From: an uncultured virus (IMG/VR IMGVR_UViG_640753051_000003)
Lineage: Duplodnaviria; Heunggongvirae; Uroviricota; Caudoviricetes
Reading direction: 5' to 3' (one strand)
DNA length: 33,085 nucleotides
IMG/VR virus record: IMGVR_UViG_640753051_000003
Shown here: positions 1 to 33,085 of the stretch, one piece after another
Layout of the letters: every line of letters begins with the position of its first letter
Position numbering within the stretch: position 1 is the stretch's first letter
Notes under the pieces: generated by a model
What the model was told of the DNA's origin: nothing
Database searches by the model: none
Seen by the model: the letters and a program-made list of their open reading frames with translations, nothing else
Made by a program: the position numbers and the translations under genes

Positions 1-1037
1 TTGTAAGCTTCTGGACTGAGTGGCTTGCCGATGGACGCGGTCCATAGTGCGTATTTATTAGTCAAATTGTTCAAAGCGTCGATAGCGGTCTGTACCATGC
101 TCTCGATGCCATCAATCACGTTCTGAGCCGTCGAATACACGATGTCGCCAAGTGCGCTCGGCAGCAGCGACCACGTGGCTTTGATCGCTTCGTATGCGCC
201 AACGAATGCACCAATGACAAAGTTCACGCCGTTCTTGGCATCTTGCACGATATCTCGCCCGAAGATCTGTGCGAGTTCGTCGCGGAAGATGTTGGCCGCC
301 GCTATCGCCGCCGTGATACCGGCGACGAATGCGACGGCAGGGTTCGCCAGAATGAAAGCTCCCGCGACAATACCAAGCTGGACTACCAATCGACCGAGCA
401 GCGCGATCAACGAGATGATGCCGCCAACGATCGCGGGCGCATAGATCAACGCTAGCGCCGCCGCAGCTGCGACGGCGTACGGTGCGATCGTTTCGAGAAC
501 GTCCGCCAAGGCGATCAGCGCCGATTGAGCGAGCTTTGCCCAATCAACCGTCTGCAGGCCAGCGGCTGCCAGCGCGATTATGCCGATCGTAAGGAGACTG
601 ACAGGCGAGAGCACCGACAAAAAGGCCGCACCTAGTCCCTGGACCGGCCTCTCCATGGATGAAAGCACCGCGGCCAACTGCGTGCCTTGCTGAAGGGCAA
701 TTTGCAGCGGACCCATCCCCATTTGCGCACTGACGGCAATGTCTTGGAATTGAGCGGCTATATTTCCAAGATTGCCGCGCGACGATGCGCGGTTCTGATT
801 GGCCGCGCGGTTCATCATCTCGATCTGTTTCGATGCCGACGCGGCGGCCGCCCCCTCGGCGGCGTAAGCCTTTGCGGCAGCAGAAGCCGCACCAGTTGCT
901 CCACGATTTGCCCCAGACAGCCCGTTTGCGGCTGCTTCTGCGCGGGCGGCCGCTCCCGTCAGCTGATTGAGGGCGTCGGCCCCCTTCTCGACGGAGCCAC
1001 TTTCAACCTGCAGTCCGAGCGTAGCGACATCTGCCAT
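1..1037 (-). CDS. Tail tape measure protein, N-terminal part (runs off the window edge)
   Basis: Manual translation MADVATLGLQVESGSVEKGADALNQL...NIAAQFQDIAVSAQMGMGPLQIALQQGTQL is an Ala-rich tape-measure motif; AAGGA RBS; lies downstream of the tail chaperones; absent from the ORF track because it has no stop in the window. Confidence 0.92.
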   Translation of the reverse strand, partial: MADVATLGLQVESGSVEKGADALNQLTGAAARAEAAANGLSGANRGATGAASAAAKAYAAEGAAAASASKQIEMMNRAANQNRASSRGNLGNIAAQFQDIAVSAQMGMGPLQIALQQGTQLAAVLSSMERPVQGLGAAFLSVLSPVSLLTIGIIALAAAGLQTVDWAKLAQSALIALADVLETIAPYAVAAAAALALIYAPAIVGGIISLIALLGRLVVQLGIVAGAFILANPAVAFVAGITAAIAAANIFRDELAQIFGRDIVQDAKNGVNFVIGAFVGAYEAIKATWSLLPSALGDIVYSTAQNVIDGIESMVQTAIDALNNLTNKYALWTASIGKPLSPEAY

Positions 1038-1097
1038 GGCTTTTCCTTTTTTAAGAACGTGGGCTATCGTCATGCCGATTCAATCGGAGGACGATCC

Positions 1098-1493
1098 ATG
1101 CGTATTGTTGTCGGCTTCAGTTTGTGGATAGCCCTAGGAGCCGGACAGGCTAACGCAGCGTGCAATGCCGACCTTCTTTCAGTGGGTGATTGGTCGGCGC
1201 GGCGGCTCGACGATGGGAACATGGAGGTCCAGATCATCGTGAAATCAAACGCTCCGAAACCTATCCGGATGCTCGATGCCGATTTCGGGTTTAAAGATGC
1301 TCTTGGCGGGCACGTTGCGGCGGACGCATTCGAGCGTGACATTGAAATTCCCGCCAGTGGATCCGCAACTACGGTTAAGAAATGGCCGCTGACCTTCGAG
1401 CGGCTTCTAAAGCTGAAGCGCGAAGAAGTCGCAGCATACGCTTGCGTTCGCGCCGTCCTCTACGAAGACGGCACCAAGGAAGAGTTCAAGTGA
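1098..1493 (+). CDS. Hypothetical exported protein (moron, 131 aa)
   Basis: GGAGG RBS; MRIVVGFSLWIALGAGQANA signal peptide; two Cys; opposite strand to the tail operon. Confidence 0.8.
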   Translation: MRIVVGFSLWIALGAGQANAACNADLLSVGDWSARRLDDGNMEVQIIVKSNAPKPIRMLDADFGFKDALGGHVAADAFERDIEIPASGSATTVKKWPLTFERLLKLKREEVAAYACVRAVLYEDGTKEEFK

Positions 1494-1579
1494 TCGGAGG
1501 CGGCGCAGCCGCCCCGCCAAGGGACTACGCGGAAGCTCGTATCTCAGCTGGACAACCAAGTATGGGGGGGAGCGAGCGC

Positions 1580-1954
1580 TCAAGCGCTCGCTTCTCGCAC
1601 CTTTATCGCCTCGCATTCTTTCTCGAATTCGAAGCAAAACCGAGCGTCCATCGCCCTCATGGTGGCGACTTCCTCGCGGCGAATGATATTGCCAGTCAAC
1701 TGACACCAGAATGCCAGTTCGCCGTTCGAGATGGGAACGGGACCGGAGAACCCCGGGGGCTGCGCCTGCCGAAGCTCCCAGAACCAATCCCAGAGGAAGG
1801 CGCCGTTATCCGGCACCTCCGCTTCCGGGCTTTCGATCTCAAAGCTCTCGTTGCGCTTGCGCCGGGTCTCGCCATCCTTGTCCTTGACGCTGTCGTAGCG
1901 CGCGACAATCGCTACGGCTTCGCAGAGCCTTTCGCCAAGCTCTTCGTAAAATTT
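1580..1954 (-). CDS. Tail assembly chaperone, frameshift extension (gpT-like part of gpGT)
   Basis: The -1 frame is open from the slippery site at 1948-1954 (FYEELGERLCEAV...) into the 1580..1816 ORF (LWDWFWEL...PIS..E...W...). Confidence 0.82.
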   Translation of the reverse strand, partial: KFYEELGERLCEAVAIVARYDSVKDKDGETRRKRNESFEIESPEAEVPDNGAFLWDWFWELRQAQPPGFSGPVPISNGELAFWCQLTGNIIRREEVATMRAMDARFCFEFEKECEAIKVREASA

Positions 1955-2313
1955 GCGCGGTCCTCCGAAGCGGTGGCGACCTGGTCATAGATCCAGGCGG
2001 CTTCCTCAAGGACCTCGCGCGCCTTTTCGAAAGTGCACTCCGGCTTTTCACCCTTCCAGTTGTGATCGCCCCAGTCCCAGGACGCGACGGAGGCTGCCGC
2101 CTTGTCGAGGTACTCGGCCTCAACCTTGCTGGCCGTAAGCTTCTTCTTCCGGCTCGCGAGGAATTTGTCGCTATGCTGCCGGACCACGCGCTTCACCGCA
2201 TCGCTCTCCGCGGAGCGGATCATGAAGCGAATACCCACGAGTTCATCGGTATCCGGTCCCGCGAGGTTGAGCTCGAAAAGGTCTTCAGAATTGACGAGTT
2301 TGGAAATGTCCAA
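1912..2313 (-). CDS. Tail assembly chaperone (gpG-like)
   Basis: Lies between tail tube and tape measure genes; ends shortly after the A-AAT-TTT slippery heptamer. Confidence 0.85.
   Translation of the reverse strand: MDISKLVNSEDLFELNLAGPDTDELVGIRFMIRSAESDAVKRVVRQHSDKFLASRKKKLTASKVEAEYLDKAAASVASWDWGDHNWKGEKPECTFEKAREVLEEAAWIYDQVATASEDRANFTKSLAKGSAKP
1948..1954 (-). other. Programmed -1 ribosomal frameshift heptamer AAATTTT
   Basis: GCA AAT TTT ACG fits X XXY YYZ; the -1 frame joins the downstream ORF. Confidence 0.85.
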
Positions 2314-2327
2314 GGGTCACCTATCGA

Positions 2328-2813
2328 TTACGGGATTGCAGTGGGATTAACGCGGATCGGCAGTTGGTTGAGGCCGATCGTGAAGCGCTCGAGCTCGAAG
2401 TCGTCGGAGCCGCCACCCGGATAAAGCGGGCCAGACACGACGCCACGGCTATAGAAGATCGTGTTCGTGAACCCCTCGCCGCCATCGTTGCGCTCGACCT
2501 TTATTGCCATGTTGTCGAGGTTCAGAGGATTGCCGAAGGTTCGCAGGATGACCTGGCCTGCATCGTCATGCACTGAGGCGACCTCGATCTGTGGATCACC
2601 GGCATTCGCGGTGCCCTTCTGTTTCTGGGTAACCGGCTCATCGAGCGTGTTGTAGCTGTTCATCGTCGACTCGGCGCCGAAATCACCGATATTGCCGACC
2701 TTGCCAACCTGCACCCAGGTTAGCGCTGCATAGGCGGACTCGATTAGATCGGTATTCTGGGCAGTGGCGCAGACATAAACCTTGCTGCCCTTCTTCGTTG
2801 CCTTGTTTGCCAT
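2328..2813 (-). CDS. Major tail tube protein
   Basis: MANKATKKGSKVYVCAT...LTWVQVGKVGNIGDFG...KQKGTANAG; position after the tail terminator; GGAG RBS. Confidence 0.85.
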   Translation of the reverse strand: MANKATKKGSKVYVCATAQNTDLIESAYAALTWVQVGKVGNIGDFGAESTMNSYNTLDEPVTQKQKGTANAGDPQIEVASVHDDAGQVILRTFGNPLNLDNMAIKVERNDGGEGFTNTIFYSRGVVSGPLYPGGGSDDFELERFTIGLNQLPIRVNPTAIP

Positions 2814-2814
2814 G

Positions 2815-3240
2815 TCAGTTCTCCGGTTCGAAGGCGATGTATGGAATGGTGACGGGGATCTGCACCCGTTCACCCTCTTGGAGCGGGCCTGCCGCCCATG
2901 GCTCGCTGCTGATCGTGATCTTCACGCCAGAGGCGAATAGGGTTTGGTTCTTGAAATGATCAATCACTTGGTCGGCGACATCGAGAGCGCCGATGATCCC
3001 TTGCCCGACCGGCCAAACGACCGAGACCTGAAATAGTCCGCGCTTCTGTTGCGGGTCGTTGCCCATGGTGATCTGACGTGTCTGGTTGGGCAGGAACGCC
3101 AATCGAAGGTATTTCGGCGGCAGCGGCTGCCCTGCCGCCGGAAACACGACGTTCGGCGCGGCTATCGGCAGCACACCGGGCAATGCTAAGAGGCGGTCTG
3201 TCACCGCCTTGAAGATGATTGCGTCGGTGCCTGCCGCCAT
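2815..3240 (-). CDS. Tail terminator-like protein (DUF4128 type)
   Basis: IAAPNVVF.P...YLR...GLFQVSVVWP.GQG...VTIPY pattern; gene order. Confidence 0.8.
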   Translation of the reverse strand: MAAGTDAIIFKAVTDRLLALPGVLPIAAPNVVFPAAGQPLPPKYLRLAFLPNQTRQITMGNDPQQKRGLFQVSVVWPVGQGIIGALDVADQVIDHFKNQTLFASGVKITISSEPWAAGPLQEGERVQIPVTIPYIAFEPEN

Positions 3241-3253
3241 GTATCCGTTACCT

Positions 3254-3496
3254 ATGTCTGAGAAGCCGCCTCTCACTGACGATCAGGTCTATGAGCGCAT
3301 CCATGCGGCGCTGCTCGCGTTGGGGCGCGAGACAGCGGCGACGGTTCGAGGCGAAACTAGTTTAAAAGCTGCACGGAAGGCTCTGACATTGCTGCAGCTT
3401 GGCCTTCTGTCGGCGATCGAGCAAAGCAAAGACAGGAACCGAGCCGTCAAAGCCCCAGACGGGCCTTCAGGTCCGAGGCCTTCCGCTCCACAATGA
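3254..3496 (+). CDS. Hypothetical small helical protein (moron, about 80 aa)
   Basis: MSEKPPLTDDQVYERIHAALLALG... fills the gap between two tail genes on the opposite strand; no clear RBS. Confidence 0.55.
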   Translation: MSEKPPLTDDQVYERIHAALLALGRETAATVRGETSLKAARKALTLLQLGLLSAIEQSKDRNRAVKAPDGPSGPRPSAPQ

Positions 3497-3893
3497 GCGG
3501 CCAATTCTGAGCGGCGAGCCTGACGAAGCCGTCAGCCGGCTGACCGTTAGCCCCGTACTCTCGGTGACCAGCATACGAAGCGGTGTACCCGAAATAGAGC
3601 GTATCTCCGATGTCCGCTCCAGCGATGACTGCCTCGATCTGCCCGAAGTCAGCAGCATAGGATCCGCCCGCCACCGGATTGACCGAGGCATTGATTGCTG
3701 GCATCGAAGTGGACGACGCAAGCAGTGACGCTCTCAAAAATCCTGTGTCTACGCGCATTCGGCCGCCTTGCCCGATCGGCTTCTGCATTTCTTCGACGAC
3801 CTCGTGTGTCGCCTCCTTGAAGATGGCTTCGACTGCACCCTCGACCTTGTCAGCCCACTGCGCCACGGCAGCGCTAAAGGAGAGCGTTGCCAT
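3447..3893 (-). CDS. HK97 gp10-family neck/tail completion protein
   Basis: RVDTGFLRAS and YA..REYG...A.GFVR motifs; TGATG coupling to the upstream gene. Confidence 0.85.
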   Translation of the reverse strand: MATLSFSAAVAQWADKVEGAVEAIFKEATHEVVEEMQKPIGQGGRMRVDTGFLRASLLASSTSMPAINASVNPVAGGSYAADFGQIEAVIAGADIGDTLYFGYTASYAGHREYGANGQPADGFVRLAAQNWPLIVERKASDLKARLGL

Positions 3894-4930
3894 CATACGA
3901 CCTCTGCCCGGTACCGGCGCACAACCGCACCGATGTGATCCACCTTGTATTCGAGCCTGCACCGGCAGCCGGAAATCTCCGATATCGGCGCGCGCGGGTC
4001 GCCCGGGAACCGGAGAAGCGCGCCAGATGGGCTCTGAAATACCTCATCCATCCCGACGCTCTTGCCGTTGAGGACACGATGGGTGTGCCGCACACGGCTG
4101 TCGCCGGCGGACCGCCATACCTTCGTGATATCCCGTGCTTCGACCTTGCCTGCCTCGATCTGCTGCCGCATTGTCTCGTCGCGGGCGGAGCTGAGCGCCA
4201 TCATCGTTTCGGTCCGCGCCAACATCTCGCCGCGGAGAAGCAGGTTCTTGTCGCGCAACCGGCCAACTATCTTGGTGAGGGCCTCGCCGGTGACCGGCTT
4301 GCCCGCCCTAACCGCGGCCATGACGGTCCTGTCGAAGCGCTTGTCGCGCGTCTTGAGCTCGAAGTACCGGTTCATCTGCTCCGCGTCGCCGGAAGCAAGA
4401 TGCAGGCGCGCCCGCTCGATGAACTCTATCTGGTATCGGGTCAGACCGATCACACCGCCCTCTCGGCGGCCGGTGACACGGCTCTGCCGGCCGACAACAT
4501 CGAGTGCAGTCAATCTCGGGCTGGCGCCTCTGGCAAGCCCCTGCTCCAGCGCCTGGCGGATGCCCTGCCGCTGGTCATCGGTGATGTGCGTGACCATCGT
4601 CGAGGATAGGTGTCGCAGGATCGCCTCGGCAGCAGGGTTGCGGACGCCGAAACGCCAAATCACGCGATTGCCCTGTGGGTCCATGACCTTCGGCAACTCG
4701 CCGACAGCATTGGTGCCGCCGGCGTTGAATGCCTCCTGCAGCGCGATTTCAAGCGCGGAGAACGCCTCGGGCTCGATTTGCATGGCCTCAACAGCACCGT
4801 TAACGTCACCACGATCGAGACGCTCGACCACGCGGGCGAGAACAGCCGTCGACTTGATCGTCTCGATCGCTTCTCGAAATGCCGCGGCAAGGCGCGGCTC
4901 ATAGGTGGACAGCAACTCGTCCAATGTCAT
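3893..4930 (-). CDS. Minor head/head morphogenesis protein (Mu F / SPP1 gp7 family)
   Basis: ARTET...KVWRSAGDSRVRHTH...FPGDP...GCRC motifs. Confidence 0.9.
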   Translation of the reverse strand: MTLDELLSTYEPRLAAAFREAIETIKSTAVLARVVERLDRGDVNGAVEAMQIEPEAFSALEIALQEAFNAGGTNAVGELPKVMDPQGNRVIWRFGVRNPAAEAILRHLSSTMVTHITDDQRQGIRQALEQGLARGASPRLTALDVVGRQSRVTGRREGGVIGLTRYQIEFIERARLHLASGDAEQMNRYFELKTRDKRFDRTVMAAVRAGKPVTGEALTKIVGRLRDKNLLLRGEMLARTETMMALSSARDETMRQQIEAGKVEARDITKVWRSAGDSRVRHTHRVLNGKSVGMDEVFQSPSGALLRFPGDPRAPISEISGCRCRLEYKVDHIGAVVRRYRAEVV

Positions 4931-5075
4931 GCGGTTGCCTTTCGCAGAACTGCTTCCAAGTACCTAATGCCAACCTGCAGGCGGAGTAATGGCCGCTTCT
5001 TGGCTCCCGAAATTGCTCAGCGAGACGTGCCAGCCATGCTATAGAAGGCTCTGCTAATACACTGAGGCTGGCTCA

Positions 5076-5168
5076 ATGAAGAAGTACTCGGCTCCGATCA
5101 TCGTCGGTACCGCGTTACTCATCCTGGTCTGCGTCTACGTCTACATGTTTGTTGCCTACCAGCCGTGA
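5076..5168 (+). CDS. 30-aa single-pass membrane micropeptide MKKYSAPIIVGTALLILVCVYVYMFVAYQP
   Basis: GAGG RBS; basic N-terminus plus a hydrophobic helix; lies in an intergenic gap. Confidence 0.6.
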   Translation: MKKYSAPIIVGTALLILVCVYVYMFVAYQP

Positions 5169-5230
5169 GATCAGGTTGTGCATCGCGGGGTGGTCCTTCG
5201 AGAAGGACCAGGCGCTGGCAAAACGCATAC

Positions 5231-5596
5231 TCACTGTGCCAGTCTCCCATGCACGATGAAAACCACCGGCGTGATGCCGTCATATTTGTTGGGGTCGCCA
5301 GCAACGATGGTGTAATCCGCCCCGTTGGCGGTGACGATGTCGCCGACCGTCGGCTCGATCGAGAGACCGACCGCCGATATGTAAATCTGCATGTCGCCGT
5401 TCTGGATGACCGTTCCGTCGATGTAGCGGGCCTCGTAGGCCATCGGCACCAGCGTGGCTGGATAGGACGTCACAACTGGCTCGCCCCCATAGACAGGATC
5501 CGGAGACGTCACGCGCTTCACCGCACCGGCTTGCCCATACTTGGCGATGAGACACTGCGCCGTCGCCTGCAGGCGTGCATAGATTGGGTTCGCCAT
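5231..5596 (-). CDS. Head closure / head-tail joining protein
   Basis: LIAKYG...YIDGTVIQNGD pattern; GGAGG RBS; gene order. Confidence 0.75.
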   Translation of the reverse strand: MANPIYARLQATAQCLIAKYGQAGAVKRVTSPDPVYGGEPVVTSYPATLVPMAYEARYIDGTVIQNGDMQIYISAVGLSIEPTVGDIVTANGADYTIVAGDPNKYDGITPVVFIVHGRLAQ

Positions 5597-5675
5597 CCTC
5601 CGCCCTTTCTTTTCGAGAGCTCAGCCATATTTACGCCTTCATGCCGCAAGGCTCTTTTTTCAAGGATCGGGGGAC

Positions 5676-5837
5676 ATGTCCGCCGCAATCAGCATCCTCG
5701 TCACAATTCTTTTCGTCGTCGTGGTGCTCTATCTCGTGCAGAAGCTTCCAATCGACTCTACGATGAAGCAGATGGCCCAGATGGTCGTTCTAATCGTCGG
5801 TGCAGTTTCGTTGCTCATATCTCTGGGCGTGTTCTGA
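5676..5837 (+). CDS. 53-aa two-helix membrane protein (Thivi_2564-like)
   Basis: MSAAISILVTILFVVVVLYLVQKLPIDSTMKQMAQMVVLIVGAVSLLISLGVF; GGGGG RBS; LYL...LPID...K signature. Confidence 0.75.
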   Translation: MSAAISILVTILFVVVVLYLVQKLPIDSTMKQMAQMVVLIVGAVSLLISLGVF

Positions 5838-5846
5838 CCGGGATAG

Positions 5847-6341
5847 CTACACCACCAATGCACCCGGCCAGACTGGCGGCAGGAATGGCCAGAGGAGCCC
5901 CTCGATCGTGGTGACGACAGGCGTGGCGAGCGCGACGACATCTTCGATATCCGTTGAAGAAGAGGATGAATACTCGACCTCAAGCTGTCCAATCTTCTCG
6001 CGCTTCACCGTTTGCGATCCGGTGACGACCGGCGAAAGGCTGCCCGGGTTGGTCAACTCAAGGAAGGCCGCCTCGTAGGAAGCATTGACGATGGCGACGG
6101 GGATTTCACTCGAAGGAATAGCCTCGCCGTAGTAGGTCGTGGCGCCGGTGCGCGGCCATGCGCGCTCCTGAGTGTATCCGCCGCTGCGCCGGCCGCTGAA
6201 CTTCGGCTCATACCGATCGATCACAAGAAAACCCCGCTGACGTGCGGCGGTCTTCTGGGCATCGGTCGTGCCATCGGGAAAGACATAGCCGGCTTCGGTT
6301 GCGTACGCCGTGAAGCCGTCGTTCGTGCCGTATCCAGCCAT
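5847..6341 (-). CDS. Head-tail adaptor (DnaT-like family)
   Basis: F.G.R.....Q.RAWPR...IP.AI..A.YEAA..EL...REKIG.LEVEY pattern. Confidence 0.8.
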   Translation of the reverse strand: MAGYGTNDGFTAYATEAGYVFPDGTTDAQKTAARQRGFLVIDRYEPKFSGRRSGGYTQERAWPRTGATTYYGEAIPSSEIPVAIVNASYEAAFLELTNPGSLSPVVTGSQTVKREKIGQLEVEYSSSSSTDIEDVVALATPVVTTIEGLLWPFLPPVWPGALVV

Positions 6342-6371
6342 GTCAATCTCCGATGGAATAGAACCTGGCGC

Positions 6372-6827
6372 CTAGGCGCCAGGCTTGGTTGCCAGATCTT
6401 CGAGGGCGGCGACGATCTCGTCCTTCTTTGCCGGCGTCTTGTCGCCGAGAAGCTTGGACGCCGCCGACTTGAAGGACATGAACTGCACGTTCGGGTCGTT
6501 TGCCATTGCCAGGACTTCGGCGGCCGTCTTCGGCTGATCGTCCTGGGCCTTAAGCTTCGCCAGTTCGGCATCGCGCTCCGCCAGCTGGGCGCGGAGGCGA
6601 TCGAGTTCGGCGTCGACGTTCTGGGCGGCGTCGTTCAAGGCCGGCGCCGCGGTGACGCCGGGATTGTCGGTATAGTCGCCTTCGACTTCGAACCACTTAG
6701 ACGCTTTGATATGCGCCTTCTCGCGGGCGAAGATCTCGACCTCGACGGTCTGGCCCGGCTCGACGAGAACCGGACCATTGACTGTGTTGATGCCGCGCGG
6801 GCCTGGCTGGGTGTTGGTGATCTTCAT
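6372..6827 (-). CDS. Hypothetical virion-associated protein
   Basis: GGAGG RBS; directly after the capsid gene; phage-like codon use. Confidence 0.8.
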   Translation of the reverse strand: MKITNTQPGPRGINTVNGPVLVEPGQTVEVEIFAREKAHIKASKWFEVEGDYTDNPGVTAAPALNDAAQNVDAELDRLRAQLAERDAELAKLKAQDDQPKTAAEVLAMANDPNVQFMSFKSAASKLLGDKTPAKKDEIVAALEDLATKPGA

Positions 6828-6840
6828 GATCTGATCCTCC

Positions 6841-7794
6841 TCAGATGCCGTCGAGGTAGCGGACAGCCTTCGGGCGGCGGATGTCGACGCCGCCGAGACG
6901 GAAGATGCCCGGAACGTCGAACTTGATCGGGCCCGTCTGCCAAGGCTGCAGGAACCGGAACGGCATCGGCATGTGCATCTTCAGCACCTCGGGCGAGCGG
7001 CGGTAAGCAACCATGCGCTTGGTGCTGCCCGCGCCGGCCGTGTCGAGGAACCCGAACACGCCGCGGATGGTGAGCGGCTGGCCCGTGGTACGGGTGTAGA
7101 TGTTGTTCCGCTCGATCCATTCGAGGATGGTCGTCTGATTGACGGCATCGATCCGGCGGGTCGAGAGATCGAGAAGCACCGAATAAGGCAGGAGCAGCGT
7201 ATCCGCGATCTCCGCGCCAAGCGTGCCGGTGAAGATGCCGGTGAGCTGGCCGTTGATATCGCGGAGGATCTGGTCCGGCGTCTTGCTGGCGAAGGTCGTT
7301 GCCGAGCTGGCACCGTCGGCGGGCGCCGTCGTTGCCGTCGGCATCGAAGAGTTCACCAGACCGGAGAAGCCCTTGCCGGTATCGCCGACGAAGGCGACCT
7401 GATCGATCTTCTCCTCGGCGATGCGACGTGCCGAAGAGGCCTTCTCGCTGGTCAGGTTCATGCCGAGCAGCTGAGCGGTGCCCAGTTCCTCGAGCGTGTA
7501 GCCATAGCCGATCGCGGCCATGCTGACGGTCGTCTCGAACTTCTCGCGGGTCAGTTCGACCTTCGGCACGTCGTGCGCCAGGCCGGAGAACCACTGCGCC
7601 TGGCCGACAGAGTCCATCGAGAAGTAGGTGACGGACTGAATCCATTCCGGCGCCGAAGTGTCGACCGGGATGAGGCTCGGATACTGAATATCCTGATACT
7701 TCATCGCGTAGACCGTCGGCTCGATCAGCGAGGCCTGACGGATAAGGAAGCTCATCGCGACCTGCTGAGCGTCATGAGTGATAATTGCGTTCAT
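6841..7794 (-). CDS. Major capsid protein (DUF2184 type, HK97 fold)
   Basis: IEPTVY..KY....Y..LIPV...GYGYT.EEL...R.GGVDIRRP.A.RY.DGI; start at MNAII with AGGAG RBS. Confidence 0.92.
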   Translation of the reverse strand: MNAIITHDAQQVAMSFLIRQASLIEPTVYAMKYQDIQYPSLIPVDTSAPEWIQSVTYFSMDSVGQAQWFSGLAHDVPKVELTREKFETTVSMAAIGYGYTLEELGTAQLLGMNLTSEKASSARRIAEEKIDQVAFVGDTGKGFSGLVNSSMPTATTAPADGASSATTFASKTPDQILRDINGQLTGIFTGTLGAEIADTLLLPYSVLLDLSTRRIDAVNQTTILEWIERNNIYTRTTGQPLTIRGVFGFLDTAGAGSTKRMVAYRRSPEVLKMHMPMPFRFLQPWQTGPIKFDVPGIFRLGGVDIRRPKAVRYLDGI

Positions 7795-7808
7795 CGAGAT
7801 CGCTCCTG

Positions 7809-8246
7809 TTAGCCGAGTCGAAGAGCAGCGAGACCGGCACCTGCGGTGCTGGTATCCCACTGAGCATTCGGGATGAGGGTGTTACCCGTCGAGACGTTGG
7901 TGAGAACGCCGGTCGCGGGGATGTAATAGACGGCATCGCCGACAGCGACCGCGACGGAGGCCTGTACGACGATGACGCCCTTCTTCATGACGGCGACGTT
8001 GTCGTACTGGTCGTACTTGCCGCTTGGTCGCGTAGTGTCGAGAACGGCAATGCCGGCGAACTTGGCGGTTGCTTCGGAGTCGACAACCTGGTTGTCGGCG
8101 GTGCCCTGAACGCAAACCTTGCCGAAGCCGATGCCCTCGACGTCCTCAGCGAGGCGCGTGACGACGACTGAAGGCTCCATGTTGAGGTTCATGCCCTCGA
8201 TCCAGCGGGCGTGCGTGGCGCTATAAGTGGTCTGAATTGCAGGCAT
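7809..8246 (-). CDS. Capsid decoration/cement protein
   Basis: IGFG..V.QG...FAGIAV...VAVMKKG.I.V...V..GD.VY; lies between scaffold and capsid genes. Confidence 0.8.
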   Translation of the reverse strand: MPAIQTTYSATHARWIEGMNLNMEPSVVVTRLAEDVEGIGFGKVCVQGTADNQVVDSEATAKFAGIAVLDTTRPSGKYDQYDNVAVMKKGVIVVQASVAVAVGDAVYYIPATGVLTNVSTGNTLIPNAQWDTSTAGAGLAALRLG

Positions 8247-9388
8247 CACTTAGCTCCCTTCGTCTGCCAGGCCGATTCGAGTTCGGAGACCATGGACTTG
8301 TGAGCGGTTGCGGAGGTGCTGGCGTCAGAAGTCTGCGTGAGACCCTGCTGCACAACGGTGCGGAAAGGATCGGCGCCGTTCTTGCTGGCGTCCTCGACGA
8401 GCATGTCGAAGCGAGCGTCGATGTAGGCCTCCGACTTGTCGGCGACGGCCGCATCGCCAAGCTTGGCGACAACCACGGCCTTACGGATGGCAGCGTCGGA
8501 CAGGCCTTCGGTCTTGACGTCCTTCGCCAGGACCTTGGCCTTGGTGACCAGGTCGGCGCGGCCCTGCACGCGCTTGTCGAGATCTGCGTCGGAAAGGATC
8601 TTCCCTTTCAGAGCATCGATCTCGGCGTCCTTCTTCGCCATCTCCGCATCCTTGGCGGCCAGAGCCGTCTGATGTGCCTTCTCGGCGTCTGTGAACTTGG
8701 TGTTGGCGTCGGCGATGCGCTGCTGGAGCGTGCCGATCACCGTGGCACTCTGGTCGGTTACTTCAACCGGGATGCCATCGACGGTAACCGTCTTTAGGGT
8801 CATGATCTTGTCCTCTTTCGGTTTCTGATCACTGGTGAACGGGGCAGCGCCCCACGACCTCACACCGTCACCGATGCGAGCTTCTGATCCAGCGCGGCCG
8901 CGCTGCACGATGGCGACGTGGTTGATCCGGATGTCTTTCTGGATGGCGTCGTACTTCTCGCCCGCTGGCGTGGTGCCCGGTTCCCAAGTGAGATCGCAGG
9001 TGTAGCCGGCGGAGAGCTCGCGCTTGCCGCCCTCGATCTCGCTGATGGTGGCACCATCCATGACGATAAGCGGCACTCGGACGAACTCACCATCTCGGGC
9101 GACCTCGTCGCCGATCTGGCCGACTGAAAGTGCTTTCCAATTGTCGGCGGTGACGGCTTCGTCCGGATGATTGTTCGTTACCGGCTTGTGCGCGTAGCTG
9201 CCGAGGCTGGCCTTGTCGAAGACCTGATCCTCGGGCCGGTAGACCTTCACGGTTGCCATTTCCGGCTTGCCGACCTCATGGCCGGCATAGAGCTGGATGC
9301 CAGTGCGGGCGGTGCGCACGTCAGCAACAAGGTAGCCGTCGGCGGTCCGCCGCGTGCCCGCGATCGGTGCTAAGTCAGTGAATTTCAT
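8246..9388 (-). CDS. DUF2213 prohead protease/scaffold
   Basis: TADGYL...ARTGIQ.Y...P.T..HP...ELSAGY...NHVAIV.RGRAG followed by a coiled-coil C-terminus. Confidence 0.9.
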   Translation of the reverse strand: MKFTDLAPIAGTRRTADGYLVADVRTARTGIQLYAGHEVGKPEMATVKVYRPEDQVFDKASLGSYAHKPVTNNHPDEAVTADNWKALSVGQIGDEVARDGEFVRVPLIVMDGATISEIEGGKRELSAGYTCDLTWEPGTTPAGEKYDAIQKDIRINHVAIVQRGRAGSEARIGDGVRSWGAAPFTSDQKPKEDKIMTLKTVTVDGIPVEVTDQSATVIGTLQQRIADANTKFTDAEKAHQTALAAKDAEMAKKDAEIDALKGKILSDADLDKRVQGRADLVTKAKVLAKDVKTEGLSDAAIRKAVVVAKLGDAAVADKSEAYIDARFDMLVEDASKNGADPFRTVVQQGLTQTSDASTSATAHKSMVSELESAWQTKGAK

Positions 9389-9397
9389 GGTTGCCTC

Positions 9398-9426
9398 AAA
9401 AGAGAAGCCGCCCTAGTGAGGACGGC
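9398..9426 (-). terminator. Intrinsic terminator between portal and protease genes
   Basis: GCCGTCCT-CACT-AGGGCGGC stem followed by TTCTCTTTT on the minus strand. Confidence 0.55.
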
Positions 9427-9529
9427 AATGGCAATTCGAACGAAGCAGCGAGATCAGACCATGGTCCGTTACCAAGACTTCAGCCACGGGCTAGGTTCTG
9501 GACGTTCATAACAGTCGTGGAGTTTCGTC

Positions 9530-9622
9530 GTGACGAAGGTTTTGGTTGCCGCGATGGCATTGGTAATGGTTGGCTTCTGGGGTTCCGTCGGCGTCCTGGT
9601 TTACTCGCTACTTGCATCTTAG
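9530..9622 (+). CDS. 30-aa membrane micropeptide MTKVLVAAMALVMVGFWGSVGVLVYSLLAS
   Basis: GTG start with GGAG RBS; hydrophobic throughout. Confidence 0.5.
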   Translation: MTKVLVAAMALVMVGFWGSVGVLVYSLLAS

Positions 9623-9690
9623 TGAGTAGCGAGACCGGTTTTCGTCCGTTATAGTCCTCTCGGCAATGGAGGTTGCCTACGGAGGATTAC

Positions 9691-9783
9691 ATGAGCGACA
9701 CCGCATTTGGTTTCCTGTTGGCGGCTGAGTTGTCGGCCTTGTTCTGGGCCGGTCTTTTCATGGTGATTTTCTCCACCACTTGA
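9691..9783 (+). CDS. 30-aa membrane micropeptide MSDTAFGFLLAAELSALFWAGLFMVIFSTT
   Basis: GGAGG RBS 5 nt before the ATG; hydrophobic helix; stop abuts the portal stop. Confidence 0.6.
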   Translation: MSDTAFGFLLAAELSALFWAGLFMVIFSTT

Positions 9784-11160
9784 TCAGCCGCTCGGATTCA
9801 TTGCTGCAGATGTCTGTGTGGCTGCCGCGGCGCGCTCTTCCTCATCCGGCTCCTGTTCAGAAAGCTTGCCGTACTCCTCGATCGCTGCATCGAGACCGGG
9901 CAGCGAGCCGTCTTCGATGAAGGTGTTGACCAGAGCATCGGAAACGGCATCGCGAGGGATGATCTCCTGTCCCGTACCGCTTCCGACCAACTGCCGAGCC
10001 GCGTCCGCTTTCGTCTTGAAGACGTCGGCCTTTTCCTTCTCCGACATGCCCCAGAGCGGCGCCCAGTCGTAGTAGATGTCCGGGTCGCGAGAGCCGAGAG
10101 CGCTCCGGATCAGGCACTCGTCGAGGCGCGCCATCGCCGGCGTCATCTCGACGGTCTGCATAGCCTGTAAGCGGTCGTAATAGTTGCGCAGGTCGCTTTC
10201 GCCGGTGGCGTTCATGCCGGCCGGCGACTGGCCGAGAAGTCTGGTAGCCGGAATGTCCGCGGCGCCGGAGACGATCTGCAGGAACGACATCAGGACTTCT
10301 GGCAGCGTGGCGAAGCTGGCCGTCTTCTGCTCGTATTCCTCTTCCTTGTCGAGCAGCAGGTCGCCGTTTATGCCCTTTGCCGTCGCCGCAAGCGTATAGC
10401 GCTCGAGGATCTTGGCGCGGTACTCTGCGTTACCGAGGTTCTGCATGAAATCCGGAATACGGATCACGTTGACCTTCGCCTCGAAAACGAGGCTGGCAAT
10501 GTTCGCCGCGGTACCGTCGGCCTGCTTGATTGCATCGACCACCGACAAGAGGACGCTGTCGCCCCAGCCGGCATAGGTGGTCGTTACGATGTCCTCGTCC
10601 GGCTGCTGGCTGCCGTTGAAGATGACCAGGCGCGACGGATGTATTTCGATTTGCGCGCCATCGGCCGAGTTCAGCTGATAGACCTTCGGCTTGCCATACC
10701 ACTCCGACGCCGGATCTCTTTCGATCTTGCCGGCGGTGAGGTGGCGGCGCGTCATGACCGTGAGGTATTTCAGGCCGCCCTTCGTGATGCGCTCGACGTC
10801 GAGCGGCGCCGTCAGGTCCTTGTCGCCGGTACCGATGACGAGAGCAGCGCCGCCCCAGAGTCGCGCTTTGATGCGGGTCTCCAGCAGCTTGCCCATAACG
10901 TTCAGCCGCTTCTCTTCGGCCTCGATCGCTTCGATCTGCGGCTTCTTCGCCTGCCAATCGCGCCACGCACGGATGCTGTCGAATGCCGGGATGTCTACGA
11001 TCTTCTTCGGGAGCCACGCGCCGCGATAGGCGTTGAGCAGTTCCTCGTCGGTGAGCATTGGCATCGAATAGACGTTAGCCGCTGCCTTGTCCCGGCTGGT
11101 ACCCAGGCTGGCGACTATGTTTGTCAGGCTGTCGCGTACGAACGCGATAATGTTGGCCAT
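9784..11160 (-). CDS. Portal protein (DUF1073 family)
   Basis: ARLWGG, IHPSRL, GWGDS, ADIPATRLLGQSPAGMNATGESD..NYYD motifs; follows the terminase. Confidence 0.93.
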   Translation of the reverse strand: MANIIAFVRDSLTNIVASLGTSRDKAAANVYSMPMLTDEELLNAYRGAWLPKKIVDIPAFDSIRAWRDWQAKKPQIEAIEAEEKRLNVMGKLLETRIKARLWGGAALVIGTGDKDLTAPLDVERITKGGLKYLTVMTRRHLTAGKIERDPASEWYGKPKVYQLNSADGAQIEIHPSRLVIFNGSQQPDEDIVTTTYAGWGDSVLLSVVDAIKQADGTAANIASLVFEAKVNVIRIPDFMQNLGNAEYRAKILERYTLAATAKGINGDLLLDKEEEYEQKTASFATLPEVLMSFLQIVSGAADIPATRLLGQSPAGMNATGESDLRNYYDRLQAMQTVEMTPAMARLDECLIRSALGSRDPDIYYDWAPLWGMSEKEKADVFKTKADAARQLVGSGTGQEIIPRDAVSDALVNTFIEDGSLPGLDAAIEEYGKLSEQEPDEEERAAAATQTSAAMNPSG

Positions 11161-11168
11161 GTCCGCTC

Positions 11169-12500
11169 CTAAACGTTTGTCAGCGTGAAGGACGAACCTC
11201 CAAGCATCAACTCGGTGAGAGCCCAGACCAGGGCGTCGGCCCGGTCAGGTGAACCCTCTCCGAGGTATCCAGATGGCGTGAAATTGCACATCTGGTCTTC
11301 AAGGTCGGGGAAGTCTCCGACGTGATGAACCTTGCCCTGCTCATACAGCGCGCTGATAGGCTCTGCTCGCACCGCTTTGCCTCGGCTGGCGACAACTTCC
11401 TTGAAGGGCGCGGTCTTGTCAGCCGTCGAGACGGTGAAGCGCACCATGTCGCCGCCAAAGTTCCGTTCCCCAATGATCCGGTGCGCCTGGTGGCGATGGT
11501 AGAGGTCGGCCGCTCGCCTGCCCCATCCTTCTGGCGACAACTGGCAGGTGCCATCCTCAAGAATGTAGCCATGCCCATCGATGCCGAGGCCGGCGACGAC
11601 GATACCGATATCGTCACCCGCGCCATCGCCTCTCGTACCGGAGGGGTCGACGGAAACGACGATGCGCCGCATTTCAGGAGCGCTGGCGACACGCAGGCTG
11701 TCTATTCCCGGCATCAGCTTCCCGTCGGGCGCCTTGCGATCCTCAAGAGCCCACAGAGCGCCGCTGACTTCGCTGGCCCATTCTCCGGCCTCAAACCGCA
11801 ACCTCTTCGGCGCGGACATCGAGGCCAGAACCTCGAAATACTCAGGCGGCAGGTTCTCCGAGTTGTCGGCAGGATTCACCTGCATCTCGGCATAGTCTTC
11901 CGGCTTGGCCAGCTTCTCCTTCGTGCCCGGCTTCATCTTCGCCCGGAACATCTGAAAGCTCCAATGGAGCTTAGACGGCGGGTTGCAGTCGAAGTAGGCC
12001 TTGAGGGCTAGGTACCTTCTGCCTGTCGCGGCGGCGATCGCTGGAGCGAGTTCGCACTTCTGCGCCAAGCGAGACATCGCCATTTCGACGGATGCCCAAG
12101 GGATTTGGCTGCTCTCGTTGAAGTAGAGAGTGGCGTATTCCTGCCCCAGGATCTTCTCGACCCGCTCCTTATCATCGAGGCCGGCTATCCAGATCTGTGA
12201 TCCGTTCGGCAGCGCGACATAGAAGTCGGTCTTGTCAAACCTCACCCGAACCGACGGGAAGCAGAGGGCCAGAACTTTGGGCAGCGTATCGGACCAGACC
12301 GATGTCTTCGCGTGGTTGAACCGAAACCTGAATATGACGTGCCGCGAACCCGGAGCGTTTATCGCTCGCTGGATCAGCGCCCGACAAAGAACGAACGTCT
12401 TTCCGGAACGAGACCCGCCGCGGAGCATGATGTTGCGCGCCGGGCCGGCAAGGAGGCGATTAGCCTCTCGCTGTTTCTCCGTTAATCGAGCTACCTGCAT
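11169..12500 (-). CDS. terL: Terminase large subunit
   Basis: Walker A GGSRSGKT, YFNE Walker B variant, DCNP, nuclease VDP and SPDRADALVWA. Confidence 0.95.
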   Translation of the reverse strand: MQVARLTEKQREANRLLAGPARNIMLRGGSRSGKTFVLCRALIQRAINAPGSRHVIFRFRFNHAKTSVWSDTLPKVLALCFPSVRVRFDKTDFYVALPNGSQIWIAGLDDKERVEKILGQEYATLYFNESSQIPWASVEMAMSRLAQKCELAPAIAAATGRRYLALKAYFDCNPPSKLHWSFQMFRAKMKPGTKEKLAKPEDYAEMQVNPADNSENLPPEYFEVLASMSAPKRLRFEAGEWASEVSGALWALEDRKAPDGKLMPGIDSLRVASAPEMRRIVVSVDPSGTRGDGAGDDIGIVVAGLGIDGHGYILEDGTCQLSPEGWGRRAADLYHRHQAHRIIGERNFGGDMVRFTVSTADKTAPFKEVVASRGKAVRAEPISALYEQGKVHHVGDFPDLEDQMCNFTPSGYLGEGSPDRADALVWALTELMLGGSSFTLTNV

Positions 12501-12503
12501 GCG

Positions 12504-13004
12504 TCACAGTTCGGCATCCTCTGGCAAGACATTGAGGCTCATGCTCCCAGAGTGCTCGACACGCTCGATGAACATACCGAGGTGCTTGGCGAGCTTCTCC
12601 AAGGCGCTGTTCTTGTCCCAGACCTTAATCTTGTGGACGTGCTCGACCTCACCGTCGCCGGTGTTGCGGATCACCACTTCGACCGAAGCGACTGCTGCGG
12701 CTGTGTCATCATCCCACTCTTCGGGTCGAAGCAGCCTGCCGTTCGCATCGAACACGCGGCGAAGATCGGAGAAGCCGATACGAGACAGCTCTTTCAGAAC
12801 ACGTTCAACGGTCGCTTCCGCCTTGAGAGCGCCCTTACCCTGGATTTCGGCTACGCGCTCTTGAATGCTTTCATTTGCATTCAAACGTGCTGCATTTCCT
12901 CTGTTGGCTTTGAAGCCGGCGACGACATACGCCTCATCGACTGTATTGCCTTTCGCGCGGGCCTGCGCGAACTTCTCGTGCCGTGCGTTTTTCAGGATGG
13001 GCAT
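12504..13004 (-). CDS. terS: Terminase small subunit
   Basis: RHEKFAQ...AY..AG...AARL...VLKEL.RIGFSD...DK..ALEKL.KHLGMF. Confidence 0.93.
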   Translation of the reverse strand: MPILKNARHEKFAQARAKGNTVDEAYVVAGFKANRGNAARLNANESIQERVAEIQGKGALKAEATVERVLKELSRIGFSDLRRVFDANGRLLRPEEWDDDTAAAVASVEVVIRNTGDGEVEHVHKIKVWDKNSALEKLAKHLGMFIERVEHSGSMSLNVLPEDAEL

Positions 13005-13024
13005 GAGCTAACCTTGAGGCGACA

Positions 13025-13498
13025 ATGTATTTCCACGTGAGCGAAGAAGACTGGCAGGCTGGTGACGTAATCCAGCCAGGAAAATTCGGCAGAAGCATCA
13101 TCGAGACCTCTCAACCCTCGATAAAAGTGAACGTGGCCGGCGCACAGATATCCCCACTGGTCCGCAACTTAATGTGGGAATCCGCTCTAGAGGCGAGCAG
13201 GATCGCTTGGGTGCCAGACGCCCCGAGCCGAGGGTCCGTCGTTTTCCTCAACGAGACTTTGGCGCTTGCCCAACGTTTCCGCGACAGGTTCAATCAAAAC
13301 CATAGGATCTTCCGCGTCGCTCCTGTCGATGACAACGCCAACCGGCACCGAGGCGACGTCGCAATCTTTGAAGACGTTCCCGAACCGCTTTTCACCAGCC
13401 TGGCGGAGCGCTGTCGTCTGTATTGGGTTAACCCAGATCCACAGTTCCCTGAGATACTATGGGAAGGCGCCGTCCGGGTTGAGGCCGACGTCGAGTGA
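13025..13498 (+). CDS. DUF2441-like protein with predicted ADP-ribosyltransferase fold (moron)
   Basis: YFHV......GD.I.PG start, WE..LE..R....P..PSR...VF, YW...PEIL..G.V.V end; GAGG RBS. Confidence 0.7.
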   Translation: MYFHVSEEDWQAGDVIQPGKFGRSIIETSQPSIKVNVAGAQISPLVRNLMWESALEASRIAWVPDAPSRGSVVFLNETLALAQRFRDRFNQNHRIFRVAPVDDNANRHRGDVAIFEDVPEPLFTSLAERCRLYWVNPDPQFPEILWEGAVRVEADVE

Positions 13499-13588
13499 TT
13501 GACGTCCCCACCTCTACCCTTACCGGAGGCCTGTGGCCCTCGAGCATGCGCCACTGTTTAGACGGATTCTTTTTGAACGCTAGAGACC

Positions 13589-13675
13589 ATGGACAAAGCA
13601 GTCGAACGGATCGCGATCGCAGTGATCATCGCCTCTGCCTGCACGCTGGCGTGGCTGGTGTTTGCGTTCAGCTGA
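13589..13675 (+). CDS. 28-aa membrane micropeptide MDKAVERIAIAVIIASACTLAWLVFAFS
   Basis: Hydrophobic helix; weak AGAG RBS; same MDKA start as the 14033 ORF. Confidence 0.5.
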   Translation: MDKAVERIAIAVIIASACTLAWLVFAFS

Positions 13676-13823
13676 GCGAGGAAAAGATCAGCAGCCACTG
13701 GTATGTCGATCTCCGGACCACCTGATCAAGCCGGTAGCCGTTGGCCGCCCACTCGTTGATGAGCGCTTCCATGCCCGGCAGACCCCCGGGGCCTGAATCG
13801 TATTCGACGACGCGATAGGACAT
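13668..13823 (-). CDS. DUF4177-like small protein, copy 1 (51 aa)
   Basis: MSYRVVEY...INEWAANGYRL.QVV...W.LIF; GAGG RBS. Confidence 0.75.
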   Translation of the reverse strand: MSYRVVEYDSGPGGLPGMEALINEWAANGYRLDQVVRRSTYQWLLIFSSLS

Positions 13824-14032
13824 GGTGACCTCTTTGTGGGGAGTAGCCCGCCCGTACACTTCGGCGAGCGGCAGCGGGACTTTTTTATATGGGAGGGCGT
13901 GAGCTAAGCGATGCCTTTTAGCACGTATACCGTGCGCCACTCGCGCTGTCACCATCAACTATGACAGGCCCCGGTGAGGGAACTTCACCGGTGTTGCCTT
14001 GCTTTGCTCGCATTCATAGATCGTGTTGGGGG

Positions 14033-14170
14033 ATGGATAAAGCAGGCATCGCATTTATGGCACTAATACTCGTCCTCATCTTTCTCGTGATGAGCATCCT
14101 GGCAGTCGATCGAACATCGATAGAGGGGCACCCGAATACGCAGGCGCTGGTTCCTACCAGCTACCCCTGA
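14033..14170 (+). CDS. 45-aa membrane-anchored peptide
   Basis: MDKAGIAFMALILVLIFLVMSILAVDR...; upstream GGAAC-N19-TT motif starting at 13979. Confidence 0.55.
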   Translation: MDKAGIAFMALILVLIFLVMSILAVDRTSIEGHPNTQALVPTSYP

Positions 14171-14171
14171 T

Positions 14172-14249
14172 TCGTTGCGGCGACAGGGTTCGACTTGCGG
14201 CTCTCCAGCTTATGAAGCTGACGAGTTACCGGGCTGCTCTACGCCGACA
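14172..14249 (-). pseudogene. Degenerate tRNA-Met(CAT), initiator-like
   Basis: Minus strand TGTCGGCGTAGAGCAGCCCGGTAACTCGTCAGCTTCATAAGCTGG...TCGAACCCTGTCGCCGCAACGA keeps the fMet D arm and CAT anticodon, but the T arm is broken and there is no CCA. Confidence 0.75.
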
Positions 14250-14389
14250 TTGCGGCTGAAGATCAGCACCCACCGGTAGGTGGTCTTGTAGACGGCCTGG
14301 AATAGCTCGTAGCCCTTCGCGCGCCACTCGTTGGCGACACGATCGAGGTCGTCTTCTTCGCCTTCCACTTCCACAAAGCGGTAGTGCAT
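14210..14389 (-). CDS. DUF4177-like small protein, copy 2 (59 aa)
   Basis: MHYRFVEV...ANEWRAKGYELFQAV...W.LIF; GAGGAG RBS. Confidence 0.75.
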   Translation of the reverse strand: MHYRFVEVEGEEDDLDRVANEWRAKGYELFQAVYKTTYRWVLIFSRNVGVEQPGNSSAS

Positions 14390-14407
14390 CAGCGGTCTCC
14401 TCAAGCG

Positions 14408-14435
14408 AAAACCCGCCCCTGCGAACAGAGACGGG
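14408..14435 (-). terminator. Intrinsic terminator after the secreted-pair cassette
   Basis: CCCGTCTCTG-TTCG-CAGGGGCGGG followed by TTTT. Confidence 0.7.
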
Positions 14436-14481
14436 CTGGCAATGTCAGAACGGAAGGCGGCTAACGGCCTGCATCCGTGAT

Positions 14482-15459
14482 TCAGCGGGCCGGAAGTTCT
14501 CCGATTTCCTCGCGCTCCGGTGCGGCGATCACCCTGTCAGCCTTCTCCTGGGCTTGCGCCGAAGGCTGGTTGCAACAACTATCAAAAACAGTCTTTGCGC
14601 GCTCGGTGGCTGCGGCTCTTTCTGCACCGCTCAGTTCGTTGTATGGCTCCGTCTCGAAAGAGAATTTGCCGGAATCGAATGCCTCCCCTTTGGATTGTTG
14701 GGCGACCATGGACCACATGGCCGATGTAGTCATGTCTTTTTGCCCGTAGGCGCTGAGGCCGGTCAGCAAGGCGGCAAGCTGGGCGCCTCTCAGATTTCCC
14801 TGTTCAGTCAGATGCACCGCTTCGTTCAGCCAATCCTTGTAAACGGCGGGATCGACGTCGAAGGCCTTGTTGGCAAGCTTGGCTTCGGCCCGGGCGGCAT
14901 CTACGGCGCGGAAATCCTCGAACAAGACAATGCCCTTGGCATTGACATCCCCCGCGGCCGCGGCTTCGCGCATCAAATCGCCGGAATTGCGGATGTCTTC
15001 CGCGGTGACACCGCTGCACTGCACCTCCATCGTGCGAATCTTGAAAGCGGTGGCGGCGACAAGATCTTCGAAGTTCCTGTCGCCGCTTTTTTCCAGTTTT
15101 GCGGCATCGGCCAGATCCTGGTCGTGATGGCTCCGAGATTCGAAATAGTCGGCGCATACCCGCGCCAGAATCGCTGCGCCGTAGGCGGGGTGCCCCCCGT
15201 AATCCTTGGCCTGCAATGCATATTGCGCCGGATCCAACAGATCAAATCGAACGGGAGCTTGAGGGTCGGCAGCCAACTCCTCATTGTTGGATATGAGGAT
15301 CTGATTCGGGATCGCAGGAGATTGCTGCTGGGAAATCTGTGGCAACACCTCGGCCATTGCTGCAATTCCATCCGACTGGACCGCCAAAGCTGTAAGCGAT
15401 ACGAGAAGGACGCGCAGCAATTTCTTTTTGCCTGTTGCCTTTGAGTCGTAGATCGGCAT
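14482..15459 (-). CDS. Exported alpha-helical protein with Sel1-like repeats
   Basis: Basic plus hydrophobic N-terminus; MREAAAAGDVNAK, EQGNLRG and GQKDMTTSAMW segments; LS..E...A..RA......CC tail; AAGGA RBS. Confidence 0.75.
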   Translation of the reverse strand: MPIYDSKATGKKKLLRVLLVSLTALAVQSDGIAAMAEVLPQISQQQSPAIPNQILISNNEELAADPQAPVRFDLLDPAQYALQAKDYGGHPAYGAAILARVCADYFESRSHHDQDLADAAKLEKSGDRNFEDLVAATAFKIRTMEVQCSGVTAEDIRNSGDLMREAAAAGDVNAKGIVLFEDFRAVDAARAEAKLANKAFDVDPAVYKDWLNEAVHLTEQGNLRGAQLAALLTGLSAYGQKDMTTSAMWSMVAQQSKGEAFDSGKFSFETEPYNELSGAERAAATERAKTVFDSCCNQPSAQAQEKADRVIAAPEREEIGELPAR

Positions 15460-15534
15460 TTTTTATCCTTGGATTTTGACGCCAGCCCACTGCTTTCAAT
15501 GGGCCGGCCGAAGATTCGAACGGACAAATGCAAT

Positions 15535-16305
15535 TCAAGATTTCACGTCGGCAGCCAGTTCCTTGGCGTAGGCGGACATATCCCTGCCGTCATCGTTGAA
15601 GGTAACCAGCTTCTTCTCAGCGGCCGCTTGCGCACGGGCCCTGCTATCCCAGAGTTCGTCGCAGAGTATGGACTGCGTGCGGGTCGAGCAGCCGTTTCTG
15701 CGCCATTCGCTCGACCAATACGCCGCATCGTTCAAGGCGCGCGCGATATCGCGGTAATTCTTCTCCATGGCCAGAAATGCGTTATTTACTTTTGTCTTGT
15801 CGTCGACGATTTCGTCGTAGTTCGGCTTATCGGTCCTTTTCGCCTTGTCGATGGCATTGTGCGCAGCAGACATTTCGGAATCGGTCTTTTTGAGAGTCGC
15901 CTGCGTCGCCCATCCGCAGGCGCTGGCGGCGGCGGCCACGCTCCCGGACTTGACGATTGCCTTGATGTGCGACGCAGCTCCAGGCCCGTCGGCCGGCTTC
16001 CACGTGGCTACAACGGCGGCAGCGGTAGAGCCGCAAAGATTGGTGAACACAGCCTTGGTAAAGGCGCCCTTGCTTTCTCCGGTTGCCACGGTAATGATGA
16101 TATTGACCACGCCAACCGCGCTCCAGCCAGCCCAGCCGCGCCAATCGAAATATTCCTTGATCAGATTTGCGGTGGTCCAAATACCGCTCAGGATCTGGCC
16201 ATTGTCCGGCGTGACAGCATGCGCCGGCCCTGCCAGCAAGCTGCCCGACAATAGCCAGGCACAGGCGATTTTTGAAAGCTTCCTCGGTGATTTTTGCTTA
16301 TTCAT
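15535..16305 (-). CDS. Secreted hypothetical protein (signal peptide, hydrophobic Gly/Ala region, coiled coil)
   Basis: MNKQKSPRKLSKIACAWLLSGSLLAGPAHA/V signal peptide; the frame stays open upstream to the DUF4177 remnant ATG at 16431. Confidence 0.8.
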   Translation of the reverse strand: MNKQKSPRKLSKIACAWLLSGSLLAGPAHAVTPDNGQILSGIWTTANLIKEYFDWRGWAGWSAVGVVNIIITVATGESKGAFTKAVFTNLCGSTAAAVVATWKPADGPGAASHIKAIVKSGSVAAAASACGWATQATLKKTDSEMSAAHNAIDKAKRTDKPNYDEIVDDKTKVNNAFLAMEKNYRDIARALNDAAYWSSEWRRNGCSTRTQSILCDELWDSRARAQAAAEKKLVTFNDDGRDMSAYAKELAADVKS

Positions 16306-16403
16306 GTTTTTATGTCGCGCTTCGTTTTGAGTCGGCGAATTAACCGAAAAGTTCATGCTGGGTTGGCGGATGTGGTGCCCTTGCCGGGCATACTCGTAGG
16401 CTA

Positions 16404-16460
16404 AATCGTATTCCACGACGCGGTAGCACATGGTGACCTGTTTCTGTGCGAGTAGCACCG
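16404..16460 (-). repeat. Truncated duplicate of the DUF4177 copy 1 5' end (matches 13796-13850)
   Basis: AATCGTATTCCACGACGCGGTAGCACATGGTGACCT versus AATCGTATTCGACGACGCGATAGGACATGGTGACCT; MCYRVVEYD versus MSYRVVEYD. Confidence 0.85.
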
Positions 16461-16610
16461 ATCGGTTCGCTTTTTCGAGGGGTGCCGGGACTAGTTACAT
16501 GGGAGGCGGCTGGCTGAATGCTGCCTTCCAATCGCCTTGTACAATACGCCACTCGCGGCTGGCCACCTTGATTGAAGGCTTTTGTCCAACATTACTGTTA
16601 TTTCATGTGA

Positions 16611-16680
16611 GGCAGCAGGCCCGGTAATTGAACCCGGTCTTTCGTGGTTAGCCACGCGGTTTACCAGTTGCCCTGCCTGC
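16611..16680 (-). pseudogene. tRNA-like remnant with a collapsed anticodon loop
   Basis: GCAGGC/GCCTGC acceptor stem, AACTGGTAAA D loop, CGTGG-CTAA-CCACG stem, CCGGGTTCAATTACCGG T arm. Confidence 0.5.
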
Positions 16681-16772
16681 GACGGTGCGAGAGTATTGGA
16701 ATAAAGAAAAGCGATGATTATGATTGCGTGACGGTCGCCTAAGCAGTGAGAGCCGTTTGAGGGAGCGCATCG

Positions 16773-17024
16773 GTGGAAAACTCCAGCGCGGACGCCGCTA
16801 GCCGTGTAAGAGCAATAATCATCGAGCAGTTGGGCATCAACCCTGCCCGGGTTGTGGACGACGCATCCATCGTAGATGACCTCGGCGCCGACTATCTCGA
16901 AGTCGCTCAAATCGTCATGATGATTGAGGACGAGTTCAATATCGAAATTTCAGATGACTTGGCCGAAGCCGTGATCACGGTCGGAGATGCAATTTACGTG
17001 GTTATGTCGAAAACCGAGAGCTAG
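16773..17024 (+). CDS. Acyl carrier protein homologue lacking the phosphopantetheine serine (DLGADYLE)
   Basis: AcpP-like RV..II.EQLG...DDLGAD.L.....VM.IE.EF.IEI.D..AE...TVGDA; GAGGGAG RBS. Confidence 0.88.
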   Translation: MENSSADAASRVRAIIIEQLGINPARVVDDASIVDDLGADYLEVAQIVMMIEDEFNIEISDDLAEAVITVGDAIYVVMSKTES

Positions 17025-17162
17025 CCGCAGCAGAGCTAAAATGGGCCAGTAGATTTTGGCCGCATTTCTCCTATGCGCCGAATGTGAAGTTTCGGCAGCG
17101 GTCCGGCGAGTATTCCCTCTGTGAGGTCCGCAACTGGACAACCGCAAATCACTGCAGGAAAT

Positions 17163-17780
17163 CTATACGGCTTGCCGAAGATTTTCAACCGCCGCGTCTG
17201 CCGTGAGACTATTCAGTTCACTGATAATTTTCTGCACCCGCTCTTTGATCTGCGGGCTTAGAGAATCTATAGCCCTCTCCGCCTGGTCGACCATTGAGAC
17301 GCGGGCTTTTCTTCCCTTAGGCAGGATCTTGCGAAGTTGGCCGCGCAGGTGCTGGATCTGCTCGTGGCGCTCGTTCTCCTTCCGGCAGTGCTGTTCGTAG
17401 AGGAAGGCTTGCCGGCGCTCGTGCTCGGCGAAATACAGAGCCTCGATCGTTGCGCTGGGAAACTCGAGCGGTCCATAGTTGGCACCGCGCAGGAAACACA
17501 CGGCACCGTCGACGCGGCGGAGCTCCTCGAAGTTCAACCTCGGCAGGTTCACGAAGGCATACCCGACCAGGAACGGAAACCGCTTCTCGATGATCTCGTT
17601 CGTCCGATGGTGCTTCAACTCCTTGTAAAACGACGGCATGAAGATGTCGAAGCCGTCCTTGCGGCAGTTCCGCTCGATGATGGATTCCATACGCCGACTC
17701 TCCGGGAGGCGCTCGTCCACGGCCGCCATGCGCTGATACCCGGGGGCCGTACGAATTGCGTACCAACGTGATCTGCTCAT
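17163..17780 (-). CDS. NusG-family late antiterminator
   Basis: RWYAIRT.PG...F.P...PFLVGYAFV NGN domain; last gene of the early operon (lambda Q position). Confidence 0.88.
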   Translation of the reverse strand: MSRSRWYAIRTAPGYQRMAAVDERLPESRRMESIIERNCRKDGFDIFMPSFYKELKHHRTNEIIEKRFPFLVGYAFVNLPRLNFEELRRVDGAVCFLRGANYGPLEFPSATIEALYFAEHERRQAFLYEQHCRKENERHEQIQHLRGQLRKILPKGRKARVSMVDQAERAIDSLSPQIKERVQKIISELNSLTADAAVENLRQAV

Positions 17781-18211
17781 GATTTTCCCTCGTTCTTCTT
17801 CGGCAATGACCGAGCATGGTGGTTTCGGCAGTAGCGACCCGTTGTTTCCGCCGCACAGAACAGGTACGGGCCGCCGGTGTTTAGGGGCCAGCAGCATTCG
17901 CGGGCCGAGAGATGGTGGAGGGGCTTTGCGGATTGGAGCCGCTCAGCGTCATAGGCAGTCGCCGCGATCTCCGGTTCCCGCTTCAGTTCCGGCGCCAGCT
18001 TGCGAGGCCGCGTCGTCTTCGCTTGGCCGGGTGCGCGAGACTTCTTCCCAGAGTCGCCGCGCCACGGGAAGAGACCGCGTTTGCGGAATGCCAGTCCGAC
18101 AATGACGTTGCGGCTGACGCCAAAGCGCTTGGCGATCTGGGAGGCAGGGAGATCATCCCTCCAGAGCTTCGCAGCAGCCTCGATGTCGACGGTGCGGTGC
18201 TGGATGGTCAT
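17777..18211 (-). CDS. GcrA-family regulator
   Basis: LW....ASQIA..FGVSRN.I.G...R helix-turn-helix and L....CCWP...FC......YC..H C-terminal domain. Confidence 0.88.
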   Translation of the reverse strand: MTIQHRTVDIEAAAKLWRDDLPASQIAKRFGVSRNVIVGLAFRKRGLFPWRGDSGKKSRAPGQAKTTRPRKLAPELKREPEIAATAYDAERLQSAKPLHHLSARECCWPLNTGGPYLFCAAETTGRYCRNHHARSLPKKNEGKS

Positions 18212-18864
18212 GCCGCGCGCTCCTCGTCGATCGGCTCGACGGCGTCGAGGTCCATCTCGATCTTCCGGCGGTAGGCCATCTGCTCGGCGCTGACCGAGCG
18301 CGCGTCTGGCAATGCCAGTATCCGCGCCAGCTCTTCGGCACGCTCGGGTGACATGGACTTTTGGACCACAATGCCGCCGGCGGCTGCCTTTGACGCAGCA
18401 TGCTCCTGCTTGAATTGGTTCAACCGGGCGCGGACGCGGGCCATGACCTCCGGAGACCGGTCGATCTCTGGCGGCTGGTGGGTGAGCGTGGCGGCGATCT
18501 CCCGTTTCCTCGCTAGATCTTCACGGGCAAGTCTAGATTCCGCCTTCGCCAGAGCGGCAAGGATCGGCGGCTTCGGGATCATGCCGAGAAGAATATCGGG
18601 GTTGCCGGCATAGTCGCCCTTGATCAGCTTCTGCGTGGCGATCGCTAAGCCGCAGTTCGGAACGCCTTCGAGGGCGTAGCCGTACACCGCGTCGAGCTTG
18701 TTCGGGTCAATACCGGAGGGAATGCTCATCCCGGCTGCCTGCATAACTTCGAGGCTGCGCAAAACTGCTTCCTCGCGGACCGGTGATAGCCGCTCAGTGA
18801 GCGCGGAAATCTCCCGGTTCAAGGTCGAAAGCTGGGCCGGTGCTGGCAAATTCGTCATGTCCAT
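18208..18864 (-). CDS. Hypothetical replication-region protein (helicase-loader position)
   Basis: Follows the initiator; Y..AL..VP...L...P.P pattern; ATGA coupling to the GcrA-like gene. Confidence 0.7.
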   Translation of the reverse strand: MDMTNLPAPAQLSTLNREISALTERLSPVREEAVLRSLEVMQAAGMSIPSGIDPNKLDAVYGYALEGVPNCGLAIATQKLIKGDYAGNPDILLGMIPKPPILAALAKAESRLAREDLARKREIAATLTHQPPEIDRSPEVMARVRARLNQFKQEHAASKAAAGGIVVQKSMSPERAEELARILALPDARSVSAEQMAYRRKIEMDLDAVEPIDEERAA

Positions 18865-19546
18865 TTCCGTTCAGTTTCCGTTGGATGGCTTCTCGGCATT
18901 CCCGCTGATGGCGGGCGTGTTCGCTTTCACGAGGCGGTGCTTGCGATTGCTGCGGCCGGTCGTCGTATTTGCCTTCGAGGATCGAGACGAAGCTCTTAGG
19001 CTGGCAGAGGAAATCGAGGTCAGCGCGCCAGCCGCGGTCGTTTTCGCCACGGCAGAACCGGCTGCGGCCGATGCGCTCGATGGCATCGAGAACCGCCGGC
19101 AGGCCGTGTTCCTCGATCCGCAGCAGCAACGAGCGACGGCGAGAGGCCGTGACGGCCCTCGGCACGGAAAGCCCGGACTGGCGCGCCATTTCCGAAAATG
19201 CCGTCACGACCTGGTCGACCGCCGTGGGGGAAGAGCCCCCCTTGGGGGGCGAAGGGGGTATAGGATTGGAGGGGTTAGGAAGGGGGGTGTGGGGGGAAAC
19301 CTCCGGGGAGGAAAGGGTCTCGGAGTCCACCTGCTGTCCACCTGTTTCCACCGGACTTCCACCGGACAAGGCGGAATTCCGCTGTTTACGCTTCCGTTCG
19401 CGATCCCACGCGCGTCTCTTCACTGCAGCACGATCGACGGCCGGAACAGTTTCAGCCTCGGCTTCGAAAGCCTCGGCGGCCACGAGGGCTTGCTCGATCG
19501 TGAGACCAGCTTCCAACATGCGGCGGATGGCGGCACTGATGCTCAT
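18794..19546 (-). CDS. Phage replication initiator (O-like)
   Basis: WDRERKRKQR, Pro-rich linker, C-terminal S.FC.GENDRGWRADLDFL......ILEGKY; contains internal iterons. Confidence 0.8.
   Translation of the reverse strand: MSISAAIRRMLEAGLTIEQALVAAEAFEAEAETVPAVDRAAVKRRAWDRERKRKQRNSALSGGSPVETGGQQVDSETLSSPEVSPHTPLPNPSNPIPPSPPKGGSSPTAVDQVVTAFSEMARQSGLSVPRAVTASRRRSLLLRIEEHGLPAVLDAIERIGRSRFCRGENDRGWRADLDFLCQPKSFVSILEGKYDDRPQQSQAPPRESEHARHQRECREAIQRKLNGNGHDEFASTGPAFDLEPGDFRAH
19325..19367. repeat. Putative replication-origin iterons
   Basis: TCCACC at 19326, 19337, 19347 and 19358 (spacing 11, 10, 11) inside the initiator gene. Confidence 0.65.
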
Positions 19547-19926
19547 CAGCGGATGACCTCCACATCGATTCCGTAGATGGCCCGCATGAGCTTGCGTTTG
19601 ATGTTAAAGTCCTTGGTGGCAACGCCCTTGACGTCGACGATGCGGTTGCGCTTCTGGATCGCGTCGTAGAAGGCGAAATCCGCCTTGTAGGTGCAGACCA
19701 GCTGCCCATTGACCGTGAGCGCATACGGCTTCTGAAGCTCGACCTCGTAGACCTGGCCGGCGCGCTCCAACTGCTTCAGCGACGAATAGAACTCTGCCTC
19801 GCGTTTGCTGTCGAACTTGATGCCGTCGACGGTCGTCTTCTTGTTGCGGTACTTCGAGGGCCGCTCGGTTACGTCAGCTTCTCGGTTTGCTCGGAACTCG
19901 GCGGCGGACATACGATCTGAGATCAT
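19546..19926 (-). CDS. DUF1064 family PD-(D/E)XK nuclease-like protein
   Basis: SKYRNKKT.VDGIKFDSKREA...Y.ADF......VDVKG. Confidence 0.9.
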   Translation of the reverse strand: MISDRMSAAEFRANREADVTERPSKYRNKKTTVDGIKFDSKREAEFYSSLKQLERAGQVYEVELQKPYALTVNGQLVCTYKADFAFYDAIQKRNRIVDVKGVATKDFNIKRKLMRAIYGIDVEVIR

Positions 19927-20123
19927 CTTGCCCACTCCGCCATGAATGGTTCTTTGCCAGCGTAGGCAATCTTCTTGACCCGTCCCGCGTGAAGGCGCTC
20001 TGCGTAGCTGCAGTTCAGTCGCGCATTGATGAGACGGTCGGCCTCATGCTCTTTGATGGCCAAGGCCCCCGCGATCGCCATCGTGTCGGGCCCGAACTTG
20101 GCGTAGGCTTCGAGGAAGGTCAT
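19923..20123 (-). CDS. Hypothetical protein (66 aa)
   Basis: ATGA-coupled on both sides within the operon. Confidence 0.75.
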   Translation of the reverse strand: MTFLEAYAKFGPDTMAIAGALAIKEHEADRLINARLNCSYAERLHAGRVKKIAYAGKEPFMAEWAR

Positions 20124-20386
20124 AGGGCGGCTCCCGTTGCGAACTGGAACCTTTCGGCTCCGGCTAGGGTTGGCTTCGGGAGAAGGAGAACGTCATGTCC
20201 GTAGATCCCAAAGAGCCAAAAAAACCCGGGGAAGTTCCACCAGAGGAAACGCCCGATTCCCTGCCCGATATCCCAGATCGCCCCATCGAGGAGCCGGGAC
20301 CTGACCTTGTCCCAGAAGAGGCCCCGGACATTACCCCAGTGCCCGGCGAGGAAGTCCCGTCGAAGATGAGCGGTTGAACCTGTCAT
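20120..20386 (-). CDS. Coupled spacer ORF antisense to the 20195 moron
   Basis: Starts and ends in ATGA overlaps with its neighbours; the protein looks like an antisense shadow. Confidence 0.4.
   Translation of the reverse strand: MTGSTAHLRRDFLAGHWGNVRGLFWDKVRSRLLDGAIWDIGQGIGRFLWWNFPGFFWLFGIYGHDVLLLPKPTLAGAERFQFATGAAL
20146..20171 (+). promoter_or_regulatory. EcfG/RpoE2-type promoter
   Basis: GGAAC-N17-GGTT, followed by an AAGGAG RBS and ATG at 20195. Confidence 0.65.
20195..20377 (+). CDS. Acidic Pro/Glu-rich disordered small protein (60 aa, moron)
   Basis: AAGGAG RBS; MSVDPKEPKKPGEVPPEETPDSLPDIPDRP... Confidence 0.7.
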   Translation: MSVDPKEPKKPGEVPPEETPDSLPDIPDRPIEEPGPDLVPEEAPDITPVPGEEVPSKMSG

Positions 20387-21030
20387 GCCGTCACCTCGCG
20401 ATAGGCCGCGTAGTCGTCAGCGCGCTCGAGCTTCTTCCGGCACGGCGGGATCCAGACCAGCTTCGTGGTCGTGACGCCGTTTAGCCAGACGAGCCAGCAG
20501 TAGGAGGTGGCGGTCGATCCGGTCGCCGTGAGCCGGCCTTTGACCATCGGCACGCGCTCGGAGAACTGAGCCACAATCGATGGCGGGTTCTTGCTGAAAA
20601 GGTTCTCGTAGCGGCCCACGCCCTCCAGGAAGGAAGTGCGAACGATCATCGCAACGCCGACGGTGGCGACGTCTAGGGCCCGGGCGATGAATTGCTCGGC
20701 CAGTCGGAAAGGCGGGTTGGTGACGATCCAGTCAACGCCTCGTCCATCATCCCATGGAATCATTCCGGGAATGAGGAAGTCACCCTGAGCTCCCCGCCCG
20801 TAATTATGAACGTCGCTGGCCCAGACTTGGCCGAAGCTCTCTGCAAGCGGATCGACCATGTGGCCGCGATTGCAGGCCGGTTCCCAGCAGGTCTTATCCC
20901 TGAGGCGGTATCCGGCGAGGACGTGAAAGCACAGCGCCCGCGTGGCCCAAGGCTGCGTCGGGAAGTCGTCGAGGCTGTCGTCAGGCTCGGAGCGCTGCTG
21001 CATGACAGCGCTGGAGGTGTTCTGGTTCAT
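20383..21030 (-). CDS. Amino (N6-adenine or N4-cytosine) DNA methyltransferase
   Basis: DDFPT..WAT..L, WEPAC..G.M SAM-binding motif, IVTNPPF catalytic motif. Confidence 0.88.
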   Translation of the reverse strand: MNQNTSSAVMQQRSEPDDSLDDFPTQPWATRALCFHVLAGYRLRDKTCWEPACNRGHMVDPLAESFGQVWASDVHNYGRGAQGDFLIPGMIPWDDGRGVDWIVTNPPFRLAEQFIARALDVATVGVAMIVRTSFLEGVGRYENLFSKNPPSIVAQFSERVPMVKGRLTATGSTATSYCWLVWLNGVTTTKLVWIPPCRKKLERADDYAAYREVTA

Positions 21031-21371
21031 TCTGCCTCCCTCCCCTTGCAAGTATCGGTAGTTGCTCTGGAACGATTGAGAGGGAAGTCGGTTAGGCCGC
21101 CAGAAACAGCAGGTATGTGGACATGGCTGAGAACTGGGACGAATGCGTAATCATCGATCTGCCCAATCTCGAAGGCGTTCAAATCGTGTGGTCGCCCGCT
21201 TATGCAGCTCAATTGCTTAGTGAAAACTGGCCGGACACGAAGGGACGAAGCTATTCCGCGGCGCTGAACGCCTGTACGGACGCGATGCTCGGCGCCGCTT
21301 CGGCAGCGCCTGCACGAGACGCTTTCCTCGCAGCGGTCGACGAGGCGAAGATTAAAACCCTGCGTTGACAT
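21027..21371 (-). CDS. Coupled spacer ORF antisense to the DUF982 moron
   Basis: TGATG overlap at its start and ATGA overlap at its end; open across the whole moron. Confidence 0.4.
   Translation of the reverse strand: MSTQGFNLRLVDRCEESVSCRRCRSGAEHRVRTGVQRRGIASSLRVRPVFTKQLSCISGRPHDLNAFEIGQIDDYAFVPVLSHVHIPAVSGGLTDFPLNRSRATTDTCKGREAE
21069..21093 (+). promoter_or_regulatory. EcfG/RpoE2-type promoter
   Basis: GGAAC-N16-GGTT about 30 nt before the DUF982 start. Confidence 0.7.
21123..21368 (+). CDS. DUF982 family protein (moron)
   Basis: W...V.I...V.S...AA..L...WP..KG..Y.AA..AC..A......A..AR.AF.AA..EA signature. Confidence 0.88.
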   Translation: MAENWDECVIIDLPNLEGVQIVWSPAYAAQLLSENWPDTKGRSYSAALNACTDAMLGAASAAPARDAFLAAVDEAKIKTLR

Positions 21372-21553
21372 CACGCGGGTACCCTCCCCTTGCAAAGAGC
21401 AATGACGGAATCGAGCATGGCGTTGTCGCGAAGCTTGTTTTCGGTTTCGGTCTCAGGACGCGGGCGCTTAGAGCGTGGACCGTGATCTTCGAGCCAGGTG
21501 AACTTCTGGCGCTTCTGGGCTTCGGCCCATTCGATGATGGCGGTGGTGATCAT
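21371..21553 (-). CDS. Hypothetical protein (60 aa)
   Basis: ATGA-coupled; WLEDHG..SKRPRP. Confidence 0.7.
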   Translation of the reverse strand: MITTAIIEWAEAQKRQKFTWLEDHGPRSKRPRPETETENKLRDNAMLDSVIALCKGRVPA

Positions 21554-22317
21554 GCTGCCTCGCGAAGGAACTGCTCAATTGCGAAATCGCACCATTGATC
21601 CGCCATGGCGGCGGCGATGCCCGGGAAGAAGCGTGAGCGCTCCCTCCCTCGGTCCGGGCCAGGTGACATTCGATGCACCCGTGACCACGCCTTGTGCTCG
21701 GCCGTGCCGCGAGCCGGCGGTGTCAACTTCTGTGTCGGAAGCAGGGTCGGCAGGTTGCGCAGGTAGAGACCGGTAGCCTTGAAAAACGGTTCGCCGAACC
21801 ACCACGGCTGGACGGTTTGGGCAGGCGGCCGAAAGTCGGCGATGCGTTCCTTCGCATGCCGATGCATAACGGGATTTTCGATGCAGATGCGGTCGACCGG
21901 CGCATTCCAGAAGGCGGAGAATAACGCAGCGCCTTCGTCGAGCTCAGCCCACATTTGTTCGGCATTCTTGCCAGGCGGCGGGACGGACAGCCAGCGAACG
22001 CCGCTATTGCAGAGCCGCGTGCATGGAGGATGCGCGACGATCAGCATGTCCCATCCGTCGTTTAGAACGTCGCGTGCATCGCCACGGATGTGCCGGTTGC
22101 TGCCGTTTTCTGCCGGCAACAGATCGCAGGACCATGCATCATGACCGCGATCGAGGAACGCATCCCGGACCGTGCCGGAGAACTCGCAGGTGACAAGAAC
22201 ACGCAGGGATCTTGTTCGGCTCCGGCTGACGGTAGGGAAAGGTAAAGTCGTTTGGGTTGGGAAAGGCCGATTATTCCCTTGGCCGTTTCCGGCGCATCCA
22301 GCGGAGGAACTTCTCAC
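21550..22317 (-). CDS. Short C5-cytosine DNA methyltransferase-like protein
   Basis: RVLV.CEFSG.VR.AF...GH.AWSCD, AHPPCT (PC motif), IENP, QPW.FG....KAT.L.L..LP; start uncertain. Confidence 0.82.
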   Translation of the reverse strand: MRSSSAGCAGNGQGNNRPFPTQTTLPFPTVSRSRTRSLRVLVTCEFSGTVRDAFLDRGHDAWSCDLLPAENGSNRHIRGDARDVLNDGWDMLIVAHPPCTRLCNSGVRWLSVPPPGKNAEQMWAELDEGAALFSAFWNAPVDRICIENPVMHRHAKERIADFRPPAQTVQPWWFGEPFFKATGLYLRNLPTLLPTQKLTPPARGTAEHKAWSRVHRMSPGPDRGRERSRFFPGIAAAMADQWCDFAIEQFLREAA

Positions 22318-22718
22318 TTTGAAGCCTCCCCCATTCCCACGCTCTCACCAGAGCGCTTGTCAGCAGTCGCATGGGCTTTCCTCAGTGCATGGCGTTCGGT
22401 CCGATGCTTGGCCGCCGCTTCCTCGTTTCTCAGGCACACTTCCTCGTAGGCCATATGTGCCAGCATCAGCGCCCGATAAGCTGATCCGGCAATATCCCTC
22501 ATTTCACGTGTCTTGTACTGCAGTCGATAGAGGTAGCTTTCGGGAATGCCGGTCTTGTCTGCCAGCCTTCCCCGAACCGCCTTCTCTCGGTCGCCCCGGC
22601 CCTTGAACTCAGCGTTCATCAGGGCGGCGTACCAACCTTTTGCCTCACTCAGTGCCACACTTGTCATCTTTGCCTCGGAAACACGTTTTCCGGATTTGGA
22701 AACTCTATTGCCGTACAT
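22314..22718 (-). CDS. Putative DNA-binding protein (CII position)
   Basis: RLADKTGIPESYLYRLQY helix-turn-helix-like segment; start uncertain. Confidence 0.7.
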   Translation of the reverse strand: MYGNRVSKSGKRVSEAKMTSVALSEAKGWYAALMNAEFKGRGDREKAVRGRLADKTGIPESYLYRLQYKTREMRDIAGSAYRALMLAHMAYEEVCLRNEEAAAKHRTERHALRKAHATADKRSGESVGMGEASK

Positions 22719-22761
22719 TTCGGGGTCCCCGTGCGAGTGTCTCTTTGCGTAGGAGACACCG

Positions 22762-23013
22762 ATGCCCAGGAACTTCCCTTCCGATGGAGAGGACGGCACC
22801 GCGCCAACGGCTGCCGGTCCCTCCCAAGTCTTTCCTTTCCGCAGGACCACCGCCGCAACGTCCGGTCCTGCCGCCGGTGACGCGCCCTCGTCGTCACCGG
22901 CAATCCCTCTCGGAGAAGCTGTTCAAGCCGTGGTCATGAGACTGGCGAACAAGCGGATCCGGTTGAGAGTTGCAGGCCCCGATCGGGAGGAGGAGGACCG
23001 GGACCTGCGTTGA
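22762..23013 (+). CDS. Hypothetical protein antisense to the early operon
   Basis: AGGAG RBS; PLGEAVQAVVMRL amphipathic segment. Confidence 0.5.
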   Translation: MPRNFPSDGEDGTAPTAAGPSQVFPFRRTTAATSGPAAGDAPSSSPAIPLGEAVQAVVMRLANKRIRLRVAGPDREEEDRDLR

Positions 23014-23327
23014 GCGCCTCGGGAGGAGGTGAAAGCGCTCAATCCTTTCTGCGGTAGCCGTTCCGGCGAAACTCACGCTCGACGAAGCCGGGAACGACCA
23101 GTGTCAGAGCTGCCATCCAGAGAACGACGCCGGTGCAGGCGATAAAAACGGACCAGGACATGCAGCCCTCCTATCAGAGCGTTTCGGACAATCGGTCTTG
23201 GAGACAAAGGCCGCGACAGCAGCCGAGACTTCGACGCGCGGCACCTGGAGACGGGGAAGGTTCACCCGGCCCTCAACGGTTCTCTGCGCAGTGGCGTCTT
23301 CTGTCTTTGATGTACGGAGATACTCGC

Positions 23328-24137
23328 TCATGCGACTTCCTCCGCCTTCTCGCGCATAGCCTTCCGGCAAGAATGACAATGGTTCGCACCGTAGCCGCCG
23401 CACGCTTCAGGGTTCCGGCAATTGGGCCGGAGGGCGGATTTCGGCTTGGTGATGGAGTTGGCGGCCGGGCTTTCACCGGCTCCAGCATGGCTCACGCTAC
23501 CGTCTTCCGTTTCCGGGACTGCCTTACGGGCGTTTTCCGCTGGCACGGCTTGGGCGATCTCGTCGCCTCGAAGCACGTCGCGGTCCATCCCGTTTGCCTC
23601 TTCAGGCGAATGGGATGCCCGTTTTACGTCCGGGCCAGACGCGCTTGCGACGGCGTTTTTGGCTACTTCTTCACTTTCGCCTCCTGCGCTCGTTGCGATC
23701 TCTTCGATGATCTCGCCCGTTTCGGGGTCGAACTGCTCGGACGGCGGCGGTTCAACGCCAGCGGCGTTCGCCAGTCGGGCATGGCCCTTCACTGCAGCGA
23801 CTTCGCCGCCGTCCGATTTCGGAAATTGTTCAATGTTTTCTCGTGCGCGGGCGGGCGCTGGCGTGTGCGAGGACACAGCAGCGGCCAGGACCAAGGCCGG
23901 ACCCTCGTATGCAGAGAGATAGAGTTCGACGATCGCGTTCTGCTCGCTGAACGCATCTTCGCCGATCTTGCCGCGCTTGCGGATCAGCTGGACAACCTGA
24001 CCCATTGCGGTCTTGTCGAACCCCATGGACTTTGCTTCCGCGTAGATGTCGCGGATGTCCTCGCCGATCGTGTCCTGCTCTTCCTTCAAGCGAAGGATGC
24101 GGTCGATGAAGGCTCTGATCTGGGCGTCGGACGTCAT
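23328..24137 (-). CDS. GapR/DUF2312 (UPF0335) DNA-binding protein with acidic linker and C-terminal Cys cluster
   Basis: QIRAFIDRILRL.EE...I.EDIRDIYAEAKS.GFD; C-terminal CRNPEAC.......HC.SC. Confidence 0.88.
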   Translation of the reverse strand: MTSDAQIRAFIDRILRLKEEQDTIGEDIRDIYAEAKSMGFDKTAMGQVVQLIRKRGKIGEDAFSEQNAIVELYLSAYEGPALVLAAAVSSHTPAPARARENIEQFPKSDGGEVAAVKGHARLANAAGVEPPPSEQFDPETGEIIEEIATSAGGESEEVAKNAVASASGPDVKRASHSPEEANGMDRDVLRGDEIAQAVPAENARKAVPETEDGSVSHAGAGESPAANSITKPKSALRPNCRNPEACGGYGANHCHSCRKAMREKAEEVA

Positions 24138-24376
24138 TGTGCGTTCTCCCGAGCTGGGAAGAACTCTTCGGCCTTGAGCGGTATCCTCTTCGACTTTGCA
24201 TACGCCAGCAGCGCGGGTGCGTCTGTCTGGGGAATCAACCCGCCGGTACCACCCTTCTCTTTCGGGTACATCCAGCGGTACACCCGGGACACGTGCTTCC
24301 CGGTGACCTCGGCCACCTTTTCGATACCGATTTTGCCGATAATGGATTTTGCAGGCTCGAGATGTTTTTCGCTCAT
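24134..24376 (-). CDS. cro: Cro-like repressor
   Basis: 80 aa; KVAEVTGKHVSRVYRW helix-turn-helix, GGTGG.IP; divergent from cI. Confidence 0.85.
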   Translation of the reverse strand: MSEKHLEPAKSIIGKIGIEKVAEVTGKHVSRVYRWMYPKEKGGTGGLIPQTDAPALLAYAKSKRIPLKAEEFFPARENAQ

Positions 24377-24383
24377 GTCGCGA

Positions 24384-24470
24384 AATTTGCGATTATCGCG
24401 ACAATTTGTCAATGGGGTCGCGATAACTAACTTGCGATATTCGCGATGGAGTTTTTTGCGGAATCCGCGA
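24384..24470. promoter_or_regulatory. cro/cI switch: three 15-bp operators and the cro promoter
   Basis: TTGCGATTATCGCGA 24387-24401, TTGCGATATTCGCGA 24432-24446, TTGCGGAATCCGCGA 24456-24470; minus-strand TTGACA at 24412-24407. Confidence 0.85.
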
Positions 24471-24480
24471 AGATCGCCGC

Positions 24481-25197
24481 ATGAGTGACCCACAATATGA
24501 ACTGAAACAATGGCTTGCAGAAAAACTCGCGGCTCGCGGCGTGGCTTCGAAACTCGCCGAAGCTACGGGTATGTCCAACGACAAGATCACGCGGTCAAAA
24601 GAACTGCACAGCGACGATCCTAAGAAGCGCCGTCAGATATCTCTCCAAGAGATAGAGGCGATGGCGAGATTCTTTAGGGAATTGCCGCCTGGCTTCGAAC
24701 AAATGACGCGTTGGTTAGAGGATCTGTCCCCCGCCCCCACGGCCAAGCCGATACCAAACGCCAGCTTCCCGCCGCGCTGGCAGCAATTCCCCGGCGATGC
24801 TTCGATTCCGCTTCGAGGGCACATTGCCGCCGGAGCCAACGGTCGGTTCATTATGAACGGTCAGGATATCGCCACGGTTTTTTGTCCGCCCGGCCTCGAG
24901 GGCGTTGAGGGCGCGTATGCCGTGCAGGTCGACGGCCGCTCCGGCGAGCCACGCTTCCTTCACGGCGAGACCGCGTGGGTGAACCCTCATCAGAAGGTCC
25001 GACAGGGCGACGATGTCGTAGTGCAGATCCTGGAAGACGATGAGCTATCAAGCTACCTCAAGCGGTTCGTTTCCAGATCCGCCGATGTGCTTCGCCTCTA
25101 CCAGTACAACCCCGGCAAAGGCGAAAGCCACGATCTGGAGTTTCCTACGGACAAAGTTTTCAGCGTCCACAAAGTTGTGTTTCATGCGATGCTTTGA
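24481..25197 (+). CDS. cI: CI-like repressor with S24 peptidase domain
   Basis: N-terminal helix-turn-helix, AAG cleavage site, V.G.S..P serine and YLKR lysine. Confidence 0.92.
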   Translation: MSDPQYELKQWLAEKLAARGVASKLAEATGMSNDKITRSKELHSDDPKKRRQISLQEIEAMARFFRELPPGFEQMTRWLEDLSPAPTAKPIPNASFPPRWQQFPGDASIPLRGHIAAGANGRFIMNGQDIATVFCPPGLEGVEGAYAVQVDGRSGEPRFLHGETAWVNPHQKVRQGDDVVVQILEDDELSSYLKRFVSRSADVLRLYQYNPGKGESHDLEFPTDKVFSVHKVVFHAML

Positions 25198-25451
25198 AGC
25201 GCTTCGTCGCAGCGCCATGTTGGCCGAACGGTCAAATTGCGGAATGCCGGCGGCATCTTTGGGCACTCGCTGCAGCGGATCTTTCGGCATAACTGCATGT
25301 AGTTGTGAACACCGAGTTCCGCGGCTTTCATCAGGTTATCGAGGCGGAGAATGCGGGAATGCCCGCAATCATCGCAAGCTACGTACACGCTCTCAAGTTC
25401 AACGACGAGCCGCAAGGCGTCGGGGTGATCTACGGGAGCGTTACGGGTCAT
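25182..25451 (-). CDS. Zn-ribbon protein (89 aa), predicted SOS-inducible
   Basis: CDDCGH...CSEC; AGGAG RBS; LexA box upstream. Confidence 0.78.
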   Translation of the reverse strand: MTRNAPVDHPDALRLVVELESVYVACDDCGHSRILRLDNLMKAAELGVHNYMQLCRKIRCSECPKMPPAFRNLTVRPTWRCDEALQSIA

Positions 25452-25467
25452 TTCTGTCTCCTGCGAT

Positions 25468-25482
25468 GTTCCGTCTTTGTTC
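25468..25482 (-). promoter_or_regulatory. Alphaproteobacterial LexA (SOS) box
   Basis: GAACAAAGACGGAAC = GAAC-N7-GAAC, 16 nt before the ATG at 25451. Confidence 0.8.
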
Positions 25483-25600
25483 TCATCAAAACAGCAGGAA
25501 TGCAGCCGGGAGTCGAGTCGGTTTTCAGAAATATTTAGCTTGCCACAACAGGTAGCGATGCGACTGATGGCGAGCCCAAGATATCCGCGGGGGCGATTAG

Positions 25601-26420
25601 ATGGGCGAGCTTGTTGAAGGGGATGACGGGCTCCCTGCTGAGGACGTCGGGCCATGGGCTATTGAAAAATACAACTATCTCTGTCGGTACGTTGACATCT
25701 CGCGCGGTGCTCGCGGTAAGTTCATAGGACCAGGCAAGGCCGGCGCCACTTACCTTGACCTTTTCTGTGGCCCAGGGCGAGCGAAGGTGAGGAACGGCGA
25801 ATTCACCGACGGCGGCTGTGTTGCTGCCTGGCGCAAGAGCGTTGCTGGCGGGGGGCCGTTTTCTCAGGTCTTCATTGCCGACATTGACGAGGTCCGCTTG
25901 AATGCCGCGGCGGAACGCCTGAAGCAGGCCGGCGCACCGGTCACAGCCTTTCACGGGCCGGCCCTGCAGACGGTTGAAAGTATTCTCAAGCGACTAGATC
26001 CGTATGGGCTTCACTTCGCGTTCCTCGACCCGTTTAGCCTCGGGGTCCTCGACTTCCGGATTTTCCAGAAGCTGGCGAAAAGGAAGCGCATGGATATCCT
26101 TGTGCATCTCAGCAAAATGGACCTTCAGCGCAATCTTGGGCGTAACTTGGCAGCCGACGTTTCAGCCTTCGATGCATTCGCTCCCGGTTGGAGGAGCGAT
26201 CGACGCCGCCCAAGGCCAGCAAGGCATTAGAGTTGAACTGATCAACTACTGGAAGACCCTCGTCAAGAATCTCGGGATCGCGGCATCGGCGGAGATGAAG
26301 CTTCTGAAGGGTGAAAAAGACCAGCACCTGTATTGGCTATTGCTGGTCGCCAGTCACACCCTTGCGCATCGGATTTGGAACACCGCAGCAAACGACGATG
26401 GTCAACGGCGCCTATTTTAA
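25601..26420 (+). pseudogene. tcmP: Three-Cys-motif partner protein TcmP (methyltransferase fold), frameshifted near 26190-26197
   Basis: VGPW...K...L..Y, YLDLFCGPG, FAFLDPF; the C-terminus (AIDAA...LYWLLLVASH.LA..IW) continues in another frame. Confidence 0.85.
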
Positions 26421-27163
26421 GCGGTCGCGGGCATCGCGTCCCAGGTGCGTCCGCGATAGGAACGCCCCGTCGCTTTCTTGTTCCTGCCGCCCCATTGCTT
26501 GAAGAAGAAGGCAGAGCCCGCCTCCGAGCACATTTCGAAAACCTCGTCGATCCATACCGGATCCATGGGCCGCGCCTTCGGGCCAGATTCGCCGCCGACA
26601 ATAGCCCAGTCGATGCCATCCAGTCGGCCCGCGGCAACGGAGCCGATGAGCGGTTCAAACGAGACGAAGCGAATTGCGGCAGGCACTCGGCGAAGCTCGT
26701 CGAGGCGATCGATCACACGCCCGTCTTCTACGCTGGAGCCAAGCCAGACATTCGGCAGAACATCGAAACCGTCGCGCAGGATATACGCCATGCGATCCGG
26801 CCGCTTGGTGAGGATCTGGTATGTGTGGCGCCGCGTATCAGCCATTGCCCGCCACACTTTTCGGATGAACTCCACCGGCACGTCTGGGTGAAATAGGTCG
26901 GACATCGAGTTGACGAATACATTCCGTGGCTTTGACCAGGTCGATGGCACAGAAAGCGCGCTCTCGTCGAGATAGAGGTCGCCCGTCCATTTCGCTCGAC
27001 CGCCGCTCTTGCGTGTCAGGCCTCGGTACTTCTCGAGCCCCATGGCTTCAAGGCGCGCCGCCATACGCATCGCGTAGCAGTTGGTGCACCCCGCACTCAT
27101 TATCGAGCAGCCGGCTACGGGATTCCACGTTGCATCAGTCCATTCGATCGATGTTTCAGCCAT
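26417..27163 (-). CDS. DUF5131 / phage Gp37Gp68 family radical-SAM-like protein
   Basis: IEWTDATWNP..GC...S.GC.NCYA, FVNSMSDLFH, LTKRP, SFEPL, W.IVGGESG, FFFKQWGG. Confidence 0.93.
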   Translation of the reverse strand: MAETSIEWTDATWNPVAGCSIMSAGCTNCYAMRMAARLEAMGLEKYRGLTRKSGGRAKWTGDLYLDESALSVPSTWSKPRNVFVNSMSDLFHPDVPVEFIRKVWRAMADTRRHTYQILTKRPDRMAYILRDGFDVLPNVWLGSSVEDGRVIDRLDELRRVPAAIRFVSFEPLIGSVAAGRLDGIDWAIVGGESGPKARPMDPVWIDEVFEMCSEAGSAFFFKQWGGRNKKATGRSYRGRTWDAMPATA

Positions 27164-27297
27164 AGGACGCTCCCCGACCTTCAGAGATAAGCGATAGTTG
27201 CGATTTGGTTAAAGATCGGTTGCGCGCCGCCAGTCTCTCTCAGGCCGATCTTGAGGCCGAAATCTACCACGCGGAGAATCTGCGGGCCAAGTCAATT

Positions 27298-27360
27298 TTG
27301 CGAAATAGCGATAATCGCAAATTGATCTGTTGACTTATTTTGCGATAGTCGCGAATATCT
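27298..27360 (+). promoter_or_regulatory. PL-like early promoter with two operators
   Basis: TAGCGATAATCGCAA 27306-27320 and TTGCGATAGTCGCGA 27340-27354 flank TTGACT at 27330. Confidence 0.82.
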
Positions 27361-27411
27361 CCTTCGTCAGCGAGACGCCGTGGACACACGACCGCGCCGG
27401 GAGATGAAACG

Positions 27412-27645
27412 ATGGGCACGATGGTTACCCGATACAGGATTGAAGACGAGGTCGGCCGCGTCCTGACCAACGAATATTTCTTCTCTTACGAAGTCGACGA
27501 CGCTCTGCAGTTTCGTTGCGAAGACGAGGCTCTCGAAGAAGCCGCCGCCTTCCCGCGCACGACCGTCGAGCGCTTCGAGCGCTATTCGACCTTCCCCGAT
27601 TTCTTCCTCTCGGAAGGCGTCTCGGTCGAGAGGAGCGCAGCATGA
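27412..27645 (+). CDS. Hypothetical protein, first gene of the PL-like operon
   Basis: GGAG RBS; ATGA coupling downstream. Confidence 0.75.
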   Translation: MGTMVTRYRIEDEVGRVLTNEYFFSYEVDDALQFRCEDEALEEAAAFPRTTVERFERYSTFPDFFLSEGVSVERSAA

Positions 27646-27902
27646 TCACGACAACGCAGCTCCGCGCCTTCGCGTTCTTCCTCTCGAACACCAGCAGGTG
27701 GGAGCTTGAGAAGGCGGGGATTATTTCACCCGGCCCGAGCGGCGACACTGCCTGGAAGCGCTTCAACAACGACTTCGACGTGTTCGTGATCAAGCTCTCC
27801 GCCGAGAAGCTGGCGGCCATGACGGACATGATCGCCGGCTACCTGCAGGTGAGCGAATACTCCCGCGAGCAGGCGGCAGCGGCTGCACGGAACGTCGCGT
27901 GA
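27642..27902 (+). CDS. Hypothetical protein (86 aa)
   Basis: GAGGAG RBS; MITTTQLRAFAFFL... Confidence 0.75.
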   Translation: MITTTQLRAFAFFLSNTSRWELEKAGIISPGPSGDTAWKRFNNDFDVFVIKLSAEKLAAMTDMIAGYLQVSEYSREQAAAAARNVA

Positions 27903-28138
27903 TGAGCCGCCCCGTCTCCCACGCCTGCGACCCTGCGAAGCGCTATTGCGAATGCGGCCGCTGCGCCCTCCCGCCAGCGCGCAACATCGATCTGGACGCG
28001 GTCGCCAACCTGAACCGCGCCACCACTGCAACCGCCATGTGCCTGATCCTGATCGCCCTCCTCCTCGGCATTTTCGCCGCGGGCCTTTGGCGGACGGAAC
28101 AGGTGCACAAAGCAATCGTCGCCGAAAGGAATGTCTAA
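27902..28138 (+). CDS. Hypothetical membrane protein with Cys motif
   Basis: CDP...YCECGRC plus one transmembrane helix; coupled on both sides. Confidence 0.7.
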   Translation: MSRPVSHACDPAKRYCECGRCALPPARNIDLDAVANLNRATTATAMCLILIALLLGIFAAGLWRTEQVHKAIVAERNV

Positions 28139-28665
28139 TGGCCATGCCCGACCTTGACTACAACCTTCATCGCCAGACCGAGGCGGCAAAGTCGCTTCTG
28201 TCCAGCCTTCGCGACCAAGGCGTTGACGATGACGCCGATCTGGTCGCCGACGCGATAGAGGGCGAAACCAACCTCCTCGAGGCTATCGAAGCCGCCCTTG
28301 CGCAGATCGACGAGTGCGACGTCCTCATCACCGGTTTGAAAGCCAAGGAAGAGGAATTCGAGACCCGCCGCAAGTCGATTGAGCGCCGAGCCGAGCGCGT
28401 CCGAGCCCTGATCGAACAGGCGATGTTAGCTACCGATCAAACGTCGCTAAAGCTGCCGACAGCCACCCTGTCGCTCACGAAGCGCGCGCCCGGCCTGATC
28501 GTCAACAGCGAAGCGGACATCCCTTCCCGCTTCTTCGTCGAGCAAGAGCGCCCCGCGCCGAAGCTGGACAAGAAGGCTTTGGCCGCCGCGATCAAAGCCG
28601 GCGAGCAAGTGCCCGGCGCCAACCTCGACAACGGCAGCATCTCTCTTTCCGTCCGGAGGAAGTAA
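28138..28665 (+). CDS. Siphovirus Gp157-family protein
   Basis: D.IEGET...IP..F......KLDKKAL..A.K.GE.VPGA.L.NG..SL..R.K. Confidence 0.88.
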   Translation: MAMPDLDYNLHRQTEAAKSLLSSLRDQGVDDDADLVADAIEGETNLLEAIEAALAQIDECDVLITGLKAKEEEFETRRKSIERRAERVRALIEQAMLATDQTSLKLPTATLSLTKRAPGLIVNSEADIPSRFFVEQERPAPKLDKKALAAAIKAGEQVPGANLDNGSISLSVRRK

Positions 28666-28668
28666 TCC

Positions 28669-29676
28669 ATGAACGCAATCACGAAATTCGACCTGTCGCC
28701 GCGCCAGATTGCGCTGGTCCAGCAGACCGTGGCCAAAGACTGCAACGCCGACGAGTTCAACTTGTTCATGGAAGTCGCCCGGGCGAAGGGCCTCGATCCC
28801 TTCCTCGGACAGATCATTCCAATGGTCTTCTCGAAGGACAATGCCAAGAAGCGGAAGATGACGATCATCATCAGCCGCGACGGTCAGCGCGTCATTGCGC
28901 AACGCTGCGGCGACTATCGGCCGGCCAGCAAGCCAGCAACGTATGAGATCGATCCGTCGCTCAAGGGGCCGACCAATCCTCAGGGCATCATCTCTGCGAC
29001 GGTCTACCTCTGGAAGCAGGACCCGAAATCGGGCGACTGGTACGAGGTTGCCGGTCAGGCCTATTGGGAGGAATTCGCGCCAATCTCTCACTCGCCCGAT
29101 CAGTACAACTACGTTGAAACCGGCGATACCTGGCCAGACGGAAAGCCCAAGAAGATGAAGAAGCTGAAGGACGGCGCCGTTCCTTCGCTCGACGATTCCG
29201 GTAACTGGTGCCGGATGCCGCGCCTCATGATCGCCAAGTGCGCCGAGATGCAGGCACTGCGCGCGGGCTGGCCCGAGCAGTTTACCGGCCTCTATGATGA
29301 AGCCGAAATGGACCGCGCCAAGATCATCGATCTGACCGCGTCCGAGATCGTCGAGCACGAGCGCGAGGAAAACCGCCTCAAGGCCGTCGGCGCCTCGAAT
29401 TCCATCACCATTACCTGGGGAGACAATTGGGCGCTTGAGAATGTGCCTGTCGGTGAGTTCTTCGACCGCGCCTGCGAGTTCATCAAAAACGAACCGCCGG
29501 CAAAGGTAGCGAAGTGGCGCGACGCAAATCGGGAACCGCTTAAACTCTTTTGGTCAAAGCATCCCGGCGACGCTCTGGAACTGAAAAAGAGGCTCGAAGC
29601 CGCAATCGCGCGTGCCCCGGCAAAGAGTGCCGTGACCGACGCCGAGCTTCGCACCCACGTTTTGGCGGCGGGCTGA
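28669..29676 (+). CDS. Bet/RecT-family single-strand annealing recombinase
   Basis: EF.LF....R..GLDPF..QI, I.RDG.R.IA.R.G.Y, W..MP..MIAKCAE.QALR..WP...GLY..AEM. Confidence 0.92.
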   Translation: MNAITKFDLSPRQIALVQQTVAKDCNADEFNLFMEVARAKGLDPFLGQIIPMVFSKDNAKKRKMTIIISRDGQRVIAQRCGDYRPASKPATYEIDPSLKGPTNPQGIISATVYLWKQDPKSGDWYEVAGQAYWEEFAPISHSPDQYNYVETGDTWPDGKPKKMKKLKDGAVPSLDDSGNWCRMPRLMIAKCAEMQALRAGWPEQFTGLYDEAEMDRAKIIDLTASEIVEHEREENRLKAVGASNSITITWGDNWALENVPVGEFFDRACEFIKNEPPAKVAKWRDANREPLKLFWSKHPGDALELKKRLEAAIARAPAKSAVTDAELRTHVLAAG

Positions 29677-29677
29677 C

Positions 29678-30199
29678 ATGAGCGGCCCGGTCCTATTGCA
29701 ATGGAACGGCGAGGCCTTCCAGCCGGCAAACCGGCACTGGGCCCGCGAGTGCGACAAGCGTTTCGTGGTCGGCGAGTTCTATACGCTCGCCGAGCACAAC
29801 GACCGCAGCATGAATTCGCACCGGCATTATTTCGCCGCGGTCGCCGATGCCTGGCGGAACCTGCCCGAGCAATATTCCGGCCTGCCTTTCGCCGAATCCG
29901 CTGAGCACCTGAGGGCCTATGCCCTGATCAAGAAGGGCTATTGCGACACGCATACCATCGTCTGCTCTAGCAAAGCGGAGGCAAAGAGGCTCGCGGCCTT
30001 CATCCGCCCGATTGACGCTTTCTCCGCTGTCGACGTGAAGGAAGCGACCGTTACCCGCTACGTGGCGAAAAGCCAGTCAATGAAGGCGATGGACAAGCAG
30101 GAATTTCAGGAAAGCAAGACGGCCGTTCTCGACTTCCTCGACGATCTAATCGGAGTCGAGCGCGGCACCACGCAGCGAAACGCGGGAGCCGCAGCATGA
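29678..30199 (+). CDS. Hypothetical recombination-region protein (NinB-like position)
   Basis: RS..SH.HYFA.....W...SQS..AM...EF. Confidence 0.78.
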   Translation: MSGPVLLQWNGEAFQPANRHWARECDKRFVVGEFYTLAEHNDRSMNSHRHYFAAVADAWRNLPEQYSGLPFAESAEHLRAYALIKKGYCDTHTIVCSSKAEAKRLAAFIRPIDAFSAVDVKEATVTRYVAKSQSMKAMDKQEFQESKTAVLDFLDDLIGVERGTTQRNAGAAA

Positions 30200-30204
30200 G
30201 CGTC

Positions 30205-30441
30205 TCAGACTTGATCCTTGGTCACCTTCGGCGGAACCCGGCCAGTGTGATGAACGGGGTTGTCCTTGCCAGCACCTTCCGTCGGGTTCTCCCGCTTTTC
30301 GGACTGGCCGCTTCGCGCCGGCGGCACATCGGCGCCCTCGCTACCAGACTCGTCCGCCTGGTCTGGCAATGGCACCGGTTCGAAGTCCATATCCGGAGGC
30401 GTCGTCGTCTGCCGGTTCTTGTGGTCTTTGGGATCGATCAT
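30205..30441 (-). CDS. Hydrophilic disordered small protein (78 aa, moron)
   Basis: AAGGA RBS; MIDPKDHKNRQTTTPPDMDFEPVPLP... Confidence 0.68.
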   Translation of the reverse strand: MIDPKDHKNRQTTTPPDMDFEPVPLPDQADESGSEGADVPPARSGQSEKRENPTEGAGKDNPVHHTGRVPPKVTKDQV

Positions 30442-30469
30442 GGTCGGAGTCCTTTCGCATCGCGGTTTC

Positions 30470-30494
30470 AACCAACCGCGTTCAGTAAGGTTCC
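30470..30494 (-). promoter_or_regulatory. EcfG/RpoE2-type promoter
   Basis: GGAAC-N16-GGTT on the minus strand, 28 nt before the ATG at 30441. Confidence 0.7.
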
Positions 30495-30516
30495 ACTCAA
30501 CGGGGGGGGCCGCGTG

Positions 30517-30936
30517 ATGGCCTACCGCATCGCCAACTCCGTTCGTCCCGATCCGACACCAAAGCGGAAGCCGACGAAGAACAAAGATTACCTCGCGTTC
30601 ATCCACGAGCTGCCGTGCTGCGTATCAGGCCGCTACGGCGTCGAGGCTGCGCACCTGTCTTGCGCGGCTCCCCGATTTGGTCATTACGGTCGTGGCAAAG
30701 GCAGCAAGGTTTCCGACCGCTGGGTTCTGCCTCTTCATCCGGACGAGCACCGCCGCCAGCACGGCATGAGCGAAGAGCGGTTCTGGCGCGCGGCCCGCAT
30801 CAACCCGCACGTGCTCGCCCTCACCATACACGGCCTCTGGACTGATATGGGCGAGGATGCGGCGCCCTTCGCAACTGCTATCATCAATCAGACGTTGGCC
30901 GACGCCGGCGCGCTCCGGTCGAGGGACGAGGTATGA
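30517..30936 (+). CDS. DUF968-like HNH/Zn-finger protein
   Basis: YLAFI..LPC...G....EAAH...G.G.K.SD.W..PL...H..QH; in frame with an upstream extension from 30196. Confidence 0.82.
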   Translation: MAYRIANSVRPDPTPKRKPTKNKDYLAFIHELPCCVSGRYGVEAAHLSCAAPRFGHYGRGKGSKVSDRWVLPLHPDEHRRQHGMSEERFWRAARINPHVLALTIHGLWTDMGEDAAPFATAIINQTLADAGALRSRDEV

Positions 30937-31445
30937 GCACCGACACGCTCGACATGTTCGCAATCGAGACGAAGTCGTCGGCTATCATTTCCGAATGCGG
31001 AGCCTACCGTTACCGCCTTGAGCGGCAATGGGACGGCGAAAAGCCAAACGTCGCCTTCCTCATGCTGAACCCATCCACGGCTGATGCCAGCCAAGATGAT
31101 CCGACGATCCGCCGGTGCATCGGCTTCGCGAGATATTGGGGCTTCGGCGGCTTGATTGTTGGCAACCTCTTTGCCCTTCGCTCCACCGCCCCGAAGGCCC
31201 TGTACGACCATCCCGACCCGATCGGGCCCGACAACGATCAGCACATTCTTGCGATTGCAAAGAGCGCCCGTAAGATCGTTTGCGCGTGGGGGACACACGG
31301 AGCTCTTCATGACCGCGGTCGCCAGGTCGCCGAACGGCTCGAATTCTTCGACCTCGTCGCGCTGAAAGTCACAGCAGACGGCCAGCCAGGTCATCCGCTG
31401 TACCTCGCTGCCGATATCCAACCTAAATCGTATTTTGCGCCATGA
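30933..31445 (+). CDS. DUF1643 family protein
   Basis: YRY.L.R.W...MLNPSTAD...DDPTIRRC..FA..WG...NLFA.R.T.P...AWG...P.HPLY. Confidence 0.92.
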   Translation: MSTDTLDMFAIETKSSAIISECGAYRYRLERQWDGEKPNVAFLMLNPSTADASQDDPTIRRCIGFARYWGFGGLIVGNLFALRSTAPKALYDHPDPIGPDNDQHILAIAKSARKIVCAWGTHGALHDRGRQVAERLEFFDLVALKVTADGQPGHPLYLAADIQPKSYFAP

Positions 31446-31633
31446 CAGTTATACCAGACCTGACCAACGCCACCCCCGCCACGCGCGAATACTACGCTCT
31501 TCCCGAGGAGATCCGCACGGCAGCAAAGGCTATAGCCGGTCCGCCTCGGCCGATGACCCATATCGAAGTGATGTTGGCGATTGGGACGGCGATCGCAAAT
31601 GAGCGGGAAGCGGCGAAGAGAGGCGAAAGATGA
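31442..31633 (+). CDS. Hypothetical protein (63 aa)
   Basis: ATGA-coupled on both sides. Confidence 0.7.
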   Translation: MTVIPDLTNATPATREYYALPEEIRTAAKAIAGPPRPMTHIEVMLAIGTAIANEREAAKRGER

Positions 31634-31914
31634 GAGAACGTCGCCAATCCCTTGTTCCCCCCGGCAGCTGGCCACCTCGCATGTCCGCTGACATGGCTGC
31701 CGGGTATTGCGGGGAAAAGCATGTCGAAGATTTCCTCGAGCGCGTCGGAACGACCTATCCGAACCCGCGCATCGTTGACAGCACGCGACGGAAGTTCTGG
31801 TATCGTGAGGATCTGGACCGGGCGATGAACCTCGGCACATCGACGATGTCCTCAGGATTGGGAGCGAAGTTCCGTGAAAAGATCAGGGAAAAGCGGAACG
31901 GTGGAACTGCCTAA
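31630..31914 (+). CDS. Excisionase-like winged-helix protein
   Basis: PP.M....AA.Y.G.....F......YP.P.......W.R.DLD; directly before the integrase. Confidence 0.75.
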   Translation: MRERRQSLVPPGSWPPRMSADMAAGYCGEKHVEDFLERVGTTYPNPRIVDSTRRKFWYREDLDRAMNLGTSTMSSGLGAKFREKIREKRNGGTA

Positions 31915-33085
31915 GCACGTGCACCGCGTCATCAAGAGACGCGCCAACGGTTCGCAAACCGTCTACACCTTCTACACAAGGTCCCGGAACACTAAGGACG
32001 CGTGGCCGTCGATCGCCCTTCCGGAACCGCTTGAGAAGGAGTTCTCCGAGCGCCTGTCGATCTGTGAAGCCATGGCCCGCGATGAGAAGGGCTTTCTACT
32101 GGACGGCAAGCGGCTACCGGACCTGAAGAGTAAAGAGTTTTGGCCCGAGGCCACGAAGGCGCACGAAGCATTCATCCGCCGCGGTCGCCAGGGCATCAAG
32201 GATTTCAAGGCGCTCGTCGAAGCCTTCCAGAGCGAGACCAACCCCTTCTGGACCAAGCTGGCGGCTTCCACTCAGCGCGGCTACCGAACCTCTGGCGACA
32301 TCATCAAGGAGACATGGGGAGACGACCTTCCCGTCGACTTGACGACGGTCGACGCGCAGGACGCGATAGACGCCCTAGGCGAGACGCCGGCGAAAGCAAA
32401 CCAGTTCCGAGCCTTCCTGTCCCGCCTGATGGCGTGGGGCGCCTCCCGAGGCTACTGCAAGACCAACGTCGTGGAGATGACGGAAAAGATACCGGGCGGC
32501 GAGCCGTGGGTGCCGTGGCCGAACTGGGCTTTTGAGATCCTGCTGGAGCACGCACCGTTCCACATGCAGATGATCGCCATGTCGGCATTCTTCACCGGGC
32601 AGCGCCAGGGCGACGTGCTGGCTATGACGAAGCCGAAGGCCGGCGAGAACACGATCGCCGTCCGCGCGCAGAAGACGGGAAACACGGTTTGGATTCCGAT
32701 CCACTTCGCCTATCGGAAATGGATCGATCGCGTGCCGACGTCCGATAGCGTGATGCTGCACGCCGGCGCTCGCGCCACGTCATACAAGAGCCCCGACGGT
32801 TTCCGGACCGAATGGCAGAAGCTCATGGCGAAGGACGCGTTCAAGCCGTTCCGAGAAAACCGGATCGTCTTCCACGGTCTGCGCAAGAACGCGGTGATCA
32901 ATTTGCTGGAGGTTGGCTGCACCGAGAACCAGGTGGGCGCGATCTGCAACATGTCGGCGCAGATGGTGCAGCATTACGGCCGAGAGGTGGTTTTGAGGAG
33001 CCTCGCGAAGGACGCGATGAAGCTCATGGAAGCACGCTGGAGCGAGATCGAGCCGGCCGCTTTCAGGAACAAGAACGGAACGTGA
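31874..33085 (+). CDS. int: Tyrosine recombinase / integrase
   Basis: TGQRQGD (R), QKTG (K), FHGLRK (HxxR), VQHY (Y); alternative GTG start at 31901. Confidence 0.95.
   Translation: MKRSGKSGTVELPKHVHRVIKRRANGSQTVYTFYTRSRNTKDAWPSIALPEPLEKEFSERLSICEAMARDEKGFLLDGKRLPDLKSKEFWPEATKAHEAFIRRGRQGIKDFKALVEAFQSETNPFWTKLAASTQRGYRTSGDIIKETWGDDLPVDLTTVDAQDAIDALGETPAKANQFRAFLSRLMAWGASRGYCKTNVVEMTEKIPGGEPWVPWPNWAFEILLEHAPFHMQMIAMSAFFTGQRQGDVLAMTKPKAGENTIAVRAQKTGNTVWIPIHFAYRKWIDRVPTSDSVMLHAGARATSYKSPDGFRTEWQKLMAKDAFKPFRENRIVFHGLRKNAVINLLEVGCTENQVGAICNMSAQMVQHYGREVVLRSLAKDAMKLMEARWSEIEPAAFRNKNGT

Follow-up and report, generated by a model that had tools for sequence, protein, structure and literature searches.

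A rare, mobile two-gene operon for exported proteins, carried as a moron in a Sinorhizobium-type prophage

What does a pair of adjacent genes for apparently exported proteins do in a prophage, at a site flanked by the genes for the late antiterminator and the small terminase? The window (the whole 33,085-nucleotide stretch of viral DNA that was analysed) carries such a cassette, two minus-strand genes in a Sinorhizobium-type prophage. From its letters alone, the pair had been read as a secreted toxin or pore-former with its Sel1-like immunity protein, expressed with the late genes of the phage. Here, we describe it as a horizontally mobile, rare two-gene operon that is carried in this phage as a moron, and we weigh the roles that its products may have.

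The cassette in its prophage

The genes of the prophage are ordered as integrase, repressor, replication genes, a GcrA-like gene, a NusG-like antiterminator (phrog_25909 match, 8e-102), the cassette, terS, terL, portal, and head and tail genes. A provirus record near-identical to the window (G001; 98.5% over 33 kb) adds 4 kb past the tape-measure gene. Because the window and these 4 kb stop short of the part that follows the tail genes, the phage's own lysis genes lie outside the view. A megablast search of positions 13000-18000 against the GenBank phage collection gave 0 matches. The features of the locus are as follows.

15535..16305, minus strand: gene 1, for a predicted exported, all-helical protein of 256 amino acids (open reading frame, homologues, alignments, AlphaFold2 model)
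14482..15459, minus strand: gene 2, for a predicted exported protein of 325 amino acids (open reading frame, homologues, alignments, AlphaFold2 model, VIA-align, hydropathy)
15466..15470, minus strand: ribosome-binding site AAGGA of gene 2, 6 nt 5′ of its ATG (sequence reading)
14402..14437, minus strand: terminator-like hairpin with a short U-rich tail, 45 nt past the gene 2 stop (fold and pattern scan)
16401..16446, minus strand: 5′ remnant of a DUF4177-like gene with its ATG at 16431, 87% identical to 13793-13838 and marking the upstream junction of the cassette
16306..16355, minus strand: gene 1 leader of about 50 nt, A-rich and without a Shine-Dalgarno sequence (upstream alignment)

The GC content of the cassette is 0.57, against 0.60-0.63 in its flanks, and homology among different carriers begins about 50 nt 5′ of the gene 1 ATG and stops about 24 nt 3′ of the gene 2 stop. 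The cassette thus has the marks of a moron: it is inserted as an accessory between conserved modules of the phage, has signals of its own and occurs in unrelated contexts too. In lambdoid phages, morons such as bor, lom and toxin genes lie downstream of the late antiterminator. The cassette resembles these in being an accessory unit with its own terminator between conserved modules, in its slightly lower GC content and in its possible expression in the lysogen; it differs in consisting of two genes of unnamed families, which also occur in a symbiosis region and in betaproteobacterial chromosomes.

That a terminator closes the unit can be upheld in part. The hairpin proper (14410-14437) has a 12-bp stem and a UUCG loop followed by UUCGCUU, and the 91-nt region around it folds with z = -1.95 (7 of 200 shuffles fold equally well), but the terminator pattern scan on its own is at chance level (7 sites against 4.8 +/- 2.4 expected). 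The hairpin extends into the ribosome site of the DUF4177-like gene that comes next. It is kept in all six loci, of 11 aligned, that have the same downstream context, and the other five have different hairpins.

At the 5′ side, the frame of gene 1 is open from a GTG at 16458, with the likely start at ATG 16305 (MNKQKSPRK..) and the end at 15535. The original prediction was correct that gene 1 has no ribosome-binding site of its own, the leader ..GCGCGACATAAAAACATG being without a Shine-Dalgarno sequence, and that a truncated DUF4177 start lies in frame with it: ATG 16431 is 42 codons upstream with no intervening stop, and the 46 nt that match the 5′ end of the DUF4177-like gene are a true remnant. 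The further proposal, that gene 1 had captured this translation start, fails on comparison of the loci. The ribosome site of the remnant has decayed, and its ATG is in frame with gene 1 in 7/8 loci. At L010 it lies out of frame, 127 nt upstream (mod 3 = 1), and RNA contigs of runs X5 and X10 carry the same additional base, at 16306; at L015 the middle of the upstream extension is frame-shifted. No remnant is seen at L002, at L012 or at any betaproteobacterial locus, the last group having GGGAG or AGAGG ribosome sites of its own. The leader of about 50 nt, on the other hand, travels with gene 1 and is shared with the Rhizobium leguminosarum locus L002, where homology begins at the leader. Judged by these alignments, gene 1 has its own start, ATG 16305, the DUF4177 remnant is no part of it, and the in-frame link between the two is an accident. 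A sigma-70 pattern scan of the minus strand between 16306 and 16772 found no promoter, a result of low weight for an alphaproteobacterium; over the whole 4.8-kb region, the scan gave 2 sites against 1.8 expected, which is chance level.

Expression with the late genes, as originally proposed, finds little favour in RNA-library depths. In all four RNA libraries, from three studies, a single contig bridges both genes. The mean depth of the cassette contigs is 70-291 against 0-20 for terL contigs of the same run, each value being one figure per contig, without strand, ends or true level; the cassette contigs are 4-15 times deeper than the terminase contigs, at depths that can include DNA carry-over. 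In run X2, the contig covering 14312-17343 has a depth of 85.5, and its neighbours have 5-6. These values hint weakly at lysogenic rather than late expression of the cassette. The same RNA contigs also span an acyl-carrier-protein gene on the plus strand and a decayed tRNA gene, and the depth may stem from one or the other.

The two proteins and their rates of change

Codons 1-30 of gene 1 (16216-16305) encode a Sec signal peptide, called from the sequence and the family alignment, with a positively charged n-region, an h-region and predicted cleavage between AHA and VTPDN, as had been proposed; the junction A-x-A/V-T-P-D is retained across most of the family. The mature part is predicted to be helical and is rich in small residues. 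Among 32 family members, Cys91 and Cys130 occur without exception, and Cys215 and Cys224 almost without exception, which bears out the paired cysteines noted before. The first pair belongs to a conserved N-terminal domain with the motif CG..AAG....W.P, and the second lies at the tip of a C-terminal helical hairpin. The AlphaFold2 model is all-helical, and its long antiparallel hairpin (residues 123-255; pLDDT about 60-88) agrees with the predicted long coiled coil; the N-terminal half of the model, with pLDDT below 50, is unreliable.

The Trp/Gly/Ala-rich stretch WRGWAGWSAVGVVNIIITVATG, on which a pore-forming role had been based, is present, but its Kyte-Doolittle 19-residue mean of 1.42 lies below the usual membrane-span threshold of 1.6. 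Outside the signal peptide, 10 of the 32 family members have no 19-residue window of at least 1.2, and only two exceed 1.6. By hydropathy, the mature family is thus not hydrophobic enough for a membrane span, and the pore-former is not borne out. A three-span membrane topology of mature gene 1 was considered and rejected, on the family hydropathy and because the invariant Cys91 would fall deep in a span.

Gene 1 has no match in Pfam, PHROGs, NCBIfam, PADLOC or PDB sequences; NCBIfam matches such as cobA (20.5 bits against a cut-off of 167.75) were rejected as chance. A fold search with the model matched only the generic helical hairpin at residues 154-256 (151 chains, Z>=8), look-alikes in the ESM Atlas reached a top score of 0.79 with no named family, and profiles of both families gave only chance coiled-coil matches (E>=0.33) in PDB sequence searches.

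In the product of gene 2, a short cytoplasmic tail is predicted to be followed by one hydrophobic segment, a linker rich in Gln and Pro, and a solenoid of Sel1-like type. Its export, as proposed, is indicated by the N-terminal hydrophobic segment, which has a Kyte-Doolittle value of 1.67 (1.8-2.2 in relatives). Here, the segment is 7 amino acids shorter than in relatives P0029 and P0031, so that it is possibly a cleaved signal, ALA/VQ, rather than an anchor. DYGGHPAY, Cys102, Cys148 and Cys295-Cys296 are invariant in the family alignment. The CC pair had been described as terminal, and it is invariant, but it lies 29 residues from the C-terminus here, compared with 3-11 residues in 9 of the 10 other aligned rows.

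At the level of fold, gene 2 looks Sel1-like. In the AlphaFold2 model (pLDDT 80-95 across residues 90-298), ranks 1-4 in VIA-align are all Sel1-repeat proteins, namely LpnE (Z 10.0; 144 residues aligned, rmsd 4.2), c5321 (9.1), AlgK (8.7) and an Oxalobacter Sel1 protein (8.0), at scores under the value of about 13 from which helical repeats are matched specifically; the lowest E-value in Foldseek was just 0.32. At the level of sequence, neither gene 2 nor two distant relatives match the Pfam Sel1 model PF08238 even at E<=10. Searches with gene 2 of Pfam (E<=0.01), PHROGs, NCBIfam, PADLOC and PDB sequences gave no match.

The two genes change at different rates. For mature gene 1, pN/pS is 1.27-2.13 in 10/10 allele pairs, and for gene 2 it is 0.34-0.47 in 6/6 pairs; in all six, Fisher's test separates the two genes by their N:S ratio (p 0.003-0.033). 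A ratio above 1 for gene 1 is individually significant in only two of the ten pairs, which are not independent (p 0.012 and 0.026). In gene 1, amino-acid changes accumulate at least as fast as silent ones, and gene 2 is under purifying selection; it does not co-diversify with gene 1 by this comparison. Relaxed constraint may explain the high pN/pS of gene 1.

Pairing and spread of the two genes

Searches with gene 1 gave 26 homologues and, among 1.84 billion proteins, 33 representatives. One candidate representative, P0066 (795 amino acids with seven repeats), was rejected as a spurious low-complexity match. Gene 2 or its remains lie directly 3′ of gene 1 at all 21 loci with downstream DNA, i.e. 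15 genome or virus loci, five metagenome loci and L035; ten metagenome loci were found in all, and the five that end at gene 1 fall outside the count. The two-gene unit is real, and the co-occurrence of homologues, which had been suggested as a check, is strict.

Same gene order and adjacency are seen across alpha- and betaproteobacteria. Paired loci at 29-60% identity, with no surrounding phage genes, include Polaromonas, Duganella and two further lineages, and L003-L007, L030 and L035 are non-phage chromosomal loci with the pair. Because betaproteobacterial chromosomes are among the paired loci, the unit is a mobile operon and not specific to phages. IS110 and rve genes, as well as nif/fix genes, adjoin other copies. 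Most non-phage copies lie among ordinary chromosomal genes, and an anti-phage role does not require such a setting. The operon is rare: gene 1 was found in one of 400 Rhizobiaceae species genomes, and gene 2 in three of 401 genomes of Duganella's family. For a distant gene 1 branch (P0056-P0065), a locus search with a three-sequence alignment gave no confirmed locus. Among the papers listed on Sel1-like immunity proteins of effectors and on Sinorhizobium prophage morons, none appeared to concern either family.

A distant gene 2-like paralogue (hhalign 97%, E 4.8e-11) is found where gene 1 is absent, overlapping the gene for an exported parvulin prolyl isomerase by ATGA. This coupling fits a role of the gene 2 type as helper or partner of exported proteins.

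Possible roles at the cell envelope

Our preferred reading, offered tentatively, is that the cassette is an envelope module of lysogenic conversion, with the conserved Sel1-like protein as the holder of a variable partner that is exported. Both proteins would fold with disulfides in the periplasm, where the product of gene 2 would grip the conserved N-terminal domain of the gene 1 protein and hold or mature it at the inner membrane, on the periplasmic side; the variable helices and the hairpin of gene 1 would thereby be left exposed. Made in the lysogen, the pair would act at the envelope in a conflict. It would most likely block what has to cross the periplasm, for instance the DNA of a superinfecting phage upon entry, or a toxin acting in the periplasm, and a role as a released bacteriocin would be less likely. 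A narrower form of this proposal is an envelope-level exclusion or defence module of a new kind: in the periplasm, a helical protein that is hypervariable and stapled by disulfides would be displayed by the conserved Sel1-like holder and would intercept incoming phage ejection proteins or periplasm-acting toxins; this we regard as rather doubtful. Prophages, insertion sequences and symbiosis regions would have carried such a module among soil proteobacteria. Neither protein has a match in PADLOC.

Envelope superinfection exclusion is known from T4 Imm with the periplasmic Sp, from HK97 gp15 and from lactococcal Sie2009. These proteins are small, exported or membrane-anchored, encoded by prophage or early genes as accessory cargo, and act in the periplasm or membrane, and fast evolution is expected of an arms race. 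The products of the cassette are likewise predicted to be exported or membrane-anchored, are accessory cargo and include a fast-evolving member, but the pair also occurs outside phages, and the likeness is one of description. A second parallel, again by description only, is ExoR, a periplasmic Sel1-repeat regulator of Sinorhizobium that binds the periplasmic domain of its partner. Gene 2 resembles ExoR in its predicted Sel1-like fold, its predicted periplasmic location and its host genus; unlike ExoR, it has no Pfam Sel1 match, is accessory and rare, and has as its presumed partner a soluble exported protein instead of a sensor kinase.

It is also conceivable, if rather unlikely, that no microbial conflict is involved, and that gene 1 encodes a periplasmic or surface-released factor benefiting root-associated bacteria, with gene 2 as its membrane-bound folding or anchoring helper. 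The named hosts are all bacteria of soil and roots (Sinorhizobium, Rhizobium, Neorhizobium, Duganella radicis and Polaromonas), and one copy has nitrogenase-type genes on one side and fixNO genes on the other; the paralogue coupled to a periplasmic prolyl isomerase and the purifying selection on gene 2 are as expected of a helper. However, a Sec signal alone is insufficient for passage through the outer membrane, linked secretion genes are lacking, pN/pS values of at least 1 in gene 1 are unusual for a housekeeping-type factor, and the distribution among species genomes is extremely sparse.

The original prediction of toxin and immunity protein, in which gene 1 would be a periplasm-acting or membrane-damaging bacteriocin freed at prophage lysis, now appears improbable. 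Strict pairing in the order toxin then immunity, products that both face the periplasm, a patchy, mobile distribution and the fast amino-acid evolution of gene 1 all agree with it. Some phages carry toxins between antiterminator and terminase, the position of the cassette here. Proteins with Sel1 repeats are proven immunity proteins elsewhere: PA5088 binds PldB via its Sel1-like repeats (PMC13736854), and Sel1E protects against VgrG4 (PMC7108748). Like those type VI immunity proteins (PA5086-PA5088 with PldB, Sel1E with VgrG4), gene 2 encodes a predicted exported helical-repeat protein directly after its presumed partner, and its top structural matches are proteins with the kind of repeat that binds the partner in the known cases. 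Unlike them, gene 2 lacks a Sel1 match in Pfam, no T6SS genes are nearby, and its partner has a Sec signal of its own and no toxin domain.

Against an antidote, gene 1 survives the loss of gene 2. Genome G002 of R. leguminosarum has a gene 1 free of stops and intact (8.5e-97), and gene 2 is there a remnant covering model positions 1-54 only, with no second copy found in that genome; in S. medicae, an intact gene 1 of 291 amino acids (U8C40_15335) adjoins a gene 2 fragment of 182 amino acids (U8C40_15340). Gene 2, moreover, does not vary along with gene 1. Known toxin domains are absent from Pfam, NCBIfam, PADLOC and PDB sequence searches; there is no receptor-binding or translocation part, and no lysis, T1SS, T2SS or T6SS genes lie beside the non-phage copies examined. 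The mostly sub-threshold hydropathy of the mature family and the hint of expression in uninduced cells likewise argue against this reading. Pore-forming colicins offer a parallel in form, being two-gene units whose helical protein has Ala/Gly-rich helices of moderate hydrophobicity, and a coiled-coil hairpin of the receptor-binding-domain type is among the 151 generic matches of gene 1; there is, however, no Pfam colicin match, and the hydropathy of the gene 1 family lies under span level. Colicins lack a Sec signal, and their immunity proteins are polytopic membrane proteins. Gene 1, in contrast, has a Sec signal, and gene 2 would be a periplasmic solenoid and not a polytopic protein.

That the cassette represents accessory lysis genes of holin, antiholin or spanin type, an idea that arises because it occupies the position of the lysis genes of lambdoid phages, between late antiterminator and terminase, and that draws on the bitopic relatives of gene 2 with a periplasmic helical domain and on the Cys-bearing coiled coil of gene 1, is highly improbable, as the pair occurs in chromosomes without surrounding phage genes, no endolysin adjoins it at any locus examined, mature gene 1 appears to have no membrane span, no PHROG lysis family is matched and the RNA contigs point, if weakly, to expression without induction.

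Under the preferred reading of an envelope module as under its rivals, the cassette defines two protein families without a name in any library searched. It follows a simple rule, the two genes being always together and in the same order, and shows a marked asymmetry between a fast-evolving and a conserved partner. Should it be a toxin with its antidote after all, it would represent a new class of bacteriocin. In soil and on roots, rhizobia compete and resist phages in ways shaped by prophage cargo genes, most of which lack annotation. If the cassette serves exclusion or defence, it would bring a periplasmic and Sec-dependent type into a field in which cytoplasmic systems prevail, and would be of relevance for the choice and protection of inoculant strains.

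Prophage setting of the cassette

The window is a prophage, with a gene for a tyrosine integrase, recombination genes and a repressor gene at the right on the plus strand. Encoded on the minus strand are methyltransferases, an O-like replication protein, a resolvase, a GcrA-like protein and a NusG-like antiterminator. A provirus record in IMG/VR (G001) is 98.5% identical to the window over 33 kb. The two-gene cassette lies between the antiterminator and terS, from which terL, portal, protease, head, connector and tail genes follow along the minus strand.

Features around the cassette
17777-18211, minus strand: GcrA-like gene (Pfam GcrA, 1e-10; phrog_16311)
17163-17897, minus strand: NusG-like antiterminator (phrog_25909, 8e-102)
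16773-17024, plus strand: phage-borne acyl-carrier-protein gene (Pfam PP-binding, 6e-10; phrog_5934, 2e-14)
16600-16690, minus strand: decayed tRNA-Met(CAT) gene, ~300 nt upstream of gene 1
16401-16446, minus strand: 5′ remnant of a DUF4177-like gene
15535-16305, minus strand: gene 1 (256 aa)
14482-15459, minus strand: gene 2 (325 aa)
14402-14437, minus strand: terminator-like hairpin 3′ of gene 2 (12 bp, UUCG loop, short U-rich tail)
14210-14389 and 13668-13823, minus strand: two small, intact DUF4177-like genes (phrog_21144, 1e-26 each)
14176-14248, minus strand: tRNA-like sequence with a CAT anticodon loop (Rfam tRNA, 28.6 bits, gathering score 29; no ARAGORN call)
13025-13498, plus strand: ORF with no function assigned (phrog_5663, 4e-9), between the DUF4177-like genes and terS
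12504-13004, minus strand: terS

The antiterminator and GcrA-like genes overlap by ~120 nt when the longest ORFs are read, and the real start of the antiterminator is probably further in. The acyl-carrier-protein gene lies between the cassette and the antiterminator, on the strand opposite to the cassette. The window's tRNA-Met copy has lost 4 nt of its anticodon loop and has stem mismatches; in related loci, ARAGORN finds an intact gene in L015 (5601-5673) and a form with an 8-nt anticodon loop in L008, L010 and L013. The tRNA-like sequence at 14176-14248 overlaps the 3′ end of a DUF4177-like gene.

A conserved mobile two-gene operon

The cassette is a conserved mobile two-gene operon, carried here as a moron. 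Co-occurrence of homologues, put forward as a check on the original prediction, is borne out in gene 1 loci drawn from IMG/VR, metagenomes and genomes of species. In 15 of 15 loci, gene 1 has a gene 2 relative, or what remains of one, immediately 3′ of it on the same strand, 0-90 nt away. The same arrangement is found in locus L035 and in all five metagenome loci that reach past gene 1 (the other five of the ten stop at gene 1). Many of these loci belong to one Sinorhizobium prophage group. Independent lineages of the pair occur in Polaromonas (60% identity for gene 1, 64% for gene 2), in Duganella (41-52% and 38-40%, respectively), in the metagenome loci L023 and L030, and in genome G575. Across carriers, homology starts ~50 nt ahead of the gene 1 ATG, or right at codon 2, and reaches ~24 nt past the gene 2 stop.

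Non-phage copies adjoin ordinary or envelope genes, encoding an AraC regulator, OmpA-family and LprI-domain proteins, a GGDEF response regulator, a transglutaminase-like protein, a CCA-adding enzyme and an rve transposase; genes of phage, T6SS, T1SS or lysis type are absent from the surroundings of these loci. In R. leguminosarum, the cassette lies between nitrogenase-type genes and fixNO, adjoining an IS110 transposase. One of 400 genomes of Rhizobiaceae species has gene 1, and three of 401 genomes from the family of Duganella have gene 2.

The gene 1 reading frame is open from a GTG at 16458 to 15535, with the conserved ATG at 16305. As originally described, no Shine-Dalgarno sequence precedes this ATG, a property common to the R. 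leguminosarum copy, and the DUF4177 remnant is genuine and, in the window, shares the frame of gene 1. Two intact DUF4177-like copies and this remnant lie within 3 kb ahead of the terminase; the remnant matches the start of the distal gene (13793-13838; 87% identity, including the region before the ATG), not the adjacent copy. The proposal that gene 1 captured this translation start does not hold across its relatives, however. L010, one of eight remnant-bearing loci, carries an additional A ahead of the gene 1 ATG that shifts the remnant into another frame, and the same base is present in contigs from RNA-library runs X5 and X10. In L015, the middle of the apparent extension is in another frame because of a 21-nt duplication and three single-base insertions, seen by comparing proteins P0009 and P0010. 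The remnant is absent from the R. leguminosarum locus and from all betaproteobacterial loci, the latter having plain GGGAG or AGAGG ribosome sites ahead of the same signal peptide. Judged by these alignments, the DUF4177 start is a scar, and gene 1 of the window has its own ATG at 16305.

The native ATG has been lost in two other lineages, in which translation of the signal peptide begins in foreign sequence. The L012 type (L012:5890-6765; five protein clusters) has a 35-residue extension beginning MHQISAPS or MDHFSAPS, and the R. johnstonii protein P0019 carries a short added stretch similar to the initial residues of a fixN-type ORF at the R. leguminosarum locus (L002:9644-11266). The very start of gene 1 is therefore a site of repeated recombination.

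Two exported proteins of unnamed families

The features originally described for the cassette are all present in the window sequence. Both products bear export signals and conserved cysteine patterns, and one partner is conserved while the other evolves fast. The gene 1 product has MNKQKSPRKLSK at its N-terminus, then a hydrophobic stretch and the junction AHA|VTPDN, which is retained in most aligned relatives. The mature protein (226 residues) is predicted to be all-helical, with an N-terminal domain rich in Trp, Gly, Ala, Ser and Thr and a long antiparallel hairpin modelled at residues 123-255; the model is reliable for the hairpin only (pLDDT ~60-88, versus <50 for residues 1-138). Among 32 family members, only Cys91, Gly92, Trp102, Pro104 and Cys130 are invariant, and Trp61, Gly65, Ala95, Trp132 and a Cys pair at the hairpin tip are nearly so. 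The obvious inference is that this exported protein has two disulfides.

Gene 2 has its own AAGGA ribosome site and encodes a 13-residue tail, one hydrophobic segment, a Gln/Pro-rich linker and a helical solenoid that is modelled well (pLDDT 80-95, residues 90-298). Invariant in 11 sequences are DYGGHPAY, Cys102, Cys148 and the Cys295-Cys296 doublet. Seven residues of the hydrophobic segment present in relatives P0029 and P0031 are missing from the window protein, and its hydropathy is the family minimum (1.67 versus 1.8-2.2); therefore, the segment may be a cleaved signal here (ALA|VQ), whereas the relatives look membrane-anchored. The hairpin 3′ of gene 2 has a fold z of -1.95 and is not above chance by pattern scan alone. 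A second carrier type (L010, L012, L013 and L015) has three GC-rich hairpins and a short ORF ~200 nt past gene 2. This 73-aa ORF has no Pfam match.
It contains YRNHRFPIEIVAHAVW and presumably resembles the start of an insertion-sequence transposase.

Neither protein has a match in Pfam (including E≤10), PHROGs, PADLOC or PDB sequences, or anything above noise in NCBIfam. A search of 1.84 billion proteins at E≤0.001 gives the gene 1 family only 33 representatives, one of them spurious; nearly all full-length members are ~250 aa with an identical layout. The gene 2 family has 16 matches among 5.8 billion clusters. Sel1-repeat proteins take ranks 1-4 in the gene 2 fold search (LpnE, Z 10.0; c5321, 9.1; AlgK, 8.7; an Oxalobacter Sel1 protein, 8.0), scores in a range where helical repeats may match by arrangement alone, and the best Foldseek E-value is 0.32. 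'Sel1-like' is thus a fair description of the modelled shape of gene 2 and not of Sel1 membership by sequence.

Expression, evolutionary rates and possible role

The cassette stretch occurs in RNA libraries of 14 studies. In each of the four runs compared, from three studies, a single contig bridges both genes; these are long, clean contigs (such as those of 4715 and 3032 nt, which show no differences), with mean depths of 70, 86, 185 and 291 versus 0-20 for terL contigs of the same runs. In run X2, the deep contig covers 14312-17343 and is flanked by contigs of depth 5-6. Such unevenness speaks against plain DNA carry-over and hints that the cassette island is transcribed in cells not making virions. 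It is a hint and not a measurement, as each contig has a single, strandless depth and also covers the plus-strand acyl-carrier-protein gene and the decayed tRNA gene. In X5 and X10, a separate contig over 12920-14124, the region of the plus-strand ORF at 13025-13498, is also deep (145 and 242).

The two genes evolve differently. For mature gene 1, pN/pS is 1.27-2.13 in all ten pairs formed by five alleles, whereas for gene 2 it is 0.34-0.47 in all six pairs, at similar silent divergence; the N:S ratios of the two genes differ in six of six comparisons (p 0.003-0.033). In Rhizobiaceae, gene 1 forms ~15 clusters at 90%, versus ~5 for gene 2.

We tentatively favour a role in envelope-level conflict, such as exclusion of superinfecting phages or protection from periplasm-acting attack. 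Both proteins would fold in the periplasm with disulfides; the Sel1-like gene 2 protein would bind the conserved N-terminal domain of the gene 1 protein and hold or mature it at the inner membrane, and the variable gene 1 helices and hairpin would meet a changing target. The cassette would be expressed in the lysogen.

A lead on gene 2-type proteins comes from a Duganella MAG (G006), which encodes a distant paralogue of the gene 2 C-terminal half (L033:1880-3336; hhalign 97%, E 4.8e-11) with an N-terminal anchor and the QC, AAAxG, W..V..Q..G and terminal CC motifs, but without DYGGHPAY. Its first codon overlaps, as ATGA, the stop codon of a gene for an exported parvulin-type prolyl isomerase; a GDPD-family gene lies upstream, and no gene 1 relative is present. 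From this one case, gene 2-type proteins fit better as membrane-bound partners or helpers of exported proteins than as dedicated antidotes.

Next in rank after the envelope role, and rather unlikely, is an exported fitness factor with its helper. The original prediction, a gene 1 toxin with gene 2 as its immunity protein, ranks below the fitness factor and is improbable. It would agree with the strict pairing, with the apparent placement of both products in the periplasm, and with Sel1-repeat immunity proteins described in passages of two papers, PA5088 for PldB (PMC13736854) and Sel1E for VgrG4 (PMC7108748). However, in the R. leguminosarum genome (G002), gene 1 is intact, matching over its full length without stops, and gene 2 survives only as a remnant (model positions 1-54), with no further copy; an S. 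medicae genome has an intact 291-aa gene 1 followed, at the adjacent locus tag, by a 182-aa gene 2 fragment; and on another chromosome gene 2 has a frame-shifted N-terminus (P0030). A toxin is not expected to outlive its antidote, which weakens this reading. Furthermore, the fast gene 1 and conserved gene 2 do not co-diversify, and no release, receptor-binding or translocation part is evident. Outside the signal peptide, the gene 1 family seldom reaches the hydropathy of a membrane span (10 of 32 members lack any stretch of at least 1.2, and two exceed 1.6), and a pore-former therefore stands on the window allele alone. A role in lysis is very improbable.

Both families are unnamed and rare, and a full-text literature search, judged at entry level, found no paper on either. 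Prophage cargo encoding envelope proteins with a helical-repeat partner is of an already familiar kind; what is new and testable here is the pairing rule and the asymmetry in rate between gene 1 and gene 2.

Follow-up and report, generated by a model that had tools for sequence, protein, structure and literature searches.

The window analysed here is a 33,085-nucleotide stretch of DNA from an uncultured virus (IMG/VR record IMGVR_UViG_640753051_000003). The element is a Sinorhizobium meliloti/medicae prophage, and it carries three reversed small-gene cassettes across two early operons (Table 1). Each cassette consists of a single small gene behind a putative RpoE2/EcfG-type promoter and a brief SD-bearing leader, and is crossed on the operon strand by a bridging ORF. 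The cassettes were compared over 131 related prophage loci and the window, which gave 15 distinct evaluable cassettes and 14 bridging frames, and protein families were searched in Pfam, PHROG, and NCBIfam.

Table 1. Cassettes, bridging ORFs, and neighbouring genes in the window.
Feature	Position	Strand	Remarks
Operon gene downstream of cassette 1	19923..20123	-	abuts the methylase directly in relatives
Bridging ORF 1, 88 codons	20120..20386	-	ATGA overlap at both ends
RpoE2/EcfG-type promoter 1, putative	20146..20171	+	GGAAC-N17-GGTT; ends 23 nt before ATG 20195
Small gene 1, 60 aa, Pro/Glu-rich	20195..20377	+	SD GGAGAAGGAGA ahead of start
DNA methyltransferase, between cassettes 1 and 2	20383..21030	-	phrog_799, E 6e-59
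Bridging ORF 2, 114 codons	21027..21371	-	TGATG 21369-21373 at start, ATGA 21027-21030 at end
14-nt direct repeat, copy 1, beside cassette 2	21038..21051		CCCTCCCCTTGCAA; sequence inspection
RpoE2/EcfG-type promoter 2, putative	21069..21093	+	GGAAC-N16-GGTT
Small gene 2, 81-aa DUF982 protein (83 aa if GTG 21117 is the start)	21123..21368	+	PF06169
Operon gene upstream of cassette 2	21371..21553	-	ORF and relatives' loci
14-nt direct repeat, copy 2, beside cassette 2	21382..21395		sequence inspection, relatives
Stop-free frame, 451 codons	23133..24488	+	antisense to two early-left genes; ends on repressor start at 24481
NinB/Orf-like gene upstream of cassette 3	29678..30199	+	phrog_15346, phrog_319
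Bridging ORF 3	30196..30516	+	ATGA 30196-30199 on NinB-like stop
Small gene 3, 78 aa, MIDPKD start, acidic, Pro-rich	30205..30441	-	codon log-odds 13.9 for this strand
RpoE2/EcfG-type promoter 3, putative	30470..30494	-	GGAAC-N16-GGTT; 28 nt to ATG 30441
Run of 8 G	30502..30509		relatives have 7
DUF968/HNH gene downstream of cassette 3	30517..30936	+	Pfam DUF968

Small gene 1 has 11 homologues in Shinella, Sinorhizobium, and metagenomes, and no match in Pfam, PHROG, or NCBIfam. When compared to its homologue in the related locus L015, 38 of 51 substitutions lie at codon position 3, and the ratio of synonymous to non-synonymous changes is 28:13. Small gene 2 has the DUF982 name in S. meliloti records and matches Pfam PF06169 with 89.5 bits at a cut-off of 22.2 (E 1.3e-25). 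Small gene 3 is annotated on 190 contigs. Its 22 homologues come from Sinorhizobium, Ensifer, and Mesorhizobium, and conserved homologues with a conserved promoter motif are among its relatives. Small genes 1 and 3 represent Pro/Glu/Asp-rich families under purifying selection. Across the window and the 131 loci, all 47 family matches run antisense to the operon.

The motif GGAAC-N16/17-GGTT occurs at exactly three sites in the window against 0.50 expected for a pattern match, and one of 100 shuffles reached three. The first-pass annotation had placed each site 23-29 nt upstream of a small gene opposing the operon, and this holds for all three; promoter 2 lies 29 nt from ATG 21123, or 23 nt if GTG 21117 is the start. 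Its reading of the motif as the general-stress EcfG/RpoE2 type agrees with the S. meliloti RpoE2 promoter sequence GGAAC-N18/19-TT given in section 3.6 of PMC3738161, as all three sites combine a -35 GGAAC with a -10 element that has TT at N18-19. Moreover, -10 boxes ending in GGTT are found among the promoters of Table S10 of the same paper, and the motif is also given as GGAAC-N15/16-gcgTTt (PMC4914127). The geometry, with 22-31 nt to the start and an SD in between, would permit a transcript 5' end 5-11 nt past the motif. The putative promoters may be RpoE2-dependent. In 80 related loci (493,712 bases) the motif is antisense to the operon 13 times and sense once, and 11 of the 13 antisense motifs sit 22-29 nt before the start of a DUF982 or gene-1-family gene. 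The homologues of small gene 3 in L130, L152, and L153, although only 42-70% identical, retain promoter 3 in the form GGAAC-N18/19-TT. The motif is absent from two cassettes of L009, and two others, that of L011 and the DUF982 cassette of L015, have only a relaxed form.

The cassettes sit precisely at former ATGA/TGATG junctions, and the empty sites are present in relatives. In phiLM21, L006, L007, L013, and others, the methylase is joined straight to the next gene by GCATGACC, where the window has 263 extra nt with ATGAC on both flanks. The direct repeat beside cassette 2 reads TTGCAAGGGGAGGG on the operon strand and contains an SD, and the empty site of L014 has a single copy of this junction. 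At the site of cassette 3, L119, L135, L147, and L155 have a forward gene whose TGATG leads into DUF968.

The operon strand is stop-free over all three small genes and coupled by ATGA or TGATG to both neighbours, as had been described. Bridging ORF 1 shares its start with the methylase stop (ATGA 20383-20386) and its stop with the start of the next gene (ATGA 20120-20123); its start codon and SD are those that serve the 19923-20123 homologue in the empty-site relatives. Bridging ORF 2 begins on the stop of the 21371-21553 gene and ends on the methylase start at 21030. The third operon ORF, originally given as running from 30196 onward, does exist in the window as an open frame at 30196-30936(+), but its in-frame fusion to DUF968 is due to the run of eight G. 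Seven G are present in three near-identical loci (L116-L118) and in two RNA-library contig sets (X2 and X13, with the base at 30502 missing). With seven G, bridging ORF 3 has 107 codons and ends in a TGATG on the DUF968 start, ATG 30517. The Pfam DUF968 match covers residues 121-189 of the fused 246-aa frame, and the gene occurs in its 139-aa form on 146 contigs.

We consider it fairly probable that these loci hold reversed stress-promoter cassettes at coupled junctions, crossed by pass-through ORFs that allow ribosome transit. The cassettes have entered backwards exactly at translationally coupled junctions of both early operons, and in the lysogen the small genes would probably be transcribed by the host general-stress sigma factor. 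The pass-through ORF opens with the RBS and start codon that formerly served the displaced downstream gene, continues stop-free antisense to the small gene, leader, and promoter, and closes where its stop overlaps the following start codon as ATGA or TGATG; the cassette end supplies the SD of that following gene. During lytic growth, ribosomes would likely stay with the early transcript while it passes through the inserted antisense stretch, and this transit would maintain coupling and guard the transcript from polarity, in which RNA that is not translated is terminated by Rho or decays. The bridging ORFs may be translated, with polarity or coupling as the candidate force by which selection keeps both the open frame and its phase. 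Antisense transcription from the cassettes might also damp lytic genes during general stress, as the first-pass annotation suggested. An SD-like sequence lies ahead of each of the 14 bridging starts and of 13 of the 14 downstream starts; since the downstream genes have their own SD, coupling may be dispensable for their translation.

Ordinary shadow ORFs of G+C-rich DNA could arise without any selection, and a single bridging frame is compatible with that origin. Every bridging frame, including all three in the window, is the codon-aligned antisense frame of its small gene, where stops arise solely from sense TTA, CTA, or TCA codons, so that one open frame is not rare. These antisense-stop codons account for 37 of 3772 codons in the phage genes, the aligned antisense frame has no stop in 20 of 33 chromosomal DUF982 CDSs, and the simulated P(open) of the window frames given their phase is 0.11-0.31; the aligned frame is often open in 60% G+C DNA, and one case thus proves little. 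The relatives make chance very improbable as an explanation of the whole set. All 15 distinct evaluable cassettes are open, phased to the upstream stop, and coupled at the start and at the stop (14 frames, 1762 codons), with coupling at both ends in 14/14 bridging frames, one of which has a 3-nt gap instead of an overlap. The antisense frames stay open in related prophages, and the earlier reading thus withstands the refuting condition that it had set for itself. Antisense codons of the bridging frames include no stop in 1246, compared to 7.3-12.2 expected, and the non-coding codons that they cross include none in 502, whereas the other two frames have 24 and 18. The simulated P(open) per frame is 0.03-0.34 with a product of 10^-11.7, from which the phase factor is excluded, and this product overstates independence because some of the cassettes may have a common origin. 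With 75 nt added to the CDS, 10/33 chromosomal DUF982 genes are open as against 15/15 cassettes (Fisher P 3.4e-6). The codon-score screen for antisense genes in these operons is too noisy for an unbiased census, and other gene families may therefore hold counter-examples. It is equally hard to credit that the operon-strand ORFs make functional small proteins overlapping the small genes, even though they have SDs and start codons, and NCBI annotates bridging ORF 1 as an 88-aa hypothetical protein on 95 contigs, where the real 60-aa gene is mostly missed. Between the window and L015, the changed codons of bridging ORF 1 are 1 synonymous and 40 non-synonymous, as against 28 and 13, respectively, for small gene 1, and purifying selection in both frames, as expected of an antisense overlapping gene pair, is not seen. 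From one cassette to another the bridging sequences show no relationship, as the DUF982 proteins themselves are only 26-35% identical. No family match was found for the bridging ORFs in Pfam, PHROG, or NCBIfam, and their abundance of Arg, Trp, Gly, and Phe is what antisense translation predicts. The dual-coding design inferred in the first-pass annotation is not supported as an encoding of two proteins, since the bridging peptides are unconserved; openness alone, and not the peptide, is kept.

The open frames may otherwise be a by-product of cassette movement, in which gene-shaped modules recombine at an SD and GCATGA junction, the frame is open by inheritance, and the small genes shun rare codons for the sake of their own expression. 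The junctions are indeed uniform, with GCATGA at 12/14 bridging starts and short junction duplications flanking the cassettes, the same families recur at different junctions, and TTA, CTA, and TCA are rare codons in any case. We nevertheless regard this origin as improbable. The DUF982 proteins have diverged as stated above and those of gene 3 to 42-70% identity, and the promoter and leader parts are still stop-free, which counts against mere movement because codon bias cannot act there. An inherited open frame would also decay to a baseline of about 0.1-0.3, and the long frame into the repressor gene has the same property without a cassette. Somewhat less improbable, but still unlikely, is that the promoters are not RpoE2-dependent, being used by another ECF sigma factor or silent, and that the small genes are expressed otherwise. 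SMb20546, a DUF982 copy on pSymB with ~90% identity, has a 95-nt leader and no stationary-phase induction in strain 2011 (PMC3738161), and DUF982 genes are thus not uniformly RpoE2 targets; in the searched supplements of that paper, Table S10 included, it appears in two expression tables only. Among the 33 chromosomal DUF982 genes, a motif no more than 120 nt away is present for only 9. On the other hand, the prophage sites match the conserved RpoE2 sequence exactly, the motif lies at a constant 22-31 nt from the start in 13/15 distinct cassettes with the 13:1 strand bias, and it has outlasted the divergence of the sequence flanking it.

Phage morons are autonomous promoter-gene-terminator units between phage genes, a concept of Hendrix and colleagues. 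The cassettes resemble them as extra genes with their own putative promoter-like motif, set between genes that lie side by side in related phages, and they are presumably expressed in the prophage. In contrast to morons, all are antisense to the operon, they lie exactly in a start/stop overlap with a coupled open frame on the opposite strand, and no terminator-like site was found after any of the three small genes. The putative promoters share GGAAC-N18/19-TT, the (G/C)GTT -10 box, and the short leader with RpoE2/EcfG promoters of S. meliloti and other Alphaproteobacteria, but they are located within early operons and are oriented against them. Translational coupling proceeds through ATGA and TGATG overlaps, and operon polarity results from Rho termination of untranslated RNA. 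The start/stop overlaps of the bridging ORFs are those by which the regular operon genes are joined, whereas the bridging "gene" has no conserved product and seemingly just carries ribosomes past antisense cargo. Like shadow ORFs and antisense overlapping genes, they are long open codon-aligned frames opposite a real gene. Unlike shadow ORFs, they are phased to both neighbours and cross non-coding DNA in every case, and unlike overlapping gene pairs, one partner alone is conserved as a protein. A literature search found no description of backward stress-promoter genes crossed by coupled open frames. Should ribosome transit be the reason why the frames stay open, they would represent a class of ORF selected for translation alone and not for its product. 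This would bear on how polarity limits cargo sites in phages, on the annotation of overlapping or 'hypothetical' ORFs, on the linkage of prophage cargo to a host regulon, and on synthetic operons with antisense inserts. The two small acidic protein families and the DUF982 gene are candidate RpoE2-regulon members in S. meliloti lysogens.

Ribosome transit may also apply beyond the cassettes. As a tentative rule for rhizobial temperate phages, to which we give slightly less credence than doubt, any part of an early or immunity transcript that has to run antisense to other genes would be kept as a translatable, phase-locked pass-through ORF free of protein function, in which ribosomes shield the RNA from Rho and then pass on to the gene that follows. 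Such a rule would cover both the reversed host-regulon cargo at ATGA junctions and the long repressor leader; it would let prophages wire cargo to the general stress sigma factor in essential operons without polar cost, and it would leave stress-driven antisense transcription facing lytic genes. In phage lambda, the P_RE-type transcript runs antisense through an early gene into cI, and we know of no description of a stop-free frame in that leader. The 23133-24488 frame is similar in its antisense course and its end on the repressor start; in contrast to lambda, the antisense leader of the prophage is a conserved stop-free frame. RNA libraries were examined as contigs, which carry no transcript starts, strands, or levels, and contigs of high depth begin ~430-470 nt ahead of the repressor gene. 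Among 44 related loci, 24 have a stop-free frame, 341-714 codons long, that runs into the repressor gene.

The window is, from source names in public records, a prophage of Sinorhizobium meliloti/medicae, and among cultured phages Sinorhizobium phage phiLM21 is the closest to it. It has a G+C content of 54-63%, and its features are collected in the following table. Within the late operon, the plus-strand ORFs 1382-1990 and 5165-5914 were rejected as genes by their codon score. The NusG/RfaH-like antiterminator bears on the phage's handling of Rho.

Coordinates of the features discussed for the prophage
Feature	Coordinates	Strand	Remarks
Late genes	3-13004	-	
Fourth motif site and ORF	13979-14170	+	Plus-strand island separating late and early-left operons
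Leftward early operon			Next after late genes; GapR-like gene, two DNA methyltransferases, resolvase, replication genes, GcrA-like gene, NusG-like antiterminator
NusG/RfaH-like gene	17163-17897	-	'transcription antiterminator', phrog_25909, E 8e-102; end of early-left operon
Bridging ORF 1	20120-20386	-	Start overlap ATGA
Small gene 1	20195-20377	+	60 aa, Pro/Glu-rich
Bridging ORF 2	21027-21371	-	Start overlap TGATG
Small gene 2	21123-21368	+	DUF982 protein (Pfam E 1.3e-25)
40-aa ORF	23039-23161	-	Strong SD (GGAGGG)
Repressor-leading frame	23133-24488	+	451 codons, stop-free
GapR-like gene	23328-24137	-	
Early-left gene	24134-24493	-	
Immunity region, S24 repressor	24481-25197		
Rightward early operon			Gam-like, RecT, NinB-like, DUF968/HNH, DUF1643, integrase genes
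Bridging ORF 3	30196 onward	+	Start overlap ATGA
Small gene 3	30205-30441	-	78 aa, begins MIDPKD

The three small ORFs proposed in the first-pass annotation were confirmed, each opposite in direction to its operon. Gene 3 has a codon log-odds of 13.9, like ordinary genes, and its homologues number 22, from Sinorhizobium, Ensifer, and Mesorhizobium. Gene 1 was assigned to no family, and its 11 homologues, of Shinella and others, are all named hypothetical proteins. No PHROGs or NCBIfam matches were obtained for the three genes, and tblastn of isolated phages with gene 1 and the DUF982 protein gave no match; for gene 1 this may reflect masking by the low-complexity filter. Gene 1 and its antisense frame could not be told apart by GC3, and therefore substitution patterns were used. 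Against its homologue in the related prophage locus L015, third codon positions of gene 1 take 38 of the 51 substitutions, and the changed codons comprise 28 synonymous and 13 non-synonymous ones (14 and 19, respectively, against locus L005).

The operon-strand frames across the three genes, termed bridging ORFs, are free of stops and start in an overlap with the previous stop, just as first described. The proposed handover to the next gene holds for bridging ORFs 1 and 2, which end in ATGA on the next start. Bridging ORF 3 is fused to DUF968 in the window because a run of 8 G at 30502-30509 joins it in frame to the gene (start ATG 30517). The run is 7 G long in three related loci (L116-L118) and in the contigs of two RNA libraries, and in that form a 107-codon bridging ORF 3 ends in TGATG on the DUF968 start. 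The DUF968 product in public records is 139 aa long on 146 contigs, and the 246-aa fusion is found on 23.

Gene junctions that lack them in relatives show that the cassettes (promoter motif, leader, and small gene) are insertions at coupled junctions. The methylase stop overlaps the next start (GCATGAC/A) in phiLM21 and in loci L006, L007, L012, L013, L017, L021, L023, and L028, and the window has 263 additional bases there, with ATGAC on both flanks. From these empty sites it follows that bridging ORF 1 begins at what is, in those phages, the SD and ATG of the next gene; the new SD for the gene after cassette 1 is supplied by the cassette end. Cassette 2 is flanked on both sides by a 14-nt duplication that includes the SD (21038-21051 and 21382-21395), and the undisturbed junction is seen in L014. 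The counterpart for cassette 3 is found in L119, L135, L147, and L155, in which a forward gene is followed by DUF968 with a TGATG overlap.

Openness of a single such frame could arise by chance. A bridging frame is the codon-aligned antisense frame of its small gene, and stops arise in it only from TTA, CTA, and TCA, together 37 of the 3772 codons counted across the genes of the phage. Given the phase, the simulated probabilities of an open frame are 0.113, 0.296, and 0.310 for the three frames of the window. Among 33 chromosomal DUF982 genes of Rhizobiaceae genomes (after removal of two duplicated loci), 20 are free of antisense stops within the CDS and 10 are open across the CDS and at least 75 nt upstream. 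The genomes for this control were reached through one Ensifer locus matched by a single-protein query, the DUF982 alignment being too divergent as a query. With the aligned antisense frame so often open by this baseline, one case alone is weak, and it is the comparative record, not single cases, that carries the argument for non-chance openness.

For this record, 131 related IMG/VR loci and the window were searched with HMMs of the three small-gene families, to which the census was confined because a codon log-odds screen for other antisense genes was too noisy (206 candidates, mostly out-of-frame junk, discarded). All 47 family matches are antisense to the operon. A start could be assigned to 41 of them, forming 18 clusters, and removal of one double count and two clusters truncated at the locus end left an evaluable set of 15 distinct cassettes, with 14 bridging frames and 1762 codons. 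The antisense frames were expected to stay open in relatives, and all 15 cassettes are indeed open through gene, leader, and promoter and are coupled: each bridging frame starts on the upstream stop, mostly as GCATGA, and ends on the next start, except one that ends 3 nt short of it. No stop occurs in 1246 antisense codons, for which 7.3 or 12.2 were expected; the 502 non-coding codons of the bridging frames likewise have none, where the other two frames have 24 and 18. The simulated probabilities multiply to 10^-11.7, a figure whose independence is reduced by shared cassette ancestry. Members of the DUF982 and gene-3 families share only 26-35% and 42-70% identity, respectively, and at such divergence inherited openness should have decayed. 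Prophage cassettes are also open more often than the chromosomal DUF982 genes (Fisher P 3.4e-6). Two loci carry doubled cargo. In L005 (2225-3004), a single bridging ORF, 260 codons long (stop to stop, 266), crosses a gene-1-like gene and a DUF982 gene that both carry a motif of their own, and in L009 (3657-4495) two DUF982-like genes without a motif are crossed by two tandem bridging ORFs, the first ending in TAATG on the start of the second.

Against dual coding, as read in the first-pass annotation, bridging peptide 1 is not conserved: its changed codons are 1 synonymous and 40 non-synonymous against L015, and 3 and 30 against L005. No bridging peptide has a family match. NCBI nevertheless annotates the 88-aa bridging ORF 1 (RefSeq 'hypothetical protein', 95 contigs), whereas the exact 60-aa gene 1 is recorded from one assembly only; this public preference for a non-conserved ORF over a conserved gene is a systematic mis-call. 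The bridging frame is best read as a pass-through ORF. Ribosomes would initiate at the old start site, translate through the antisense insert, and stop at the next gene's start, where an SD stands ready; an SD is present at 13 of 14 downstream starts. Such transit would keep the coupling and protect the RNA from polarity. Each component, whether moron, RpoE2 promoter, coupling, or shadow ORF, is already known. In the literature covered, which is incomplete, no account was found of a product-less ORF that is kept in phase through antisense cargo, and none of prophages with EcfG-type morons in their early operons.

The motif GGAAC-N16/17-GGTT occurs at the three sites first noted and nowhere else in the window, against 0.50 expected, and three sites were reached in 1 of 100 shuffles. 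It ends 23 nt before ATG 20195, 29 nt before ATG 21123 (23 nt before the alternative start GTG 21117 of gene 2), and 28 nt before ATG 30441. The strictly conserved S. meliloti RpoE2 sequence is given as GGAAC-N18/19-TT, 5-11 nt upstream of the transcript start (PMC3738161), and the consensus as GGAAC-N15/16-gcgTTt (PMC4914127); all three sites match both forms. Promoters ending in GGTT, e.g., katC and SMb20236, are included in Table S10 part 1 of PMC3738161. Across 493,712 bases of 80 related loci, GGAAC-N16/17-[ACG]GTT has 13 antisense sites and a single sense site relative to the operon, and 11 of the 13 lie 22-29 nt before a DUF982 or gene-1-family start. Gene-3 homologues at 42-70% identity retain the motif. 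From these matches the cassette promoters are predicted to depend on RpoE2. Against such control counts SMb20546, a pSymB-borne copy of the DUF982 gene in strain 2011 (about 90% identity), which has a 95-nt leader and is not induced in stationary phase. No terminator-like site was found downstream of small genes 1-3 in the window, which is compatible with the earlier, conjectural idea that stress-driven antisense transcription could damp the lytic genes. A fourth site matches the RpoE2 sequence in its relaxed form (GGAAC-N19-TT; -10 box, GCTT) and lies 28 nt before ATG 14033, where an ORF of 45 aa with a single hydrophobic helix (MDKAGIAFMALILVLIFLVM...) begins.

A further long open frame leads into the repressor. 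The 451-codon frame lies antisense to two genes, the GapR-like one and the gene next to it, and terminates overlapping the repressor start at 24481; it may serve the repressor transcript as a translated leader. Of 44 related loci, 24 (11 sequence clusters) keep such a frame with a length of 300 codons or more. Its 5082 codons contain no stop, where the other frames have 137 and 124, and the conserved genes of the stretch are the minus-strand ones. Most of the region is present, as contigs, in 13 RNA runs, from which contig sets X1, X8, X2, and X13 were examined; contig ends near the cassettes were not counted as evidence. In X2 and X13, the immunity region (24012-27239) is spanned by a contig with about 10-fold higher depth (contigs only). 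Its starts, near 24012 and 24053, fall ~430-470 nt before the repressor gene and inside the antisense of early-left genes, and they weakly hint at a long repressor leader. Between the GapR-like gene and 22894-23076 lies a 40-aa ORF of hydrophobic sequence (MSWSVFIACTGVVLWMAALTLVV...).
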